A stretch of DNA of 64,000 bases from Candidatus Sumerlaeota bacterium. Its GTDB lineage: Bacteria > Sumerlaeota > Sumerlaeia > SLMS01 > JAHLLQ01. This document shows positions 1 to 64,000 of this stretch, one piece after another (positions within the stretch are counted from its first letter, which is position 1; each line of letters opens with the position of its first letter). Under the pieces are notes generated by a model that saw nothing but the letters and a program-made list of their open reading frames with translations, did not search any database and was not told the DNA's origin. The translations under genes were made by a program, and so were the position numbers. The stretch covers positions 3,571 through 67,570 of the forward strand of contig JASGMJ010000020.1 in the NCBI GenBank assembly GCA_030156535.1, written 5' to 3'.

Positions 1-1
1 C

Positions 2-1324
2 CTCGCGATGCTTGGCGCAACGGACGGCACGGGGCGCTTGACGGCGCTGGGCAGGGTCCTGGCGCGTCTGCCGCTGCATCCGCGCCTCGGAGTGCTGCTC
101 GTGCATGGCGCCCGCGCAGGCGTGCCGCGCGAAGCCGCCGCCGTGGCCGCGTGGCTCTCCGAGGGCATGCCTCCGCGCGAAGCGGCAAGACACCACGACG
201 GCGCGTCGGACGTGCTGGAGTGGCTGGAGGATTTCGAGAGCGGCGGAGGCGGACCCGCAGCGCGCTCCATCGCCCGCGTGTGCGACGATCTGCTGCGCCT
301 CTCCGGGCGCGAAGGGCTCACGGCCTTGAAGAACGACGGAACGCGCGAGGAACGTTTGCTGCGCGTGTTCGTTCGCGCCTGGCCCGACCGCGTGACGCGC
401 CGCCGCGAGAACGGTTCGCCGCGCGGCGTCATGGTGGGACGGCGCGGCGTCGTGTTGGAAGAGAGTTCCACCGTCCGGCGCGGCGCCTTCTTTCTTTCGC
501 TCGATCCGCGCGACGTGCCGGGCAGCGGCGAATCCCGCGTGCGCCTCGCCAGCATCGTGCGCCGCGAGTGGCTCGCACACGATCACCCCACCCTTGCGCG
601 CGAGGAAACAACCTACACCTTCAACGACGCGAAACAGAAAGTCGAAGCGTCGCGTTGCTTCCTTTTCGCCGACCTTGAACTGGAAGCGAAATCCCTCGGC
701 ACGCTCCCGGACCGCGCGGCGGCGTCGCGTGTCCTGCGCGAAGCCCTCGCGCCGCGTGCCGCCAAGTTGTTCGCGGACGACGATACGGCCGCCTCGTTTC
801 TCCGCCGCGTGCGTTTCCTGCGCAACGCGATGCCGGAACTGGACCTGCCTTCCTTCGACGAAGACGGGTTGCGCGCCATCGTTGAAGAGGCGTGCGAAGG
901 ATGCGTGTCGCTCGCCGACGTGGAGCGCGGCGGCCTCGTCAGTCTGCTGCGTGCGCGCCTGTCGTGGCGCGGCCAGCAGGCGCTCGACCAGCACGCGCCT
1001 GAGGCCCTGCCGGTACCCTCGGGCAATCGCAAGCGCCTGGAGTACGACGCCGACCCCACGCGTCCGCCCGTGCTCGCCGTGCGCCTGCAGGAAATGTTCG
1101 GCCTCGCGCAAACGCCGCGCATTGCCGGCGGCCGCGTCGCCGTGCTGCTGCACCTGCTCGCCCCCAGCCAGCGCCCCGTGCAAGTCACCCAGGACCTCGC
1201 GGGCTTCTGGGCGCGCACCTACCCCGAGGTTCGCAAGGAACTGCGCGCCCGCTACCCCCGGCACTCCTGGCCCGACGACCCCCTGACGGCACCTGCAACC
1301 GCGAGAGCAAAGCGGAGAGAGTGA
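2..1324 (+). CDS. hrpB: ATP-dependent RNA helicase HrpB, C-terminal ~440 aa (gene begins upstream of the window)
   Basis: The translation resembles the HrpB C-terminal domain. The ORF is open to the window edge. Overlapping ORFs in other frames are Arg/Ala-rich GC artefacts. Confidence 0.75.
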   Translation, partial: LAMLGATDGTGRLTALGRVLARLPLHPRLGVLLVHGARAGVPREAAAVAAWLSEGMPPREAARHHDGASDVLEWLEDFESGGGGPAARSIARVCDDLLRLSGREGLTALKNDGTREERLLRVFVRAWPDRVTRRRENGSPRGVMVGRRGVVLEESSTVRRGAFFLSLDPRDVPGSGESRVRLASIVRREWLAHDHPTLAREETTYTFNDAKQKVEASRCFLFADLELEAKSLGTLPDRAAASRVLREALAPRAAKLFADDDTAASFLRRVRFLRNAMPELDLPSFDEDGLRAIVEEACEGCVSLADVERGGLVSLLRARLSWRGQQALDQHAPEALPVPSGNRKRLEYDADPTRPPVLAVRLQEMFGLAQTPRIAGGRVAVLLHLLAPSQRPVQVTQDLAGFWARTYPEVRKELRARYPRHSWPDDPLTAPATARAKRRE

Positions 1325-1364
1325 AGAGCGTGGTTCGTGGTTCGAACTCGTATGTCACGCCCCC

Positions 1365-2390
1365 TTACGGGCACCAACCCGCAGCCTTGCGGCGGGGGGC
1401 CGCGAAGTGAAGACCGCTAACGTTGGCTGGAACAACATATGGGCGGTAGGCATCGCGCTTGAATGTCATTCCCCAGTTCATCTGCGCCCGAAAATGAGCT
1501 GTCCGGTAGAGGCGCTCGGCGTAGACGACCCAGACATAGGAAAGCCAGACCTTTTCATCCAGGCTCCTGTCCCTTGTGAACACCGTCACAACCGCCGCCT
1601 TTGGCGCGATCAAGAGAAGCGACAGGGGCGAAACGGAGCGCTGGATCAGGGACTCGATGCCGACACCAAACGCTTCCTCGGCCAGATTGGAGGCAAACTC
1701 ATCGAATACGATTTGATCGAATGACTCCCAACTGAGCAGGAAGGCCGTCTTCACGGCGAGAACGTAGTTCTCGGTCGCGTGCACCAAGCTTGGATCGACC
1801 CCACGCGTGTCCAGCGACAGCATCTTTTCAAAGGAGCTCTCGATCATCCGGCGTTGAGTGAACAACCTGGCGTCGCGGAATATCAGATCCTCGACTTGAT
1901 CCGTAAGTTCGACCCGCAACGCTTCGCACCTCTTAAGGTACTCCTCGGTCCTGGGATACCTGCTTCTCCACTCCGAGGTCAGCGTCGAGGGAGGAAGAGG
2001 CAGGTCCAGTGGCTTGGGGCCGATGCTCACCTGCGACGTGCTTCCGACCACCCGGAGTTCCAGCGGCCTGTGACATTCGTCCCCGTACTCCGCACCCTTG
2101 AGTTGAAGATCAACATCGCCCGAGGCGTTGATATTAAGAATCTCGATCGTCCCGAACTCAATGCTTTGGAAGATGAGAATGTGACGACCGTTCTCGATTG
2201 GGGCCTGAATGGTGTAGGGTGCCACGGGGGAGAGGGGATTCTCAAGGTTGTCAAGAAAGACCTGCAAACGAACAGTTGTCGGGTTCGCCTTGACGGTGAG
2301 ATAGTGCAGGGTTTTCTGCTGCTGGGAATAAGCGTTCTCGACGAACATCGCCAGGAAGGCGATGGCGAGAATGGCGGGCAAATGCTTCAT
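1365..2390 (-). CDS. hypothetical secreted protein (N-terminal signal peptide MKHLPAILAIAFLAMFVENAYSQ)
   Basis: Long ORF with a normal amino-acid composition and a clear signal peptide. GC is visibly lower (~55%) than the ~68% flanks. Start taken at the internal ATG at 2390. I recognise no homolog. Confidence 0.55.
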   Translation of the reverse strand: MKHLPAILAIAFLAMFVENAYSQQQKTLHYLTVKANPTTVRLQVFLDNLENPLSPVAPYTIQAPIENGRHILIFQSIEFGTIEILNINASGDVDLQLKGAEYGDECHRPLELRVVGSTSQVSIGPKPLDLPLPPSTLTSEWRSRYPRTEEYLKRCEALRVELTDQVEDLIFRDARLFTQRRMIESSFEKMLSLDTRGVDPSLVHATENYVLAVKTAFLLSWESFDQIVFDEFASNLAEEAFGVGIESLIQRSVSPLSLLLIAPKAAVVTVFTRDRSLDEKVWLSYVWVVYAERLYRTAHFRAQMNWGMTFKRDAYRPYVVPANVSGLHFAAPRRKAAGWCP

Positions 2391-2660
2391 GGCGGCTACT
2401 CTTTCTGCAGGAGTATACACTCTGCTCGCCGTATATTCCAATAAAGAAGTGCCAGGCAATCACGATTAGCCGGAGTTTTGCATGCTGCGATGGGAGTCGA
2501 CGAGAATCCCAGCGGCAGTGGAGCTGGCGTGAATGTCGTGACTGTCGGAAGGGGGCAGCATGATCCCTGAGGAAGCCCTGCTTGGCTCCCCGGCGAGGCC
2601 CGGTGGCGTGCAGAGTCTATGCGCGGCCCCGTGCGATTCAATTTCACGGAATGTCCTGAA

Positions 2661-3845
2661 CTACTCGTGGTCCCGATACGCTTCGTGACATGACTGACAG
2701 CTTTCCGCAAGGCCGAGCCATGCAGCGTCGGTGGCGGGTCTGTCGCCGCGGCCGAGCGCTTCGTCGAGTGCCTCGGCATTCGCACGCAGCGTCTCCATGT
2801 GGGTGCGGAAGTCTTCCTCGGCGGAGGGGTGGCTGCGCAGCCAGTCGCTTGCGTTGCGGGCAATCGTTCGCGCATCGAAGGCGGGCGTCGTGCCGATGGC
2901 CTCCGGCGCGGGAAGCCAACCGTACTCGCGCGCCGCGCGCAGCGAACGGAACGAGCCGTCGAGCTCGCGCATCCAATCGACGAGCGGCGCGTCGTCCGCC
3001 CGGTACGGGTACTCCTCCGGCACGGCCAGGGCATTCTCCATCGTGCGGTCGGCCAGCGGCGTCGTGGCGTCGTACCAATGCCCGACCTCGCCGCGCGAAA
3101 GCCCCAGCCGGTCGAGTAGAAGCAGGGCGCGGTTGCTCCCCCGCCCTTCCCAGAGATTGAGCGCCATCGCCGCAGGCGCGAATGCCCGGGGATCGCCCGG
3201 CCCGGCGTGAATGTAGAACGCCCCCAAATGCGTCGCGAGCGCCCCGATCAACTCGCTGTACTCCGCCGGGGAGAGACGCCCGGCAAGCGTCGGCACGTGA
3301 ACGTAATTCTGGAGGTTGGCGAGCGCGGCGGCCTGGTCCGGCGGAGCTGCATCCAGACTGATCAGCGTCAGCACCCGGTGCTGGCGGCGGAGAATCGCCA
3401 TCGCCTCGGGCGAGGGGGGGCCGTCGCCCACGTAGATGAACCGCCCCAGGTACCAGGCGTTCTCGATCCCCGGCAGGGTAATGCGCAGGGGCGGCGTGCT
3501 TTCCCGGGCGTCGGACGCCACGGCGCGTTCGAGCGCCACCTCGATGGCGCGCGGCGCGGGCACCAGATGGGCCGGCCACTCGAAATCGTACTCTGCACGC
3601 GCCACCGCCCCCGCCAGACAGGCGAGGAGCAGAAGAACGAGGGAGCGCAGCCGATGGGTCAAAGCTCGTGGGTCCGGCGGGGAGTTGTGCCGGACATCGG
3701 GCACCAACCACGGGGGAGGACGCAACCGGGAGTCGGCGGTCAGGGCGTTCCGGGCAGAATCTCCCGTTCTGCTTCGCTCGCCGCTCTTCGACTGGCGATG
3801 CCCGAAGGGAGGGGCTTTCGGCATGTTCCCTGAACCACAGGCCAC
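2661..3845 (-). CDS. periplasmic two-domain protein: N-terminal domain of unknown function fused to a C-terminal cytochrome c'-like (class II cytochrome c) domain with a CXXCH heme motif
   Basis: The C-terminus ...LAESCQSCHEAYRDHE matches the cytochrome c' C-terminal heme-binding signature (CxxCH followed by aromatic-Arg-Asp/Glu). A signal-peptide-like stretch HRLRSLVLLLLACLAGAVARA suggests the real start may be the TTG near 3662. 3845 is the first ATG of the ORF. Confidence 0.55.
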   Translation of the reverse strand: MACGSGNMPKAPPFGHRQSKSGERSRTGDSARNALTADSRLRPPPWLVPDVRHNSPPDPRALTHRLRSLVLLLLACLAGAVARAEYDFEWPAHLVPAPRAIEVALERAVASDARESTPPLRITLPGIENAWYLGRFIYVGDGPPSPEAMAILRRQHRVLTLISLDAAPPDQAAALANLQNYVHVPTLAGRLSPAEYSELIGALATHLGAFYIHAGPGDPRAFAPAAMALNLWEGRGSNRALLLLDRLGLSRGEVGHWYDATTPLADRTMENALAVPEEYPYRADDAPLVDWMRELDGSFRSLRAAREYGWLPAPEAIGTTPAFDARTIARNASDWLRSHPSAEEDFRTHMETLRANAEALDEALGRGDRPATDAAWLGLAESCQSCHEAYRDHE

Positions 3846-3866
3846 GAGAAACGAGTCACGCCCCCC

Positions 3867-5198
3867 TCAGGCTTCCCGGCTTTCCTCGCCGCCTTCACCG
3901 ACATCGAAGGCGGGCACGGCGTCGCGCTGCTTCTCGCGGCGAATGTTGGCGCCGAGAGCCGCGAGCTTGCGCTCGAAGTGCTCGTAGCCGCGCTCCACGT
4001 GGTAGATGCGGCGAACCTGGCTCTCGCCGTGCGCCGCGAGCGCCGCCAGGGTCAGCGCCGCTCCGGCACGCAGGTCCGACGCCATCACCGGTGCGCCATC
4101 GTAGCGTTCCACGCCCCTGATGATTGCCCTGTTCCCCTTCTGACGGATGTTGGCGCCCAGGCGATTGAGCTCCTCAACGTGCATGAAGCGGTCCTGGTAA
4201 ATGCCTTCCTCCACGCGGGAAGTTCCGGGCGTCAGGCCCAGAAGCGTCACGAAGAGCGCCTGCACGTCGGTGGCAAGCTGGGGGTAGGGCCCGGTGGTGA
4301 GATCAAGTGGCTCGGGGTCGCGCGAGGGGCAGCGGCGCACGCGGATCGTGCGTTCCTCGTCGAGCAGCGTAATCTCCGCGCCCCAGCGCAAGAGCTCGCT
4401 CAGCGTCGCGCCCATGTGCGCGGCGGTGACATTCTTCATGACGATGTCGCCGTGGGTCAGCAGCGCGGCCGTGGCGAACGTCGCGGCCTCGATGCGATCG
4501 GGCATCACCGTCCAGTTGACGCCGTTGAGCGTCTTCACGCCATCGATCACCAGCGTGCTGCTGCCGAGCCCCGAAATCCGGGCTCCCATTGCGATCAGAA
4601 ACTCGCCAAGTTCCACGATTTCAGGCTCGCGCGCCGCGTCGTGGATGACCGTGCGTCCCTCCGCCAGCGTCGCCGCCATCAGGATGTTGCACGTCGCGCC
4701 CACCGACGGCCCGAAGGGCCCGGCCAGCGACATCTCCGCCCCCATCAGCCCGTCGTGCACGGCGTGGATGTAGCCGCCGCGCTCGTTCATGTGGACGCCG
4801 AGCGCGCGGAACCCCTTGAGGTGCAGATCAATCGGGCGGCTGCCGATGTTGCAGCCGCCGGGCTTGGAGACCGATGCGCGGTCCAGCCGTGCAATCATCG
4901 GCCCGAACGCGTACATCGACGCGCGCATCTGGCTCATCAATTCGTAGGGTACCCACGGCGTGTCGAACCCCGCCGGGTCGATCGTCATCCGCCCATTGGC
5001 GAACTCCGCGCGCACGTTCATGTGCTCGAGCACACTCTTCATCGAGCGAATGTCGCGCAGATCGGGGACATTCTCCAGCACCGTGGGCGTCTTGGCGAGG
5101 AGGGCCGCGCACATCAGGGGGAGGCAGGCGTTCTTCGATCCACTGATCGTCACCGTGCCGCGCAGGGGCTGGCCGCCTTGAATGACGTACATGTCCAT
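3867..5198 (-). CDS. murA: UDP-N-acetylglucosamine 1-carboxyvinyltransferase
   Basis: The N-terminus MDMYVIQGGQPLRGTVTISGSKNACLPLMCAALLA... is a strong MurA match along its length. It carries a ~25-aa C-terminal extension. Start set at the MDM ATG (5198); the upstream part of the ORF is low-complexity. Confidence 0.9.
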   Translation of the reverse strand: MDMYVIQGGQPLRGTVTISGSKNACLPLMCAALLAKTPTVLENVPDLRDIRSMKSVLEHMNVRAEFANGRMTIDPAGFDTPWVPYELMSQMRASMYAFGPMIARLDRASVSKPGGCNIGSRPIDLHLKGFRALGVHMNERGGYIHAVHDGLMGAEMSLAGPFGPSVGATCNILMAATLAEGRTVIHDAAREPEIVELGEFLIAMGARISGLGSSTLVIDGVKTLNGVNWTVMPDRIEAATFATAALLTHGDIVMKNVTAAHMGATLSELLRWGAEITLLDEERTIRVRRCPSRDPEPLDLTTGPYPQLATDVQALFVTLLGLTPGTSRVEEGIYQDRFMHVEELNRLGANIRQKGNRAIIRGVERYDGAPVMASDLRAGAALTLAALAAHGESQVRRIYHVERGYEHFERKLAALGANIRREKQRDAVPAFDVGEGGEESREA

Positions 5199-5460
5199 GG
5201 GTTCGGAAACCTCCGGGGCTGTCGCGAGCGGCTGCGGGAAACAACTGGACGGGCACGGAGCCGCTCTCTCCGTGTCCAGAGGGCACTTTGAGCGACGTGA
5301 GCGTGGAACCCCGAACAACGTCAAGATCAGAGAGCGGGGCCGTGAAGTTTCTTTCAGGACGTTCTGGAGGCCCCGGGGCTTGGCGAAGCCACCCGTGGTA
5401 ATTGGTTGCCATAAGAAAAGCCTCTCCCGGACTCTTCCCAAAACACGGAAGGTGGGTCGC

Positions 5461-7689
5461 ATGGGCGTCTTTATTGAGATGCTGCGCCGGTTGGTGTACA
5501 CAATCTTCGAGTCGCTCTACCGCGTGGAGGCGGTGGGGCGCGAACGTCTGCCACGCGAAGGCGGCGCGGTGCTCGTGGCCAATCACCAGTCGTACCTCGA
5601 CGCCCTGCTGGTCATGTGGCTGGCCGGCCGCCCCGTGCGCTTTCTGGTCGCCGCGTCCATCATGCAGCGCTGGTGGGTGTGGCCGTTTGCAAAGCTGACC
5701 CGGGCGATCCCCATTGAACGCCATCAGGGGCCGCGCGCCCTGCTGAAGGCCCTGCAGGAGGCCCGCGATGAAGTCGCACGCGGCGGGCTCGTCGGGGTCT
5801 TTCCCGAGGGAGCGGTGACGCGCACGGGGACGTTGCTCCCCTTCCTGCGCGGCTACGAGAAAATCCTCCAGGGCACCGACGCCCCATTGATTCCGGTGGC
5901 CATTGACGGCACGGCGGAAACGGCGTGGGGACGGCTCGACGGCGCGGGGCCTTCGCTGCGCCCGCCCCGGCGCGGCTGGAAGACGCCGCTGCGCGTGGCC
6001 GTCGGCGAGCCCCTGCCCCCCGACCTGCGGCCTCCCGAACTGCGTCAGGAAATCGCCGAACTCCTGATCGAGGCCTTCGAGCTGCGGCGGCGCGAGGAAC
6101 GCCCGCTGCACGCGCTGGCCATCGCGCGCCTGCGCCGCCAGCCACTCGCCCGCCTGACGGGCGACCACGCCTCCCACGGCCCCGTGCCGAACTTCCGCCT
6201 GCTCGCGGGGCTCGTCGCGCTCGGCGAAAAACTCGCTCCCCATTATCGCGACGACGAGGCGATTGGCGTCATGCTGCCCCCGACGCTCGGGGGGATGCTG
6301 ACGAACATGGCGCTCGCCGCTGCCGGGCGCGTGTCGGTAAACCTGAACTACACGTCGTCCGCCCGCATCCTCGATGAAATCCGCGAGGAAGCCGGGGTGC
6401 GCCTGCTCATCACGTCGCGGGTCTTTCTGGAGAAGGCCAACGTCGCCCTCCCAGAGGGACTGGAGCTGCTCTACCTGGAGGACGTGCGCCACACGATCGG
6501 GCGGCTCGACCAATTGAAGGCGCTGGCCATTGGCCTGTTCGCCTCCGTGGAAACGATCGAGGAGCGCCTGGGCCGCACGACGCCCGCGTCACTCGACGAG
6601 ACCGCCGGCCTGCTGTACAGCAGCGGCTCGACCGGGCGCCCCAAGGGCATCCCTCTCACGCACTGGAACATGGTGGCGAACGTGCGCGCGGCCCTGCTTG
6701 CCATACGCCTCCCCGAGCACGCGCGCCTGCTCGGCGCCCTCCCCTTCTTCCATTCCTTCGGCTTCAACGTGGGCCTGTGGCTGCCGCTGCTTGGCGGCAT
6801 CGGCATCGCGTTCCATCCGAGCCCGCTGGACGCACGCGGCGTGGCGGAGTCCATTCGCACGAATCGCGTCACGCACCTGTTCGCAACGCCGTCGTTCCTG
6901 GGGCAGTACCTGCGCCGCGTGGACCCCGGCGACTTCGCGACGCTGGAGTACGTTGTCACCGGCGCAGAGAAGCTGCGCGACTCGATCGCCGACGCCTTCG
7001 AGGAGCGCTTTGGCATCCGCCCCGTCGAGGGCTACGGCTGCACCGAACTCGCCCCCATCGTCGCGCTCTCGGCCAACGATGCCCGCGGGCCGGGAGGCTT
7101 TCAGCGCGCCCACAAACCCGGCGCCGTCGGCGTGCCCATGCTCGGCGTCGCCGTGCGTTTCGCCGATCCCGAAACGGGCGAGCGCGTGCCCATCGGCAAA
7201 ACGGGTGCCTTGCTCGTCGCGGGACCCAACGTGATGGGAGGCTACTACGAACGGCCCGACCTGACGGAGCCGGTGCTCAAAGACGGATGGTACTCCACGG
7301 GCGACCTGGCGCATCTGGACAAGGACGGGTTCCTCCATATCACCGACCGCCTCAGCCGCTTTTCGAAGATCGCCGGCGAGATGGTGCCCCACGGCCGCAT
7401 CGAGGAAGCCCTGCAGGCCGCCGCCGGCGAAAGCGACCCGTGCTTCGCCGTCACGGGCCTGCCCGACGACCGCCGCGGCGAGAGACTGATCGTGCTCACC
7501 ACGTTGCCGCTCGAACGCGCGCGCCGCGCACTCGAAGCCCTGACGGACGAAATCTTCGACCTGCCAGGCCTCTGGATCCCCCGCGAACGCGACCTCCTGC
7601 CCGTCGAGGAAATCCCCGTGCTCGGCACGGGCAAGAAAGACCTCCAACGCATCCGCCAACTCGCACTCGATGCCCAGGCGCAGCAGTAG
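5461..7689 (+). CDS. aas: bifunctional 2-acylglycerophosphoethanolamine acyltransferase / acyl-ACP synthetase (Aas-like): PlsC-type acyltransferase domain fused to an AMP-binding domain
   Basis: The N-terminal half has acyltransferase motifs (VANHQSYLDALLV, FPEGAVTRTG). The C-terminal half has an AMP-binding signature (LLYSSGSTGRPKGIPLTHWN, YGCTE, TGDLAHLDKDGFLHITDRLSRFSKIAGEMV). Start at ATG 5461 (MGVFIEML). Confidence 0.8.
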   Translation: MGVFIEMLRRLVYTIFESLYRVEAVGRERLPREGGAVLVANHQSYLDALLVMWLAGRPVRFLVAASIMQRWWVWPFAKLTRAIPIERHQGPRALLKALQEARDEVARGGLVGVFPEGAVTRTGTLLPFLRGYEKILQGTDAPLIPVAIDGTAETAWGRLDGAGPSLRPPRRGWKTPLRVAVGEPLPPDLRPPELRQEIAELLIEAFELRRREERPLHALAIARLRRQPLARLTGDHASHGPVPNFRLLAGLVALGEKLAPHYRDDEAIGVMLPPTLGGMLTNMALAAAGRVSVNLNYTSSARILDEIREEAGVRLLITSRVFLEKANVALPEGLELLYLEDVRHTIGRLDQLKALAIGLFASVETIEERLGRTTPASLDETAGLLYSSGSTGRPKGIPLTHWNMVANVRAALLAIRLPEHARLLGALPFFHSFGFNVGLWLPLLGGIGIAFHPSPLDARGVAESIRTNRVTHLFATPSFLGQYLRRVDPGDFATLEYVVTGAEKLRDSIADAFEERFGIRPVEGYGCTELAPIVALSANDARGPGGFQRAHKPGAVGVPMLGVAVRFADPETGERVPIGKTGALLVAGPNVMGGYYERPDLTEPVLKDGWYSTGDLAHLDKDGFLHITDRLSRFSKIAGEMVPHGRIEEALQAAAGESDPCFAVTGLPDDRRGERLIVLTTLPLERARRALEALTDEIFDLPGLWIPRERDLLPVEEIPVLGTGKKDLQRIRQLALDAQAQQ

Positions 7690-8149
7690 CCAGCTCGAAC
7701 CACGAAAGCGGTGACTCCATTCGGGAGCGCCGTTGCGTCTCGCGGCCGTGCCCGTCCGCGCCACGGGGAACTCCAGGTTCGCCGGGTCGTTCGTCCCAAT
7801 GGCCAGCGTCGCTGTCGTTGGCGGCAGGTTGGCCAGCGCGATGCTCCGGACCCAATCCTGGACCCCGTCAGAACCGCTTCCAGCGCTTCATGGCATCGTC
7901 CCCCCCGCCCCGATAGGGATAACCGTTATTTCCAATCGATCCTTTTGGCAAACACAGAGCCTCCTTCTCTCTGCGAATAATATTCGTGCACGCCAATTAC
8001 TTATTTGTTCTGTGGCATTTGATCAAACATAACATCTTCCCGCTCGTTCCACGATTTGCGATAGCCCCACCCTCACGGCTTCCCCTAGGTATTTGTCCCC
8101 CGGCCGCGACGATTCAGGCCGCACGATCCGAAGGAGAATGGGGTTCCCA

Positions 8150-9841
8150 ATGACTTCTAAAACGAACCAGCTCAACAAGTACAGCGCCCTCCTGACCCAG
8201 GAGGCCCGCCAGGGCGCCAGCCAGGCAATGCTCTATGCCACCAACATGACCGAAGAGGACATGAGCAAGCCACAGGTGGGCATCGGCAGCATGTGGTACG
8301 AGGGCAACCCCTGCAACATGCACCTGAACGACCTGGCCGCACTCGTGGCCGAAGGGATGAAGTCCGCAGGGCTCGTCCCGCGCCGCTTCAACACCATCGG
8401 CGTCAGCGACGGCATCTCGATGGGCACCGACGGCATGAGCTTTTCCCTCCAGTCGCGTGACCTGATTGCCGACTCCATCGAGACGGTGGTGGGCGCGCAT
8501 TACTACGACGGCGTGATTGCGATTCCCGGCTGCGACAAGAACATGCCGGGCTGCATCATTGCGATGGCGCGGCTCGACCGCCCGTCGATCATGGTCTACG
8601 GCGGCACGATTCGCGCCGGACACCATCACGATGAGAAGCTCGACGTCGTGTCCGCTTTCCAGTCCTACGGTGCATGCCTGAGCGGGCAGATCGATGAGGG
8701 CCATCGCAAGGCCATCATCCGGCACGCGTGCCCGGGCGCCGGAGCGTGCGGCGGCATGTACACGGCCAACACCATGGCGTCGGCCATCGAGACGCTCGGC
8801 ATGTCGCTCCCCTACAGTGCCTCCTCGCCTGCGGAATCGGAGGAGAAGGCAGCGGAGTGCCGCAACGCGGGCAAGGCGATGCGCCGCCTGCTCGAACTCG
8901 ACGTCAAGCCGCGCGACATCATGACGCGCAAGGCTTTCGAGAACGCCATCACAGCCGTGGTGGCACTGGGTGGCTCGACGAACGCGGTGCTGCACCTGCT
9001 GGCCATGGCGCGCTCGGTGAACGTGCCGCTGGCCATCGAAGACTTCCAGGCCATCAGTGACAAGACGCCGCTCCTTGCCGACTTCAAGCCCAGCGGCCTG
9101 TACGTGATGGAGGACTTGCAGGCGGCGGGTGGCATTCCGGCCGTCCTCAAGTACCTGCTCGGCAAGGGAATGCTGCACGGCGATTGCATGACGGTGACGG
9201 GCCGGACTCTGGAAGAGAATCTGGCCGACGTGCCGGGGCTGAAGGAAGGCCAGCCGATTGTCTTCCCCGTCGAAAAGCCGATCAAGAAGACCGGCCACCT
9301 GCGCATTCTGAAGGGCAATCTGGCACCCGAAGGCGCCGTCGCCAAGATCACCGGCAAGGAAGGCCTGCGCTTCCGCGGCCCGGCCCGCGTGTTCGACTCG
9401 GAAGAGCAGATGATGGAAGGCTTCGAGCAGAAGAAGATTCAGAAGGGCGACGTGATCGTGATCCGCTACGAGGGCCCCAAGGGCGGACCCGGAATGCCCG
9501 AAATGCTCTCGCCCACCTCGGCGATCATGGGCGCGGGCATGGGCAAGGACGTTGCCCTCATGACAGACGGGCGTTTCTCCGGCGGCTCGCACGGCTTCAT
9601 TGTCGGGCACGTCTGCCCCGAAGCACAGGAGGGCGGCCCCATTGCCCTCGTGCGCGACGGCGACATGATTGTCATCGACGCGGAGAGCAACGAGATCCGC
9701 GTGGAACTCGACGAGAAGGAACTCGCCGCGCGCAAGGCCGCGTGGAAGATGCCGCCGTACAAGGCCACGCGCGGCACGCTCGCCAAGTACATCCGCCTCG
9801 TCAAATCCGCCTCGAACGGATGCGTCACCGACGAAGCATGA
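8150..9841 (+). CDS. ilvD: dihydroxy-acid dehydratase
   Basis: Colinear similarity to IlvD/EDD family proteins ([28 protein letters not shown], Fe-S ligand cysteines). AAGGAG lies about 8 nt upstream of the ATG at 8150. Confidence 0.92.
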
Positions 9842-9879
9842 CGCGGGCGGCTCTGCCCACCGCGTGAGTGAAGACAAGA

Positions 9880-9939
9880 GAGGCACGGAGAAAAACGGGA
9901 GGAAAGTTTCCTCCCGCGCTCTCCGTGCCTCGTTTTTTT
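9880..9939. terminator. bidirectional intrinsic terminator between convergent ilvD and the P-loop gene
   Basis: Nested hairpins: GAGGCACGGAG ... CTCCGTGCCTC enclosing GGGAGGAAAGTTTCCTCCC, followed by TTTTTTT on the plus strand. The inner hairpin is followed by a U-run on the minus strand. Confidence 0.5.
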
Positions 9940-9976
9940 GCCGGCTTGGCGTTGCCGCGGGACGGCTCGCTTTTGC

Positions 9977-11854
9977 CTACTCCGCTGTGAAGGCCTCGTA
10001 CTCCTCGACCTTGCCGCCCGAGAGGCAGCACTCGATGATCCGGCGGCCGAGCGGATTCAGCTCGGGGTGCAGGAACTCACTCAACTGCTTGCGGAAGTAG
10101 TCGTCGAGAATCTTCGCGCCCGCGTCGTACCCGTCGTTGCCGACTTCCGGCTGCGTGTTGACCTGCAGGAACCAGCGGGGCACCTGGCGCCCTTCGACCT
10201 GCATCGAGAACATCGAGTACCCCAGCAGCGGGCAGCGCGACGGTTCGACCTGGCCCAGCTTGAAGCGGGCGTTGCCGCGGCGGGCGAGGTACTCGCGCGC
10301 CAGCCATTGCGGCATGAAGCCAACTTCCCACGCACCGACGTGCTGATTCGGGCAGAGGATGTAGCGCACCCGCGGCGTGTTGACGATCTGATCGAGAAGC
10401 AGGTTGGCCTGATCGACTTTGCGGCCCGTGGAGAACGGCCAGTAGGAGCCGACGCCTTCGCTGCTCATGCCTTCGCTGGAAACGATGCTCGGGTTGGCGT
10501 GTCCGCGCGGAGCGACCAGGCGCCACAGCCAGGCGAGCGACGGCGGCAGCAGGTGCAGCAGCCCCATGATGCCGTAGGTGGGTTTCTCGCGCGTACACGG
10601 AGGCGTGCGCACGCCGATGCTGCGAATATCGACGCGCACCGGTTCGTTGACGATGTTGGGGACGATCGAGCGGGGCAGGATGACGCGGGGGTTGGGGCAC
10701 GGCTTGCCCGGTTCGTCCTCGATGTGTTCCCAGATCATGGCGCGTCCACCGGGCACGGCGACGAGGTTCAGGAAGAGCAACGGGCGCGGAGGCACGGCCG
10801 TCAGCGATTCGAGATTCAGGTCCGTCCCGTACTGCGTGATGTGATTGACGCGGACGAACCAGGCGTTCTCCGCATCGGTCAGCACCAGCTTGCCCTCGCC
10901 GTCCTGCAACGAAGCGTGACACAGCGCCATGTCGTCCGTCACGGGTTGCAGATCGCACGTGCGCGGGATTTCCAAATAGCGGCTTTCCCCGGTGATGGTA
11001 TTGCAACCGACTTGCAGGCGGCCGTCGGGAAGGCGGTGCGGATATTCGAGCATCTCGCTCTTCCCGCCGCCGCTCGCTCCCTCGTGCATGAAGACGATCT
11101 CGTTGTCGTAGGGCGTCACAACGCGCACCGTCGAGCAATGCGCCGTCACCCAGCCTTCGCGCTCGCCCACCGCGATCAGCACGCCGTAGATGCCCTTCTT
11201 CGCGCTCGGCCCCGGATACAGATTGTAGGAGAAGAGTTCGTGCATGTTGTCGCGCCGGTTATGCACGACGATCTGGCGTCCATCAAAGTGCGTGTGGCGG
11301 AACGTGGGAGCCACGTAGATGACGACCTTCGGCGAGAAGGTTTCGGGCATTTCGTCAATGGGGATAATGCCCTGCAGTAGAGCCAGTCCGAATGCAAAGA
11401 AACCCGCGTTGGCCGGGCAGACGACCAGCGAGTCAGGCCCCATGCCCTTCTGCCCAGAGACGAAGCCGAAGACGGCAAGGTCCTGCTTCTTGAGCCACTC
11501 GAACGACTCGTTGCGCAGTTGCGTGAAATCCGAACCGAAGCGTTCCTCGAAGCGTGTCTTGTCCGTCGGCTTGTCGTCGGCGATCATCATGCAGTCGGGA
11601 TCGCGGCGGCGCATGTAGGGTTCCGGATAGTTGGCGGCAACGCCATTGCGCACGCGCATGACTTCCGCCTCCACGACCTCGCGTCCGTCGGGAAGCGCGT
11701 ACGTGACCTGCATCGAATCGCTGCCCGGCCCGCCGCAGGCCAGATCAATCAGTTCGTCACTCGTCGATGCGACCCGGACGGAAGGAGCCGCCTCAAGAAT
11801 GGCCGCAAGTTCCGGCGGAACGTTCAGTTTCTTCCACGGGGCAGATGCACTCAT
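9977..11854 (-). CDS. uncharacterised ~625-aa protein with an HprK-like P-loop (GASGGGKSE)
   Basis: The ORF has a normal composition from the ATG at 11854 (MSASAPWKK...). The upstream part of the ORF is Arg/Ala-rich and unlikely to be coding. It contains a GxSGxGKSE Walker-A variant of the HPr-kinase/phosphotransfer type. I recognise no overall family. Confidence 0.6.
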   Translation of the reverse strand: MSASAPWKKLNVPPELAAILEAAPSVRVASTSDELIDLACGGPGSDSMQVTYALPDGREVVEAEVMRVRNGVAANYPEPYMRRRDPDCMMIADDKPTDKTRFEERFGSDFTQLRNESFEWLKKQDLAVFGFVSGQKGMGPDSLVVCPANAGFFAFGLALLQGIIPIDEMPETFSPKVVIYVAPTFRHTHFDGRQIVVHNRRDNMHELFSYNLYPGPSAKKGIYGVLIAVGEREGWVTAHCSTVRVVTPYDNEIVFMHEGASGGGKSEMLEYPHRLPDGRLQVGCNTITGESRYLEIPRTCDLQPVTDDMALCHASLQDGEGKLVLTDAENAWFVRVNHITQYGTDLNLESLTAVPPRPLLFLNLVAVPGGRAMIWEHIEDEPGKPCPNPRVILPRSIVPNIVNEPVRVDIRSIGVRTPPCTREKPTYGIMGLLHLLPPSLAWLWRLVAPRGHANPSIVSSEGMSSEGVGSYWPFSTGRKVDQANLLLDQIVNTPRVRYILCPNQHVGAWEVGFMPQWLAREYLARRGNARFKLGQVEPSRCPLLGYSMFSMQVEGRQVPRWFLQVNTQPEVGNDGYDAGAKILDDYFRKQLSEFLHPELNPLGRRIIECCLSGGKVEEYEAFTAE

Positions 11855-11994
11855 GATGACGCTCTCTTCCTGGGAGATGGCGGGAGACGCGCAAGGCAAA
11901 CTCATCCCCGCTATTGGCGTGGCGCTTGTTGGGGAAGGGCAGCCGCACGGCAAGGCAAATCGAAAAAGAATCGGGCGGGGAATTCCGTGGCGCT

Positions 11995-13194
11995 TTAGCG
12001 TGGATCCACGGCGCAAAGGAGTCCCTTGAGGTACTGCCCCTCGGGAAACGCCAGCCCCACGGGGTGATCCGGCGGCGGGCCGAGCCAGCGCAGAATCCGG
12101 CCGATTCGCCCGGCATCGAGCGCCGCGTCGGCCACGATCTTGTGAAACAGCGGCGGCGGGATATGGCCCGAACACGAGAACGTCGCCAGAATGCCACCGG
12201 GGCGCAGCAGCCCCATCGCCAGCATGTTGATGTCCTTGTAGCCCCGCGAGGCGCGCTGCACCTGCGCGGCGGCCGAGGCAAACTTGGGCGGATCGAGCAC
12301 AATGACGTCGAACTGACGCCGTTTCTCGCGGCAACCGCGCAGGAACTTGAAGACGTCCTCCTCCACGTGTTCCGCGCGGTCGGCGGCAAAACCGTTCAGC
12401 TCGACGTTGCGGCGCGCCATGGCAAGCGCGTCGGCCGACGTGTCCACGTTCGTCACGCGTGTTGCCCCGGCTGCAAGCGCCGCCACGCCAAATCCCCCCG
12501 TGTACGAAAAGCAGTTGAGCACCTCGCGTCCGCGCGAGAACTCCGCCACGATCGCGCGATTCTCGCGTTGATCCAGACAGAAGCCCGTCTTGTGTCGCGC
12601 CGCGACGTTGACAAAGTAGCGGCTGTTTCCTTCCACGATCTCAATGGCCTCCGGCGGTTCCTCGCCCAGCAGCGGCCCGACGCGCACCTTCAGCCCTTCC
12701 TTGGTGCGCGACTCGCCATCGGAGCGCTCGAACACGCCGTTGCCGCCAAAGACGTCGAGCGCCACACGCGCGATGGTGTTCTTCCAGCGGTCCGCCCCGG
12801 CCGACGAAAATTGCCCCACGAGCCAGTCGCCATAGCGGTCGATCGTGCAGCCGGGCAGGCCGTCGGACTCTGCGTTGACGAGGCGCAGCGCCGTCAGGTC
12901 CGTGCGGCCAAGCAGGGGTCCGCGTGCGCCGCGCGCGGATTCAAGACGGCGGCGGAAGAACGCCTCGTCGACGGTTTCCTTCCTGTCGAACGTCCAGACG
13001 CGCGTGCGAATCTGTGAAACGGGCGAGAACGCGCCGCGGGCGAGCCACGTGCCGTTCGCCGAGAGCACGTCCACCGTGTCGCCGCTCGCGGGTTCCTTCT
13101 CCGGGCGCTCGATGGCGCCGGAGAAGAGCCAGGGATGGCAGCGCTTCAGAGAGTCGTCACGCTGGGCTTTGAGGGTGATCGTGGGAAGTGACAT
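11995..13194 (-). CDS. rlmI: 23S rRNA m5C1962 methyltransferase (RlmI/RlmK family, PUA + class I SAM MTase)
   Basis: Colinear with the RlmI family (N-terminal PUA-like region, SAM-binding VLNCFSYTGGFGVAALAAGA, DPPKFA motif). Start at MSLPTITLK (13194). Confidence 0.8.
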   Translation of the reverse strand: MSLPTITLKAQRDDSLKRCHPWLFSGAIERPEKEPASGDTVDVLSANGTWLARGAFSPVSQIRTRVWTFDRKETVDEAFFRRRLESARGARGPLLGRTDLTALRLVNAESDGLPGCTIDRYGDWLVGQFSSAGADRWKNTIARVALDVFGGNGVFERSDGESRTKEGLKVRVGPLLGEEPPEAIEIVEGNSRYFVNVAARHKTGFCLDQRENRAIVAEFSRGREVLNCFSYTGGFGVAALAAGATRVTNVDTSADALAMARRNVELNGFAADRAEHVEEDVFKFLRGCREKRRQFDVIVLDPPKFASAAAQVQRASRGYKDINMLAMGLLRPGGILATFSCSGHIPPPLFHKIVADAALDAGRIGRILRWLGPPPDHPVGLAFPEGQYLKGLLCAVDPR

Positions 13195-13302
13195 GAACGG
13201 GGCAACCTGTGGAGGATGGCAAGAGCAAGAGGCGCCCCGCAAGGGCACCCAGCAAGGGCAGGAAGTCGAGGGGGTTCTTGCGCGCTGGTCTTTCGCGCTG
13301 TC

Positions 13303-15351
13303 TCACGGCGTCGTTCGCAATCCGCGCAGGAAGAACGGAATGAACCGCACCGTATAGACGACTTCAGAGAACGCGTAGAGCAACATGCGCACGTGCCAGC
13401 GGATGCTGATGGGGCTGAGCAGCCGCCACTTGTGCGAGCCATAGCGCACCCAGAATTCGTTGAGCCAGGCACGGCACATGGGACCGGTGAACGTTCGGCG
13501 CATCCAGTCGCGCACGCTGCTCGGGCGGCTCTGCCAGTAGGCCAGTTGGTCCGCACCGCGCAAGCGCACCTCCGTCTCCAGAATGACCTGCTGGAACAAA
13601 TAGAACTCGTGCAGGAAGCAGCCAACGTAGCGCAGATGGCGGCGCACTTCGGACACGGCATAGCGCAGCGGCGAAAGAGGTGCGGTTCCGCGACGGCGTT
13701 CCCGGTACGGGCAGTAGCGATAGAACCCGGCGATCATCGGATGCGAGCGCTCGGTGAGGTATGCCCAGCGGCACCACATGAATCCCTTGATGAGGCGCCA
13801 GCGTTGCGCGGGGTCCGCGTAGTCCGAAAGGACCCGGATCATGTTGCGCACGCTGTAGAACGTTTGAATGGCGCTGTCGTAGGCTTTGCGCCACTGGGCG
13901 TCGGTCATGTTTTCGTGGGCGGCACTGACAACAGTGGAGTCGAAGCGGTTGAGGTCGTCGCTCATGCGGCGGCCCGAGTCGAGAGCCTCGACCCAGTCCT
14001 GGCTGCCGGGGAGCAGCGTCTTGATGAAGAACCACGCACGGGCAAGACCGGACTCGGCGAGTTTCTGGACGTCGGCCACGATGGATTCGGGCGTGTCGTG
14101 CTCGAAGCCGATGATGTAGCCCCCCTCGGGTGCGATGCCCAGACGGCGGCACTTGGCGAAGAACGCGGGAAGCTGGGCGACGTCGTTCTGTTTCTTGCCG
14201 GCGGCGGCGATGTTGGCCGGGTTCATGGACTCGATGCCGAGGAAAAGCCCCCGGCCTCCGGCCGCCGCATAGGCTTCGAGGAACCCGCGGTTGGGCCCGG
14301 AATCGCACAGCACGTCGGCCTCGGCCCAGATCGTGAAGTCATAGCCCTCGGCACGCAACTCGCGCAGTCCCGCCAGCGTCTCGCGCCAGTAGGGATTGCG
14401 CGCCAGATTGTCGGACGCGAAGAGCACCGTCAGCGGCTTGCCGTAGGACGTGCACTGGCGGCGCACCCACGACACGATGCCGTGCGGGCTGCGACAGCGC
14501 ACCTCCCGCCCATGCGCCTGAATCGCCGCGCAGAACTTGCACTTGAACGGGCAGCCACGCTCGGTGTCCACCGCCGCGACAGGCGAGGCAAATGCATCGA
14601 GATGGCGCGCCGCATACACATCGCCGGGATCGTCGATCTCGTGTGCCAGACCGGCCTCGTAGTAGTTCACCGCCGTCCCTGCCGCGATCTCGCGCAGCAC
14701 CCGGCCCCACGCCTGCGATGCGTCGGCATCGCCATGGAAGACGATCATGCCCGGCGTCTCCAGGAGCTCGGCAATCTCTGGCGGCATCTGCCGGGGACAG
14801 GGCACGCCCGGCCGCATGGGGTCGATGGCGCTGATGCCATGCAGCATGGTGTTGATGCTCGCCGTAATGTGCGGGCCGCCGATCACCGTGATGGCGCCAT
14901 GCGCCCGCGCCGAATCCATCAGGTCGCGTGCGCGCGGGAACTGGTTGCTCTGAACGCCGACAAGCCCAACGACGAACAACGTGCCCTTCTCGGGAAAGCG
15001 GCTTTCGAGACGGCGGTAGGCGCGCTGCTCACGGCGAATGGCGTCGTCGAAGGCATGGACCTCGGTGGCCATGTCGGCAAAGTCGCTGTGGGCCAGAGCT
15101 TCGCGCGTCAGGCTCCCCAGCAGTCTCAGCGTGTTGGACGGCAGAACGCCACGGTGGTACGTCTGGACAAACGTGCCTGTGCCCCCTGCTTCCGTTTGAT
15201 CATAATTCGAGGGATGGATGAGTGCGACCACGATGCGGCGGTAGGGCGCGCCACTGGAACCACCAGGTGATCCTGCTTCCAAATCTCCATGCTTCAATGT
15301 TGTATGAATCCTTTGCACGGGCGGAACCTCCCTTCGCCGTGATGAACGCAT
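13303..15351 (-). CDS. B12-binding-domain radical SAM protein with a W/R/Y-rich C-terminal extension (DUF4080-like)
   Basis: N-terminal cobalamin-binding-like domain (IVVALIHPSNYDQ...), a CxxxCxxC radical SAM cluster motif (CPFKCKFC), and a long aromatic/basic-rich C-terminal tail. The start is uncertain; 15351 is the first ATG. Confidence 0.78.
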   Translation of the reverse strand: MRSSRRREVPPVQRIHTTLKHGDLEAGSPGGSSGAPYRRIVVALIHPSNYDQTEAGGTGTFVQTYHRGVLPSNTLRLLGSLTREALAHSDFADMATEVHAFDDAIRREQRAYRRLESRFPEKGTLFVVGLVGVQSNQFPRARDLMDSARAHGAITVIGGPHITASINTMLHGISAIDPMRPGVPCPRQMPPEIAELLETPGMIVFHGDADASQAWGRVLREIAAGTAVNYYEAGLAHEIDDPGDVYAARHLDAFASPVAAVDTERGCPFKCKFCAAIQAHGREVRCRSPHGIVSWVRRQCTSYGKPLTVLFASDNLARNPYWRETLAGLRELRAEGYDFTIWAEADVLCDSGPNRGFLEAYAAAGGRGLFLGIESMNPANIAAAGKKQNDVAQLPAFFAKCRRLGIAPEGGYIIGFEHDTPESIVADVQKLAESGLARAWFFIKTLLPGSQDWVEALDSGRRMSDDLNRFDSTVVSAAHENMTDAQWRKAYDSAIQTFYSVRNMIRVLSDYADPAQRWRLIKGFMWCRWAYLTERSHPMIAGFYRYCPYRERRRGTAPLSPLRYAVSEVRRHLRYVGCFLHEFYLFQQVILETEVRLRGADQLAYWQSRPSSVRDWMRRTFTGPMCRAWLNEFWVRYGSHKWRLLSPISIRWHVRMLLYAFSEVVYTVRFIPFFLRGLRTTP

Positions 15352-15514
15352 CGTTTAGCACAAACCCCCCGGGAAACCAAGAAGAATGCGGGCGTCGGCG
15401 GATGCTACTCCAAGGCGCTCCCGGGATGGCGAGCCGGTGTTTTTGCTCTTGCCACTGCCCCAATAAGCTGCACACGCTCTTCTTGGGTTTTGTTCTCCCT
15501 CCATGATCTGAGCA

Positions 15515-15554
15515 CGAATCGGCCGGTGCCCGCGCACTGGCCGATTCGTTTTTT
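15515..15554 (+). terminator. rho-independent terminator with no upstream plus-strand gene (implies a small transcript)
   Basis: 10-bp stem CGAATCGGCC / GGCCGATTCG with a 14-nt loop, followed by TTTTTT. It sits in the divergent region between the B12-radical-SAM gene (minus) and avtA (plus). The minus-strand reading shows no terminator. Confidence 0.45.
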
Positions 15555-15871
15555 CGGGACGCTCCCAACGGCCCCGGTCTCCGAGGTGTGCCTTGGGCGC
15601 CTTGTCCCTCGTGGCGCGCCAACGCCTCCCTCTCTGGTACCATCGCCCTCCGGGCTTCGGCTCCGAGCGGTGGCCTGTCCCGTTTCCCGGGCGCTGGGCA
15701 CAGAATCCCACAGCAAAAGAACTTACGTCGGAATTCCTTTTCTATTGGAGGATTTCGTATCATCCTTCCCTTGAAACGCAGTGGGGTGCGGCAGATACTT
15801 TCTCCCTTCCCGGACGCTGTAGCGTCGGGTACTCTGGCTTATCCCGCGCATCCGCGCGATGGAGTTGATAG

Positions 15872-17146
15872 ATGAAACTCTCGAAATTCGGCGAGAAACT
15901 GACTGGCAACACTGGCATCTGCCAGTTGATGGACGATCTGGGGCAGGCGCTCTCCGGACCCGACCCCATGTTGATGCTGGGTGCGGGGAATCCCGCGCAC
16001 ATCCAGGCCGTTCAGGATCACTTCCGCAAGGTGATGGAAGACATCCTGGCCAAGCCCGGCGAGTTCGAGCGCATCGTGGGCAATTACGACGGCCCCGAAG
16101 GCAGCAAGGAGTTCACCTCCGCGCTCGCCGAACTGTTCAACCGCGAATTCGGCTGGAACATCACCCACAAGAACATCTGCCTCACCAACGGCAGCCAGAT
16201 GTCCTTCTTCATGCTCTTCAACCTGTTCGCGGGCGAACACCCCGACGGCAGCCGCAAGAAGATCCTGCTCCCTCTGGCGCCCGAGTACATCGGCTACGCA
16301 GACCTCGGCATCACCGAGGACTTTTTCACGGCCAGCAAACCGGAGATCCACCACCTCGACGATCAGGTCTTCAAGTACATGGTCGATTTCGACGCCGTGA
16401 AGATCACCGACGAGGTGGGCGCCATCTGCGCGTCGCGTCCGACGAATCCGACGGGCAACGTCCTCACAGAGAACGAAATCGTGAAGCTGAGCGCGCTGGC
16501 AAAGCAGCACGACGTTCCCCTGATTCTCGACAACGCCTATGGCACGCCGTTCCCCGACATCATCTTCGCCGACGCCAAGCCGTTCTACAACGACAACACG
16601 ATCGTGTGCATGAGTCTGTCGAAGCTCGGCCTCCCCGTCACGCGCACGGGCATCATCATCGCCAACGAGGACATCGCCCGCCGCGTGGCGAACATGAATG
16701 CCGTGATCAGCCTGGCGCCCAACGGCATGGGTGGTGCCTTTGTCGGGCCGCTGGTGCGCAGTGGCGAAATCCTGAAGATCAGCCGCGACATCGTGAAGCC
16801 CTTCTACCAGAAGAAGGCCTTCGCCGCGAAGGACCAACTGTGCGCCGCGCTCGGCGACGTGGACTTCCACATCCACAAGCCCGAGGGCGCGCTCTTCCTC
16901 TGGCTCTGGTTCCGCGACTTCCCGATCACCAGCCAGGAGTTCTACGAGCGCCTGAAGAAGCGCGGCGTGCTTGTCCTGCCCGGGCATTACTTCTTCCCTG
17001 GCCTCAAGGAGGACTGGCAGCACAAGCAGGAGTGCATCCGCGTCACCTATGCCGGCCCGGACGACGTCGTGCGCAAGGGGCTCGACATCATCGCCGAGGA
17101 AGCAAAGAAGGCCTACGCCGAGAAACATTCCGCCATTTCGGTGTAG
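15872..17146 (+). CDS. avtA: valine--pyruvate aminotransferase
   Basis: Residue-level similarity to E. coli AvtA along the whole length (LAPEYIGYADLG, CxSRPTNPTGNV, LDNAYGxPFP, CMSLSKLGLPG, HKPEGAxFLWLWF, LKxRGVLxxPGHxFFPGL). Confidence 0.92.
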   Translation: MKLSKFGEKLTGNTGICQLMDDLGQALSGPDPMLMLGAGNPAHIQAVQDHFRKVMEDILAKPGEFERIVGNYDGPEGSKEFTSALAELFNREFGWNITHKNICLTNGSQMSFFMLFNLFAGEHPDGSRKKILLPLAPEYIGYADLGITEDFFTASKPEIHHLDDQVFKYMVDFDAVKITDEVGAICASRPTNPTGNVLTENEIVKLSALAKQHDVPLILDNAYGTPFPDIIFADAKPFYNDNTIVCMSLSKLGLPVTRTGIIIANEDIARRVANMNAVISLAPNGMGGAFVGPLVRSGEILKISRDIVKPFYQKKAFAAKDQLCAALGDVDFHIHKPEGALFLWLWFRDFPITSQEFYERLKKRGVLVLPGHYFFPGLKEDWQHKQECIRVTYAGPDDVVRKGLDIIAEEAKKAYAEKHSAISV

Positions 17147-17156
17147 CGGCGCATTC

Positions 17157-17834
17157 ATGGCAACGAACCCCGCTCCCTACAAGACCGGCTTCATCGAGTT
17201 CCTCGTGCGTTGCGAGGCACTGCGATTCGGCACGTTCGTCACCAAGAGCGGACGGACGACGCCGTTCTTCATCAACACGGGAGTCTTCGACAGCGGTGCG
17301 CGAATGCGGCGCCTGGGACAATTCTATGCCGAGGCTCTCACCGCACATTTCGGAGCGGACTTCGATGTGCTCTTCGGCCCGGCCTACAAGGGGATTCCGC
17401 TCGCCGTCGCCACAGCAATGGAATTGGGGACGGAGGTGGGGATCGCCTTTAATCGCAAGGAGGCGAAGGACCACGGCGAGGGCGGACTGCTCGTCGGGCG
17501 CCGCCTGCGCGACGGCGACCGCGTGGTGATCATCGAGGACGTGACGACCGCCGGAACGTCGGTGCGCGAAAGCATGGCGCTGCTGCGCGCGGCGGCCGAC
17601 GTGAAGGTCGTGGGGCTGCTGGTTTCCGTCGATCGCCAGGAACGCGGAACGGGGGCGCGGAGCGCGCTCGCCGAGTTGCGCGAGGAGTTCGGGCTCAGGC
17701 CCGCGGCGATCGTGACGCTCGACGAAATCGTCGCGCACCTGCACAACCGCCCAATCGACGGCCGCGTCGTGCTCGATGACGCGATGCTCTCGGCGATTGG
17801 GGACTATCGGGCAAAGTACGGGTGCAGGGCTTAG
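17157..17834 (+). CDS. pyrE: orotate phosphoribosyltransferase
   Basis: OPRTase motifs (FGTFVTKSGRTTPFFINTG, VLFGPAYKGIPLA, VVIIEDVTTAGTS). Starts 10 nt after the avtA stop. Confidence 0.9.
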   Translation: MATNPAPYKTGFIEFLVRCEALRFGTFVTKSGRTTPFFINTGVFDSGARMRRLGQFYAEALTAHFGADFDVLFGPAYKGIPLAVATAMELGTEVGIAFNRKEAKDHGEGGLLVGRRLRDGDRVVIIEDVTTAGTSVRESMALLRAAADVKVVGLLVSVDRQERGTGARSALAELREEFGLRPAAIVTLDEIVAHLHNRPIDGRVVLDDAMLSAIGDYRAKYGCRA

Positions 17835-17844
17835 CAGGACGCTC

Positions 17845-18156
17845 TCAAAGTCCCCGGCCGATCGTGATGAAATTCCGGTCGCGCTTCATGCGGCGCCACC
17901 AGCGGACGATACCCCACTGCTGGCGTCGGCGCGTGGGTTTTCGCGCAACATCGTGTAGGGTGTCGCGTGCGCGCCCCAGCCACCGGCGCGCCCAGACAAA
18001 CTCTGTTGCCAGGATCGCCAGTCCCAGCGGGATCACAATGAAGGCGGGGCCGGGCAGAACGAGCAGCGCGATTCCCAGCAGCACGACGGTGCCGCCAATC
18101 ACAGCAACGACAACCTTCCTTGTGGCATGAAACGGATTCATTGGGGCGGAGGTCAT
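17845..18156 (-). CDS. small PGPGW-motif transmembrane protein
   Basis: 103-aa ORF with two TM helices and an LPGPAF motif typical of the PGPGW family of small membrane proteins, plus a basic C-terminus. Confidence 0.55.
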   Translation of the reverse strand: MTSAPMNPFHATRKVVVAVIGGTVVLLGIALLVLPGPAFIVIPLGLAILATEFVWARRWLGRARDTLHDVARKPTRRRQQWGIVRWWRRMKRDRNFITIGRGL

Positions 18157-18308
18157 GCGTCACCTCCCTTGGGCAGTGGGCGGGCCAATGGCCCGTGGCC
18201 CGCTTCTGCGGGTCTCGGTCGCCCGGGGCGACATCGTCGCGAGAGTTGTCGTCCCACCGGGCACAACACTGTCCAGAAAAACTTGTGCCGGAAATCCGCG
18301 AGGGGGCG

Positions 18309-18809
18309 TCAGGCAGGAATGCGGCCGTACCAACTGGCGTCCACGGTGGTCTCGAAGCCGCCGGCCCGCAGCGCACCCACGGTGTTCAGCAGGTGGTCGA
18401 AGACGCGCGTCGAGCCAGTGATCCGGCCGCTGCGGCGCCGTTCCTTGAATTCCTTCTGGGTCAGGAAGAGCACGGCGCCCTCCTGCTCCACGGCCATTCG
18501 CGGGGCATTGAGCAGGCGCGTGCCCAACTGCGCCTCGAAGGCTTCCAGTGTCTTCGTCAATCCGTCCTTCGTGCAGCCGGAAATGTCGGGCCCGGTGGGT
18601 TGCCAGGCGAGAAGCAGGAAGGCGCGCGAGGGGTGAAGCGTCACGGCTCCCTGGCGGATCACGCCGTTGGCGCGCCACTGGGCGAGCAGCTCGCCCAGCA
18701 CGGCGAGCACCGCTTCTTCGCGCTCGGGCGCCAGTCCGCCCTCCACAGGCACCACGCGCAGGGTCGCCGAATCCGGCAGGCTTTCGAACAGCATCCTTGT
18801 GTCACTCAT
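18309..18809 (-). CDS. hypothetical protein (166 aa)
   Basis: ORF of normal composition starting at MSDTRM (18809). The upstream part of the ORF is Pro/Thr-rich junk. No recognisable domain. Confidence 0.45.
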   Translation of the reverse strand: MSDTRMLFESLPDSATLRVVPVEGGLAPEREEAVLAVLGELLAQWRANGVIRQGAVTLHPSRAFLLLAWQPTGPDISGCTKDGLTKTLEAFEAQLGTRLLNAPRMAVEQEGAVLFLTQKEFKERRRSGRITGSTRVFDHLLNTVGALRAGGFETTVDASWYGRIPA

Positions 18810-18825
18810 GCATAGCCCCTTTGGT

Positions 18826-20643
18826 TCATTGCAGCATCCAGGAATCCGTGTGGGGCGAGAGCACCGAACGTGCCTGATAGAGGAAATTATCGGCGCGCGT
18901 GCCGAGCATGTTGGCGTCGTTGGAAAAGTATTCGTGGTAGCCGATGCCCGCGCGCCCGGCGGCAAAGGTTGAGTCGGTGGCGCTGTGGAAGAGGGAGCCA
19001 TTCAGCCAGTACTCGATCGTGTTGCCACGGCACACGATTCGGAACGTGTGCCACAGGTCGAGCCCGAAGTAGAACGGCGAGGCTTCCTTGAAGTCGGTGA
19101 ACACGCCATCAACGACCTTGCCGGCGCGGATGCGTCCGTCGTGGGTGTCGAACGTCATCGCATAGCAGTTGCCGCCGCCGTAGAACGTCGATTCGAAGGC
19201 ACCCTGTCCCTGGTCGCGGGCAAAGATGCCGACGCGCTCGAAGCCGTCGCCGGCGACCTCGGGGCGATAGTCGCAGAAGATGTCCGCCTGCACCACGCAG
19301 TTGCCGTCCATGCGTTCGCCGACGCGTGTCGTCTCGATGCCGCCACTGGGGTCCATGACAACCATCACGGTGCCGTCGCCGCCATTGGGAGCCGGTGGGG
19401 AGAAGGCCTCCACGGGGTTGAAGGTGAACTTGTCGTCCCAGGCGAGTTGACGTCCCGTGGCGGGGAAGGAATCGACGAGGTCTTTCGGCCGTGATCCGCC
19501 GGCGCGCACGAGCAGCAGGCTGTTGGCGACAGCGCGCTGGCTGCCGTCGGACGGGCTGTTCTCGAGGGTTCCCTGCACCACCATGGTGGAGGAGCCGCCG
19601 CCGTCCAGATTGAGGGCGTGCGTGGCGCCGAGGGTGTCCTTGGCGAAGGTGGCCATGTCGTCGAACGTCATGCCGATGCTGAAGCCCGTCTGGCGTCCAT
19701 CCACAACAATCAGGAACCCGTGCGTGTCGTTGCAGGCCAGCATCGTGCGCGGTTGCAGGCCCTTGAAGCTGTCGCTGAAACCGGCCCAGTTCGACGTGTT
19801 GGCGTTGCCGTCCTTCAGGATCCAGCCCGCGCCGTCCGTGACGAGGCGCGCGTTGTTCCACATGGATTCCGACAACCCCAGACGCCACGTGACCCGCTCG
19901 CCCACCTGGGCCTTCTGGGCGAGGGTGGTGCCCTTGCTGTCGCGCGCGGCGAGCACCGCCCCTCCTTCGGGAATCGCATTGTTGATCGATGCCGAGCCGG
20001 TGTGCACAGCCGTCACGACGCCGGACATTTCCTTCCCCGGCCGCATGGGGTAGGTGACGTCGGCGAGCAGCACCTCCGTCCCCTGCGCCGTCGTCGTGGT
20101 GCTCGGCCCCCAGTGCGGCGTGTAAATGACGAGTGTGCCCGACTGCCGGTCCTCGTTGATGAGGTCGATGCCGAGGGACGAGCCGTCGGCGAAGCGCAAC
20201 TGGTTGTCGGTGATCGTGGGGCGGATGGAGATCATCATGCCGCCGGAGTCGAGATAAGCGAGAGCGGGCCACGAGCGGCTGAGGTCGGGCCATTGCAGGT
20301 AGTTGGATTCGCTGCCGAGGCTGCCGATGAGGTCGTTGCCAGTGCCGAAGAACCCGGCGTTGACGGCGGCGAGGACTTCGCGCTCGGGCGGGTCGTTATA
20401 GCGGGCAGCCATGGCGGAAACGGCTTCCTTCGTCTGCGAGCTGCGCTGCCCGAAGGGGAACCCCATCATCAGGTCGATTTCCGGGCGGTCGAGTTCCCAC
20501 TGCACCACATAGGCGCGCACGGGGCCGGGGAGGACGAACTCACTGTAGATCACGCCATCGGCGATGGGCCCGGCAGCGGCGGGAGCAGCGAGGAAGAGAA
20601 GCGCGGGGAGAACGAAGAGGAGGGGGAGCGTGGTGTGCTTCAT
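18826..20643 (-). CDS. secreted phosphodiester glycosidase family protein (NAGPA/'uncovering-enzyme'-like domain) with a C-terminal DUF1080 (laminin-G-like hydrolase) domain
   Basis: Signal peptide MKHTTLPLLFVLPALLFLAAPAAA. Central ...THALNLDGGGSSTMVV... is typical of the phosphodiester glycosidase domain. The C-terminal ~200 aa end in ...TIEYWLNGSL..., as in DUF1080. Confidence 0.7.
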   Translation of the reverse strand: MKHTTLPLLFVLPALLFLAAPAAAGPIADGVIYSEFVLPGPVRAYVVQWELDRPEIDLMMGFPFGQRSSQTKEAVSAMAARYNDPPEREVLAAVNAGFFGTGNDLIGSLGSESNYLQWPDLSRSWPALAYLDSGGMMISIRPTITDNQLRFADGSSLGIDLINEDRQSGTLVIYTPHWGPSTTTTAQGTEVLLADVTYPMRPGKEMSGVVTAVHTGSASINNAIPEGGAVLAARDSKGTTLAQKAQVGERVTWRLGLSESMWNNARLVTDGAGWILKDGNANTSNWAGFSDSFKGLQPRTMLACNDTHGFLIVVDGRQTGFSIGMTFDDMATFAKDTLGATHALNLDGGGSSTMVVQGTLENSPSDGSQRAVANSLLLVRAGGSRPKDLVDSFPATGRQLAWDDKFTFNPVEAFSPPAPNGGDGTVMVVMDPSGGIETTRVGERMDGNCVVQADIFCDYRPEVAGDGFERVGIFARDQGQGAFESTFYGGGNCYAMTFDTHDGRIRAGKVVDGVFTDFKEASPFYFGLDLWHTFRIVCRGNTIEYWLNGSLFHSATDSTFAAGRAGIGYHEYFSNDANMLGTRADNFLYQARSVLSPHTDSWMLQ

Positions 20644-20719
20644 GGAGAGGACTCCTTGCCTTCTTGCAAACGATTACGACAAGTAGATTCCCCCCGCGCG
20701 GCAAACCCGCAAGGGGGAA

Positions 20720-21700
20720 TCACCCCTTTCCGCCCGCCTCCTTCGCCTGTCTTGCCATCGTGAGGTAGCCCCCGATGTAGGGGAGCCCGCCGATCGCGGG
20801 GACGACGTAGCGCAGCGAAACCAGCAGGCCCGCCGCCACCAGCGCCGCGCGCGGGTTGCCAGCACTCGCGAAAATCGCCACGATGGCCCAGTCGCGCACC
20901 CCCACGCCCGCGATCGACAGCGGCATGAGGCCCGCAAAGATCGCGATCGGCATCCGCGCCATCACCTCGAACACGTTGGCATCGACGTGCACCGCGCGAA
21001 AGAAACACGCAATCTGCAGCAGGTGGAGCAGCCAGATCGTGAAGCTCCAGGCGACGATCCTGCCGCGCCGCCCACCGTCCGCATGAACGAGGCGCGCCAC
21101 GCCCGGGGCAGACTCCAGCAGGCCGAGAATCTTCGCTGCGGGCTTGAGCTTGCGCATTCCGGCGGGCACCAGCGCGGCAAGGCGCCCGGCGGCCCCCGGC
21201 GTGAAGTAGACGGCCCACACAACGGCCACCAGCACGGCTCCCAGGACGAGCACGGCCAGCACCCACCAGTCCATCCGGGGTGCCAGCATCCAGCCCAGAA
21301 TCATCCAGGCGCTCAGGGCCGCGAGGTCCAACAGCTTCTCGAAAACGACGATCTGCATTCCCGCCGCCAGCCCGCACCGCCCCTGGCGATAAAGGAACAC
21401 GCCCTTGGCAAGATCGCCGAGTTTGCTGGGCAGCACGAGGTTCAGGCAGTTGCTTGCCAGCACCTGGCGCCCGGCCTCGCGCCAGTTCAGCGGCGCGACG
21501 GGCTGCGCGATCAGCGCCCAGCGGCGCGCGATGGCGAGAATCTGGGGGATGAAGAAGATGATGGCGGCGGTGAACCACCCGGGGTGGATGCCGTTGAGCA
21601 CCCCGGCGAGCGCGGCGCGATCGACACTGAGAATCAGCAGGGCCAGCAGGGCGAGCGAGATGGCGAGCGAGAGCAGGCGCTTGGCGTTGGAGGCGTTCAC
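20720..21700 (-). CDS. lysylphosphatidylglycerol-synthase-TM-like ('flippase-like', UPF0104) polytopic membrane protein
   Basis: 8+ TM helices and the C-terminal region ...MPLSIAGVGVRDWAIVAIF... characteristic of the LPG_synthase_TM family. Start assigned to the GTG at 21700; the upstream ORF part is Arg/Pro-rich and overlaps panB on the other strand. Confidence 0.55.
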   Translation of the reverse strand: MNASNAKRLLSLAISLALLALLILSVDRAALAGVLNGIHPGWFTAAIIFFIPQILAIARRWALIAQPVAPLNWREAGRQVLASNCLNLVLPSKLGDLAKGVFLYRQGRCGLAAGMQIVVFEKLLDLAALSAWMILGWMLAPRMDWWVLAVLVLGAVLVAVVWAVYFTPGAAGRLAALVPAGMRKLKPAAKILGLLESAPGVARLVHADGGRRGRIVAWSFTIWLLHLLQIACFFRAVHVDANVFEVMARMPIAIFAGLMPLSIAGVGVRDWAIVAIFASAGNPRAALVAAGLLVSLRYVVPAIGGLPYIGGYLTMARQAKEAGGKG

Positions 21701-22011
21701 GGGTGCCTTTGCGGGGGGGGGGATTGGACGGCGCGGATGAATCGGCCGATTTCGCCGGAGAATCAGAGGCGCGGGTTCTCTTGTACTCCGTCCACGCCTT
21801 GCATCCCCGGGATTGTCCGCCAGCCTTGGGGCCCTTGCGGGCCGTGCGCAAGACCATCGGGCCCGCGCGGAGCGGAGAAACGGGGCGGGGCGTCTGCGGC
21901 GCGTTTTCACCGAGGCGTTCCGCGAACCGCGCTCTTTCGCCCCCTTTCCCCTTCCCCCAAGGCGGGGATGGTGCATAGGGTACGCGCACTTCGCCCGCGA
22001 AAGGGTTGGGA

Positions 22012-22878
22012 ATGGCCGAGAATGTAGACAAGCCGGAAGCCTCTGAAGGAGGCGTTGCCCCAAAAGTTCCTCCCGCTCCCAAGGGAGTGCAGAACAAGGT
22101 GCGCATCAATCATCTCGCGCAGATGAAGCAGGCCGGCCGGCCGCTCGTCATGATTACGGCCTACGATGCGTGCTTTGGCGCGCTGGCCGACGAGGCAGGC
22201 GCCGACATGATCCTGGTCGGCGATTCCGCCGGCATGGTCGTCCACGGTTTCGATACGACGATCCCCGTCTCCGTGGAAATGATGGAGATGCATGTGGCCG
22301 CCGTGGCGCGCGGAGCCAAGCGCGCCATGATCGTGGCCGACATGCCCTTCATGTCCTACCAGGTCTGCACGCAGGATGCGGTGCGCAACGCGGGGCGTTT
22401 CATCAAGGCAGGCGCCCAGGTGGTCAAAATCGAAGGCTTCGGCCCGCGCATCCGCGAAACTGTTCGCGCGCTGCACGAGACCGGCATCCCCGTCATCGGG
22501 CACATCGGTCTGGTGCCCCAGTCCGTTCACGCTCTCTCGGGCTATCGCGTGCAGGGACGCACGGAGGCCGCCGCCGAGCGTCTGATGGAAATGGCGCGCC
22601 TGCAGGAAGAGGCGGGGCTCTCGGCCATCGTGCTTGAGTGCATTCCCTCGGCACTCGCCCGCGATATCACCGAGGCCATTCAGATTCCCACCATCGGTAT
22701 CGGCGCCGGGCCGCACTGCGACGGCCAGGTGCTCGTGATGCACGATCTGCTCGGGCTGACCAAGAACCCGCCGAGCTTTGCGCGCAAGTACATCGACCTG
22801 CGGGCGGGCACGCTTCGTGCCTTCCGCAAATACGCCCGCGACGTCCGCGAGCGCGCGTTCCCCGAGCCGAAAGAGTAG
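22012..22878 (+). CDS. panB: 3-methyl-2-oxobutanoate hydroxymethyltransferase (ketopantoate hydroxymethyltransferase)
   Basis: Colinear with PanB (ITAYD, MILVGDSxGMVVxGxDTTxPV, VADMPFMSY, VKIEG, PVxGHIGLxPQS, IGIGAG). Confidence 0.9.
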   Translation: MAENVDKPEASEGGVAPKVPPAPKGVQNKVRINHLAQMKQAGRPLVMITAYDACFGALADEAGADMILVGDSAGMVVHGFDTTIPVSVEMMEMHVAAVARGAKRAMIVADMPFMSYQVCTQDAVRNAGRFIKAGAQVVKIEGFGPRIRETVRALHETGIPVIGHIGLVPQSVHALSGYRVQGRTEAAAERLMEMARLQEEAGLSAIVLECIPSALARDITEAIQIPTIGIGAGPHCDGQVLVMHDLLGLTKNPPSFARKYIDLRAGTLRAFRKYARDVRERAFPEPKE

Positions 22879-22924
22879 GGGGACTCCCCGCAAGCTGGGC
22901 CCAGCACAAAACCGGAGAGATTCC

Positions 22925-23866
22925 GTGGCCGATCACGCCATCATTCAACGACTGCGCGATAACATCGCCACCGTCTATCACGGCAGCAGCGAGGTCGTGG
23001 ACCTGTGCATTGTTGCCCTTCTGGCGCGCGGCCACCTGCTCTTCGAGGACGTGCCCGGCGTCGGCAAGACGACGCTCGCCTCGGTGCTCGCCGGCTCGAT
23101 CAACTGCTCGTTCCGCCGCATTCAGTTCACCAGCGACCTGCTCCCCTCCGACATTCTGGGCGTCACGATCTACCGCAAGGACTCCGGCGAGTTCGAGTTC
23201 AAGCAGGGGCCGCTGTTCGCCAACATCGTGCTGGCCGACGAGATCAATCGCTCCACCCCCAAGACGCAGTCCGCCCTGCTCGAAGCGATGAACAACGCGC
23301 GTGTCTCGATGGACGGACAGGTCTACCCGCTGCCGCGCCCCTTCATGGTCCTCGCCACCCAGAACCCCCTCGAATCCCACGGCACCTTTCCGCTGCCCAA
23401 CAGCCAGATGGACCGCTTTGTCATGCGCCTGCATCTGGGCTACCCGGAGCGCGACAAGGAGATGATGGTGCTGCGCGAGCAACGTCTTGCCATGACCGAT
23501 CAGGACGTGAAGCCCGTGGTGGACGCCGTGGAAATCGTCGCCCTGCAGGAAGCCGTGGCCAATGTGCGCGTCGACGACGACCTGCTCCAGTACATCGTGC
23601 GTATCGGCGAAGCGACGCGCGAATCGCCCAAGTTCGAGATCGGCTGCTCGACGCGCGGCCTGCTGGCTCTGCGCCGCTCCGCCCAGGCCTGGGCCTACGT
23701 CAACGGCCGCGAATACGCCACGCCCGACGACATCCAGCACATCGCCATTCCCGTCCTCGCGCATCGCGTGCAGTTCGCACGCACCTTCGAGCGCGCGACC
23801 TTCACGCACGAGGAAGATCAGGCCGCCATTCGCCACATTCTCGAACAGGTGGAAGTGCCGCTCTGA
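22925..23866 (+). CDS. MoxR-family AAA+ ATPase
   Basis: Walker A DVPGVGKTTLA, Walker B VLADEINR and the conserved MoxR C-terminal region. GTG start at 22925 is preceded by GGAGAG. Confidence 0.85.
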   Translation: MADHAIIQRLRDNIATVYHGSSEVVDLCIVALLARGHLLFEDVPGVGKTTLASVLAGSINCSFRRIQFTSDLLPSDILGVTIYRKDSGEFEFKQGPLFANIVLADEINRSTPKTQSALLEAMNNARVSMDGQVYPLPRPFMVLATQNPLESHGTFPLPNSQMDRFVMRLHLGYPERDKEMMVLREQRLAMTDQDVKPVVDAVEIVALQEAVANVRVDDDLLQYIVRIGEATRESPKFEIGCSTRGLLALRRSAQAWAYVNGREYATPDDIQHIAIPVLAHRVQFARTFERATFTHEEDQAAIRHILEQVEVPL

Positions 23867-23879
23867 CGCGGCCGGTTTC

Positions 23880-24266
23880 TCAGAGAATCCCCAAACGCTC
23901 GCGGAACTTCGGAGTCAGGACGTGCTGCGTGCAACTGATCTCCTGCCCCTCGATGTAGAACTTCCCGTCGCCGGGACAGCGCGGCAGTTGCGCCGCCGCC
24001 TGCGCCATCTGCTCCGTCGAAAGATGACTGCCGAACGACATCTGGCTGGTGATCAGGGTCGTCAGCGCGATCCGGCGGTTGGCGTCGCACACCGAGCTGC
24101 GCGCACGGTCCGGCAGTGTCAGCATGAACGGAATCCCCGCAGCTCCACCCGCGCCGCCGCCCGGCCCGCCGTTCATGTACATCCCCGTCAGGATGAAAAT
24201 GATCAGCAGCGCCATGATGGCGGAAAGAAGCGCTACACCCCGTTTGGCCCGGCGGAAGACAAGCAT
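23880..24266 (-). CDS. small membrane-anchored hypothetical protein (N-terminal TM helix, Gly-rich linker)
   Basis: 128-aa ORF: MLVFRRAKRGVALLSAIMALLIIFIL... then GGPGGGAGGAAG and a Cys-containing C-terminal domain. No recognised family. Confidence 0.4.
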   Translation of the reverse strand: MLVFRRAKRGVALLSAIMALLIIFILTGMYMNGGPGGGAGGAAGIPFMLTLPDRARSSVCDANRRIALTTLITSQMSFGSHLSTEQMAQAAAQLPRCPGDGKFYIEGQEISCTQHVLTPKFRERLGIL

Positions 24267-24405
24267 GATCGAACTCCCACTTCACTGTATGCAGGCGCCC
24301 TGTGGCTGTCACCCCGAATGATCGGACAATCGCGCCAAAGCGGGCGTTCCCTCCTCTCGACTTTCGCCTCCGCCCGTGGCACTTTTGCGCAGCGAGGTGT
24401 CACGA

Positions 24406-24657
24406 ATGCCCCATAACCCGCCCGCTGCCTCCTTTCTCGACATCACCGGCGACGTCTGTCCCATGACCTATGTGAAGACGAAAATCGCCCTGGAGGACCT
24501 CGCGCCCGGCGAGGTCCTCGCCGTCCTCCTGCGCGGCACCGAGCCCCTCCGCAACGTAACGCAATCCTGCACGCTCGATGGGCACACCGTTCTGCGGCAG
24601 GACTCCGGGGAAGATGGCTGCACACGGATTCTGATCCGCCGAGGCACAGATGACTGA
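24406..24657 (+). CDS. TusA-like sulfurtransferase (CPxP motif)
   Basis: 83 aa with DITGDVCPMTYVKTK (the CPxP active-site motif of the TusA/SirA family). GAGGTG lies upstream of the ATG at 24406. Confidence 0.7.
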   Translation: MPHNPPAASFLDITGDVCPMTYVKTKIALEDLAPGEVLAVLLRGTEPLRNVTQSCTLDGHTVLRQDSGEDGCTRILIRRGTDD

Positions 24658-25465
24658 CAAGCAGGGCAACTTGCCAGCCAACTGGCTCGAACGGTACAGC
24701 AGGAACATCCTGCTCCCCGGCGTCGGGGGGCGGGGACAGCGCCGCCTGCTGGCCGCGCGGGTCGCCGTGGTGGGGCTCGGTGGGCTTGGCAGCCCGGCCG
24801 CCCTCTATCTGGCCGCGTCGGGTGTCGGGACGCTCGACCTGATCGATTCCGATGCCGTCGAATTGTCCAATCTCCAGCGCCAGATTCTCCATGGAACCCC
24901 TGATCTCGGGCGCCCCAAGACGGCCTCGGCGGGCGAGGCGCTTGCCCGTCTCAACCCCGGGGTCCACCTGAACCTTCATGCCGAGCGGCTCGATTCCGGG
25001 AACGCGGCGGAGCTGCTCGGGAAGGCCGATGTGATTCTCGACGGGTCGGACAACTTTGCCACCCGTTATCTGGTGAACGAGACGGCCGTGCGATTGGGGA
25101 GGCCGCTGGTGACGGCATCGTTGTTTCGTTTCGAGGGCCAGGCGGCGGTGTTCCTCAATGCGGGCGGCCCGGAGGAACCGTGCTACCGGTGCCTCTTCCC
25201 CGTGCCGCCACCCGCCGGCGCCCTCCCCTCCTGCCAGGAGGCTGGCATCCTCGGTTCGGTCGCCGGACTGCTCGGAACGATCCAGGCCACCGAGGCCCTG
25301 AAACTGCTCCTCGGCATCGGGGAACCGCTCACTGGGCGGGTTCTGGGGGTCGATGCCCTCTCCATGGAGTTCACCACTTTGCGCGTTCGGCGCAACCCGG
25401 CTTGCCCCCTGCACGGGGCGGAGAGCTCGATGCTGCCGCCCTTCCACCCCTCCGATTCCACCTGA
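24650..25465 (+). CDS. MoeB/ThiF-family E1-like adenylyltransferase
   Basis: Rossmann GLGGLGSP motif, RQIL, and CxxC pairs (CYRC...CP). The start ATG overlaps the tusA-like stop (ATGACTGA). Confidence 0.85.
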   Translation: MTDKQGNLPANWLERYSRNILLPGVGGRGQRRLLAARVAVVGLGGLGSPAALYLAASGVGTLDLIDSDAVELSNLQRQILHGTPDLGRPKTASAGEALARLNPGVHLNLHAERLDSGNAAELLGKADVILDGSDNFATRYLVNETAVRLGRPLVTASLFRFEGQAAVFLNAGGPEEPCYRCLFPVPPPAGALPSCQEAGILGSVAGLLGTIQATEALKLLLGIGEPLTGRVLGVDALSMEFTTLRVRRNPACPLHGAESSMLPPFHPSDST

Positions 25466-25474
25466 AGCCCGCCG

Positions 25475-26653
25475 ATGCCCCTGCTTTCCCTCCGTCTCGA
25501 AAACTTCCGGCTCGTCGGGCGCGCCAACATCGAACTGGCGCCCGGGATCAATCTGTTCTGGGGCGACAATGCCCAGGGAAAGACCACGGTTCTGGAGGCG
25601 GCCGGGATGCTGGCGACGGGCAGGAGCTTTCGCACCGCCCGCGACCGCGAGTGCATTGGATGGGGAGCAGGCGAGCAGCGGGTCGGTGCCGTCGAGGGGG
25701 TCTTTACGGCCGGACCCAGCCGCCACGAAGTCCGGGTGGCCATCGAACCATCGCGCAAAGCAGTATGGCTTGACAGAAAGCCGCTCCGGGCGCTTTCGGA
25801 GCTCTGGGGGCTTTTCCGCACCGTGTTCTTCGTCCCCGCCGACCTGGGTCTGATTCAGGGTCCGCCCCAGCAGCGGCGCGCGGCTCTGGACACCCTCCTC
25901 TCCCAGAGCCAACCTGCATATTTGCAGACACTGGTCGGGATGACGCGGGCGCTGGCGAGCCGCAACGGTCTGCTGCGTCGGCACGTGCCTCCCACCGATC
26001 CGCAATACGACGCTTTCGAGAAGACGCTGGCCGTTTCCGCAGCTCGAACAATGCTGGCGCGGGCGCGTCTCGCGGAGCGGCTGACCGAGGCGACCCGCGT
26101 CACAATGGCCGAGATCACGGGCGGAACCGAGGAACTGGCGCTCGTTTATGAGGCCGGTTTTGGCACGGCGAGCGGAATCGGGGCGCTTTGCGCCGCCGGA
26201 ACGCCCGCAGATGAGTTGGCGGCCGAGCTGCTGGCGCTCTGGCGCCGCGCCCGAAAAGGCGATCTGGAGCGCGGCGTGACCCGCGAAGGCCCCCATCGCG
26301 ACGACCTGCGCTTCGAGATCGGCGGGCATGACGCGCGCAGCTACGCAAGCCAGGGGCAGACGCGCAGCGCGGTTCTCGCATTGAGATTGGCCGAGTTGGA
26401 TCTGCTGGCGGGTCTGGATCCCGGGCGCCCGCCGGTCCTGTTGCTCGACGACATTCTGGGGGAACTGGACGCCGGGCGGGCCGAGCGCTTTCTGAACTTG
26501 GTGGCAAAGCGCCAGGTGCAGACACTGATGACGGCGACGGGAGCGGCCATCGTGGAGGCGACCCTGCCAGTTGAGCGCCGATTTTGCTTGGAGAAGGGGA
26601 ACGTGACACCGGACCGGGAGACCCCTGGTGCGGACCGCAGTGGCGGCCAATGA
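25475..26653 (+). CDS. recF: DNA replication and repair protein RecF
   Basis: N-terminal Walker A (GDNAQGKTTVLEA), an SMC-like signature region and Walker B (LLLDDILGELD). Colinear with RecF. Confidence 0.88.
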   Translation: MPLLSLRLENFRLVGRANIELAPGINLFWGDNAQGKTTVLEAAGMLATGRSFRTARDRECIGWGAGEQRVGAVEGVFTAGPSRHEVRVAIEPSRKAVWLDRKPLRALSELWGLFRTVFFVPADLGLIQGPPQQRRAALDTLLSQSQPAYLQTLVGMTRALASRNGLLRRHVPPTDPQYDAFEKTLAVSAARTMLARARLAERLTEATRVTMAEITGGTEELALVYEAGFGTASGIGALCAAGTPADELAAELLALWRRARKGDLERGVTREGPHRDDLRFEIGGHDARSYASQGQTRSAVLALRLAELDLLAGLDPGRPPVLLLDDILGELDAGRAERFLNLVAKRQVQTLMTATGAAIVEATLPVERRFCLEKGNVTPDRETPGADRSGGQ

Positions 26654-26887
26654 AGCGCACCTCGTAACAGCCGACTTCTTGCGGCAAATAATACTTGTCA
26701 GCCCTCGCGCTGGGCGTGGTATACGCCAAAGCCTGAGATTGGGCAATACGGGGCAACGTTGCCCCAAATCAGGGCCGGAAGAAGGTTTAGTCAATTGACC
26801 AGGCGAGGACGAAAAAAGACGACGACACAGTCCGGGTCGGGCTCCGGTGGAGTCGGAGTTCTCTCAACCCCACGTGTCGTGCGCGAA

Positions 26888-28969
26888 ATGGATGTCAACC
26901 GCCTGCATCCAGTGCAGGTGGAGTTCAGCTACCCCATTGGGTCGCGGGTCGATATGATCGATCGTTTGCCCGCCGACCTTGACGACGAGGATCCCGACGA
27001 GCTGCTGGAGCAGTTTTCCTCCCCCCGCGAGTACGAGGAGCGGCTCGCCCCGCTGTCGATTCAGTTCAACCAGGAAGTGATGTCGGGCAAGAACCCGACG
27101 GAGCTTCAGGTGAAGTTCATCCGCACGCTGGCCAAGCGGCTGGATACCGTCTCAGGGATTCTGGAGCGGGCAAACGCGGACAACTTCCGGGAGAGGGGCC
27201 CGGTGGCGTTCTTCGGCCTGGGACTCGACCCCGACACGATTATCCGAATCATCGAACTCGATTACGAGACGGCGGACAACGTCTACAGCCGCATCGCGCA
27301 GCTGTGGGATGACGGGCACACGACGCCGGTTGTCACGACGCCGTTCCACACGCTGCTGTCCCAGTACCAGCACGAATTCGAGCTGCGGCTGCTTTCCCGC
27401 ATCGCCTTGGAATTCTACTGGCCGATGTTGATGAAGTACAATCGCCGGGTGAAGCGTGCGCTGGGCGAGGATGTCTTTACCTGCGTGCTCTGGCTGCCGG
27501 AGGGGGCGTTCAACAAGAAGGTCCTCGAGGTCTTCCACGCGGAGTTCCTCAAGCGTTGCGAGGAGGAGAAGGTCGCGAATCCGCACCTGATCCTGCTGCT
27601 CGATACCGAGCAGTCGAAGGAACGGGAGACGGATTCCCTCATGAAGCGCTGGAACACGCTGCGTCCGGCGCCGACGACGCGCGACATCGTGTCGGTGGTC
27701 TACAAGGAGCGCCTCTTCAGCGACTGGGTCGTGCAGGGGCATCCTTCGACAAAGAAGCAGCTGGACCGCACGATTGCGAAGGTGGACGCGGTGCTGCGCG
27801 ACCGGCAGGTGGATCACCTGTGGTCGCACTTCGAGCCGCTGATGACGCTGGTTTCGACGTTCAAGACGTGCGTGAATTTCGAGCAGAAGCTGATCAAGCT
27901 GACGGAGCTCGGCTACCAGCCGTGCGGGCCCGACGTGTTCGTGCGCCGCAAGTTGCTGAAGAAGTACGGGATGGAGGATGAAGAGCCGCGCCGTACGACG
28001 CTGGAGGACGACACGTGCTGGTCGGCCTACGAGGACACACCGGGCTCACTGGTGCGTTTCACGGGGGTCGAGACAAGCGCGCAGGGCAAGGTGCTCGGCC
28101 GCGAGCGCCCCTATTCGCGGCGGATGACCGACGGTGTGACGCGCCGGTCGCGGGGCAACCCGTGCTGGAAGCCCGCGTTGTGGGCGGCGCTCTCCAACGT
28201 CCATCGCGCCGTCGTGGGCGAGCCCAAGACGTTCATGGGCGGAATGCTGGGGTTGATGCGCGAGATTCTGCCGATCCGGCGCGTGCCCGTTGCCCGCCGC
28301 AACATCGAGGATTTCCTGGTCCGTCACGCACGTATCCACTGGAAGGAACACTTCATCCACCATTTGTACAGCGAGGCGGACATCCGGCTCGACGACTTCG
28401 CGCGCGAGTGCCTGCTGGCGAACCTGCCCGAGGACTCGGAGGCCACCGACCTGACCGATGACGAGATCGTCGTGTGCGGCCTGGCCGCCGACGCGGTCTA
28501 CCATGCCCACCACGGTCTCTCTTCCTCGACGTTTGCGTGGGAGCACATAGACCATCGCGCAGCCTACCACAACGTGGCGATGATGTGTCTCGCGGCGATC
28601 TTCGCAATCCATGCGTTGAAGTGGACGGGACGCAACGAGGAGGCCGACGCCATCTTCGCGATCTACAAAACGGAACTCATGGATTTCCGGAGTGCCTACA
28701 GGCGGCACGGAATCGACAAGCTCGGCGTGGACGAAAAGATGTGGCGCGCCACGATCAAGTCGCAGGTCGCGGATTCGGACCTCAACCTGGTGGAGCGCGT
28801 GGCACGGCGTCTCGGCGCCACACACCTGCGGACGATGGGCTATCGCGGAGAATTCGATCGCAAGGACACCGGCATCTCCACGGCCTGCGGGCACATCTGG
28901 TCGCACGAGATCGAGCACCTGAACTTCAAGTGGGAGAACGAACTTTTCTGCGGTCTCGCGGAGGAATAG
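26888..28969 (+). CDS. large cytoplasmic protein, possibly a distant glycoside hydrolase family 57-like protein
   Basis: 694 aa from the ATG at 26888. Motifs TTPFHTLL and VLWLPEGAF resemble the GH57 motif II (TPFYHP-like) and the WLPE catalytic-nucleophile motif. The remainder is not recognisable. GC is somewhat lower than the flanks. Confidence 0.5.
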   Translation: MDVNRLHPVQVEFSYPIGSRVDMIDRLPADLDDEDPDELLEQFSSPREYEERLAPLSIQFNQEVMSGKNPTELQVKFIRTLAKRLDTVSGILERANADNFRERGPVAFFGLGLDPDTIIRIIELDYETADNVYSRIAQLWDDGHTTPVVTTPFHTLLSQYQHEFELRLLSRIALEFYWPMLMKYNRRVKRALGEDVFTCVLWLPEGAFNKKVLEVFHAEFLKRCEEEKVANPHLILLLDTEQSKERETDSLMKRWNTLRPAPTTRDIVSVVYKERLFSDWVVQGHPSTKKQLDRTIAKVDAVLRDRQVDHLWSHFEPLMTLVSTFKTCVNFEQKLIKLTELGYQPCGPDVFVRRKLLKKYGMEDEEPRRTTLEDDTCWSAYEDTPGSLVRFTGVETSAQGKVLGRERPYSRRMTDGVTRRSRGNPCWKPALWAALSNVHRAVVGEPKTFMGGMLGLMREILPIRRVPVARRNIEDFLVRHARIHWKEHFIHHLYSEADIRLDDFARECLLANLPEDSEATDLTDDEIVVCGLAADAVYHAHHGLSSSTFAWEHIDHRAAYHNVAMMCLAAIFAIHALKWTGRNEEADAIFAIYKTELMDFRSAYRRHGIDKLGVDEKMWRATIKSQVADSDLNLVERVARRLGATHLRTMGYRGEFDRKDTGISTACGHIWSHEIEHLNFKWENELFCGLAEE

Positions 28970-28983
28970 ATACAGGCAACCCC

Positions 28984-29253
28984 ATGGCCCCCCAGGCGGA
29001 ATCTCCACTGGAAGTGCGTATCGGCGAAATCCTCGCGCAACTCCGCCCCTATTTGGAGACGGACGGAATCGACTGCCGTCTCGTGCGCATCGACAACGGC
29101 ATTGCCTTCATTGCACTCGGAGGAAAATTCGTCGGCTGCGCGTCGCTGCTGATGACGGTGCGCATGGGTATCGAGAAGCGCCTGATGGAGGAATTGCCCG
29201 ACACGATCCACAGAGTCGAAATCGCCGAGGGCGAAACCGCGCGCCCGGCATGA
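28984..29253 (+). CDS. NifU/Nfu-like domain protein (degenerate CxxC)
   Basis: 90 aa with ...IAFIALGGKFVGCASLLMTVRMGIEKRLMEELPD..., homologous to the NifU C-terminal/Nfu scaffold domain. The second Cys of the usual CxxC is absent. Confidence 0.6.
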   Translation: MAPQAESPLEVRIGEILAQLRPYLETDGIDCRLVRIDNGIAFIALGGKFVGCASLLMTVRMGIEKRLMEELPDTIHRVEIAEGETARPA

Positions 29254-29307
29254 CGAATACCGCTGCCACCTGCCCTTTACTTCCCTGCCTAAGGAATAAC
29301 ACACTCC

Positions 29308-30108
29308 GTGATTGATCTCCATAACCACACTCCCTTGTGTCACCATGCTTCGGGAGAGCCGGGCGAGTACGTCGAACGCGCCCGCGAACTCGGACTCCGC
29401 GAATTCGGATTCAGCGAGCATTCCCCCTGGATGTTCCAGTACGAAGGTGAACAGATCGCCCCCTCGGAAGAGGAGTTCGCCGAGTATCTGGAAACGATGC
29501 AGAGCCTGCGCGAAGAAGTCACGGAGAAGGGGGACATGGCCTTTCGCATCGGCATCGAGATGGACTTCATTCCGGGATGCGAACAGCAGGCCCGCGCAAT
29601 GGCCGAGTCCTTCGAGTTCGACTACCACATCGGCTCGGTGCACAATCTGGGCGACTGGATTTTCGACCACCCCGATCATCTGACACAGTGGGACGAGCGC
29701 GACGTCGGCAAGGTCTACGAGGAATACTTCAAGACGCTGCGGCAAATGTTCGAGTGGGATCTCATCGACATTGTCGGGCACCTCGATCTGCCGAAGAAGT
29801 TCGGCCACGTTCCGCGCGCGGGCTACGAGATGTACGTGGCGAGCCTGCTGCCGTTGCTGATCGAGTCGGACGCGGTGGTGGAGATCAACACGGCGGGACG
29901 CGACAAGCCGATCAGCGAGTTCTATCCGTCGCCGACGGTGGTGGCGCATCTGGCGCGCGCGGGCGTGCCGTTCACGCTCGGCAGCGACGCGCACAAGCCG
30001 TCGGAGGTCGGACGGTATTTCGACGACGCACTGGCGCTGCTGCGTGAGTGCGGCGTGAAGGAAATCATCACGTTCGACAAACGCCGCAAGGTGGGTCTCC
30101 CCATCTGA
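29308..30108 (+). CDS. hisK: histidinol-phosphatase, PHP family (HisJ/HisK type)
   Basis: PHP-domain metal ligands (IDLHNHTPLCHHASG at the N-terminus, internal His/Asp clusters, GSDAH near the C-terminus). GTG start. Confidence 0.78.
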   Translation: MIDLHNHTPLCHHASGEPGEYVERARELGLREFGFSEHSPWMFQYEGEQIAPSEEEFAEYLETMQSLREEVTEKGDMAFRIGIEMDFIPGCEQQARAMAESFEFDYHIGSVHNLGDWIFDHPDHLTQWDERDVGKVYEEYFKTLRQMFEWDLIDIVGHLDLPKKFGHVPRAGYEMYVASLLPLLIESDAVVEINTAGRDKPISEFYPSPTVVAHLARAGVPFTLGSDAHKPSEVGRYFDDALALLRECGVKEIITFDKRRKVGLPI

Positions 30109-30153
30109 CACGGCGTCCTCCGCGCTCATGCGGGCAACGCAGGAAACGCTTCG

Positions 30154-32091
30154 ATGAAGATTCAGGTTCTTCCTCAGATGCTCATCAACCAGATCGCCGC
30201 CGGCGAAGTGGTGGTGAACATGGCGAGCGTCGTGAAGGAACTCGTGGAGAACTCCATCGACGCGGGGGCGACGCGCATCGAGGTCGAGCTGGGCAACGAG
30301 CTGCGCGATGTTTCGATCGCGGACGACGGCGTGGGGATGGCGCGCGAGGACGCGGAGCTTTGCCTCCAGCGCCATGCGACGTCGAAGATACGCACTCCCG
30401 AGGACTTGTTCCGCCTGGCCACGCGCGGCTTTCGCGGAGAAGCCGTGCCGTCGATCGCGTCAGTGAGCCGTGTCGAGATTCGCACGCGCCCGGCGGAGGA
30501 CCTCGCGGGCACGCGGCTCGTCGTCGAAGGCGGGACGATCGAGACCATCGAATCGGTTGGCTGCCCGGCGGGAACGCGCATTTCTGTGCGCGACCTGTTC
30601 TTCAACACGCCGGCGCGCCTGAAGTTCCTGAAGAGTTCGACGTCGGAGATGAACGCGATCTTGCAGACGGTGGTGCGCCAGGCGCTTGCCGTGCCCGCGA
30701 TTGGATTCCGCATCGTTCGCGATGGTGAAGTGCGGCTGGACCTGCCGAGCGGGCAGAGCCTGGCCGACCGCTTCCTGACGCTGTCGGGCTCGCGCGTGAG
30801 CGGCACGCTGCTCGAACTTTCCTTCGAGCGCGAAGGCGCCGCGGTTTCCGGGCTTCTGGCAAATCCACAAAGCAGCCGTGGCGACCGGCGTTCACAGTAC
30901 CTGTTCGTCAACGGACGCCCCTTCGGCAACAAGGCCATCGGCTCGTCGATCGAGCAGGCGTGCCGGGGCTTCATCATGACGGGGCGCTTTCCCATCTTTT
31001 GCGTTTTCATCACGGTGCCGCCCGGCGATGTGGACATCAACGTGCATCCGACGAAGGAGGAGGTGCGCTTTCGCAACGAGCGCAACGTCGCCGGTGCCTG
31101 CTATCACGCGGCGCGCGTGGCTCTCGAAGCGCATGGCTTTGTCCCGGAGATGCACCTCGATGGTGATGCGCCCCCGTCTGCGCCGACGACCGGCGAAGCA
31201 ACGGAGCAGCCTCCGAGAATATTCGGGATGGAGCAAGCCGCGCTGCGCCCCGACTCCATCCGCATGAGCACGCCACTGGACCTTGTCTCGCGCGCGTTCG
31301 AGCGCAAGCGTGCGCGCGAAGCCCAGGAAGCCCAGGAGGGCGCGAGGGCGTTCGCGCCGGATGGCCAGCCGGTCGCACCCGCCTTTGCCCCCGCGATCGA
31401 TCCGTATTTGCCGCGCGAGTCCCCCTCTTCAACGCCGCCGCAACGCCGTTCGCTTCCGCCCGTCGCGGCCGGGCCGGGCGAGAAACCCGATCCAGAGTTC
31501 TGGGACAAGCCGTTCGATCCCGAGCCACTCGGTCAGATTGCAGAGACCTACGTCGTCGCGCGCTTCGGCGAGGACCTGCTGCTCGTGGACCAGCACGCCG
31601 CGCACGAGCGCCTGCGGTTTCTTGAACTCACGGCGCGCCAGGGCCAGACCGCCTCGCAGACGCTGCTCGTCCCCGTGACGTTCGACGTGGCCGCCGACCG
31701 CACGGAGGTGCTCGAAGCGCTGCTTCCCGAATTGGCGGCGATGGGCTTTGCCGTCGAGCCGTTTGGCGGCGCGACGTGGGCGGCGACGGCCGTCCCGAGC
31801 GATCTCGCCAAGGCCGACGTGGCCGCGCTTCTCACCGATCTGCTCGATGAGTTCGAGGACGCACCGCGTGTGAACCGCGTTGCCGACGCGCGCGAACGCA
31901 TTCTGGTGCGCGCGGCGTGCCACTCGTCCATTCGCGCGGGGCATCGCCTGAGCCACGAGGAGATGCAGGCGCTGCTCGATCAGATGCGCGCGTGCCGACT
32001 TTCGTTCACGTGTCCCCACGGGCGCCCAACAATCATCCGGCTGGCCAAGTCCGAACTGGACCGGCGCTTCGGACGGTTGGGCGCACATTAG
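30154..32091 (+). CDS. mutL: DNA mismatch repair protein MutL
   Basis: GHKL ATPase N-terminus (QIAAGEVVxxxASVVKELVENSIDAGAT, DDGVGM, GFRGEAVPSIASVS) and the C-terminal dimerisation domain. Confidence 0.92.
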   Translation: MKIQVLPQMLINQIAAGEVVVNMASVVKELVENSIDAGATRIEVELGNELRDVSIADDGVGMAREDAELCLQRHATSKIRTPEDLFRLATRGFRGEAVPSIASVSRVEIRTRPAEDLAGTRLVVEGGTIETIESVGCPAGTRISVRDLFFNTPARLKFLKSSTSEMNAILQTVVRQALAVPAIGFRIVRDGEVRLDLPSGQSLADRFLTLSGSRVSGTLLELSFEREGAAVSGLLANPQSSRGDRRSQYLFVNGRPFGNKAIGSSIEQACRGFIMTGRFPIFCVFITVPPGDVDINVHPTKEEVRFRNERNVAGACYHAARVALEAHGFVPEMHLDGDAPPSAPTTGEATEQPPRIFGMEQAALRPDSIRMSTPLDLVSRAFERKRAREAQEAQEGARAFAPDGQPVAPAFAPAIDPYLPRESPSSTPPQRRSLPPVAAGPGEKPDPEFWDKPFDPEPLGQIAETYVVARFGEDLLLVDQHAAHERLRFLELTARQGQTASQTLLVPVTFDVAADRTEVLEALLPELAAMGFAVEPFGGATWAATAVPSDLAKADVAALLTDLLDEFEDAPRVNRVADARERILVRAACHSSIRAGHRLSHEEMQALLDQMRACRLSFTCPHGRPTIIRLAKSELDRRFGRLGAH

Positions 32092-32103
32092 TCCACAAGG
32101 TCT

Positions 32104-32727
32104 TCAGATGAGCGGGGCATCCTCGCCCACGCCGGGCCCGGTCCAATAGATGTTGCCGCGGCTGACCGTGCCGTTGGTGGGGTCGTACCCCGGCATGGCC
32201 GAACCAAGATAGGACGGCCAACGGTCGGGTCCGGCGCTGCGCATGGCCCACATGACGTTACCGGGGTTGCGCGTGATGTTGCTCCAAGTGGTGGTCGGTT
32301 CGGGGATGCCACCGGGCAGGAAACGGTAGGCATAGTCGTAGGTGAACGGGCGGATCAGATTGTTCGTTGTCGCGGGAAACGCATAGCCGTTGACGGTTTC
32401 CGTGGCAGCGTGCTCGATGATGGCCCCCGCGTCGGCAAAGGGATCCTCCGGGATCGATGAGATGTACGAGACCGGGGTGGTGAGACGGGCGAAGCGTTGG
32501 ACGAACGAGAAGGTTCCAAACTGAAAGTCGGGTGGGTAGCGGTTGCCATCGATGCGATAGGACTCAAGGGCGGTGGCAACGGTGCGCATGTCAGCCTTGG
32601 CGCGCGAGACCTTCGAGCGTGTTTGAGCTTCCAGAAAGTTGGGAACGGCAATTGCCGCCAGGATCGCAATGACGGCAACGACAACCAGAAGCTCGATGAG
32701 CGTGAAGGCGGAAGAGAAACGATTCAT
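32104..32727 (-). CDS. prepilin-type N-terminal cleavage/methylation domain protein (pseudopilin-like)
   Basis: N-terminus MNRFSSAFTLIELLVVVAVIAILAAIAVPNF is the classic type IV prepilin leader plus hydrophobic helix. It lies 12 nt from the convergent mutL stop. Confidence 0.72.
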   Translation of the reverse strand: MNRFSSAFTLIELLVVVAVIAILAAIAVPNFLEAQTRSKVSRAKADMRTVATALESYRIDGNRYPPDFQFGTFSFVQRFARLTTPVSYISSIPEDPFADAGAIIEHAATETVNGYAFPATTNNLIRPFTYDYAYRFLPGGIPEPTTTWSNITRNPGNVMWAMRSAGPDRWPSYLGSAMPGYDPTNGTVSRGNIYWTGPGVGEDAPLI

Positions 32728-33012
32728 GACAGGTCTCGTTGATTTGGGGATGGATGAGACACCGCAACCGGTGCCGTATACAACGGGACTCCTCAAGAGA
32801 AAAGGGGGTTTGGATCTCCTCCCGGGTTCGGAAAAACAGGCCGAAACCGGGGGCAGCGAGCCGGGCCCCGCGAAGTTTGGTGCTGACACGCGGGGGCTGG
32901 ATGGTGGCAGGGTGTCATGCCGGTCTTGACGCCATACGTTTTCCTTCGCAGCATTCTGACACGACCGGCAGCCAGCCGTATTTCGTCGAAAAATCACCCT
33001 GTGAGGCTTCCC

Positions 33013-33402
33013 ATGATCGGTCCCAAGCTCGACGCGCGTTCTTACACGACATTTCTGCTCGTGGTGGTCGCGGTACTGCTCACCCTCAATCTGTTCGCCC
33101 AGTACGGCGAGACCAATCGCTCGGCTCAGTCGCGCGAGTACGATCTGAAGTCAACGGACTCGCAGGCCGCCGTGGCTGAGGCAACCCGCGAGGTGGCCGA
33201 AGCCAACCGCGAGATCGCCCGTTCACTCGACAGTGTGGCGAACGCCATCTCGAACCTGAAGCTCAACGTCAATGTTCCGGCACCCGCTCAGGGGACACCA
33301 GTCGGCACGTCGGCGGCACCCGCGTCTTCCAGCACATCGGCCGACAGCGAAGAACCCGGCGCGGATGAGAAGATTCCGTACACGGGCAACATCAGCTTCT
33401 GA
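33013..33402 (+). CDS. hypothetical single-pass membrane protein with a coiled-coil/Ala-Ser-rich tail
   Basis: ORF from the ATG at 33013: TM helix TTFLLVVVAVLLTLNLF, then a charged helical region and a low-complexity C-terminus. Confidence 0.4.
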   Translation: MIGPKLDARSYTTFLLVVVAVLLTLNLFAQYGETNRSAQSREYDLKSTDSQAAVAEATREVAEANREIARSLDSVANAISNLKLNVNVPAPAQGTPVGTSAAPASSSTSADSEEPGADEKIPYTGNISF

Positions 33403-33623
33403 GAAGCTCCCGCCGTTTGAACTCGTTTCGCGACCGCGCGGGACGAGGCGGGGAACGTGGTCCATTCTCAGTCGCCGGTTTTCAGTTTGAAGCTCCCGTC
33501 CCTCCCTTCGCGGGGGGGGACGGGAGTAAACTGTAAACGGGCGGCTTTCCTTTTGGTTGGCGGAGTCAAACGATGGCGGGACGGATGAAGAATCCGAGAG
33601 CCGAAGACTGAGCGCTTCTCCGG

Positions 33624-34043
33624 TCAGCAGTACTCGGCGAAGGCGGCCTTGAGGCCGTTGGCGAGGGCCTCGGGCATTTGTCCTTCGATGTGGTGGCGTT
33701 CGAGCATGAAGACGAGCTCGCCATCCTTGAGGAGCCCCATGGCCGGGGAGCTGGGGGCGTAGCCGACGAAGTAGGAGCGGGCGCGGTTTGTGGCCTCGGG
33801 CTCCATGCCGGCGAAGACGGTGTAGAGCTTGTCGGGGCGTTTGCCTCCGGCGGCGATGGCCATGCGCAGGGCGGGACGAGCTCCACCAGCGGCACAACCG
33901 CAGACGGAGTTGACGAAGACGAGCGCGGTGCCCTGGTGGTCGGCGAGGGCGGCATCGACTTCGGCGGCGGTCTTGAGTTCCTGGAATCCGATTTCGGTGA
34001 TCTCGTCCCGCATGGGCTGAACGAGCGTGGGGTCGTACATCAT
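33624..34043 (-). CDS. bacilliredoxin (BrxA/BrxB, YphP/YqiW, DUF1094; thioredoxin-like CGC motif)
   Basis: Strong colinear similarity to YphP-type proteins (ELKTAAEVD..., ALVFVNSVCGCAAGGARPA, TVFAGMEPEATNRARSYFVGYAPSSPAMGLLKDGELV, C-terminal ...AFAEYC). Confidence 0.8.
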   Translation of the reverse strand: MMYDPTLVQPMRDEITEIGFQELKTAAEVDAALADHQGTALVFVNSVCGCAAGGARPALRMAIAAGGKRPDKLYTVFAGMEPEATNRARSYFVGYAPSSPAMGLLKDGELVFMLERHHIEGQMPEALANGLKAAFAEYC

Positions 34044-34163
34044 GGGCGAAAGGTCCTCTGAGAGTTGCCTGGCTGAGAAGCCTGAATGGCGGGCTGGCCC
34101 CGCAGGGTGTGGGGGTTGCGCATTTCGTGCCACCCTGCGGCGGAGCAAGCCGAACGCCCAGCT

Positions 34164-36167
34164 CTACATTTCAAGCCGGTTGTAGTGCCAAGCAAAGGCC
34201 TTGCGGAAGATCAACGCGAGGACGAGTGAGGCAATGCCGCAGCCGATGCCTTCAGCATAGCGGCCGACGTACAACTGTGAGAGCGCCAGGATGCCGAGGC
34301 AGATCCAGCTCGTCCCGAGCACGCCCGTCGCAAAGCCACCCGCGATGACGCCACGCGGATAGTGCGCGACGTGTTCTTCGCCGTCTTCGAGCAGGACGGC
34401 GTCGCGAACCGGTTTCCACCAGCCCAGCGGCCGAGCCTGCCGATAGAAGTCCTTCAGGTTCTCCATCTTCTCCGGCTTGGTCAGCAGCGCCACCGTGACC
34501 CACAGAGCCGTGGAGACGACCATGCCGACGAAGGCCTGGACCATGCCGAGATACTGCGCCGAGGTGCCGCCCTCGTTCATCTTCTCGACCCACCCGGGAA
34601 TCAGGGCGAGGACCGGCCCCAGGCCGAAGTAGATGATCGGGCCGCCAACAACAGCGGCCACCCAGGAGAGGAAGTTCACCCGCCACCACCACCACTGCGC
34701 CCAGCCGAACGTGGCCGCCGCCGCGAAGATGCCGCCGAGCCGCACGGCAATTCCGAACAAGGAGTCGGAGTTGTACACGATCGCGATGGAGGCGAGCATG
34801 ATGATCAGCGTGAAGATGCGGCCGACGAGCAGTGCCTGGTCGTCGCGCGTTCCGAAGAACAGCGCCTGGAGGGCAATCACGACTAGTGGCCAGGCGACGA
34901 CGAAGGCGATGTGCCACAGCGCGCTCTTGCCGAACAGTTCCGTCTTCGTGACAGTGAACAGCCAGGCCAGACCGACGATCAGTGTGCCGACGCCGGCAAG
35001 AATCAGCATTCCCTTGGCGCGGGGCATCTTCGCGAAGAGCCCACGCCCGGGACGCCAGACGTCATTGGTCAGCGTCTGCGCACCGTAGTTGAGATGACTG
35101 TCGATGGTGGACATCACCGATGCCGTCAGCGCGGCGAGTGCGAACCCGAGGAACCCGGTCGGCAGGAACTTGCCGAGCAGCATTCCGTAGGCTTCTTCGC
35201 GCACCGAAGGCTCGGCCGTGAACAGTTCGGGATGGTCGGGCAGAAGGCCGAGCGCCGGAAGCGTCAGCAGCAGCAGCATGAGGAAAAGCACGGCTTCGGA
35301 CCAGACGAAGACCTTGGCCGCCTCGCGTTCGTTCTTGCAGGAGAAGATGCGCTGGCCCTCGGTCGATTGGCCTCCCCCCGCGCCAATGGTGGTAATGACG
35401 AACCAGAGCAAGACCATGAGCGGGCCCATCACCTCGTTTCCGCGCACCGGCAGGGAGGAGAGGATGGCATCGGCGGGAAGTCCTTCGGTGCCCCGGATGG
35501 CCTCGGTCAGGCCCGTGGGGCCGCCGAAGTGATTCAGCACCAGAAGAGCGACAACAAAGTTGGCGGCGATGATGATGAGCGACTGGATGACGTCGGTCAC
35601 GAGAACGCCCGCGTAGCCGGAAATCCAGACGTAAACGAGCATGACGGGAAGGATGACGATCAGCGTGGTGCTCTTCGCGTCGAATCCGAAGACGGGCCCG
35701 AAGATCTTGTGCACGCCAAGGATGCCGGCACCAATCCACGGCACCATGCCAATGAAGACGGAGAACAACGATGTGTAGGTGCGGACGAAACCGGACCCGC
35801 GCCCGCCGAAACGCACGGCGTAGAATTCAGGGGCGGTGGACACGCGCAGGCGCCGCCAGAACATGGCGAACAGCACGGCCATAATCATCAGCGCCAAACC
35901 GAAGCGCGACATGTAGAACCAGCAGATTGGCAGGCCAACGGCGATCGCCGCGCCGCAATAGGCGGGCGCCACGTCGGCATTCATCGACGTCACCGCCGTG
36001 GAGATACCCGTCAGCCACCCGGGCATTTTGCGCCCGGCGAGGAAGTACCCCTCCTCGCCCTCCGAGGAGCCGCGCAGAAACTTGGAGGCCAGCAGGCCGA
36101 AACCGAAGCTGACGATAAGAAAGATGACGACGATTGTCGCGTCGACGCTCTTGAATTCCTCTGGCAT
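34164..36167 (-). CDS. sodium:solute symporter family (SSF) transporter
   Basis: 13-14 TM helices and the SSF N-terminal signature (YFLAGRKMPGWLTGISTAVTSMNADVAPAYCG...). Substrate unknown. Confidence 0.85.
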   Translation of the reverse strand: MPEEFKSVDATIVVIFLIVSFGFGLLASKFLRGSSEGEEGYFLAGRKMPGWLTGISTAVTSMNADVAPAYCGAAIAVGLPICWFYMSRFGLALMIMAVLFAMFWRRLRVSTAPEFYAVRFGGRGSGFVRTYTSLFSVFIGMVPWIGAGILGVHKIFGPVFGFDAKSTTLIVILPVMLVYVWISGYAGVLVTDVIQSLIIIAANFVVALLVLNHFGGPTGLTEAIRGTEGLPADAILSSLPVRGNEVMGPLMVLLWFVITTIGAGGGQSTEGQRIFSCKNEREAAKVFVWSEAVLFLMLLLLTLPALGLLPDHPELFTAEPSVREEAYGMLLGKFLPTGFLGFALAALTASVMSTIDSHLNYGAQTLTNDVWRPGRGLFAKMPRAKGMLILAGVGTLIVGLAWLFTVTKTELFGKSALWHIAFVVAWPLVVIALQALFFGTRDDQALLVGRIFTLIIMLASIAIVYNSDSLFGIAVRLGGIFAAAATFGWAQWWWWRVNFLSWVAAVVGGPIIYFGLGPVLALIPGWVEKMNEGGTSAQYLGMVQAFVGMVVSTALWVTVALLTKPEKMENLKDFYRQARPLGWWKPVRDAVLLEDGEEHVAHYPRGVIAGGFATGVLGTSWICLGILALSQLYVGRYAEGIGCGIASLVLALIFRKAFAWHYNRLEM

Positions 36168-36380
36168 TTTCTCGCTCCCCTACTGCCCTGATCTCCCTGC
36201 CGACGACCTTTGCGGCGCCGGGGTCTCGTTTGAAAAAGGTGGAGTGATCTATTGCGTGAGCCGTCCTTCCCACGAACATGACGGCGACGGGCACTAAAAG
36301 GCTCGGGGATGCGGGCCGCAATGGCAAAGCCACCCGCTGGCCCGCTGCGGCGGAATGTGGGAAGTCGGAGACAATGAAAA

Positions 36381-36409
36381 GCCGCTCTCCCGGGTCGCGA
36401 GAGAGCGGC
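36381..36409 (-). terminator. intrinsic terminator downstream of the bS22-like gene
   Basis: On the minus strand: GCCGCUCUC-UCGCGACCCGG-GAGAGCGGC followed by UUUUCAUU. Confidence 0.45.
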
Positions 36410-36457
36410 TGGAAGGCTGGATAACCGGCCAAGCCGCCGGGCAGCGAACGCGCCGTG

Positions 36458-36544
36458 TTACTTCTTGTGCCGCATACGACGGCGCAGCTTGCGGTACTTG
36501 TGCTTACGGATCTTCTTGCGGCGTTTTTTAATGACGCTACCCAT
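36458..36544 (-). CDS. ribosomal protein bS22-like small basic protein (28 aa: MGSVIKKRRKKIRKHKYRKLRRRMRHKK)
   Basis: This ORF is below the ORF-track cutoff. Its sequence follows the known bS22 (MGSVIKKRRKR...KHRKLL...RR) pattern of actinobacterial and Bacteroidetes ribosomes. ATG and TAA are present, and an intrinsic terminator follows on the same strand. Confidence 0.6.
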   Translation of the reverse strand: MGSVIKKRRKKIRKHKYRKLRRRMRHKK

Positions 36545-36775
36545 GGGTGCTTGGTTCCTTCTCGAATCTTTGATCTGGCTGGATTTAGAGATAATGCTGT
36601 CCCTGTTTCAGCCAAACGGAGTGGGGATTTAGACCATCCCCCCCACCGGGAACAAGCGAAATCCGGTGCCTTGACGCGCTCTTCTCGCTCTCCCGGTGCC
36701 GATGCCGCTGACAAAGGCCGGGCGCCTCCGTGGTGGGAGGCGCCCGGTGGTGGTCGAGGATGATGCCCGCCGGTG

Positions 36776-38860
36776 TTACTGGACGAGCGGGATGATGGTG
36801 ATGTTGCCGAGGTAGAAGTTCACGGCAATGACGCCGTCGACGTTGTCGTTCGAGCCGTCGATGTTGACGTCGAAGTTGTCGGGACGTGTCACGCCGTTGG
36901 GCAGGCCGAGGAAGCTCTTGAACATTTCAAGGCCGTCGGCGAGATCGACGTCGCCGTCGCCGTCCACGTCGCCCAGTTCGGGCTTGGAGTTGGCGTCGTT
37001 GGGGTTGTAGCCGAGCAGAACTTCGTAGAAGTCGGCGTAGCTGTCGCTGTCGGAGTCCTTGGGATTGGCGCCGACCTTGTTGCTGTCGACGAGGTCGGGG
37101 AGCTTGTCGTTGTCGACGTCGGTATCGTCAGCGGTCATCGGGCTCTCGAACTTGAACTCCTGCAAGTCGGTGAAGATGTCGGAGTCGGAGTTCGCCGAGC
37201 TGTCGTTGGGATCAACGGGGACGGGGAGGCCATCGTTGTCGGCGTCGGTCTCACTGACGGAGCCGGTGATGACGTAGCCGGTGGAGCCGGCGTTGTCGAA
37301 GCCGTCGCTGATCTTGCCGTCGAGAATCGCTGCATCGGCCACGCTCATGGTGGAGGGGAGGACGAGGCCGCTGCCGACGTCGAACAGGTTGTCGGCTGCG
37401 TAGATGCTCTTGGTGAAGGGACCAGCGGTGCTGCTGGCGACGTCGGATTCGGTGGTGCCGTTTTCATAGCGTGCCAGCGTGCTGGTGGGCACGGCGGCCG
37501 CGTTATCCAACTCGATGAAGGTGTCCAGGCCGGCGGAGAACTTGTTGGCGAGAGCGCCAGGGCCGCCGAGAGCGACGCGATAGAAGGTGATCGGGCCACC
37601 CGCGCTGTTGTCTGCATCCTCGCCGTTGTGGTTCAGGAAGACGACGCCCTTGACGCCGGAAAAGCCGCCGTCATTCAGCGTGCTGCCAAAGATGGCGGGG
37701 GAATTCTGGGCCTGCGACGCGCTGGCAACGTCGGAGGCGTCCCACTGATACGGCTGGTCGCTCTGGTACGAATTGGCGGACGAGTAGATCTTGTTGTTCA
37801 CCTCGATCAGGACGGTGTCGTCCTCCAGCGCGTTGACCGTGTTGTTGCGCAGCGTGATGTCGCGGGCGTTGGTGATGGCGATGCCCGTGTTGCGCGCGTT
37901 GACGGTGTTGCCATCGACGAAGATGGAGAAGGAGCTGTAGATGTTCTTGATCTGGAGGCCGCGGCGGTGGCGGATCGTGGTGCCGACTTCGCCGGGGGCG
38001 TGGTCGTCGGTCTGCGAGCCGTAGCCAGCCTTCGCCGTGATCGTGTTGTTGATGAACTTGACGACGCCGTTGGCGCCGATGTCGCCGATTTCGGCCTGGG
38101 CGCCGCGGTTACGCTCGTCGCCCCAGCCGAGGAACTGGTTGTTGTCAACCGTCAGCGTGGTCTGGGCGATGAAGCGGGCGATGAACTGGAAGTGCTCGGT
38201 GTGGACGGTGTTGTTGGCGATCGTGCCGCCAACCTGACGCTCGGCCCAGATGCCTGCGTGCGGGAACTCGGCGCCGTCGGCGCCAACAACGTTGCCCGTG
38301 ACGGTGGCGTCGATCGTGGCGTTGTTGTTGCCGAAAAGAACGATGCCGCTGGCCGTGTTGTCCGTCGTGGCCTGCACGAAGGGAACGAGGTTGCCGTGGG
38401 TATAGCCGGCCGGCTTGCCCGAACCGAGATAGTTGATTGTATTGTTCGTGATGGTGACGCTGGTGATCGAGTTGGCCGGGACAGCCGACGCCTGGGAAAC
38501 CACGATGCCCGCCATGTTGTTCGGGGCTTCAACGTTGATGATGAAGCCGTCGATCGTGCAGCCAGTGGACAGGATGCGGACGTTGGCGCAGGTGGAATTC
38601 GTGGCTGCGGTCGCCGGGGTGTCGATCGTGGCGCCGTTGATGCCGTTGATCGTCAGGTCCGCCTTGTTGACGACGACGCGTTCAGCGAGCACATCGCCAT
38701 CGACTTCAATCGTATCGCCGGCCACGGCTGCCGTGATGGCGTCCGTCAGCGTTGCATGGGTTGTCGATTGCGTTGTGTTGGTGATCGTCGCAAAGGCGCT
38801 TGCAGTAAGAAACAGAGCACCGGCTACAGCCGTGCCCCGCAAACGGTAGCAGTTTCGCAT
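36776..38860 (-). CDS. secreted right-handed parallel beta-helix protein (pectate-lyase/NosD-like) with C-terminal Asp-rich calcium-binding repeats and a dockerin-like repeat pair
   Basis: Signal peptide MRNCYRLRGTAVAGALFLTASAFA. Many Asn/Thr/Gly-rich beta-helix rungs (NNTI..., GNxV...). C-terminal DxDxDG-type repeats and two dockerin-like segments (GDVDGDGDVDLADGLEMFKSFLG and DVNIDGSNDNVDGVIAVNFYLG). Confidence 0.7.
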   Translation of the reverse strand: MRNCYRLRGTAVAGALFLTASAFATITNTTQSTTHATLTDAITAAVAGDTIEVDGDVLAERVVVNKADLTINGINGATIDTPATAATNSTCANVRILSTGCTIDGFIINVEAPNNMAGIVVSQASAVPANSITSVTITNNTINYLGSGKPAGYTHGNLVPFVQATTDNTASGIVLFGNNNATIDATVTGNVVGADGAEFPHAGIWAERQVGGTIANNTVHTEHFQFIARFIAQTTLTVDNNQFLGWGDERNRGAQAEIGDIGANGVVKFINNTITAKAGYGSQTDDHAPGEVGTTIRHRRGLQIKNIYSSFSIFVDGNTVNARNTGIAITNARDITLRNNTVNALEDDTVLIEVNNKIYSSANSYQSDQPYQWDASDVASASQAQNSPAIFGSTLNDGGFSGVKGVVFLNHNGEDADNSAGGPITFYRVALGGPGALANKFSAGLDTFIELDNAAAVPTSTLARYENGTTESDVASSTAGPFTKSIYAADNLFDVGSGLVLPSTMSVADAAILDGKISDGFDNAGSTGYVITGSVSETDADNDGLPVPVDPNDSSANSDSDIFTDLQEFKFESPMTADDTDVDNDKLPDLVDSNKVGANPKDSDSDSYADFYEVLLGYNPNDANSKPELGDVDGDGDVDLADGLEMFKSFLGLPNGVTRPDNFDVNIDGSNDNVDGVIAVNFYLGNITIIPLVQ

Positions 38861-39501
38861 TTCGATGGGTCTCCTTGCGTGGATACTGGCCCGGATGAGG
38901 GCGCAGATTCGCCCCCATTGGACAGGGGCTTCTCTCGCGTGAGTCGCTTCTTTCCGTTGTGTACCTGGTCTACAAGCCCGTTCCGCAGGCTGCCACACCA
39001 GCGGACGGGCGCCTACCCTTTGCCAAAGCCGGGGATGCCCTCGTGGGTTGTCCCCGACATGCTACTCAGATACTGCCATATTGTCCCGCCTGGGCAGGAA
39101 TTCCCGCCTTCGGCGGTGTTCTCGCCGGCCGGGGCTATCTACCCCGGGAGCGCTTGCGGATCTCTTGTGGCTTTGGAGGCCTCTTCCGAGTGCCTCCTGC
39201 GTTCTCCCACCTCCCGCTTCCCGGGAGGAAGGTTCCCATAGCTTTGACAGGCGGCATGATATTGCCACCCGGATAACAAGACCCCAAACGGCCGGAAATC
39301 GCCGTTCCACTGCTCTTGCGGGTCTCAACACATGTTGAAACTAGCAAGCTCAGAGATGCGGACAACCGAAATCGAAAGCATGTGGACCATAAAAAAAACA
39401 CGGTCCGGGGTTTTTACTCTCCCTCCTTGCCATGCTCCACAGCCCGCGTTCTTCTTGCCGCAGGCTCATACTGCCTGATTCCCGCGCCGCGAGTTTCCGT
39501 C

Positions 39502-39936
39502 ATGCCCGACCGCATCGCTGTCACTTCAGCCCCCTTGAGCCTGGACGAGGCCGTTCGGGCTCTGGGGCACTTGGCGGAGGGAGACGCGCCCGATGGCCGG
39601 GAGCCGGGCACGGACCCGGAGACCGGTGCACTGGTAACGTTTTCGGGGATCGTCCGGGAAACGGAAGCCGGTCGTGCGATCACGCATTTGGATTACGAGC
39701 ACTATGCCGGGATGGCCGAGCGGGAGCTGGAACGGCTGGTGGCTGCGGCGCGGAAACGCTGGCCGCTGCGCGGGTGCGCCGTCTTCCATCGGACCGGCCC
39801 CGTTGCCGTGGGCGAGGCGTCGGTGATCGTGGCGGTGAGCGCGGGGCATCGGGCCGAGGCCTTCGAGGCCGCGCGCTTTCTGATCGACGAACTCAAGAAG
39901 TCGGTTCCGATCTGGAAGTCGGCTCCGGCGCCGTGA
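39502..39936 (+). CDS. moaE: molybdopterin synthase catalytic subunit
   Basis: 144 aa colinear with MoaE (..LVTFSGIVRE.., HLDYEHYAGMAE.., GEASVIVAVSAGHRAEAFEAARFLIDELKKSVPIWK). Confidence 0.82.
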   Translation: MPDRIAVTSAPLSLDEAVRALGHLAEGDAPDGREPGTDPETGALVTFSGIVRETEAGRAITHLDYEHYAGMAERELERLVAAARKRWPLRGCAVFHRTGPVAVGEASVIVAVSAGHRAEAFEAARFLIDELKKSVPIWKSAPAP

Positions 39937-42175
39937 GGCGTTCGCGTTCGCGGCGAGCCTGCTCGTCGGCGGGATCGCGCTCCATGATCTGCTCCAGCGC
40001 GGCGACGGCGCCTTCGGGGTCGGCGAGCCGCTTCTCGCGCAACCACGCCAGATCGTACAGCAGCGTCGTGTCGGACTCCGGAACGGCCTTGATGCCTTCG
40101 ATGAAAACGGTCTCCGCCGCGTGCCAGTCCCCGCTGTCCAGGGGCACTTCCGCCATCATGCGGTAGAGCCACGGCTCGGTGCCCAGCGCGCCGCGCCGCG
40201 CGGCATCGTAGACGGCACGGGCGGTCTCGTGGTCTTCTTCCTGGCGCGCGAAGTAAAGCACGTCGCGGACAAACCAGACGTCGCTGGCGAAGCGCGGCGC
40301 CCGCTCGCGGACGAGCGTGCGCGACTCTTCGTCGCTGGGAAACTCGCAGTAGAGCGCCCGGACGAAGCCACTGACGCGCGGGCACAACTCGATTGCGTGC
40401 AGCAGGCGCGCGCGGCGCGTTTCCGCGGGGACTTCCGTCGCGGCATCCGGCCGCGCCAGCAGGTGATTCCACACGTCGCCATCCGTCTTCACGCCGCGCC
40501 AGATTTCCGAGTAGGCGTCCTTCTGCGCCCGGCCCAGCACGTGCGCCACGAGTTCGGGATAAACGAAGCCCGGCGCGTCGGGGCCCAGGCCGTTGTGCAT
40601 CTCGAAGGCGAGCACGTACTCGGGGCGATGGACGTCGAGCGCGTAGGCCGCCGCGCGTTCGAGCACGGCGTTGCGGTGCCTGGCGCCCTCGTCCCCGATG
40701 CCAATGCCGCCGAAGCGCACCGCACGCACGCTGGGCGCATCGGCGACCACCTTGTCCGTCAGGCCGTCGACATCGATCAGCGTCAAATGGGGCGCGACCC
40801 ACATCGGCAGCCCCACATCGCTCATAACAATCGTGGCGCCGTCATGCGTGTGGAGCAGCAGGGCCTCGGCAACGTCGAGCAGGGCGGGCTGGAAGGGCTT
40901 GGCGAAGTTCCCCAGCACGTTGCGCGGGGTCAGCCACCCCTCCTGGCGGGCAACCCACTGCGGATTCCAGCCGAAGACGTAGGCCGTCTGAATGCGGAGT
41001 TGCTCGGTTCCGGCGAAGAAGAACGCCACCGCGATCAGCGCCTGTCCCGTCCGCGCCAGCCAGCGATGCGGCGCGGCGCTCGTCCGCACAAGATCGACCG
41101 CCGCCGCCACGCCGATCCCCAGGAACGGCAGGACCGGATGGAAGAACCGGAACCCGGGCATCCAGTCGGCACCGGTGTAGAGCAGATAACCCGTCTGGCA
41201 AACGAGCGGCCCCAGCACGAAGAAGCGCATCCGCGCCGTTCCGAGCAACGCGACGAACAGCCCCGAGCCGAGCAGCAGATTCGTCCAGGCGAGGCTGTTG
41301 AAGCGGCCGCCCGGCGCGCCCGTCCCGCGCGGCCATCCCGCCTGGTTCAGGTAGAACTCGTGCAGGTGCGCCAGCGCGCGCGGCACGTTGGCGGATTCGC
41401 CCGCCACCTTCGCGTAAAACGTGTTCGGCAACCAGTCGTGGAAGTACCACAGGCGCCAGAGCTGATAAGGCACGGCGAGGAGCAGGGCGAGGCCCGCGAG
41501 CTGGAGCACCCGGCGCCGGGAGGCCTCCCCGCGTCCGAGCTGCCACAGCGCCCACGCCGCCAACGGCAGGAAGTGCACGGCGGCGTCGGGGCGCGTCATC
41601 CACGCCAAAACGGCCAGAACCGGGCTGAAAGGGAGGCGGCAGGGCTCGCGCAGTTCCACCGCACTCCTCAGAGCCAGCAGAACGAGGAGCAGTGTCGCCA
41701 GCGGCGTCTCCAGCCCCTGTACCGTCCAAAATCCAAAGTGCGCGTTCACCGCGAGAAACAGCGCGGGCAGGACGTTGAGTGGGTCCTCGGCCGCGCGCAG
41801 TTCTGCCGTCAGCCGCCACGCTGCGGCCAGCGTGCCCAGCCCGCAGGCCAGCCCCGCCAGCTTGACCCACAGCAGAACGTCCCCCCCCAGTGCGTAAACA
41901 ACTGCGGCGAGCAGCATCCATGTGAAGTTGGTGTAGCCCTCCACGGGAAGCATCCCTGGATTAAAGACGAGCCCGTGGCCCTCGACGAGGTTGCGGCTGA
42001 AACGGAACGTGATGAAGGCGTCGTCGATCACCTGCTCCCATGCGTTGGAGGCGACGGCGAGAAAGAGCACGGCGCACGGGAGCAGCAGGGCGGCCTGGAG
42101 CAGCACCTCGGGGCGCCGCCAGAAGGCGCGCTGGTCGTCTCTCCAGTGTAGCAGGAAGGCGCGAGCGTCCATGGC
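39893..42175 (-). CDS. polytopic membrane glycosyltransferase, GT39/GT83 (PMT/ArnT)-like N-terminal region with a C-terminal soluble TPR-like domain
   Basis: ~11 TM helices with DDAFITFRFSRNL near the first loop (PMT/ArnT-like DE-type motif), then a ~300-aa helical domain. Start at MDARAFLL (42175). The 3' end overlaps moaE by ~44 nt, convergently. Confidence 0.6.
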   Translation of the reverse strand, partial: AMDARAFLLHWRDDQRAFWRRPEVLLQAALLLPCAVLFLAVASNAWEQVIDDAFITFRFSRNLVEGHGLVFNPGMLPVEGYTNFTWMLLAAVVYALGGDVLLWVKLAGLACGLGTLAAAWRLTAELRAAEDPLNVLPALFLAVNAHFGFWTVQGLETPLATLLLVLLALRSAVELREPCRLPFSPVLAVLAWMTRPDAAVHFLPLAAWALWQLGRGEASRRRVLQLAGLALLLAVPYQLWRLWYFHDWLPNTFYAKVAGESANVPRALAHLHEFYLNQAGWPRGTGAPGGRFNSLAWTNLLLGSGLFVALLGTARMRFFVLGPLVCQTGYLLYTGADWMPGFRFFHPVLPFLGIGVAAAVDLVRTSAAPHRWLARTGQALIAVAFFFAGTEQLRIQTAYVFGWNPQWVARQEGWLTPRNVLGNFAKPFQPALLDVAEALLLHTHDGATIVMSDVGLPMWVAPHLTLIDVDGLTDKVVADAPSVRAVRFGGIGIGDEGARHRNAVLERAAAYALDVHRPEYVLAFEMHNGLGPDAPGFVYPELVAHVLGRAQKDAYSEIWRGVKTDGDVWNHLLARPDAATEVPAETRRARLLHAIELCPRVSGFVRALYCEFPSDEESRTLVRERAPRFASDVWFVRDVLYFARQEEDHETARAVYDAARRGALGTEPWLYRMMAEVPLDSGDWHAAETVFIEGIKAVPESDTTLLYDLAWLREKRLADPEGAVAALEQIMERDPADEQARRERERLTAPEPTSRSEPTS

Positions 42176-42300
42176 CGTGGAGCGTTGGGGAGCCCGGCGC
42201 GCGCCGCAATGGCAAGAGTGCCGGCGGGGCACGATGATTGTCACGGAATTCGCTTACTAACCCAAAGCCGTTCAATATTCTTTATAAGGGAGAGAGCATC

Positions 42301-43962
42301 ATGGCCGAATCGAAAGCGCAGCGGATTCTGATCGTTGGTGGAGTCGCCGGAGGAGCGTCGTGCGCCGCGCGCCTGCGCCGCATGGATGAGTTCGCCGAAA
42401 TTGTCGTCTTCGAGAAAGGCCCGTATGTTTCCTTCGCCAATTGCGGCCTGCCGTACCACACGAGCGGGGTCATCAAGGAAGAGGCGAGTCTGCTGCTCGC
42501 CACGCCGGAGAAGTTTCGCGCCCAGTTCAACATCGACGTGCGTACTCACTTTGAAGTGACGGGTATCGACCGCGCCGCGAAAACCGTCGAAGTGACCAAC
42601 ACCCAGACGGGCGAGGTAACGACGGAAGCCTACGACAAGCTGGTGCTCTCGCCCGGGGCCGAGCCGATCCGCCCGCCGCTGCCGGGGATCGATCTTCCGG
42701 GCATTTTCACGGTGCGCACCGTGCCCGACGCGCGGGCGATCCGCGAGTGGATCGACACGAAGAAGGTTCGCCGCGCCGTGGTGATCGGCGGCGGATTCAT
42801 TGGCCTCGAAATGGCCGAAAACCTCGCGCATCGCGGGATTGCCTGCACGTTGATCGAACGTCTGCCGCAGGTCATGCCCCCTGCGGACGAGGAAATGGTC
42901 CGGCCGCTGCAGGCGCACCTGCGCGAGAAGGGAATCGACCTGCGTCTGGAAACGTCGGTGACGGGTTTCGAGCAGCGCGCCGACGGTCTGGTGGTGACGA
43001 CGGACAAGGGCGATGTCCCCGCAGCCGGGCTGGCGATTCTCGCCATCGGGGTCAAGCCGCTGACGGATCTGGCCCGCGAGGCGGGACTGGCTCTGAATGC
43101 ACGCGGAGCCATCAAGGTCGATGAGCACATGCGTACCAGCGACCCCGACGTTTACGCGATCGGCGACGCGGTGGAAACGATCAACGTGGTGACGGGCAAG
43201 CCTGGTCTGTTGCCGCTGGCGGGCCCGGCCAATCGCCAGGGGCGTCTGGTGGCGGATCATCTTGCGGGACGGGCCGACGCGCGCTTTCGCGGCGTGCAGG
43301 GTACGTCGGTCGTCGGCGTGTTCGATCTGACGCTGGCGCAGACGGGGCCGAGCGAGCGGCAGCTTCGTGCCGAAGGCGTGGCATGCGAGAAGGCGTACCT
43401 TTTCCCCGGGCACCACGTCGGGTATTACCCCGGTGCGGAACCGATCTATTTCAAGCTGCTCTTTGCGCCGGGTGACGGGCGCGTGCTCGGCGCGCAGGCG
43501 GTCGGCAAGGCGGGAGTGGAGAAGCGCATCGACGTCATTGCGATGGCGATTCAGATGAAGGCCACCGTGTTCGATCTCGAAGAGGCCGAGTTGTGTTATG
43601 CGCCGCAGTATGGCGCGGCCAAGGACCCCGTGAACATGGCAGCGTTCATCGCGGCCAACCATCTGCGGGACGAGTCGCCGATCGTCCATTGGGAGGCGCT
43701 GGAAACGACGGCGTCCCGGCCGGTGCTGCTCGACGTGCGCAACCCGGACGAAATCGCCGGGGGCGTACTGGAAGGCACCGTGGTCATTCCGCTGCCTGAA
43801 CTGCGCGCACGCCTGGGCGAACTTCCGCAGGACCGGCCGCTGTGGGTGATTTGTGGCATCGGCCAGCGCTCGCACTATGCCGTGCGCCTCCTGCGCCAGA
43901 AGGGCTTCGACGCGTACTACCTCAGCGGCGGCTGGAAGATGAAAAACGTGCTGGGCGGATAG
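42301..43962 (+). CDS. CoA-disulfide reductase-type pyridine nucleotide-disulfide oxidoreductase with a C-terminal rhodanese domain
   Basis: FAD motif ILIVGGVAGGASCAARL, redox Cys in SFANCGLPY, NAD motif VVIGGGFIGLEMAE, and a C-terminal rhodanese-like region with a Cys loop (VICGIGQRS). Confidence 0.85.
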   Translation: MAESKAQRILIVGGVAGGASCAARLRRMDEFAEIVVFEKGPYVSFANCGLPYHTSGVIKEEASLLLATPEKFRAQFNIDVRTHFEVTGIDRAAKTVEVTNTQTGEVTTEAYDKLVLSPGAEPIRPPLPGIDLPGIFTVRTVPDARAIREWIDTKKVRRAVVIGGGFIGLEMAENLAHRGIACTLIERLPQVMPPADEEMVRPLQAHLREKGIDLRLETSVTGFEQRADGLVVTTDKGDVPAAGLAILAIGVKPLTDLAREAGLALNARGAIKVDEHMRTSDPDVYAIGDAVETINVVTGKPGLLPLAGPANRQGRLVADHLAGRADARFRGVQGTSVVGVFDLTLAQTGPSERQLRAEGVACEKAYLFPGHHVGYYPGAEPIYFKLLFAPGDGRVLGAQAVGKAGVEKRIDVIAMAIQMKATVFDLEEAELCYAPQYGAAKDPVNMAAFIAANHLRDESPIVHWEALETTASRPVLLDVRNPDEIAGGVLEGTVVIPLPELRARLGELPQDRPLWVICGIGQRSHYAVRLLRQKGFDAYYLSGGWKMKNVLGG

Positions 43963-44036
43963 CAGGCCGCACTTGCTCTCCCCAACCGTTTTGGCTTCAC
44001 TCACGCATCCACTTTTTCTCAAAAGGAGGGAGTGCG

Positions 44037-44399
44037 ATGCTGGAGGAGGAACTGACGCGGCGAATCATCAAGTGCTGTATTGATGTGTCCAATGAGTTGG
44101 GCGCTGGGTTTATGGAAGGTGTCTACCACAGCGCCCTTCTCTTCTGTCTGCAGGATGAGGGACTCGTTGTTGAGTCTGAACGGCCGCTCGACGTGTACTT
44201 CAGAGACCGGCTGGTGGGCCGGTTCTTCGCCGACCTGGTTGTGGAGGAAAAGATCATCCTCGAACTCAAGGCCGTGGACACGATTCTGCCGGCACACACG
44301 GCCCAGTTGCTCAATTATCTCAGGGCAACTGAACTGAAGATCGGCCTGCTTGTGAACTTCGGAACCCCAAGGGTTCAATGGAAGCGGCTTGTTTGTTGA
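44037..44399 (+). CDS. GxxExxY-family protein (PD-(D/E)xK nuclease-like fold)
   Basis: 120 aa with ELGAGFMEGVYHSAL (GxxExxY) and the D...ExK-like arrangement (FADLVVEEKIILELKAV). AAAGGAGGG lies 7 nt upstream of the ATG. Confidence 0.68.
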   Translation: MLEEELTRRIIKCCIDVSNELGAGFMEGVYHSALLFCLQDEGLVVESERPLDVYFRDRLVGRFFADLVVEEKIILELKAVDTILPAHTAQLLNYLRATELKIGLLVNFGTPRVQWKRLVC

Positions 44400-46140
44400 A
44401 TCCATCAGTATTCGGATGCCTTGCCCGGCCACGCATCCGTGTCCATCCGTCATTATCCGCTCTTCATCCGTGGTAGCCGGTTGCCGTCGGCGTGCGGCGC
44501 TCGTGCGCGGCGAAGGGGAAAGCATACCACGGATAAGGGAAGGATAAGAACCGATGCACACGGATTGCTGAGGGCCAACCGCCCATCCGTGTTCATCCGT
44601 CGTTATCCGTCGTTCATCCGTGGTAGCCGGTTGCCGTGGGCGTGCAGCACCCGGACGCGGCGAAGGGGAAAGTAGACCACGGATAAGGGAAGGATAGGTC
44701 CCGATGCACACGGATTGCTGAGGCCCACCCGCCCATCCGTGTCCATCCGGCGTTATCCGTCGTTCATCCGTGGGAGCCGGTTGCCGTGGGCGTGCAGCAC
44801 CCGGACGCGGCGAAGGGGAAAGTAGACCACGGATAAGGGAAGGATAGGTCCCGATGCACACGGATTGCTGAGACCCACCCGCCCATCCGTGTCCATCCGT
44901 CATTATCCGCTCTTCATCCGTGGGAGCCGGTTGCCGTGGGCGTGCCGATCCCGGACGCGGCGAAGGGAAGAGCATACCACGGATAAGGGAAGGATAAGTA
45001 CCGCGATGCACACGGATTGCTGGGGTCCAACCGTTCATCCGTGTCCATCCGTCATTATCCGCTGTTCATCCGTGGTAGTCGGTTGCCGTGGGCGTGCGGC
45101 GCTCGTGCGCGGCGAAGGGGAAAGCATACCACGGATAAGGGAAGGATAGGTCCTGATGCACACGGATCCTGGGGCCCAACCGCCCATCCGTGTCCATCCG
45201 CCGTTATCCGCTGTTCATCCGTGGTAGTCGGTTGCCGTGGGCATGCGGCGCCCGGACACGGCGAAGGGAAGAGCATACCACGGATAAGGGAAGGATAAGA
45301 ATCGATGCACACGGATCCTGGGGCCCAACGCGCCCATCCGTGTCCATCCGTCGTTGTCCGTCGTTCATCCGTGGTAGTCGGTTGCCGTCGGCGTGCGGCG
45401 CCCGGACGCGGCGAAGGGGAAGAGCAAACCACGGATAAGGGAAGGATAAGAACCGATGCACACGGATACTGGGGCCCAACCGCCCATCCGTGTTCATCCG
45501 TCGTTATCCCCCGTTCATCCGTGGAAGTCGGTTGCCGTGGGCATGCGGCGCCCCGGACGCGGCGAAGGGAAGAGCATACCACGGATAAGGGAAGGATAGG
45601 TCCTGATGCACACGGATCCTGGGGCCCAACGCGCCCATCCGTGTCCATCCGCCGTTATCCGCTGTTCATCCGTGGTAGTCGGTTGCCGTGGGCATGCGGC
45701 GCCCGGACGCGGCGAAGGGAAGAGCATACCACGGATAAGGGAAGGATAAGAACCGATGCACACGGATACTGGGGCCCAACATGCCCATCCGTGTCCATCC
45801 GACGTTATCCGTCGTTCATCCGTGGTAGTCGGTTGCCGTGGGCGTGCAGCACCCGGACGCGGCGAAAGGGAAAAGCATACCACGGATAAGGGAAGGATAC
45901 GTCCGGATACACACGGATATTGAGGTCCAACCGCCCATCCGTGTTCATCCGCCGTTATCCGCCGTTCATCCGTGGTAGTCGGTTGCCGTGGGCGTACAGC
46001 GCTCGGACGAGCCGAAGGGGAAAGCATACCACGGATAAGGGAAGGATAGGTCCGGATGCACACGGATTGCTGGGGTCCAACCGTTCATCCGTGTCCATCC
46101 AACGTGATCCGTTGTTCATCCCTGGTAGTCGGTTGCCGTG
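44400..46140. repeat. tandem array of ~11.6 copies of a ~150-bp unit (periods 149-152 bp, ~85-95% identity), each unit an imperfect ~40-bp inverted repeat flanking a ~55-nt GC-rich loop
   Basis: Unit starts (CATCCGTG...) fall at 44434, 44585, 44734, 44884, 45036, 45185, 45335, 45485, 45636, 45786, 45936 and 46086 (the last truncated). The left arm carries 3-4 copies of ATCCGT. The right arm carries CACGGATAAGGGAAGGATA..CACGGAT, which is its reverse complement. The core ACCACGGATAAGGGAAGGATA is invariant in all units. Frame-shifting indels between units argue against coding. Confidence 0.9.
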
Positions 46141-46252
46141 AGGCACCGAGCCACCGGCCAGGCGTTGGCCCGCTCCTTGCCCGACCTGACGTTCCTGTTG
46201 TCGGCAGGCCGTGGTGCACCGACACTGGTGGCCAAGGAGCACGCTCACCCGC

Positions 46253-48370
46253 ATGACCCATCCGGCACGCGAAAACAGGTTCCTCAACTCCGTGGAAATG
46301 CGCGAGCGCCGCACCGTGCTCCGCTCCATGCCCTATTCCGTGCAGCTTGAGGTCACCACCAAGTGCAATCTGGCGTGCATCATGTGCGCCCGCGACAAGT
46401 ACCACGGCCGCGGCGAAGACCTGGCAGACGACATTCTCGACCCCGTCCTCGACCAAATCCTCCCCACTGCCCAGGACATCATCGTCTCCTCGTTCGGCGA
46501 GCCACTGCTCTACCCACGCTTTCGCGACATCCTGCTCAGGATCGAACCGGACTCCGGGCTCCAGCTCGGCTTCTTCACGAACCTGCTGCTGCTCACCGAG
46601 GAGATGGCCGAGGAACTCGTCAAACGCGGCGCCGCCTACGTGAACGCCTCGATCGATGGCGCGAGCAAGGAGACCTACGAGCGCATCCGCGCCGGAGGAA
46701 AGTGGGAGACGCTGCTCGAAAAAATCGAGCTGCTCAATGCCGTCAAGCGCCGCCACAATTCCTCCACGCCGCACCTGAACCTGTGCGTCGTCGGTTCGAC
46801 GCTCAACATCGACGAGACGGCCCTGTTCGTCGAGTTCGCCCGCGCGCACGGTTTCGACTCGGTGAAGTACAACCCCAACCTGTACGTCGACGACGAGGAG
46901 ATGGACTACCTCTCGCTCGTTCACGAGCAGGAGAAAACCGTCCGCCAGTTCCGCGTGGGCTACCAGCGCGCGCTCGAACTCGACCTGCACACCAACTACC
47001 ACCAGAAGCCCTACCGCGTGGCCTCCGCGCCCGGACCGATTCCACGCCAGGCGTCGCACTGGACAATTTTCATCAATCGCCTCAAGCGTCTCTATCGTAC
47101 GCGGCTCGGATGGCGGCTGGAGAACAACTGGAACCAGTCCGGTGGCATCCCCCGCCACTTCGTGACGCTGGCGCTGCGCAAGGCCGGCAACCTCACGCTC
47201 AACGCGATTCCCGTCTACGGCTGGAAGCGCCGCGTCGAGCACCCCATCCCGCACGTCATTCCCAACGACGCGCCGCCCCGTTCCTGCGGCAACGCCTGGA
47301 CGCATGTGCACGTCAAGTCCGACGGCCTGGTCTACCCGTGCTGCTTCTCCGATGAAGTGATGGGCGACTTGCGCAAGCAGTCGTTCGCGGAAATCTGGAA
47401 CGGCGAGAAGTACCAGGATTTGCGCCGCTCGCTCACGTCCGGCAACTACTGGGCAAGCTGCCGCAAGGCGAGCTGCAACTGGGTGGAGGGCGGGAAGTCC
47501 AGCGAGTACGGCTGCCGGATCGAGCTGACCGGCGCGGTCGAGTCATTCGATGGAAGCGCGGGCGCGGAGATTCCCGTGCGCATTGCGAACACCGGGCGGT
47601 TTCGCTGGCGTCCGCCCGAGCACAAGGGCGTCACGCATCGCAACTACGTGGCGCTGGCGTACCGCCTGTTCAACGCGCGCAACGAACTGATCGACGAGGG
47701 TGGGCACGTTCCGATTCCGCGCGCCGTCAAGCCGGGCGATTCCATTGAGATGACGCTCGCCGTGAAGCCCGTTCGTTTCGGCGGACCCGTGCGGCTGAAG
47801 ATCGACATGGTTCACGAAGGCATCACCTGGTTCGGCGAACGCGGAAACAATGCGCGCGACGTGGAACTCAACGTGGTGAACGTTCCCTTTGCCGCCTACG
47901 TGGGCGTGACGAACAAGGCGCTGGTGAAGCAACTGCTGGCCGGGCCGCTGATTCCCGGCGAGCGTTTCGAGCTGCCGCTGAAAGTGCGCAACGTGGGGAC
48001 GGAGACGTTGGGCGCGCTGCCGGAGACGGATTTCGTTTCCTGTCACTGGCGCGACGCGACGGGCGAAATCGTCGAGTGGGAAGGGCTGAGGGCCACGCTG
48101 AACACGCCGTTGGAGCCCGGCGGGGAATGCGCCGTCGCACTCACCGTCGAAGTCCCGCGCGGCATCGAACCCGGCACCTGCCAACTGGAGATCGACCTCG
48201 TGCGCGAGGATCAGGAATGGCTGAGCCTGGCGTGGGGGCGGCCGTTGCTGGCGTGGCGCGTGGAAGTCGAGGAGCGCGCAGCCGATGAAGAAAAACGCGC
48301 TCCCATGCAGCCTGCCGCCGAGGCGTTTGGCCAGTGCGCCGCCAACACCGGCAGCAAGGGCATCTGGTAG
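46253..48370 (+). CDS. radical SAM/SPASM-domain protein fused to two C-terminal beta-sandwich (Ig/CARDB-like) domains
   Basis: CxxxCxxC (TKCNLACIMC) ~20-35 residues from the start, and SPASM-type Cys clusters (CGNAWTHVHVKSDGLVYPCCF, C..C..C). The last ~280 aa are two ~110-aa repeats with a beta-sandwich-like pattern. The start may instead be the ATG at 46298. Confidence 0.78.
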   Translation: MTHPARENRFLNSVEMRERRTVLRSMPYSVQLEVTTKCNLACIMCARDKYHGRGEDLADDILDPVLDQILPTAQDIIVSSFGEPLLYPRFRDILLRIEPDSGLQLGFFTNLLLLTEEMAEELVKRGAAYVNASIDGASKETYERIRAGGKWETLLEKIELLNAVKRRHNSSTPHLNLCVVGSTLNIDETALFVEFARAHGFDSVKYNPNLYVDDEEMDYLSLVHEQEKTVRQFRVGYQRALELDLHTNYHQKPYRVASAPGPIPRQASHWTIFINRLKRLYRTRLGWRLENNWNQSGGIPRHFVTLALRKAGNLTLNAIPVYGWKRRVEHPIPHVIPNDAPPRSCGNAWTHVHVKSDGLVYPCCFSDEVMGDLRKQSFAEIWNGEKYQDLRRSLTSGNYWASCRKASCNWVEGGKSSEYGCRIELTGAVESFDGSAGAEIPVRIANTGRFRWRPPEHKGVTHRNYVALAYRLFNARNELIDEGGHVPIPRAVKPGDSIEMTLAVKPVRFGGPVRLKIDMVHEGITWFGERGNNARDVELNVVNVPFAAYVGVTNKALVKQLLAGPLIPGERFELPLKVRNVGTETLGALPETDFVSCHWRDATGEIVEWEGLRATLNTPLEPGGECAVALTVEVPRGIEPGTCQLEIDLVREDQEWLSLAWGRPLLAWRVEVEERAADEEKRAPMQPAAEAFGQCAANTGSKGIW

Positions 48371-48371
48371 A

Positions 48372-49106
48372 TTAGGCTGCGGCCGTCACCATGCGGACGA
48401 AGGCGTCTTCGAGATCTTCGCCGTGGCGCTCGCGCAGGCCGTCGAGCGTTCCCTCGTAGAACAGCCGTCCCTGATGAATGATGCCGACCGTGTCGCACAG
48501 GCGTTCGACGTCGGGCATGATGTGCGTGGAGAAGAGGATCGTCTTGCCGGCGTCGCGCTGGGTGCGAATGAAGGTGACGATGGTTCGGCTGGAGAGGACG
48601 TCGAGCCCGGCAGTGGGTTCGTCGAGAATGAGCACGGGGGGATCGTGCACGACGGTGCGCGCGATGTTCACGCGCTGCTTCATGCCGGTGGAGAGCTTGT
48701 CGCAGGGGCGGTCGAGAAACGCGCCGAGATCAAAGAGCACGGCGAGATCGGCGATGCGCGTCTCCAGCGGTTCCTTCTCCATGCCGTTCAGACGGCCGAA
48801 ATAGCGTAGCACCTCGCGCGCCGTCAGGCGGCCGTACAATCCCGTGTTGGCGGAAAGAAAACCGATGCGCGTACGGACGCCCGCGGGGTTTGCGGCCACG
48901 TCGATGCCATCGACCAGTGCCGTTCCCGAAGTGGGGCGCAACGCCGTGGAGATCAGGCGCAACGTCGTCGTCTTGCCCGCACCGTTCGGCCCCAACAGCC
49001 CGAAGACCTTGCCGGGCTGGCAGGTGAATGAGACCTCGGAAACGGCGTTGATCGCGCCGCGACGCCGGTCGCGGAAGGATTTGGTGAGCAAACGTGCTTC
49101 GATCAT
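48372..49106 (-). CDS. ABC transporter ATP-binding protein (no adjacent permease gene)
   Basis: Walker A GPNGAGKTT, Q-loop, signature LSTGMKQR, Walker B ILDEPTAGLD, H-loop. Confidence 0.88.
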   Translation of the reverse strand: MIEARLLTKSFRDRRRGAINAVSEVSFTCQPGKVFGLLGPNGAGKTTTLRLISTALRPTSGTALVDGIDVAANPAGVRTRIGFLSANTGLYGRLTAREVLRYFGRLNGMEKEPLETRIADLAVLFDLGAFLDRPCDKLSTGMKQRVNIARTVVHDPPVLILDEPTAGLDVLSSRTIVTFIRTQRDAGKTILFSTHIMPDVERLCDTVGIIHQGRLFYEGTLDGLRERHGEDLEDAFVRMVTAAA

Positions 49107-49131
49107 GGAGTCGCTACCGTGAAGCGCGGGG

Positions 49132-51831
49132 TTACATCTGGGGTTTCTGGATGATGTCGCTGGTGCGCAGGCGGGTGAGCTGGGTCAGGCCGGAAGCGCT
49201 GACGTCGGCGGCATAGCCTTCGCCCTCGGTGACGGGCAGGGAACGCCATTCGACGCGGCGGCCGCCAGCGATATCGTTGAGGCAGCGGAACCGGAAGGCC
49301 GCCATGAGCTGTTCCTTCATCAGGCCCGGCTGGATCTCGACGTTCACCCAGACTTCGCGGCTGGGCCAGATGTCGAAGGCATTGTCGAAGCGCACGCGGG
49401 CGGCGGGCAGGTTCTCGAAGCCAATTTCGACGCCGCGCACGACGTTCTGGGCGCGCACCTGGAAGATGGCGCGGCGGCTGCCGACAACGCAGTCGAGCAT
49501 GACGTCGAGGCGGGGCTCGGGAAGGGAAACGGACTTGGGCGCCACGGGCTGGTACATCCGCGCGGAGAGCACCTGCTTGCCGCTGATGAGTTCACCGACG
49601 ACGACGGCGCTCTCGGGATTCGTGATGCGCAGGGTGTCCAGACTGAAGAGGCCGATCTCGGTCTTGCCGTTGGCGGGCAGCGTCAGGTTGTGGTCGTACC
49701 AGTCGAGCAGCTCGCCGTCGAGCGTGTAGGACTTGAGGCGGCAGATCAGCTCCATGTCGCGCTCCCACCCGGGGCCGTCGTGGACGGCAACGGCACGGAA
49801 CCCCGTGTCGGCGTCGAGCAGGATGAGCGAGACGGGGGCGTAGGCATCGCGCACGGCCCAGTAGGCCAGCTTGGGCCGGGTCTTGTAGTCGAGCAGCGAG
49901 GCCGAAATTCCGGGCCAGCAATCGTTGAAGTGCCAGAGGATGGCGCCCATCGTCTCGGGCTTGTTGGCGCGCCAGGTGTCGATGGCCAGGGTGAGCGCCT
50001 GGGCCTGGGTCCACTGGCTGAGGTAGATCAGCTCGTCGAATGTCTCGGGGGGGCGGGTGCGGCTGATGACGTATCGGAAGAGGCGGCCGGTGCCGTCCTG
50101 TTGCTTGAGATGGGACTCGAAGTCGGAGTGGTTGAGGCTCTTCTCCTCGGCGCTCGTCCAACTGCGGACGGTTTCACGGTGCGGCAGCGCCATGAAATCG
50201 AAGCGGGAAACGAAGCGGGCGCGCACGTCACGGTAGGCAAGTTCGGGTTCCCAGTTTTCCCAGACGCCCAGATAGTGATGGTCGCCCTGGTTCTCGCTGT
50301 TGGGGTCTTCGCCGCCGGAGGGCGAGGAAGTCCAGTAGGGACGATGGGGATCGAAGGTTTCAATGACGTGTGGCAGGAGACGGGTGAAGATTTTGCGGCC
50401 GGGCTGCTTGGTGCTGTTCTGGGTGGCGCGGTGGTGCATCCAGTCGTTGGCGTCGTTGCCGCACCACAGGACGATGCTGGGGTGATTGCGCAGGCGCTTG
50501 ATCTGGGCGCGTGCCTCTTCCTGGACGCTGTTCCAGAACTCCTTGGTTTCGGGGTGGTCGCCCTGGGCGAACATGAAGTCCTGCCAGACCATGATGCCGA
50601 GTTCGTCGCAGCGGCGGTAGAACGCCTCGGATTCGTAGACGCCGCCGCCCCAGACGCGCAGGAGGTTGATGTTTCCGGCGGCGGCGAGATCGAGCATCCG
50701 GCGGACGGCGTCGTCGGTGACGCGGCCGGGAAGAACATCCGGAGGAACCCAGGTGGCGCCGCGCGCGAAGACGGGCTGGCCGTTGATGCGGATTTCAAAG
50801 CCGCCCTGCTTGTTGGCCTCGCCGACGTTGAGTTCGACCTTGCGCAGGCCGAAGACGGTTTCCTGCTCGTCGAGCACATTGCCCTCGTGGCGCAGGACGA
50901 CGCGGGCGCGGTAGAGAGCGCGGCGCCCCGTGCCGATGCCATGCGGCCACCACAGGACCGGGTCGTTGATGACGACGCGCTCGCTGTAGCGGAACTTGCC
51001 CGGCTTGATTTCCAGCGGCTTGCTCTTGTCCAAAATGACTTCGCTGGCGTAGTTCGTCCCCGATCCGACGGGGTCGAGACGCTCGACGGTCGTCTGGACG
51101 TCGAGGTTCAGCGCGCCAAGGGCCTCGATTTCGGATTCGACGTCGATCTTGGCCTCGGCCGTGGAGAGCGACTTGATGGGAACGGCGAGCGAACCGAGGC
51201 GGGCGCCGGTGGTGTGGCGGACAATGACAGGACCCCAGAAGCCACAGCCTGAGAGACGCGGAGCCATGCTCCAGCCCGTGAGCATCTGGGCGCGGCGGGC
51301 GTAGACCCGGGTGCGGTCGAAGGCGGCGCGAAGCTGGCCGTTCTGCATTTCGAGGGCAGCGCAGCGGCGGGCGGCGGGCTCGAAATGCACGTAGAGCACG
51401 TTCTCGCCCGCGCGGATGGCGCCCGAAACGTCGATGGTCAATGGCACAAACTGGTTGGACGACTGGCCGATGTAGTGGCCGTTGAAGTAAATCTGGGCGA
51501 AGGTTTCGAGGGATTCGAACTCGAGCTCGAAGCGGTGCCCTTCGGCGTGCAGATGGTGCTGCCACTCCTCGGGCATGAGGAAGTTGGTCTTGTAGAGGAA
51601 ATCCTGGGACTCGACGGCGTAGGATTTCTTCTCGTTATTCGAAAAGAACGGGTCTTCCAACTTGCCCGCAGCCATGAGGTGGCCATGGACGCTGCCGGGA
51701 ATCAGGGCGGGCTCCCAGCCTTCGCGGGAGAGCTGGGCAGGGAGACGCCCGGCGGAGAAGTCCGCCATTTCCGCTGGTTCCACGGCGCGGAAGCGCCAGT
51801 TGCGCTCGAGGACGAATGCACGCTCGGCCAT
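49132..51831 (-). CDS. glycoside hydrolase family 2 protein, beta-mannosidase-like
   Basis: 899 aa with GH2 sugar-binding, Ig-like and TIM-barrel regions (NHPSIVLWCGNDAND..., WQDFMFAQ, catalytic-region motifs). Architecture and length are as in bacterial beta-mannosidases. Confidence 0.78.
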   Translation of the reverse strand: MAERAFVLERNWRFRAVEPAEMADFSAGRLPAQLSREGWEPALIPGSVHGHLMAAGKLEDPFFSNNEKKSYAVESQDFLYKTNFLMPEEWQHHLHAEGHRFELEFESLETFAQIYFNGHYIGQSSNQFVPLTIDVSGAIRAGENVLYVHFEPAARRCAALEMQNGQLRAAFDRTRVYARRAQMLTGWSMAPRLSGCGFWGPVIVRHTTGARLGSLAVPIKSLSTAEAKIDVESEIEALGALNLDVQTTVERLDPVGSGTNYASEVILDKSKPLEIKPGKFRYSERVVINDPVLWWPHGIGTGRRALYRARVVLRHEGNVLDEQETVFGLRKVELNVGEANKQGGFEIRINGQPVFARGATWVPPDVLPGRVTDDAVRRMLDLAAAGNINLLRVWGGGVYESEAFYRRCDELGIMVWQDFMFAQGDHPETKEFWNSVQEEARAQIKRLRNHPSIVLWCGNDANDWMHHRATQNSTKQPGRKIFTRLLPHVIETFDPHRPYWTSSPSGGEDPNSENQGDHHYLGVWENWEPELAYRDVRARFVSRFDFMALPHRETVRSWTSAEEKSLNHSDFESHLKQQDGTGRLFRYVISRTRPPETFDELIYLSQWTQAQALTLAIDTWRANKPETMGAILWHFNDCWPGISASLLDYKTRPKLAYWAVRDAYAPVSLILLDADTGFRAVAVHDGPGWERDMELICRLKSYTLDGELLDWYDHNLTLPANGKTEIGLFSLDTLRITNPESAVVVGELISGKQVLSARMYQPVAPKSVSLPEPRLDVMLDCVVGSRRAIFQVRAQNVVRGVEIGFENLPAARVRFDNAFDIWPSREVWVNVEIQPGLMKEQLMAAFRFRCLNDIAGGRRVEWRSLPVTEGEGYAADVSASGLTQLTRLRTSDIIQKPQM

Positions 51832-51856
51832 TATAGAGAGACCCGGAGGTAGTTTT

Positions 51857-51891
51857 CAGTCTTCAGTCTTCAGCTTTCAATCTTCAGTCTT
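51857..51891. repeat. five tandem heptamers (CAGTCTT-like) in the 5' leader of the GH2 gene
   Basis: CAGTCTT CAGTCTT CAGCTTT CAATCTT CAGTCTT read directly from the sequence, 26-60 nt upstream of the minus-strand ATG at 51831, in a locally AT-richer stretch. Confidence 0.5.
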
Positions 51892-52159
51892 ATCGTGTTT
51901 TGTGCTTCGTTTTTTGTCGTCCGATTATCAAATCGAGTTTCGGAGTGTGAGTTCGTGGGATTCGTGGTGATGCCTTGTTCGTTGTTCGGGGAAGACGGGT
52001 TTCCCCTGCCCGTTCCCCCTACGTTGCCCTATCACAGTCGCCAAGGGCATTTCCGCTGTCAATCTTACACCTTTGTGAGGGCAATCCACCGGGAAGGTGC
52101 AATGCGGCCCGAAAAGGGGGGCGTGCGGGAAAGCGAACAGTGGCAGTCTTCTTACACGC

Positions 52160-53068
52160 CTAGCTTTCCGACGCGAGGACGTCCAGTGCAATTCTCACTG
52201 TCTGGACGTGGAGGGCAACGGTGTCTTCCAGCCGCCGGGCGTAGCCCCCGCCGGTGACGGTGACGAACGGGATGCCGGCGGCAGCCAGCGGGGCGAAGGT
52301 CAGGCGCTCGCGCCGGGCCATCCCGGCGAAGGACAGCCCGAGGCGGCCGAGCTTGTCGTCCTCGTAGGGATCGACCCCGGCGACGACGAGGGCGAGCTGG
52401 GGACGGAAGTCGCGGACGATGGATTCGACGGCGGGGGCGAGGGCCTCGCAGTAGCCGTCGTCGCCGATTTCGGCATCGAGTCCGATGTCCAGGCGGCTCG
52501 TCTGCTTGTCGGGATAGAGGCGTTGCTGGTGGATGGAGAAAGTGAAGACCCCGGGGTCGTTGCGGAAAATGTGGGCGGTGCCGTTGCCCTGGTGGACGTC
52601 GGTGTCGATGACGGCGACGCGGTCGAGCCTGGCAACGCGGCGAGCCCAGGCGGCGGCGATGGCCACGTCGTTGATGTAGCAGAACCCCTCGGCGCGACCG
52701 GCGAAGGCGTGGTGGAAACCGCCTCCGAGGTGAAAGGCGGCGCCGCACTCCAGGGCGCGGCGTGCGGCGTGAAGAGTGCCGCCGGCGGTGCGGACGCAGC
52801 CCTCGACGATGGAGCGGCTGATGGGGAGTTCGCTGTGCAGGGTGCGCCCCGTGTGGGAGTACGAGCGCAGGTCGGCCAGGTATCGCGGCCGGTGAACGCG
52901 CAGGAGTTCCTCGTCCGTGGCCTTCTCCGGGTACTCGATGGCGTCGACAGTGGCCAGCCCCTCCTCCACCACGGCGTCGCGGAAGAGCCGGAACTTCTCG
53001 GTGGGGAAAACGTGGCGACCGATGTCGAACTCGTAGTCCGGGTGAAAGACAAAGGCCGGGCCGGACAT
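52160..53068 (-). CDS. histone deacetylase-family protein (acetoin utilisation/acetylpolyamine amidohydrolase-like)
   Basis: HDAC-fold motifs (GGGFHHAFAGRAEGFCYINDVAIA, DTDVHQGNGT, GGGY). The start overlaps the upstream M14 gene's stop by 1 nt. Confidence 0.82.
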   Translation of the reverse strand: MSGPAFVFHPDYEFDIGRHVFPTEKFRLFRDAVVEEGLATVDAIEYPEKATDEELLRVHRPRYLADLRSYSHTGRTLHSELPISRSIVEGCVRTAGGTLHAARRALECGAAFHLGGGFHHAFAGRAEGFCYINDVAIAAAWARRVARLDRVAVIDTDVHQGNGTAHIFRNDPGVFTFSIHQQRLYPDKQTSRLDIGLDAEIGDDGYCEALAPAVESIVRDFRPQLALVVAGVDPYEDDKLGRLGLSFAGMARRERLTFAPLAAAGIPFVTVTGGGYARRLEDTVALHVQTVRIALDVLASES

Positions 53069-54498
53069 CAGTAAACCTTCCAGCCGGAACCGGACACGGA
53101 GGCGGTGCTTTGGAGGGCGACGTCAGCGCGCGTGGCCGATCCGTCTGTAACAACGATGTCGGGGAGTGTGGCAGGAACGTAGCCGTCGGCCGTGACTTCG
53201 AGCGTGTAGGTGCCGGGCGGCAGGATGCGGTGGTAGTCGCCGACGGGCAGGTCGGTGTACGTGTCGAAGTCGCGTCCCTGCACGCGCACGGTGGCCTTGA
53301 TGGGAGTGCCTGTCGCCGCGTCGGTCACGATGCCGCGAACGCCGCGGTGGACCCACTCCATGAAGGCGAGCGTGGGCTCGCGGTTTTCACTGATGAGACT
53401 TGGGAGGCGGGAGGTGGAGGGGATTTTTTCGGCGTCGAGTTCGATGGTGATTTCCATGCAGCCGCGCCAGATGAAGTTCCAATCCTGCATCCCGCCGTAC
53501 AGGGCGTACCAGGCGACACCGTTGGTGATGCCGTCGGTGAAGCCGCCGCTGGTGGCCATGCGGCCGTGGGCGAGGGAGTAGGCCTTGGAGACGGCGCGCA
53601 GGACGTCGTCGTCGTCCGTCAGCGATTCGTTGCACGTGTAGTCCGCGCACAGGCCGCATTCGTCGTAGGGATAATTGGCCACCATGGCGCCGCCGTGGAA
53701 ATTGGCGGAGAGTGTTGCCTGAAACGTGGCGTCCCAGTTCATGACGGCAGCGATCTCGGGCTCGCGCCCGACTGTGCTGTCGGCTTCGCCGCAGGACCAA
53801 CTCGGGAAACTGCGGTTCATATCGACGTTGTTTGCGTTGTAGCGCGAGGCGGGCGAGGCTTCCCAACCGTCGGGATTCATCAACGGCAGAATGTGGATTT
53901 CCGTTTCATCGACCAGTGTGGTGAGGCGCGCGTCCGTGCCATAGCCTTCGAGGAGGCGCTGGATGAGGTCGAGCATGACCTCCATGCCGACGATCTCGTT
54001 GCCGTGAATGCTGGAGATGTACTTGAAGCCCGGCTCGTCCTCGGGGACGCCGGGGTTGTCGCTGATCGTGAGCACCCACAGGTCGCGGTTCTGCACGCTC
54101 TTGCCGATGGAGGTAAGCGAACAGATCGAGGGGTACTGGGCGGCGTAGGCCTGAAGCTGGGCGGTCATCTCGGCGTAGGAGTGGTAGGCGAGCTTGTCGG
54201 CGCCGGTCTTCTCGGCTTCGGCCGTGATGCGGTACCAGGACTCGGTGGCCTCGTCGGGAATCCAATGGATCGCGTGCCCGCGCGCGGCCAGGGCGTCGAA
54301 CTCCGCCTGTGTGACGTAGACGCGCACTCCATCGGCAGTGACGGCGTCGATGTCGGTGCCCAAACTGGCGATCTCCGCGAGCGCAGCGCGGTCGGCGCCT
54401 GTGACGAGTGCCGGAGCCCAGGGGAAGTCGGCGGGCTGGGCCACGGCGAAGGCCGTGCAGAGGGTGAAGAGAAGAATCGAGGCAAAACGCGGAAACAA
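53068..54498 (-). CDS. secreted M14-family zinc carboxypeptidase with a C-terminal carboxypeptidase-regulatory-like beta-sandwich domain
   Basis: Signal peptide. HGNEIVG zinc-binding motif, NPDGWE, a later His ligand region, and a C-terminal ~90 aa resembling the CarbopepD_reg-like fold (GTYTLEVTADGY). Confidence 0.78.
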   Translation of the reverse strand: MFPRFASILLFTLCTAFAVAQPADFPWAPALVTGADRAALAEIASLGTDIDAVTADGVRVYVTQAEFDALAARGHAIHWIPDEATESWYRITAEAEKTGADKLAYHSYAEMTAQLQAYAAQYPSICSLTSIGKSVQNRDLWVLTISDNPGVPEDEPGFKYISSIHGNEIVGMEVMLDLIQRLLEGYGTDARLTTLVDETEIHILPLMNPDGWEASPASRYNANNVDMNRSFPSWSCGEADSTVGREPEIAAVMNWDATFQATLSANFHGGAMVANYPYDECGLCADYTCNESLTDDDDVLRAVSKAYSLAHGRMATSGGFTDGITNGVAWYALYGGMQDWNFIWRGCMEITIELDAEKIPSTSRLPSLISENREPTLAFMEWVHRGVRGIVTDAATGTPIKATVRVQGRDFDTYTDLPVGDYHRILPPGTYTLEVTADGYVPATLPDIVVTDGSATRADVALQSTASVSGSGWKVY

Positions 54499-54700
54499 GA
54501 GGCGTGGCTCCGTCGGCGAATCTCTGTTCGTGATGACCGGGCGGGTACCGGGGCGCGAGCAGAGAATGGTCTTTATTCCGAGATCACCCGGATTTCACCC
54601 GTGGAGAACGGGCGGCAGGATTTGGACAAGCTCTTGACGCCCGGCGGAAGCGGCCGTTTCAGTGGCGGGCCTCACCGAAGAGGCCATTTCGCCCGGAGGA

Positions 54701-56716
54701 ATGATCTCCATGACTGCCACTGTCCCGCAAATCGACAAGAAACTCCTGAGCCAGTTGGCTCGCACGATCCGCGGCCTGTCGATCGATGGCGTGGAGAAGG
54801 CCAACAGCGGCCATCCGGGCGCCCCCCTTGGACTCGCGGATTTCTCGGCGCTGCTGTACATGCACTACCTGCGCTATGATCCGACCGCCCCGGACTGGTG
54901 GAACCGCGACCGCTTCGTGCTCTCCGCCGGTCATGCGTCGATGCTGATTTACTCGCTGATGCACTTGGCCGGGTACGAGGATGCCACGCTCGACCAGTTG
55001 AAGAACTTCCGCCAGCTTGGGTCGAAGACGCCGGGGCACCCCGAGAACTTCGTGATGAAGGGGATCGAGACGACGACCGGGCCGCTGGGGCAGGGCATCA
55101 GCAACGCCGTGGGCATGGCGCTGGCTGGCGAGATGATGGAAGCGCGCTTCCCCGGAATGTTCTCGTCGCACGTGTACACGATCGCCAGCGACGGCGATCT
55201 GATGGAAGGCGTTTCGGCCGAGGCGTGTTCCTTTGCCGGGCACCACAAGCTCGGCCGTCTGATCGCGTTCTACGACGACAACAAGATCACCATCGAGGGC
55301 GAAACGAGCCTGACGTTCTCGGGCGAGGACGTCGGCAAGCGCTTCGAGGCCTACGGCTGGCACGTGCAGCACGTGAACGGCCATGACTTCGACGAGATGA
55401 ACGCGGCGCTCTCCGCCGCCGTCGCCGAGACGGAACGCCCGTCAATCATCGTGGGACGGACGACGATCGGCTTTGGGTCGCCGAACGCCGCGAACACGTC
55501 GGAGGTGCACGGCTCGCCACTGGGCGCCGAGGAGCTGAAGCTGACGAAGAAGAACCTCGGCCTCGACCCCGAAAAGGAATTCGACGTTCCCGCCGAAGAC
55601 TACGCGGCGTGGAAGAAGCGCGCGGAGGAAGGGAAGGCCGCGCGGCTGGCCTGGGAGAAGAAGCTCCAGGCAATGGCGGCGGACAAGCGTGCGCTGCTGG
55701 AATCGTACTTCAAGAAGCCCGCCGTGGACCTCAGGAAGCTCCGTCCCTCATTCCCCGTCGGCAAGGGCGTTGCAACGCGCAAGTCAGCGGGCGAGGCGCT
55801 CAACGCCTATGCAGCCGAAGTGCCGTGGCTGGTGGGCGGATCGGCGGACCTGGCACCGTCCACGAACACGATCATCAAGAACGCGGGACACGTCGGCGCA
55901 GGCGAATTCGCAGGCAAGAACCTGCACTTCGGCATTCGCGAGCACGGCATGGGCGCGATCATGAACGGCATGTCGCTGTTCGGCTCGTTCAAGCCGTATG
56001 GGGCGACGTTCATGCAGTTCGCCGACTACATGCGCGCGTCGATCCGGCTGGCCACGCTGATGAAGCTGCCCGTCGTCTACGTCTTCACGCACGACTCGAT
56101 CTTCCTCGGCGAGGACGGCCCCACGCACCAGCCCGTCGAGCACCTGGCGTCGCTGCGCGCGATTCCGGGGCTGACGGTGATCCGACCGGGCGACGCCAAC
56201 GAGGCCGCCGTGGCGTGGGAGTTTGCCATCGCAAAGCAGGATGGCCCGGTGGTGCTGGCGTTGACGCGCCAGAACCTGACGACGCTCGACCGCGCGGGCC
56301 AAGGGCTCGGCGCGGCGGACGAACTCACCAAGGGCGGCTATGTGCTGAAGAAGGAAAAGGGCGCGGCAGCGCAGGTGCTCCTTGTGGCCACGGGGTCGGA
56401 GGTTGAACTGGCTCTGAACGCTGCGGAGGCACTGGAGAAGGAAGGCGTCGATGCGCGCGTCGTGTCGATGCCCAGCCTGGAGTTGTTCCGCGCACAGCCG
56501 AAGGAATACCGCGACAGCGTGCTGCCCCCCGCCGTGCGCAAGCGCGTGGTCATTGAAGCAGGTGTGCGCATGGGCTGGGAAGGGATCGCGACGGAGGACG
56601 GCGACTTCGTGACGCAGGATCGTTTTGGCGCGTCTGCCCCGGCCAAGGAACTCGCGAAGAAGTTCGGCTTCACCGTCGAGAACGTCGTCGCGAAGGCCAA
56701 GGGTCTGCTGAAGTAA
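54701..56716 (+). CDS. tkt: transketolase
   Basis: Colinear with Tkt ([11 protein letters not shown]-binding [32 protein letters not shown]). GGAGGA lies directly upstream of the ATG at 54701. Confidence 0.93.
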
Positions 56717-56849
56717 CGGGCGGCCATTCACCACGAAAGCAACAACGGGCACGTCAGGAGCCTGCCAGCCATAGCCTTGGCGACGGCTGGCCCGTAATCG
56801 GAAAGTGACCGTCAACTTCATCGAAGGTTCTTCTCGAACCACGCGCCCT

Positions 56850-57680
56850 CTATCTCAAGATGTCGTTGAGCGCAGTGCGGGCGTCGGTCTTGGCGTCGCG
56901 GATTTTCTTGATGATGAGCGCGTAGGTCTGGTGCGAGCCGTCGCGGCTGCTCAGGCTGCCGGGAACGACGACGGCGCGCTGCGGGATTTCGCCCATGGTC
57001 GTCTCTCCCGTCATGGCGTTGTAGATGCGCGTGGAAGCGCCCAGATAGCACCCCATGGCGAGTACGGCGCCTTCGCGCACGATGCAGCCCTCGGCGACCT
57101 CGGCCCGCGCGCCGATGAACACGTTGTCCTCGATGATGACGGGCGCGGCCTGGAGCGGTTCGAGAACCCCGCCGATGCCGACGCCGCCGCTGATGTGACA
57201 GTTCGCGCCCACCTGCGCACAGCTTCCGATCGTCGCCCAGGTATCGACCATCGTCCCGGCACCGACGTGGGCTCCGATGTTGATGTAGCAGGGCATGAGG
57301 ATGGCACCGGGGGCCACGTGGGCGCCTTCGCGCACGAACGCGGGGGGCACGACGCGCACGCCGGAACCGGCCCAGCCGCTGCGCACGCCCACTTTGTCGT
57401 GGAAGGTGAACTCGCCGGCCTGCATGACGCGCATCGGCGAGAGGCGGAAGTGCAGGAGGATCGCCTCCTTGGCCCACTGGTTGACGCGCCAGTTGCCCTG
57501 GCCGTCGGGCTCGGCGACGCGCAGGTCTCCGGCGGCGAGCGCCTTGAGAACGGCTTCCACGGCCTTGTCCGTGCCGTCCGGCAGGCCGGAGTCACGTTTG
57601 GACCAGGCGTCCTCGATCTGGAGCTTCAGGGGGTGCAGGCGTTCGGAGGTGTTCAACGTCATGGGCAAAAGACCTTTCAT
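56850..57680 (-). CDS. dapD: 2,3,4,5-tetrahydropyridine-2,6-dicarboxylate N-succinyltransferase
   Basis: Residue-level similarity to E. coli DapD (GVRVVPPAxVRxGAxxA, LMPCYINIGAHVGAGTMVDTWATIGSCAQVGxNCHISGGVGIGGVLEPLQAAPVIIEDNVFIGARAEV). The start is either 57680 (MKGLLPMTLN) or 57662 (MTLN). Confidence 0.88.
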   Translation of the reverse strand: MKGLLPMTLNTSERLHPLKLQIEDAWSKRDSGLPDGTDKAVEAVLKALAAGDLRVAEPDGQGNWRVNQWAKEAILLHFRLSPMRVMQAGEFTFHDKVGVRSGWAGSGVRVVPPAFVREGAHVAPGAILMPCYINIGAHVGAGTMVDTWATIGSCAQVGANCHISGGVGIGGVLEPLQAAPVIIEDNVFIGARAEVAEGCIVREGAVLAMGCYLGASTRIYNAMTGETTMGEIPQRAVVVPGSLSSRDGSHQTYALIIKKIRDAKTDARTALNDILR

Positions 57681-57753
57681 TGGATGAAGGGGCAGGGTAG
57701 CCAGCGGAGCGGTGCATCTCAAGGGAAACCGGGACGGAAAGAAACCGGGAGAA

Positions 57754-57788
57754 GTCGTCAGTTGTCGGTTCTCGGTTCTCAGTTTTTG
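57754..57788. repeat. five tandem heptamers (GTTNTCN-like) in the dapD 5' region, next to two direct GAAACCGGGA decamers (57725-57750)
   Basis: GTCGTCA GTTGTCG GTTCTCG GTTCTCA GTTTTTG read from the sequence, ~75-110 nt upstream of the dapD start on the minus strand. Confidence 0.45.
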
Positions 57789-58253
57789 TTCCTGTCCCGT
57801 CCCGCCTTGCCTTTTCTCTGTCGCTCTCTCCCCCACCCCGCACACCGCATGGGACGCTACCGCCATGCATCCTGCCCGCTCGCCGATTCCGCGAGACGCA
57901 CCGAAACCGGCAGGAAAGTCGCGCCGGGTTGACGGAAATTCCCGGACGTCCCACAATGGAGATCGGGAGCGATGCTCCTGTGAAGCCTTGGAGGCTGAAA
58001 GGGGAGTGGCGCGGCAGGCGTATGATGGGGGGCAGCGGGGGTGGAAATTCCGCCGGCGCATCAGCCTTTGGGGTTCGTCTCCGTCATAACCGGCACGCCA
58101 CTTTCCAATTGCCGGGAACGTTCTGCTCCTCCACGGAGTTCAGGCAGAACCCGGCCGGAGCGGGTGTGTTGCCTGCTCCGGCCCGGGGTTCCTTCCGAGT
58201 GTTTCCCGCAAGACCCACTTGCTTTCCGTGCCCGCCGACGAGGAAACTCGATT

Positions 58254-60992
58254 ATGAAGAATGCATCGCCGCTTCCGTTGCGCGCCGCCGTTTGTCTTGC
58301 CGCGATCTTGGCAGGACCCCCCACGAGCCATTGTCTGGCCGAGAGCGTTGTGCTCAAGAATGGGCAGGCCCTTTCCGGCTCGATCCGCTCGGAGAGCGAA
58401 ACGCTGCTGACGCTGACACGGCACGGCCAGAGCATCGTCATCCAGAAATCCGAGATCGAGTCAATCGATCGCGAGGATACGAGTTACTACCACGAGGAAT
58501 ATCAGCGGGCCCTGGAAACGGAGGATACGTCGCGGGTCAAGCGCCTGCTGGAGGGAATGAAGCGGCATCCCGAGGCGGCAGTGCGCAGTGAGGGGCGGCG
58601 TCTGGAGGAAATCTTCGAGGGGGGCGGGACGGAGCCGGACTGGCCGAAGGCCGTCGATCTGGAGAAAGCAAGTCTGGAAGAGCTGCACGCCGAGTTCGAC
58701 CGCGCCGTCGACCGCGTTCGCTGGGAGGATGCCGTCCAGATCGGCCGCGCGATTCTGCAACGCGAAACGCCCTCCGTGCGCTTCTACAGCCAGTTGCTGG
58801 AGGCCTACAAGCAGACCAAGCGCGAGACGGGCTACCTGTTCCTCGACGCCCAGCGCATCTTCGTCCACGGCAGTCCCGACGCCAACAACGTCACGCAAAT
58901 TTACCTGGCAAATGAACTCGAAAACCGCGTCATCAGTCTTTGGAACGAGCAGAAACCGGAACGAACGGACGCGGAGATCCACGCGTGCCTGCTGGCGCGC
59001 GGGTTGATTCTGCACACGCCGGCGCTGCGCGCGGCACCTGCGGAACGCCAGGCGGAGATCCTGCGGATTTACCAGGACCTGACGACGACCGACGACTGGG
59101 ACTACGCCACGCGGCGGGTACCGAGCGACTTTCAACTCGTGCTCTTCGCCGGGGCCTCGCGCGTGCGCGCGGAACTGATTCCCATCGTGCGGTACTTTTC
59201 GCTGCTGAAGGAAGAGCAGATTCTGCACGCGGCGACAAGCGACCCGCTGCTCGAGAGTCCGTTGCGCGAGGCACGCGCCGCGTACATTTACACGGTCAGC
59301 GAGGTCATCCCGCTTCCCAAGGAGAAGCTGTGGTCGTCGGCGCGCGATCTTGCGCTGGTGCGCCGGCAGGAACCGCCAAGGATCTCCGACATCATCGGCG
59401 AGGTCTTCGAGTACACGCCCGCGAAGAAGCACTCGGAACTGGCGATGGCCTATGAGGGCCTGCTGATGGAGGAAGCGCTGAGCGGGCGGGACTACGGCGA
59501 GGGGCTGCGCCGGGCGATGGAGCTGATCGCCAAGCGGCGTTGCGGCAACGAATTCGACAAGCGGAAGTCATGGGACGCGTTCAAGGCGCTGGCGGCGCTG
59601 CAACGCGGTGAAGTGCCGCGTGGCGAGAAGTTGCCGCTGCGGATTTCCGACATCATGCTCGCGGCGTTCTCGGTGGCATCGCCTTACGAGAAGGAGAAGG
59701 TGTGCCTGATGTACGAGAAGACGCTGGTGCAGGCGTCTCTCGAAGGAGAGTACGGCGAGGGTCTGTTCGACGCGGTGAAGACCCTGGCGACGCGGCGAAG
59801 CAGTGACACGTCGGCGTCGGAGGCGAAGTGGGACAGCTTCCGCGCGCTGGCGGCGCTGCGGCGCTCGATGGCCGGAACGCAACAGGGCGAGCCATCGGTC
59901 TCCGAAGTCCTGGAGGCTGCGTACTCCGTTGCATCCACCGAGAATCAGCCGCGCGTGGCGCTGGCTTTCGAGGACCGGATCGTGGACGCGGCGCGCACCG
60001 AGCGCGGCCAGGCGTTGCAGTTGGCCGTGCGTCAGGTGGCCGCATACCGTGGGCAGGACCTCTCGGACGCGGAGGCAAGCTGGCGTGCCTTCTCCGCCCT
60101 GGCAACGATGCAGGCTGGTGCCCCGGCGGAAGGAAGAGTCGAGCCGATGGCCTCGGCGGTGTTCGACGCGGCATTTGCGGCGGCTCCGGAACGCAATCAC
60201 GGCCCGCTTGCCGTGCTGTTCGAGGACGTCGTGCAGCAGGAAGTGCTGGCAGGCAGGGACCGCGGCTCGGGGCTGCACCGCGCGGTGGAGCTGTTGAGCG
60301 CGTCGCGGCTGAACGATCCGTTCGCCGACGATCTCGCCGTGTGGCGCGCCGTCGAAACGCACGTCAAGTTCCTCTATGGCGCCCAGGCAACGCAGGACGA
60401 TGTGCTGGCCCAGATGGAGGAGCTGACGAACAAGTCGGCCGACCGCCGCGTGCGGGCGCTCGCCGTGGCGTCCGCCTATTTCACCAGCAACCCGTCGGAC
60501 CCGGCGTATGGCACGTATCGCGACCGCTGGGTGCGCGACATTACAAACTCCGTGGACTCCTGGGTGATGAGCACGGCCAGGATGCGGGGCTCGCTCCCCG
60601 TAACCAACAAGGTTCCTCCCGGGCTGATGACCCAGGTGCCGGAACTGCGCGCGGCCCTGCAACGCATGAACGAGCACCAGAATTATCTGGCAAGTCTCGA
60701 CGACTTCGAGGCGCGCCTGAAGCAACGCTACAAGGCCGACCGCAACGTGCTGCCCGACGACGCCGTGACGCCGTTGGTGGCAAGCCTGAACGATTATTGG
60801 ACGGCGACGTCCTCGCCCGCCGCGCACCGGCGCCTGCTGGGAATGATCGAAACGCTGTTCGACGAGGAAACGCGGCTGAAGATGCTGCAAGGAGGCCTGA
60901 GGCTGGAGGATGGCAACACGGCGAAAGCCGTGGCGGCCAACGAGACCTCCGGCCCCGCCGAAACCGAAGCCACCGAGACACTCAGTCCCTAA
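58254..60992 (+). CDS. secreted 912-aa alpha-helical protein containing four ~85-aa internal repeats
   Basis: Signal peptide MKNASPLPLRAAVCLAAILAGPP. Repeats each contain ...YGEGL...A..L.A.RR.......W(D/R)(A/S)F(K/R/S)ALAA(L/M)(Q/R)..., for example WDAFKALAALQRG, WDSFRALAALRRS, WRAFSALATMQAG, plus a fourth degenerate copy. No recognised family. Confidence 0.62.
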   Translation: MKNASPLPLRAAVCLAAILAGPPTSHCLAESVVLKNGQALSGSIRSESETLLTLTRHGQSIVIQKSEIESIDREDTSYYHEEYQRALETEDTSRVKRLLEGMKRHPEAAVRSEGRRLEEIFEGGGTEPDWPKAVDLEKASLEELHAEFDRAVDRVRWEDAVQIGRAILQRETPSVRFYSQLLEAYKQTKRETGYLFLDAQRIFVHGSPDANNVTQIYLANELENRVISLWNEQKPERTDAEIHACLLARGLILHTPALRAAPAERQAEILRIYQDLTTTDDWDYATRRVPSDFQLVLFAGASRVRAELIPIVRYFSLLKEEQILHAATSDPLLESPLREARAAYIYTVSEVIPLPKEKLWSSARDLALVRRQEPPRISDIIGEVFEYTPAKKHSELAMAYEGLLMEEALSGRDYGEGLRRAMELIAKRRCGNEFDKRKSWDAFKALAALQRGEVPRGEKLPLRISDIMLAAFSVASPYEKEKVCLMYEKTLVQASLEGEYGEGLFDAVKTLATRRSSDTSASEAKWDSFRALAALRRSMAGTQQGEPSVSEVLEAAYSVASTENQPRVALAFEDRIVDAARTERGQALQLAVRQVAAYRGQDLSDAEASWRAFSALATMQAGAPAEGRVEPMASAVFDAAFAAAPERNHGPLAVLFEDVVQQEVLAGRDRGSGLHRAVELLSASRLNDPFADDLAVWRAVETHVKFLYGAQATQDDVLAQMEELTNKSADRRVRALAVASAYFTSNPSDPAYGTYRDRWVRDITNSVDSWVMSTARMRGSLPVTNKVPPGLMTQVPELRAALQRMNEHQNYLASLDDFEARLKQRYKADRNVLPDDAVTPLVASLNDYWTATSSPAAHRRLLGMIETLFDEETRLKMLQGGLRLEDGNTAKAVAANETSGPAETEATETLSP

Positions 60993-62209
60993 TTTGCGTG
61001 CGGGTCGAGAAAGTCCAGCGCCATGGCCTCGCGCGTGCCGATTGTTTCGCACGTGACGGAAACGAGCACGGGGCGTTTGTCCGCTTCCGGGGCAAAGCGA
61101 ATGCTCCCCTCGCGCACTTCGCGCGTGGCCGAGCGCGCGGGGCCGCAACCGGCCAGCGTTTGCAGAACCCGCATGAAACGGCCGCGCATGGCGGTGGGGG
61201 GCGGATCGAGCGAGAAGCTGCTGCCGTCGCGCACGTGCAGGAGCAGCCGGCACTCCCCCGCCGCGCGGTCGTATTCGACGAGGGCGGAGGTTGTTTGTTC
61301 GCGCAGGCAAAGGGAGAGGAAGGACTGGACGGCCTCGAGGGAGTCGATGCAATCGGGGAGGGCGGCGTTGGGGAGTTCGGGATCGACCTTCGAGAGGAGG
61401 ATCTCGGCGACTTCGCGCCGTGCCTCGTCCGTCAGTTCGCCGCGGAATTTCACCCAGTCGTCGTCGCCCCACTTGTAGAACGTCAGAAGGTGGTCATAGA
61501 GGCGCTGCTCGGGCCAGGCGTGGAGTTCGACCTCGCGGCCCGTCAGGCGTTTGAGATCGGCGCCGATGGACTCGGGGCTGCGGCCGCCGAGAATGGCGAA
61601 GGAAACAACGCCGGAAGCACCCGTGGCGAGGGGCACGGCCTTGTAGCGCAGCGCCAGGACGCGGGGGAGCAGGGCGGCAAGGCGCTTTTGCCTTTCCGGT
61701 GTGAGGGGGTTGAGCTTGGCGAAGTCGTCCTCGCTGTCGGCCTCGAAGCGCTGCTCATCGATGGGGAGCGGCTGGTGGTGGCGCAGGGCCTGGCGGATGG
61801 CGGGGTACTCGCGCAGGATTTCCTCGATGGCAACGCGGGCCTCCATGCGCACCTGGTTGTCGGGGTCGCGGCCCTCCAGTTCGTCGAGCTTCATGATGCC
61901 CAAACGCGAGCGCAGCCAGCCGAGCCCGATGGCGGCCTGGACGCGCAGGTCGGCGCAGTCGCTCTCCAGGTACTGGACGAGGATCGTGGCGGCGCGGGGA
62001 TCGCCGATCTTGCCAATGAGTTCGAGAAGGATGGCGAGGCGGGGGGAGTCGGGTTGCTCGACGATGAATCCGGCGAGGGGCTCGAGCATGTCCTGGCCGT
62101 GGACGAGCACCTTGTGGCAGAGGTCTTCGAGGGCCTCGCGGGGCCCTTCCTCGTACAGACGCACAAGTTTCTCGAATTGCCAACGGTAGCCTTCGTCGCT
62201 CGACGCCAT
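60989..62209 (-). CDS. HEAT-repeat protein with a C-terminal type II secretion E N-terminal-like (GspE_N/MshEN-like) domain; no ATPase domain
   Basis: The N-terminal ~180 aa have PBS-lyase/HEAT-like repeats (DPRAATILVQYLESDCADLRVQAAIGLGWL, DPDNQVRMEARVAIEEI). The later region AVPLATGASGVVSFAILGGRSPESIGADLKRLTGREVELHAWPEQRLYDHLL follows the GspE_N pattern (vpl..g..l.vAm.dP..l...d.l...tg.ev...la.e..i...l). Start at MASSDEGYRW (62209). The 3' end overlaps the convergent repeat-protein gene by 4 nt. Confidence 0.55.
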   Translation of the reverse strand: MASSDEGYRWQFEKLVRLYEEGPREALEDLCHKVLVHGQDMLEPLAGFIVEQPDSPRLAILLELIGKIGDPRAATILVQYLESDCADLRVQAAIGLGWLRSRLGIMKLDELEGRDPDNQVRMEARVAIEEILREYPAIRQALRHHQPLPIDEQRFEADSEDDFAKLNPLTPERQKRLAALLPRVLALRYKAVPLATGASGVVSFAILGGRSPESIGADLKRLTGREVELHAWPEQRLYDHLLTFYKWGDDDWVKFRGELTDEARREVAEILLSKVDPELPNAALPDCIDSLEAVQSFLSLCLREQTTSALVEYDRAAGECRLLLHVRDGSSFSLDPPPTAMRGRFMRVLQTLAGCGPARSATREVREGSIRFAPEADKRPVLVSVTCETIGTREAMALDFLDPHAN

Positions 62210-62486
62210 TGTACCCCCGTTCTCGAAGCCTCTTCCCACAACGTGGAAAGAGCTTGGCCGGGCTGGTGTGGAAATCGCAAGGGGGAAGGGGCGAGTGCTC
62301 TCCCCGGCTTTGCAGTGCCGGGAGCAGACCCGCTCCCAGCATGACACGCAGGGCTTCGGGGGTCTGCCTTGACCTGCGGGAGGGCATGGAGCAGACAGAA
62401 GCCGCGCGGGCGTGGCGGGCGGCGGATTCACCCGCAGCGCATGGCGCAGCAAGACACAAGTCCAGATTTTCCAGGAGTTTGCTTCG

Positions 62487-63887
62487 ATGGCACCTACTTC
62501 TTTCGATGTCGTGGTGATTGGTGGCGGGCCGGGCGGCTATGTGGCCGCGATTCGCGCGTCCCAGATGGGGCTGAAGACCGCCGTGATCGACCGCGACCGG
62601 CTCGGCGGCATCTGCCTGAACTGGGGATGCATCCCGACGAAGGCGCTGCTGAAGAACGCCGAGTTGTACGATCACCTGAAGCACGGGGCGGAGTGGGGCA
62701 TCGAGTGCGACAACATTCGCTTCGATTTCGGTAAAATCGTCAACCGCAGCCGCCGCGTGGCGGACAAGATGGCCTCGGGCGTCGATTTCCTGATGAAGAA
62801 GAACAAGGTGACGCCCATCTATGGGCAGGCGAAGATCATCGCCCCCGGCAAGGTGCGCGTGGCCGCTCCGGAAGGAAACCGCGACATCGAGGGGAAGCAC
62901 ATCATCATCGCCACGGGCGCCCGCCCGCGCACGATCCCCGGTGTCCAGTTCGATAGTGAACGCATCATCAGCAGCAAGGAAGCGATGTTCCTGGGCGAAT
63001 GCCCGAAGACGATGGTCGTCATCGGCGCCGGAGCGATCGGAATCGAGTTCGCCTATTTCTACGCGGTGCTGGGCACGAAGGTGACGGTGCTCGAAGCACA
63101 GGACTCGATCCTGCCCGTCGAGGACCGCGAGGTCTCCGCCGTCGTGCAGAAGTCGATGAAGCACCGCGGCGTGGACATCCACACCGGCGCGTTCGTCGAA
63201 GGCGTGAAGAAGACGAAGAAGGGCGTGGAGGTGACGTTCAAGAAGGGCAAGGACGGCAAGCCGCAGAGCATCGAGGCAGACAAGTGCCTGATGGCGATCG
63301 GCGTGCAGGGCAACATTGAGAACGTCGGCCTGGAGCAGGTGGGCATCGCAACCGAACGCAGCAGCATCAAGGTTGACCGTGACTACAAGACCAACGTCGA
63401 GGGCTTCTACGCGATCGGCGACGTGATCGGGCCGCCCTGGCTGGCGCACGTGGCCTCGGCCGAAGGCGTGATCTGCGTCGAGGCCATCGCGGGGCACAAG
63501 CCGCACGCGCTGGACTACAGCAACATTCCGGGCTGCACGTACTGCCAGCCGCAGGTGGCCAGCGTGGGCCTGACGGAAGAGAAGTGCAAGGAGCAGAAGC
63601 TGGACTACAAGGTGGGCAAGTTCCCCTTCCGCGCTTCGGGCAAGGCTGTGGCCACGGGCGACCCCGATGGTATGGTGAAGATCATCTTTGGCGCAAAGTA
63701 CCACGAGATTCTGGGCGCCCACATCGTCGGCGCGGAAGCGACCGAGATGATCGGCGAGCTGGGCCTTGCCAAGTCGCTCGAAGCGACTCTGGAAGACATC
63801 CACGGCACCGTGCACGCGCACCCCACGCTGTCGGAGTCGATGATGGAAGCAGCCGCGGCCGCCGCCGGTATCGCGATCCACATCTGA
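62487..63887 (+). CDS. lpdA: dihydrolipoyl dehydrogenase
   Basis: FAD motif VVVIGGGPGGYVAAIRA, redox-active disulfide GGICLNWGCIPTK, NAD motif MVVIGAGAIGIEFA, C-terminal HAHPTLSE. CAGGAG lies upstream of the ATG. Confidence 0.92.
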   Translation: MAPTSFDVVVIGGGPGGYVAAIRASQMGLKTAVIDRDRLGGICLNWGCIPTKALLKNAELYDHLKHGAEWGIECDNIRFDFGKIVNRSRRVADKMASGVDFLMKKNKVTPIYGQAKIIAPGKVRVAAPEGNRDIEGKHIIIATGARPRTIPGVQFDSERIISSKEAMFLGECPKTMVVIGAGAIGIEFAYFYAVLGTKVTVLEAQDSILPVEDREVSAVVQKSMKHRGVDIHTGAFVEGVKKTKKGVEVTFKKGKDGKPQSIEADKCLMAIGVQGNIENVGLEQVGIATERSSIKVDRDYKTNVEGFYAIGDVIGPPWLAHVASAEGVICVEAIAGHKPHALDYSNIPGCTYCQPQVASVGLTEEKCKEQKLDYKVGKFPFRASGKAVATGDPDGMVKIIFGAKYHEILGAHIVGAEATEMIGELGLAKSLEATLEDIHGTVHAHPTLSESMMEAAAAAAGIAIHI

Positions 63888-63911
63888 CGATCACGACAAC
63901 AAGAGTAGACC

Positions 63912-63940
63912 CAACGGCCTCCGGAAGCGGAGGCCGTTCT
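63912..63940 (+). terminator. possible terminator hairpin after lpdA
   Basis: ACGGCCTCCG-GAAG-CGGAGGCCGT, a 10-bp stem, followed by TCTTGC. The U-tract is weak. Confidence 0.3.
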
Positions 63941-64000
63941 TGCAAGGTTCTCAGATACCCCCGCCATTCTCGGGCGGCTGGGGCATATCCCGGCAAGGCC

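Follow-up and report, generated by a model that had tools for sequence, protein, structure and literature searches.

The stretch of DNA analysed here (hereafter the window) comprises 64,000 nucleotides from a Candidatus Sumerlaeota bacterium. It contains a 1.7-kb tandem repeat located between a gene for a GxxExxY protein and a gene for a radical SAM/SPASM protein, as an earlier note made from this sequence had correctly recorded for both flanking genes (PDDEXK_3/TIGR04256 and radical SAM/SPASM, respectively). The GxxExxY gene is the only one of its family within the 64-kb window, and judging from its sequence the product is a minimal Cas4/RecB-like PD-(D/E)xK nuclease with intact catalytic residues. 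The features of the region are as follows:

42301-43962, plus strand: gene for a CoA-disulfide-reductase-like flavoprotein with a rhodanese domain (Pfam), outside the element
44037-44399, plus strand: GxxExxY/PDDEXK_3 gene, 120 aa, TIGR04256, with the ribosome-binding site AAAGGAGGGAG upstream
44400-44433, plus strand: 34 nt of junction DNA, from the GxxExxY stop codon to the first arm, which begins 35 nt past that codon
44434-46140, plus strand: tandem array of 11 full foldback units and one truncated unit (Tandem Repeats Finder, unit table, pattern searches and alignments)
44434, 44584, 44734, 44884, 45036, 45185, 45335, 45485, 45636, 45786 and 45936, plus strand: starts of the full units
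44434-44473, plus strand: ATCC-type arm of unit 1, given as an example, CATCCGTGTCCATCCGTCATTATCCGCTCTTCATCCGTGG (read from the sequence)
44474-44526, plus strand: GC-rich 53-nt spacer of unit 1 with a small apical hairpin (fold and alignment)
44527-44567, plus strand: GGAT-type arm of unit 1, CCACGGATAAGGGAAGGATAAGAACCGATGCACACGGATTG (alignment of units)
44568-44583, plus strand: 16-nt linker between units, where variation within the unit is greatest
46086-46140, plus strand: truncated unit 12, consisting of the ATCC arm and the beginning of the spacer
46253-48370, plus strand: gene for a radical SAM/SPASM protein (Pfam, NCBIfam), outside the element; start of its native leader near 46190

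Tandem Repeats Finder assigned to the array a period of 150, 11.4 copies, 89% matches and a score of 2453, in agreement with the 11.6 copies at a period of 149-152 bp that had been read from the sequence. The core reported as identical in every copy, CCACGGATAAGGGAAGGATA, is indeed exact in 11 units, where it recurs at intervals of 149-152 nt (0.00 occurrences expected from shuffles), and the loop variants quoted along with it are found in the array as well. The hexamers ATCCGT/ACGGAT are less dense than the ~8 per unit and ~90 in total that had been claimed: the exact count is 55 (33+22), or ~5 per unit, and eight per unit are attained only when variants with one mismatch are included.

The units differ from each other by point changes only (5-34 per 150 nt), and these changes are distributed very unevenly. 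The ATCC-type arm of unit 1 carries four ATCC cores at offsets 2, 12, 22 and 33, and among the units 8 of the 40 columns of this arm are variable, every one of them between cores; a pattern of three ATCC motifs is present in 11 units of the window. The first 20 nt of the GGAT-type arm are identical across all 11 units, with 8 of its 41 columns variable. Variable columns amount to 20 of 55 in the spacer and to 17 of 18 in the linker (13/14 and 4/4), as against 16 of 81 in the two arms. Such a combination of invariant cores and variable linkers requires selection or biased conversion. On either strand the unit folds as a long imperfect hairpin (-64 to -70 kcal/mol, z -2.6 to -4.5). The description of the unit as a ~40-bp inverted repeat around a GC-rich loop holds with respect to folding, albeit the arms are not simple inverted copies of each other: symmetry is limited to the ATCC/GGAT cores, spaced 10, 10 and 11 nt, while the spacers between the cores differ.

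The array is real, non-coding repetitive DNA. All six frames carry at least 8 stops each and the distribution of variable columns over codon positions (20/16/12) displays no periodicity (p=0.37), so that the open reading frames called within it are artefacts, as had been supposed. The same two properties exclude precursor peptides (RiPPs) for the radical SAM/SPASM enzyme, and the ATG-led reading frame found in each unit is not conserved either (MHTDC* versus 23 aa). A scan for tRNA and tmRNA found none. Nor is the array a CRISPR, a point on which the earlier note was right, since there are no unique spacers and the whole unit is repeated at 89% identity.

The flanking genes are identical in the Logan short-read assembly SRR23823798, in which the flavoprotein gene call is 553 aa long. 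One break in the Logan contigs lies 30 nt into unit 1 and the other within unit 11, which corroborates the edges of the array and leaves its copy number uncorroborated.

For the relatives of the GxxExxY gene, we compared 220 nt upstream with 260 nt downstream of each gene and scored an inverted repeat as bracketing the gene only when it beat all 20 shuffles. Such a repeat brackets the gene in 62 of 69 non-redundant metagenome loci, the proteins of which are 46-58% identical to that of the window; the median score was 40, compared to 22 in shuffles. For control ORFs from the same loci the corresponding values were 10 of 69 and a median score of 18. The arms consist of three to four direct sub-repeats, each 9-11 nt long; their core depends on the lineage and is ATCCGT/ACGGAT in the window and ACAGGAT, AGGGGAT, CACGGAT, ACATGGAT, CAGAGGAC and others elsewhere. 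Three cores are found in 111 of 119 arms of the relatives, and the core spacing is 9 nt in 221 of 248 cases, whereas the window arms have four cores at 10-11 nt. By an estimate from counts, triple GGAT/ATCC clusters are ~10-fold denser at distances of up to 250 nt from the gene than at distances above 600 nt. The gene is located between a GGAT arm and an ATCC arm in 22 loci and between arms in the reverse order in 11; a gene that may occupy either dyad centre does not fit a classical transposon with terminal inverted repeats. Palindromic arm elements of this kind span many bacterial phyla, and the same arms are present in the isolate genomes of Bacteroides finegoldii and Treponema saccharophilum. 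The variant of the arm motif tracks the GxxExxY protein cluster, a correspondence that is confounded with host phylogeny. Only 2 relatives of the GxxExxY gene were found in viral contigs, and BLAST searches with two array units against plasmids gave no match. Because the gene family is almost always bracketed by arms, the GxxExxY gene, which the earlier note had treated as mere context, is the key to the array.

Arm-spacer-arm units that lack a gene also occur beside GxxExxY genes, singly or in tandem, with periods of 134-180 bp. Gene-less tandem arrays were found at L069 (period 134), L108 (155), L109, and L039, L048 and L004 (~180). Similar arrays are thus present at several of the GxxExxY loci and of the loci retrieved by DNA pattern, and the earlier statement that bacterial chromosomes rarely contain such arrays is incorrect as regards this class. 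In the CACGGAT-type array of L039, from a Planctomycetaceae MAG, the GxxExxY gene replaces the 8-nt apex of one unit. The majority of the single hairpins in Planctomycetota loci have no GxxExxY gene nearby, and such a gene was present in only 2 of the 52 loci fetched by DNA pattern, many of which are chance matches. The locus L125 allowed comparison with orthologous sites. Its arm-gene-arm block of ~445 bp is situated between two opp permease genes, and in the orthologues the block is absent, the spacers being 26 nt in L141/L142 (93% identity) and 21 nt in L143/L144 (89% identity). L125 compared with L141 and L143 thus represents an insertion polymorphism at an orthologous site, for which no target-site duplication could be defined. 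A GxxExxY insertion locus is shared by L060, L107 and L114 at 86-89% nucleotide identity, so that some of the insertions are old and stable.

The array of the window has three of the four properties by which the GxxExxY-associated foldback repeat family is defined in the present analysis: a GxxExxY gene within ~250 nt, two inverted arms with at least three direct sub-repeats of 9-11 nt each and a GGAT/ATCC-type core, and gene-less units in tandem with a period of 130-180 bp. As to the fourth, the gene itself stands at the edge of the array and has arms on its downstream side only, rather than being bracketed by both. Local alignment of the junction (44400-44433) with the unit gave no significant similarity, 70 of 500 shuffles scoring equally, and the same was true for the 97 nt upstream of the gene (75 of 500 shuffles). 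With flanks of this kind, the idea that the gene lies inside a degenerate 'unit 0' found no support.

None of the Sumerlaeota relatives that we fetched carries the array upstream of its radical SAM orthologue. The orthologue in L135 (69% identity) is preceded by a 160-nt intergenic region that contains a homologous leader and no array, and in the closest relative, where downstream synteny is kept, both the GxxExxY gene and the array are missing upstream of the radical SAM orthologue. Since orthologues exist without the array, we rejected the possibility that the latter serves the radical SAM gene as a conserved leader or riboswitch.

We consider it probable that the array consists of foldback units without a gene, clustered in tandem, that belong to a family of selfish inverted-repeat elements associated with GxxExxY genes, the full element being composed of an arm, the GxxExxY gene and an inverted arm. 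The units of the window would then be non-autonomous, MITE-like derivatives of the selfish cassette or its empty targets. The conserved periodic cores may be recognised by the nuclease or by a partner protein, which might act at the dyad centre on duplex DNA or on an extruded hairpin or cruciform, and it is through this interaction that the cores could be maintained. The array would have grown by unequal recombination or slippage between units. Any effects on the host, such as hairpins at mRNA 3' ends or a barrier between the two genes, would be secondary. Among the three roles that the earlier note had proposed, an array of protein-binding sites agrees best with the invariant cores at a period of 10-11 nt, the variable spacers and the lack of covariation.

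A structured RNA was another of these roles. The array might be transcribed together with the GxxExxY gene, or as a leader of the radical SAM gene, and act as REP/BIME-like hairpins, for instance in the protection of mRNA ends or the attenuation of read-through, or as tandem small RNAs. The GxxExxY gene, its flavoprotein and radical SAM neighbours and the array are all on the plus strand without any terminator-like site found between them, and the unit hairpins are stable. Where the arms are opposed, G.T wobbles are found in 23 cells on the plus strand versus 1 on the minus strand, and A.C oppositions are absent in the loops; both observations come from ~5 columns. However, this bias, the only hint of a structured RNA, is weak in the sense strand across the 69 loci (104 versus 79). 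In addition, compensatory double changes, the search for which had been suggested beforehand, were seen in 0 of 41 predicted pairs, the variation being located in loops; the promoter and terminator scan showed no excess; and Rfam gave 0 matches at the gathering threshold in the window (chance-level ones only at E<=10) and nothing on 14 related loci except an unrelated TPP riboswitch. Taken together with the radical SAM orthologues that lack the array, these results render an RNA function unlikely. The last of the proposed roles, a recombinationally expanding minisatellite, describes the growth of the array well, but says nothing on the identity of the unit. In its neutral form, i.e. a decaying and presently inactive remnant of past amplification, it is in keeping with the divergence of the units by 5-34 nt, the truncation of the last one and the missing array in relatives. 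The strong unevenness of this divergence, including the 20-nt core identical in 11 units and the excess of variable columns in the linker over the arms, argues against such decay, which we regard as improbable.

Invariant cores at a 10-11-nt spacing, on one face of the helix and with ~90 sites in 1.7 kb, could attract a DNA-binding protein of the host that has no connection with the nuclease, making the array a centromere, an insulator or a nucleoid-organising site. This is quite improbable, given that the architecture follows the GxxExxY gene across phyla while the core sequence changes, that the relatives fetched lack the array upstream of their radical SAM orthologues and that a Pfam scan of the five genes adjoining the array (42301-51831) detected none for partition or replication. 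A run of integron-like attC sites without cassettes (CALIN) is brought to mind by the hairpin-gene-hairpin order in direct orientation in L068, L071 and L109, by the RelB/ParE-like pair of L109 (identified by reading the translations), of a kind frequent in chromosomal integrons, and by termini of some related loci that resemble RYYYAAC/GTTRRRY. The window units are devoid of RYYYAAC...GTTRRRY ends and of ORFs between them, arms of this type have three to four boxes instead of the two (R and L) of an attC site, and in many loci (22) the gene is inside the palindrome, so that this relationship is very improbable. The chance of an assembly artefact or chimera is slighter still: the Logan contigs do end at both edges and the interior is taken from a single assembly, but each unit is individually distinct, both junctions recur in the Logan assembly and arrays of the same type exist in other assemblies.

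The selfish inverted-repeat element that we favour shares properties with several known systems. REP/BIME/REPIN sequences are short extragenic palindromes that are dispersed as well as clustered in tandem, and a linked gene is flanked by the repeats (PMC3733652). The elements described here likewise include dispersed and tandem extragenic palindromes in intergenic locations, where genes are not disrupted, and a linked gene of the single-copy type that is itself flanked by repeats. They differ in the length of the unit (150 nt in the window versus 20-40 nt for REP, of which a genome has hundreds of copies), in arms built of three to four periodic sub-repeats, in the GTAG motif, which, unlike the terminal GTAG or CGTC tag of REP sequences, is present in 9 of the 12 array units at the start of the spacer and not at the end of an arm, and in the linked gene, which codes for a PD-(D/E)xK Cas4-like nuclease rather than for the HUH (Y1) tyrosine transposase RAYT. 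Insertion sequences with terminal inverted repeats, MITEs and foldback transposons resemble our elements in having inverted arms around one small gene, gene-less miniature copies and presence/absence polymorphism at an orthologous site, and foldback elements also in having arms of tandem sub-repeats. The sub-repeat arms further recall the ends of Tn7 and Mu, which contain multiple transposase-binding sites. For GxxExxY-arm elements, however, there is neither a known transposase fold nor a definable target-site duplication, the gene is found outside as well as inside the palindrome, and MITEs do not usually form tandem arrays.

Free-standing homing endonuclease genes offer another parallel, namely a single small nuclease gene as a selfish insert in the middle of a dyad-symmetric site that the gene would then split, with many empty copies of the site in the same genomes. 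In L125, however, the arms moved with the gene into an armless site, and to our knowledge PDDEXK_3 is not counted among the homing endonuclease families. Integron attC sites also are imperfect palindromes of 60-150 nt between small ORFs that are likely to fold in single-stranded DNA, but the window units contain neither the R/L box pattern nor intervening ORFs. With CRISPR the array shares regularly spaced palindromic repeats beside a Cas4-like nuclease gene; it differs in that its period consists of 150 nt of fully repeated sequence and that none of the five neighbouring genes scanned is a cas gene.

More tentatively, and with somewhat greater doubt than confidence, we suggest that GxxExxY genes and inverted arms of periodic sub-repeats jointly constitute a class of minimal selfish element that has not been described before. 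The 120-aa Cas4-like PD-(D/E)xK nuclease would recognise the palindromes that flank its own gene, in duplex or cruciform form, and would drive the spread of arm-gene-arm cassettes and of gene-less copies that pile up into arrays. We know of no precedent for a 120-aa nuclease core as the sole mobility enzyme. The GxxExxY/PDDEXK_3 family is large (1,645 cluster matches at E<=1e-10 with one query), has been listed as 'Unknown' and has undergone multiple transfers between divisions (PMC3424549). The literature searched yielded no activity for any GxxExxY protein, PF13366 being listed as of function unknown, and no description of these repeats or of their pairing with GxxExxY genes; searches of PADLOC and PDB sequences with the nuclease of the window gave no match. 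The periodic palindromic arm, together with its gene-less copies, provides a testable DNA substrate for this family, for which it points to a likely selfish-DNA lifestyle comparable to that of REP/RAYT or MITE/IS pairs and built on a Cas4-like nuclease.

There is also a practical consequence, in that assemblies break at these repeats, as the Logan contigs did here. Spurious ORFs and C-terminal tails, such as 'HPAHPVHPV', enter annotations from the same repeats. Between the genes that flank the array there is a single locus tag, PWP23_2300, presumably assigned to an ORF called inside the array.

GxxExxY genes, which encode minimal Cas4-like nucleases, are accompanied by a widespread type of repeat architecture, and the tandem array of foldback units in the window is one instance of it. 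As the earlier note had described, the array is genuinely tandem, being recovered by Tandem Repeats Finder with a period of 150, 11.4 copies and 89% matches, and it occupies the interval between the nuclease gene and a radical SAM/SPASM gene.

Array and neighbouring genes in the window
42301–43962, +, CoA-disulfide-reductase-like gene
44037–44399, +, GxxExxY/PDDEXK_3 gene, 120 aa (PF13366, TIGR04256)
44434–46140, +, array, starting 35 nt past the GxxExxY stop codon
46253–48370, +, radical SAM/SPASM gene

The array is non-coding, with at least 8 stops in every frame and variable columns devoid of codon periodicity, and its units lack the unique spacers of a CRISPR, both in line with the first reading. 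NCBI locus tags skip one number between the nuclease gene (PWP23_2299) and the radical SAM gene (PWP23_2301), across 44400–46252; therefore one ORF within the array was presumably annotated as a protein, which is almost certainly spurious.

Organization of the array unit and its variation
ATCC-type arm, 40 nt
Spacer, GC-rich, ~53 nt; 20 of 55 columns variable
GGAT-type arm, 41 nt; both arms together, 16 of 81 columns variable, every one between cores
Linker, 15–17 nt; 17 of 18 columns variable

The invariant core noted previously, the 20-mer CCACGGATAAGGGAAGGATA, occurs 11 times with no mismatches at a spacing of 149–152 nt and is confined to the array within the 64 kb (shuffles give 0.00). 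Exact ATCCGT/ACGGAT hexamers number 55 (33+22), not ~90 as had been claimed. Of the inverted-repeat arms proposed for each unit, the symmetry of the cores holds (spacing 10, 10 and 11 nt), but the arms are otherwise not plain inverted copies.

Among 80 metagenome loci that code for a relative of the nuclease (46–58% identity; 69 loci non-redundant), almost all have inverted arms on both sides of the gene. Each arm consists of approximately three direct sub-repeats (for example, TTAACAGGATGGACAGGATAAGCAGGATAA ... ATCCTGCTTACCCTGTCCATCCTGTT), with AGGGGAT or ACATGGAT cores in other lineages; there are three cores per arm in 111 of 119 cases, and the cores are 9 nt apart in 221 of 248. The upstream/downstream inverted repeat exceeded all 20 shuffles in 62 of the 69 non-redundant loci (median 40 vs 22), whereas control ORFs in those loci passed the same test in only 10 of 69 (median 18). 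In 22 loci, the order is GGAT arm, gene, ATCC arm, which places the gene within the palindrome; in 11, it is ATCC arm, gene, GGAT arm, with the gene flanked by outward-facing ends. Arm-spacer-arm units without a gene adjoin GxxExxY genes and are arrayed in tandem in L069 (period 134), L108 (period 155), L109 and other loci. The same layout is present, with very different cores (CGCAAAAG and ACACGAAAG), in two viral or prophage loci, and finished isolate sequences of Bacteroides finegoldii (CAGAGGAC cores) and Treponema saccharophilum (ACACGGAT cores) share the architecture. It is the arm architecture that is conserved across GxxExxY loci, not the motif. Motif variant and arrangement track protein clusters, a correspondence confounded with host phylogeny. 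Read-through tails of database proteins, such as HPAHPVHPV, are translated arms.

Scanning one genome per species for the pattern TCATCCGTGG-N50-80-CCACGGATAA yielded 52 loci, some of which are chance matches in coding DNA. Several Planctomycetota MAGs carry many hairpin copies with at least two CATCCGTG cores per arm, and three loci of one Planctomycetaceae MAG (L004, L039 and L048) have ~180-bp units arrayed in tandem. In one of the array units of L039, a GxxExxY homologue (41% identity) takes the place of the 8-nt loop and so occupies the exact apex, with arrays on both its sides.

Gain or loss affects the arm-gene-arm block as a whole. In the metagenome locus L125, a ~445-bp block (TTTTTACAGGGATATACAGGATGAACAGGATAA - gene - TTCATCCTGTTTATCCTGTCTATCCCTGTAAAAAA) between two opp-type permease genes starts 4 nt past a stop codon and ends 4 nt ahead of the next ATG. 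In orthologous operons (permeases 93% and 89% identical), the permease genes are separated by a spacer of just 26 nt or 21 nt, with neither arms nor gene; therefore, arms and gene act as a single insertable unit. No target duplication is readable in L125 compared with these operons. In a third relative (81%; L145), the equivalent site holds other palindromes (368 nt at 2133–2500, GTTATCTGCGG...CCGCAGATAAC; TTATCCGGTTTATCCGG), and insertions may recur at the inter-permease site. The empty-site spacer CTTTTCCAGGAATAAAC (L141, 2475–2500) resembles the terminus of the inserted element, TTTTTACAGGGA (L125, 3955–3975), which could reflect a target preference for core-like or Shine-Dalgarno-like sequence, or chance. 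Some insertions elsewhere are old, as in L060, L107 and L114, which have theirs in common at 86–89% nucleotide identity. The window itself comes from a Candidatus Sumerlaeota MAG, judging from the NCBI name of the neighbouring protein. In other Sumerlaeota, radical SAM orthologues (69–55% identity) lack both array and nuclease gene upstream. The closest of them (L135) retains the ABC gene downstream together with a homologous leader of ~60 nt, so the array and nuclease gene have the look of an insertion specific to this lineage, not of a conserved leader.

The array units would be gene-less copies, MITE-like or empty-target, amplified in tandem, with the cores as putative recognition sites of the nuclease or a partner. 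The joint arrival of arms and gene in L125 suggests a transposition-like spread, and the position of the gene at either dyad centre (L039; the 22:11 split) a homing-like one. The closest known kinds are REP/BIME elements with RAYT and MITE/IS pairs, from which this element differs in its arms of periodic sub-repeats, its unit size and its enzyme with a Cas4-like PD-(D/E)xK core. No description of GxxExxY-associated foldback repeats was found in the searchable literature, which is not proof of absence.

Several alternatives were weighed against this reading. An assembly artefact is one: a Logan short-read assembly in which the flanking genes are identical is interrupted within units 1 and 11, which confirms the array edges, not the copy number. 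Another is that the hairpins act at the RNA level. Units do fold, as anticipated in the earlier note, into long, imperfect hairpins, whichever strand is taken (-64 to -70 kcal/mol, z -2.6 to -4.5), and + strand arms show G.T over A.C oppositions by 23 to 1, on a basis of ~5 columns only; the bias is weak in other loci (104 vs 79). The array matched no Rfam family, and a tRNA scan found no tRNA in it. Compensatory changes, for which that note had suggested looking, are absent, with a double change in 0 of 41 predicted pairs. Together with the very uneven variation, which spares the cores, this favours conservation of short sites over selection on a stem. A further alternative is neutral decay: window units differ pairwise by 5–34 nt, yet the arm changes avoid the cores. 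The units might also be attC-like sites, or an array for an unrelated DNA-binding protein; invariant cores suit the latter too, and the preferred reading of gene-less copies additionally draws on the recurrence of such arms beside GxxExxY genes.

Direct, not inverted, ~50-nt units (AATCAGTGAAAA..CAGAG..ATCAGA..TAATCCGTG.ACCTA) flank the GxxExxY gene of the Fusobacteria bacterium ZRK30 plasmid CP102406 (L147, around 31377–31751), an exception to the inverted-arm rule. The metagenome contig Ga0314774_1003854 (L109, 1–5360) carries a 5.4-kb island with two GxxExxY genes (998–1378 and 4555–4965), a RelB/ParE-like pair (3057–3537, read from translations) and at least 7 gene-less foldback units. In L094 (6102–6858), GGAT and ATCC arms bracket a 180-aa ORF (6322–6864) with no match in NCBIfam or PADLOC; this ORF may represent another cargo carried by a bracket of this type.

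The pattern scan also retrieved two dispersed repeats. A ~160-nt element, present in many copies per genome and conserved well past its CATCCGTGG hairpin, occurs in Pirellulaceae JTS MAGs (L007, L012, L013, L034, L035, L049 and L052), all seven loci lacking a GxxExxY gene. A separate ~130-nt palindromic repeat, gttagccgacaggcTCATCCGTGGGACGCCGTAAATACGTCCC...CCCACGGATAAccctgtcgcctgac, is found on seven contigs of MAG113, labelled Pseudomonadota (L001, L021, L022, L026, L037, L044 and L051). Within the window array (44473–46143), GTAG opens the spacer of 9 of 12 units, ahead of a small GC-rich hairpin, the other three starting with GGAG or GAAG; the GTAG is reminiscent of the GTAG tag of REP elements.

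Follow-up and report, generated by a model that had tools for sequence, protein, structure and literature searches.

What does a radical SAM enzyme act on when no precursor peptide gene lies beside it, and does a tandem repeat array directly upstream belong to its function? The question arises from a gene in a window of 64,000 nucleotides (the whole stretch of DNA analysed) from a Candidatus Sumerlaeota contig, where an array at 44434-46140 (period ~150, 11.4 copies) ends 112 nt 5' of the start codon. We are confident that the gene encodes a real stand-alone twitch-type radical SAM enzyme which is unrelated to this array. The features on which the argument is based are as follows.

46234-46239, + strand: Shine-Dalgarno-like AAGGAG, 13 nt 5' of the ATG (direct reading of the sequence)
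46253-48370, + strand: the whole gene, encoding a 705-aa protein with a radical SAM core, a twitch-like domain, two NBR1-type Ig domains and a tail (ORF call, Pfam, homologue alignment, AlphaFold)
46349-46834, + strand: radical SAM core, aa 33-194 (Pfam PF04055, 68 bits, cutoff 29.5)
47057-47206, + strand: two long basic helices between the core and the auxiliary domain, aa 269-318 (DSSP on the AlphaFold model, 269-295 and 300-318)
47285-47512, + strand: predicted auxiliary Fe-S domain, twitch-like, aa 345-420 (Pfam SPASM, TIGR04085, BtrN match, invariant Cys)
47513-47887, + strand: beta-sandwich 1, aa 421-545, Ig domain of the NBR1/FW type with the conserved D-x-V-H-E-x-x-T-W-F-G-E-R-G (model and profile comparison)
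47888-48268, + strand: beta-sandwich 2, aa 546-672, a repeat of the same module of the LSYHW...DLVRE..W type (model and profile comparison)
48269-48319, + strand: variable linker of ~17 residues, aa 673-689 (column identity 20-60% across 25 orthologues; partly placed by the models)
48320-48367, + strand: conserved tail EAFGQCAANTGSKGIW, aa 690-705 (family consensus E-P-x-G-Q-C-V-x-N-T-G-N-K-G-I-W)
48372-49106, - strand: ABC ATPase of 244 aa, convergent with the radical SAM gene (one base separates the two stop codons)

The ORF at 46253-48370 is a real gene for a rare radical SAM enzyme, whose small family has members in named Sumerlaeota MAGs. Its ATG agrees with the N-termini of the orthologues (MTHPAR...), the product is 100% identical to an NCBI protein from a Candidatus Sumerlaeota MAG (P0001), and the protein search gave ~35 full-length homologues with 37-69% identity. 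Comparison of the homologues showed that synonymous codons vary at the invariant residues; the gene is therefore under protein-level selection and is not a GC-rich shadow ORF. The first-pass annotation had described the fusion of domains as unusual, and this was borne out since, among 1.84 billion representatives at 50% identity, no more than four can be aligned with the protein end to end. The literature searched for this radical SAM family in Sumerlaeota contained nothing relevant. Two AlphaFold models were used: model 1 of the full protein (mean pLDDT 85.7, pTM 0.79) and model 2, which was based on a clean alignment of the tail-bearing clade and a consensus-like tail.

The motif C38-x3-C42-x2-C45 (CX3CX2C, nt 46364-46387) is invariant in 34 aligned sequences, and the SAM-binding-type motif SSFGEP (aa 79-84) is invariant in the family alignment. 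The CX3CX2C motif and the above-threshold PF04055 match place the protein in the radical SAM superfamily, and cleavage of SAM is predicted. Another invariant residue of the barrel, Cys178, is found only in the tail-bearing clade, where it accompanies the Cys of the tail.

A SPASM domain is recognized by seven Cys in the arrangement CX9-15GX4C - gap - CX2CX5CX3C - gap - C, the ligands of two auxiliary [4Fe-4S] clusters. Only five Cys of the auxiliary domain (C345, C363, C364, C403 and C408) are invariant in the family alignment, and their spacing is C345-x12-G358-x4-C363-C364 ... C403-x4-C408. The first half of the SPASM motif is thus present (C345-x12-G358-x4-C363), whereas the second half is reduced to C403-x4-C408. 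Having only five invariant Cys fits a single-cluster twitch domain. The best sequence match of the auxiliary domain among solved structures (PDB) is the twitch domain of BtrN (profile E 2.6e-9), and its best NCBIfam match is the twitch part of N_Twi_rSAM (46.6 bits). The SPASM label originally given to the domain proved to be half right: Pfam SPASM (PF13186) matched aa 345-408 with 56.9 bits against a cutoff of 21.5, but NCBIfam TIGR04085 reached only 24.0 bits against a cutoff of 27 (profile positions 1-65 of 93 matched), and the Cys are too few. We classify the domain as twitch-like with a single predicted cluster and not as a full two-cluster SPASM domain. BtrN (2-deoxy-scyllo-inosamine dehydrogenase) is the founding twitch-domain radical SAM enzyme. 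The Cys pattern C...PC(C)...C-x4-C found here resembles C...PC...C-x2-C in BtrN, both proteins have too few Cys for two auxiliary clusters and both lack an RRE. However, BtrN has only ~250 aa, carries neither Ig domains nor a tail, and the similarity of the cores is weak.

No Pfam or NCBIfam match to an RRE (PqqD-like) was found in the 705-aa protein. The radical SAM core begins at residue ~28, so that only ~27 residues precede it and there is no room for such a domain. The top Foldseek matches of the catalytic part were SkfB (E 2e-10) and SuiB (E 9e-10), which are both peptide maturases. The fold matches also included anSME, and the sugar-modifying enzymes BtrN, BlsE and DesII were among the profile and fold matches.

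Orthologous loci on 10 contigs with sequence were compared by all-against-all blastp of their flanking ORFs. No neighbour is shared among the tail-clade loci, and the neighbourhoods differ in L002, L003, L005, L007, L015, L016, L018 and L019. Within 800 nt upstream and 500 nt downstream of the gene in eight tail-clade loci, no conserved small ORF was found by blastp-short beyond the synteny of close relatives, and no conserved protease or transporter/exporter was found near the gene among the loci compared. TRF detected no comparable tandem array in the related loci of the tail-bearing and tail-less clades (nine independent ortholog loci). The suspected functional link between the array and the radical SAM gene is thereby removed, and by the very criterion that the first-pass annotation had set for refuting it. 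A link to the ABC ATPase fared no better, as this gene is kept only in the closest relative (L002, 69% identity), is convergent and has no permease. A conventional precursor gene is indeed absent from the flanks, as noted before, but the expectation of a RiPP maturase was not upheld: a short conserved precursor gene, an RRE and conserved protease or transporter neighbours are all missing. The gene is stand-alone and is not part of a RiPP cassette.

The C-terminal extension of ~250 aa consists of two beta-sandwiches (aa 421-545 and 546-672) in AlphaFold model 1, which are repeats of one another (26% identity, E 3e-5) and are both homologous to PF16158/CARDB repeats according to profile comparison. 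The bacterial Ig modules of the N_BRCA1_IG (PF16158, NBR1 FW)/CARDB type were matched directly by 7 of 16 family members (best E 2.3e-9), whereas the sandwiches of the window protein itself remained sub-threshold (no PF16158 match at E <= 0.1, no Pfam threshold reached). PF16158 is annotated in 37 of the 40 proteins retrieved via the sandwich region of the family profile. The architecture proposed in the first-pass annotation, in which a radical SAM enzyme has an auxiliary domain of the SPASM family and two Ig/CARDB-like repeats, is supported by Pfam matches, AlphaFold and the homology of the repeats. Only a few small clades join the Ig module to a radical SAM core. Other fusion partners of the module include GT2/GT4, Wzy_C and many SAM methyltransferases; the context of its fusions to methyltransferases and glycosyltransferases was uninformative.

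The protein ends with a conserved tethered peptide, a new feature of the family and its only precursor-like element. The tail consensus is present behind the variable linker in 25 of 25 aligned closest homologues. G693, C695, K702, G703 and W705 are 100% conserved in the 25 orthologues and E690, Q694 and G700 are 96% conserved, and since the codons vary synonymously at conserved positions, the peptide is conserved at the protein level. The conserved peptide is ~16-25 aa long and forms the C-terminus of all family members but two. It is internal in P0025 and is followed by 9 more residues in P0026, which rules out any chemistry needing a free C-terminus. Residues 677-687 have a pLDDT below 50 in model 1; the terminal residues (pLDDT 26-30) are unplaced in both models, and the preceding ~20 residues reach ~72 at best. 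Sister clades that share the catalytic motifs, the auxiliary domain and the Ig modules have no tail, and the tail therefore cannot be a generally required gate. No tail-like motif was found in the sister-clade loci or in their beta-helix neighbours. Searches of GTDB genomes (596 Gb) and JGI metagenomes with degenerate DNA patterns gave only family members and chance matches, the latter being Oribacterium ORFs (134-155 codons when counted back to the preceding in-frame stop) and others with 11-38 codons. The tethered peptide may be the enzyme's own gate or even its own substrate. It had been overlooked in the first-pass annotation. Two other roles were rejected on inspection, a glycyl-radical-type motif (RVxG[FWY]) and an exosortase-type sorting signal: the tail shows neither pattern and has no transmembrane helix or basic cluster.

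We tentatively prefer a carbohydrate-type substrate, with the clade-specific tail gating the active site, although this preference falls short of an even chance. The core cluster would cleave SAM, and the 5'-deoxyadenosyl radical would abstract hydrogen from a substrate sitting between the barrel and the twitch domain, while uptake or return of the electron would fall to the single auxiliary cluster, as in the redox chemistry of BtrN, DesII and BlsE. The substrate may be a polymer or glyco-conjugate that is encoded at another genomic site and held by the Ig modules; its class would most likely be of the carbohydrate type. [quoted passage not shown]

The inclination towards carbohydrates comes from several neighbourhoods, fusions and matches. 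In the tail-less clade represented by P0035, the gene of a GmhA-like isomerase overlaps the start codon of the radical SAM gene by 4 nt, and a sugar-type binding protein and two permeases follow. NosD/beta-helix proteins with signal peptides adjoin the radical SAM gene in three of five tail-less loci; one of the tail-less loci (L008) contains an ABC-2 exporter and Methyltransf_24 besides, another (L033) YfhO. GT1/GT4, class-III aminotransferase, sulfotransferase and Methyltransf_24 domains occur as fusion partners of related radical SAM cores. These fusions, those of the Ig module and the matches to BtrN, BlsE and DesII point in the same direction. All evidence of a carbohydrate association derives from sister clades with 37-41% identity, and no carbohydrate gene is conserved beside the tail-bearing orthologues. 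Two further points speak against the preferred reading. Proteases, amidases and many surface proteins contain PF16158 modules as well, and the only characterized FW domains bind proteins (PMC9233695). Moreover, the top Foldseek matches of the core are the peptide maturases SkfB and SuiB.

The role of the tail as a gate is suggested by its protein-level conservation, by the last residues being unplaced in both models and by the precedent of MoaA. The MoaA tail is disordered in crystals yet essential, and it was proposed to insert into and seal the active site (PMC9026282). MoaA (GTP 3',8-cyclase) likewise belongs to the twitch-type radical SAM enzymes and has a C-terminal tail that is conserved, and MoaA models match the core weakly in NCBIfam (E ~1e-13). 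However, in MoaA the tail comes straight after the twitch domain and has GG as its last residues, whereas here 250 aa of Ig domains lie between the catalytic part and the tail, which ends with K-G-I-W, contains an invariant Cys and is found in one clade only. The conserved Gly-Gly by which a MoaA-type tail would enter the active site, and on which SAM binding or cleavage would depend, is absent, and the resemblance would be functional only. Its lack in the sister clades and the failure of AlphaFold to dock the last residues anywhere also argue against a gate.

Alternatively, the C-terminal peptide could be the substrate of its own enzyme, modified in cis or in trans within an oligomer, which we consider rather unlikely but the most serious competitor. 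To our knowledge, borosins are the only established RiPP architecture resembling the arrangement of the tail. In the borosin precursor-enzymes (OphMA type), the core peptide lies behind a linker at the C-terminus of its own modifying enzyme (PMC7878506), and the linker and conserved terminal peptide found here are compatible with such an enzyme-core peptide fusion. Borosins are, however, SAM methyltransferases and not radical SAM enzymes, and self-modification is only a candidate here. Examples of what may be formed are a thioether between Cys695 and a nearby Asn or Thr, or a Lys702-Trp705 cross-link; the outcome may be a cross-link or cofactor derived from the protein, or a peptide that can be released. 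The tail contains Cys, Lys and Trp, and enzymes of the SkfB, NxxcB/PapB, StrB/SuiB and WgkB families cross-link such residues. The chemistry of SkfB (Cys thioether) and of SuiB/StrB (Lys-Trp C-C bond) would suit the tail residues, and these enzymes are the closest folds of the catalytic part, but they have an N-terminal RRE or its equivalent, a neighbouring precursor and processing/export genes, none of which was found here. A tethered substrate would need neither an RRE nor a precursor beside the gene. The conservation of the peptide behind a variable linker, its unplaced last residues, its confinement to the family (in 596 Gb of genomes, JGI metagenomes and a 5.8-billion-cluster protein set) and the co-occurrence of the clade-specific Cys178 with the tail Cys are also in agreement with self-modification.

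On the other hand, the sister clades, whose core, auxiliary domain and Ig modules are the same, have no tail and no similar peptide nearby, no protease or exporter is conserved in the vicinity, and each 705-aa protein would perform a single turnover. AlphaFold does not place the terminal residues, the two variants P0025 and P0026 exclude any self-modification requiring a free C-terminus, and a natural fusion of a radical SAM enzyme to its substrate was not found in the literature searched. More doubtful still is the full version of this reading, in which the tail-bearing proteins would be the first radical SAM enzymes in nature to carry their substrate in the same polypeptide. The segment G-Q-C-V-x-N-T-G-N-K-G-I-W would then be cross-linked via a Cys thioether and/or a Lys-Trp bond, yielding either a cross-link or redox cofactor derived from the protein itself, or a RiPP that could be released and whose formation requires no separate precursor gene, no RRE and no cassette.

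Compared with both the carbohydrate reading and self-modification, a trans-acting protein maturase of the anSME/QhpD kind seems improbable. Its full-length targets would be encoded elsewhere in the genome (e.g. secreted beta-helix proteins), and the NBR1-Ig modules would be protein-binding domains, as characterized FW domains are (PMC9233695). The signal-peptide beta-helix/NosD proteins are adjacent to or directly downstream of the gene in the three tail-less loci mentioned above, but no beta-helix gene was found near the tail-bearing orthologues among the loci compared, and no motif common to the beta-helix neighbours was detected. The best whole-protein NCBIfam similarities are those to the predicted metalloenzyme maturases W_rSAM_matur (116 bits) and rSAM_Geo_metal (104 bits), although these, like all whole-protein NCBIfam scores, are far below their cutoffs. 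The presence of anSME among the fold matches also favours a maturase, whereas anSME and QhpD have two auxiliary clusters and only one is likely here.

That small ORFs repeated in the array encode precursors for a RiPP maturase is effectively refuted: although the array ends so close to the gene and ORFs of 40-47 codons with an ATG start occur in every ~150-bp unit, the unit length of 149-152 bp shifts the frame from copy to copy, the ORFs occur in several frames and on both strands with the recurring ones on the strand opposite to the gene, the Rfam search gave nothing, related loci of both clades lack a comparable array, and the enzyme has neither an RRE nor a conserved small ORF near its tail-clade genes.

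Genome mining for radical SAM peptide chemistry depends on a precursor gene and an RRE beside the enzyme, and such mining would miss a family in which a candidate peptide is conserved at the C-terminus of the enzyme itself. If the peptide is modified, the self-modifying principle of the borosin type extends to radical chemistry. If the tail is a gate, it provides a second, sequence-distinct example of the poorly understood control of radical initiation by a MoaA-type tail. In either case, a twitch-type radical SAM core is joined to Ig modules of the NBR1/FW type, which are widespread in bacterial glycan enzymes and surface proteins.

The tail-profile search of the 5.8-billion-cluster protein set also returned two short ORFs of 44 and 35 aa (P0245 and P0246). 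P0245 is identical to the end of the family member P0016, and both ORFs look like frameshift-derived fragments.

The first-pass annotation described a radical SAM/SPASM-type enzyme with two beta-sandwiches, and this description holds, since the ORF, domain and neighbour evidence agrees with it. The gene and its predicted upstream signal are as follows:

46234-46239, + strand: AAGGAG ahead of the ATG, from reading the sequence
46253-48370, + strand: radical SAM gene, a real ORF with ATG start, 705 aa

The product is identical to the hypothetical protein P0001 from a Candidatus Sumerlaeota MAG and has about 35 full-length homologues (identity 37-69%). Pfam Radical_SAM matched aa 33-194 (68 bits, cutoff 29.5) and Pfam SPASM aa 345-408 (56.9 bits, cutoff 21.5). 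The AlphaFold model, for which the family alignment was the input, is confident (mean pLDDT 85.7, pTM 0.79). It begins with the radical SAM barrel, continues with a pair of long helices (269-318) and the auxiliary domain, and ends in two strand-rich domains:

aa 421-545: sandwich 1, AlphaFold model
aa 546-672: sandwich 2, AlphaFold model

The two sandwiches are repeats of one another (26% identity, E 3e-5) and homologous to tandem PF16158/CARDB repeats in a secreted protein; Foldseek matched them to transglutaminase C-terminal barrels and RbmA. In both AlphaFold models pLDDT is low for two highly conserved loops, aa 46-51 and 212-216, whose sequences read K-Y-H-G-x-G (behind the cluster motif) and N-x-Y-V-D-D-E-x-M. 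These candidate substrate-contact sites may take on an ordered structure only upon cofactor or substrate binding.

The SPASM label stands in part. The Pfam score is well above its cutoff, but the generic SPASM model TIGR04085 reached only 24.0 (cutoff 27), with just the first two thirds of the model matched. The full SPASM motif includes a CX2CX5CX3C block after its first half; the auxiliary domain of the window protein keeps the first half (CX12GX4C) and has CX4C in place of this block. Five auxiliary cysteines (C345, C363, C364, C403 and C408) are invariant in 34 sequences. None of the NCBIfam subfamilies came close to its cutoff for the whole protein (top W_rSAM_matur, 116 bits vs 380), and the top match of the auxiliary domain was the twitch part of N_Twi_rSAM. 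Among solved structures, the family profile matched the sequence of the twitch enzyme BtrN best (E 2.6e-9), with PqqE and the sugar decarboxylase BlsE next; in the pairwise alignment with BtrN, C363 falls on its PC motif and C408 on its CxxC. Foldseek with the catalytic part returned SkfB, SuiB, viperin, DesII, BlsE, anSME and MoaA. The sub-cutoff TIGR04085 score, the five invariant cysteines and the matches to BtrN and N_Twi_rSAM lead us to place the protein in the SPASM/twitch group as a twitch-like member, probably with a single auxiliary cluster.

The fusion, which had been called unusual, is indeed rare, since an exhaustive profile search over 1.84 billion representatives yielded only four end-to-end alignments (P0017, P0028, P0035 and P0098). 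Two related proteins of about 625 aa, P0036 and P0037, have one NBR1-Ig sandwich separating the core from the twitch domain and a second one after it, which indicates that the Ig module travels with this radical SAM subfamily. Another relative, P0040 (704 aa), is a tandem of two complete radical SAM/twitch units. A twitch-type radical SAM core that has NBR1/FW-type Ig modules built in and carries a conserved peptide on a tether is a new combination, and the family is uncharacterised; literature searches turned up neither a publication on it nor a natural radical SAM-substrate fusion.

The first-pass annotation named no precursor-like element at the gene and overlooked this C-terminal peptide. 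The tail, E-P-x-G-Q-C-V-x-N-T-G-N-K-G-I-W, is present in 25/25 aligned closest homologues, tethered by a linker of variable length and sequence. G693, C695, K702, G703 and W705 are 100% conserved and E690, Q694 and G700 96%, vs 20-60% in the linker columns. Codons for the invariant residues differ from genome to genome, so selection is at the peptide level. The tail forms the C-terminus in all family members but two: P0025 (836 aa, from a JGI contig of 2565 nt) has the motif internally, IGHCVPHTGNKGIW, followed by a third sandwich (Ig domain), and P0026 continues for nine residues, so a free carboxylate is not essential. A DNA scan of one genome per GTDB species and of JGI metagenomes with a degenerate pattern of motif plus stop codon gave only evident chance matches outside the family, and the family matches were Sumerlaeota/Sumerlaeia MAGs. 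In a protein set of 5.8 billion clusters, a tail-profile search gave just two further ORFs, P0245 (44 aa) and P0246 (35 aa), which consist of linker and tail and nothing else. As P0245 is identical to the end of the family member P0016, both are probably frameshift fragments, although they may represent a split enzyme/peptide system. The last tail residues were left unplaced in both AlphaFold models (pLDDT 26-30), and the 20 residues before them reached about 72 in the cleaner one. Cys178, an invariant barrel residue, is confined to the tail-bearing clade; as a single-event correlation, this co-occurrence is weak evidence.

Context clues to the substrate come solely from the tail-less clades:

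L010 (locus of the tail-less P0035), 7420-13001: operon-like run of GmhA-like isomerase, radical SAM-Ig gene, solute-binding protein and two permeases
L008, 10509-14663; L022, 10064-11479; L033, 2537-4750: NosD/beta-helix neighbourhoods

In L010, the stop of the GmhA-like sedoheptulose-7-phosphate isomerase gene (188 bits, cutoff 209) and the start of the radical SAM gene share 4 nt, and the carbohydrate-type solute-binding protein and permeases follow directly. This clade probably occurs in Sumerlaeia too, because a partial protein with that annotation (Candidatus Sumerlaeia) agrees with the last 158 aa of P0035 apart from a few differences. NosD/beta-helix proteins with signal peptides adjoin the radical SAM-Ig gene in 3/5 tail-less loci (L008, L022 and L033); in L033 and L008 the beta-helix gene follows on the same strand at a distance of 25-145 nt. 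Besides an ABC-2 exporter and Methyltransf_24, L008 has four further beta-helix genes, three of which, read end to end, are paralogues ending in GGHTY/GGHLY; YfhO and another radical SAM gene are present in L033. Fusion partners among relatives of the catalytic core are TPR repeats, class-III aminotransferase, GT1/GT4, sulfotransferase and Methyltransf_24. The Ig module occurs fused to many SAM methyltransferases, GT2/GT4 and Wzy_C and, in a wider search, also to subtilases, PD40 and cell-wall amidases. These partners point to a carbohydrate-type context, though not exclusively.

We tentatively favour a carbohydrate or glycoconjugate substrate encoded elsewhere, which would be held by the Ig modules, with the tail as a clade-specific gate or pseudo-substrate. 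The CX3CX2C cluster would cleave SAM, hydrogen would be abstracted from a substrate between barrel and twitch domain, and the single auxiliary cluster would handle the electron as in BtrN. Gating has a precedent in the twitch enzyme MoaA, whose disordered tail is essential and has been suggested to close off the active site (PMC9026282).

The main rival reading, somewhat less likely, is that the tail is instead a cis-fused substrate of its own enzyme, in the style of the borosin precursor-enzymes (PMC7878506). The window protein lacks everything that a trans-acting RiPP maturase would require, which speaks for such a role. So do the tail residues, which are of the kinds cross-linked by SkfB-, NxxcB/PapB- and StrB/SuiB/WgkB-type enzymes. 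However, the sister clades have no tail, neither a protease nor an exporter is nearby, and each protein would turn over only once. If true, this would be the first natural radical SAM enzyme-substrate fusion.

A trans-acting protein maturase, e.g. of beta-helix proteins, appears improbable.

Precursors encoded by the tandem array can practically be dismissed, since its small ORFs are scattered over several frames and both strands, as the varying unit length (149-152 bp) entails, and no comparable array occurs in the related loci. The array had been correctly recognized as the nearest upstream feature, and the lone ABC ATPase downstream on the opposite strand was likewise found:

44434-46140: tandem array, period ~150, 11.4 copies, ending 112 nt upstream of the radical SAM gene
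convergent with the radical SAM gene, one base between the stop codons: ABC-2/DrrA-type ATPase, 244 aa

By the criterion that the first-pass annotation set, the suspected functional link between array and gene is refuted: a comparable array is absent from all loci compared, nine from tail-bearing-clade orthologues and five from tail-less sister clades. In an all-against-all comparison of flanking ORFs, only the radical SAM gene was common with the window, except for the ATPase in L002, the locus of the closest relative (69%). The flanks (800 nt upstream, 500 nt downstream) contained no conserved short ORF apart from synteny of very close genomes. The radical SAM gene is thus independent of its neighbours. 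There is no permease partner for the ATPase, whose gene follows 25 nt behind a GH2 gene on the other strand.

The array unit is a long imperfect hairpin of ATCCGT/ACGGAT-type submotifs, whose RNA fold (-61.5 kcal/mol) is not significant against shuffles (z -1.64). Rfam gave no match to the array, and its units and core motifs were absent from the rest of the window and the related loci. The contig in a Logan assembly from this organism begins within the last array unit, 198 nt upstream of the radical SAM gene. The following features lie further upstream:

36773-39241, + strand: long ORF, one of a group (676-822 aa) without Pfam matches at E <= 0.001
39316-39936: MoaE-domain ORF
39893-42244, - strand, and 40121-42151, + strand: overlapping ORFs of the same group
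42238-43962, + strand: CoA-disulfide reductase-like flavoprotein (TIGR03385 482 bits, below the cutoff of 579) with a C-terminal rhodanese domain (Pfam Rhodanese, aa 494-567)
44037-44399, + strand: GxxExxY / PDDEXK_3 nuclease-superfamily gene (TIGR04256 138.6 bits; PF13366 135 bits)

The last of these ends 35 nt ahead of the first array unit, and the two ORFs overlapping on opposite strands at 39.9-42.2 kb are competing gene candidates.
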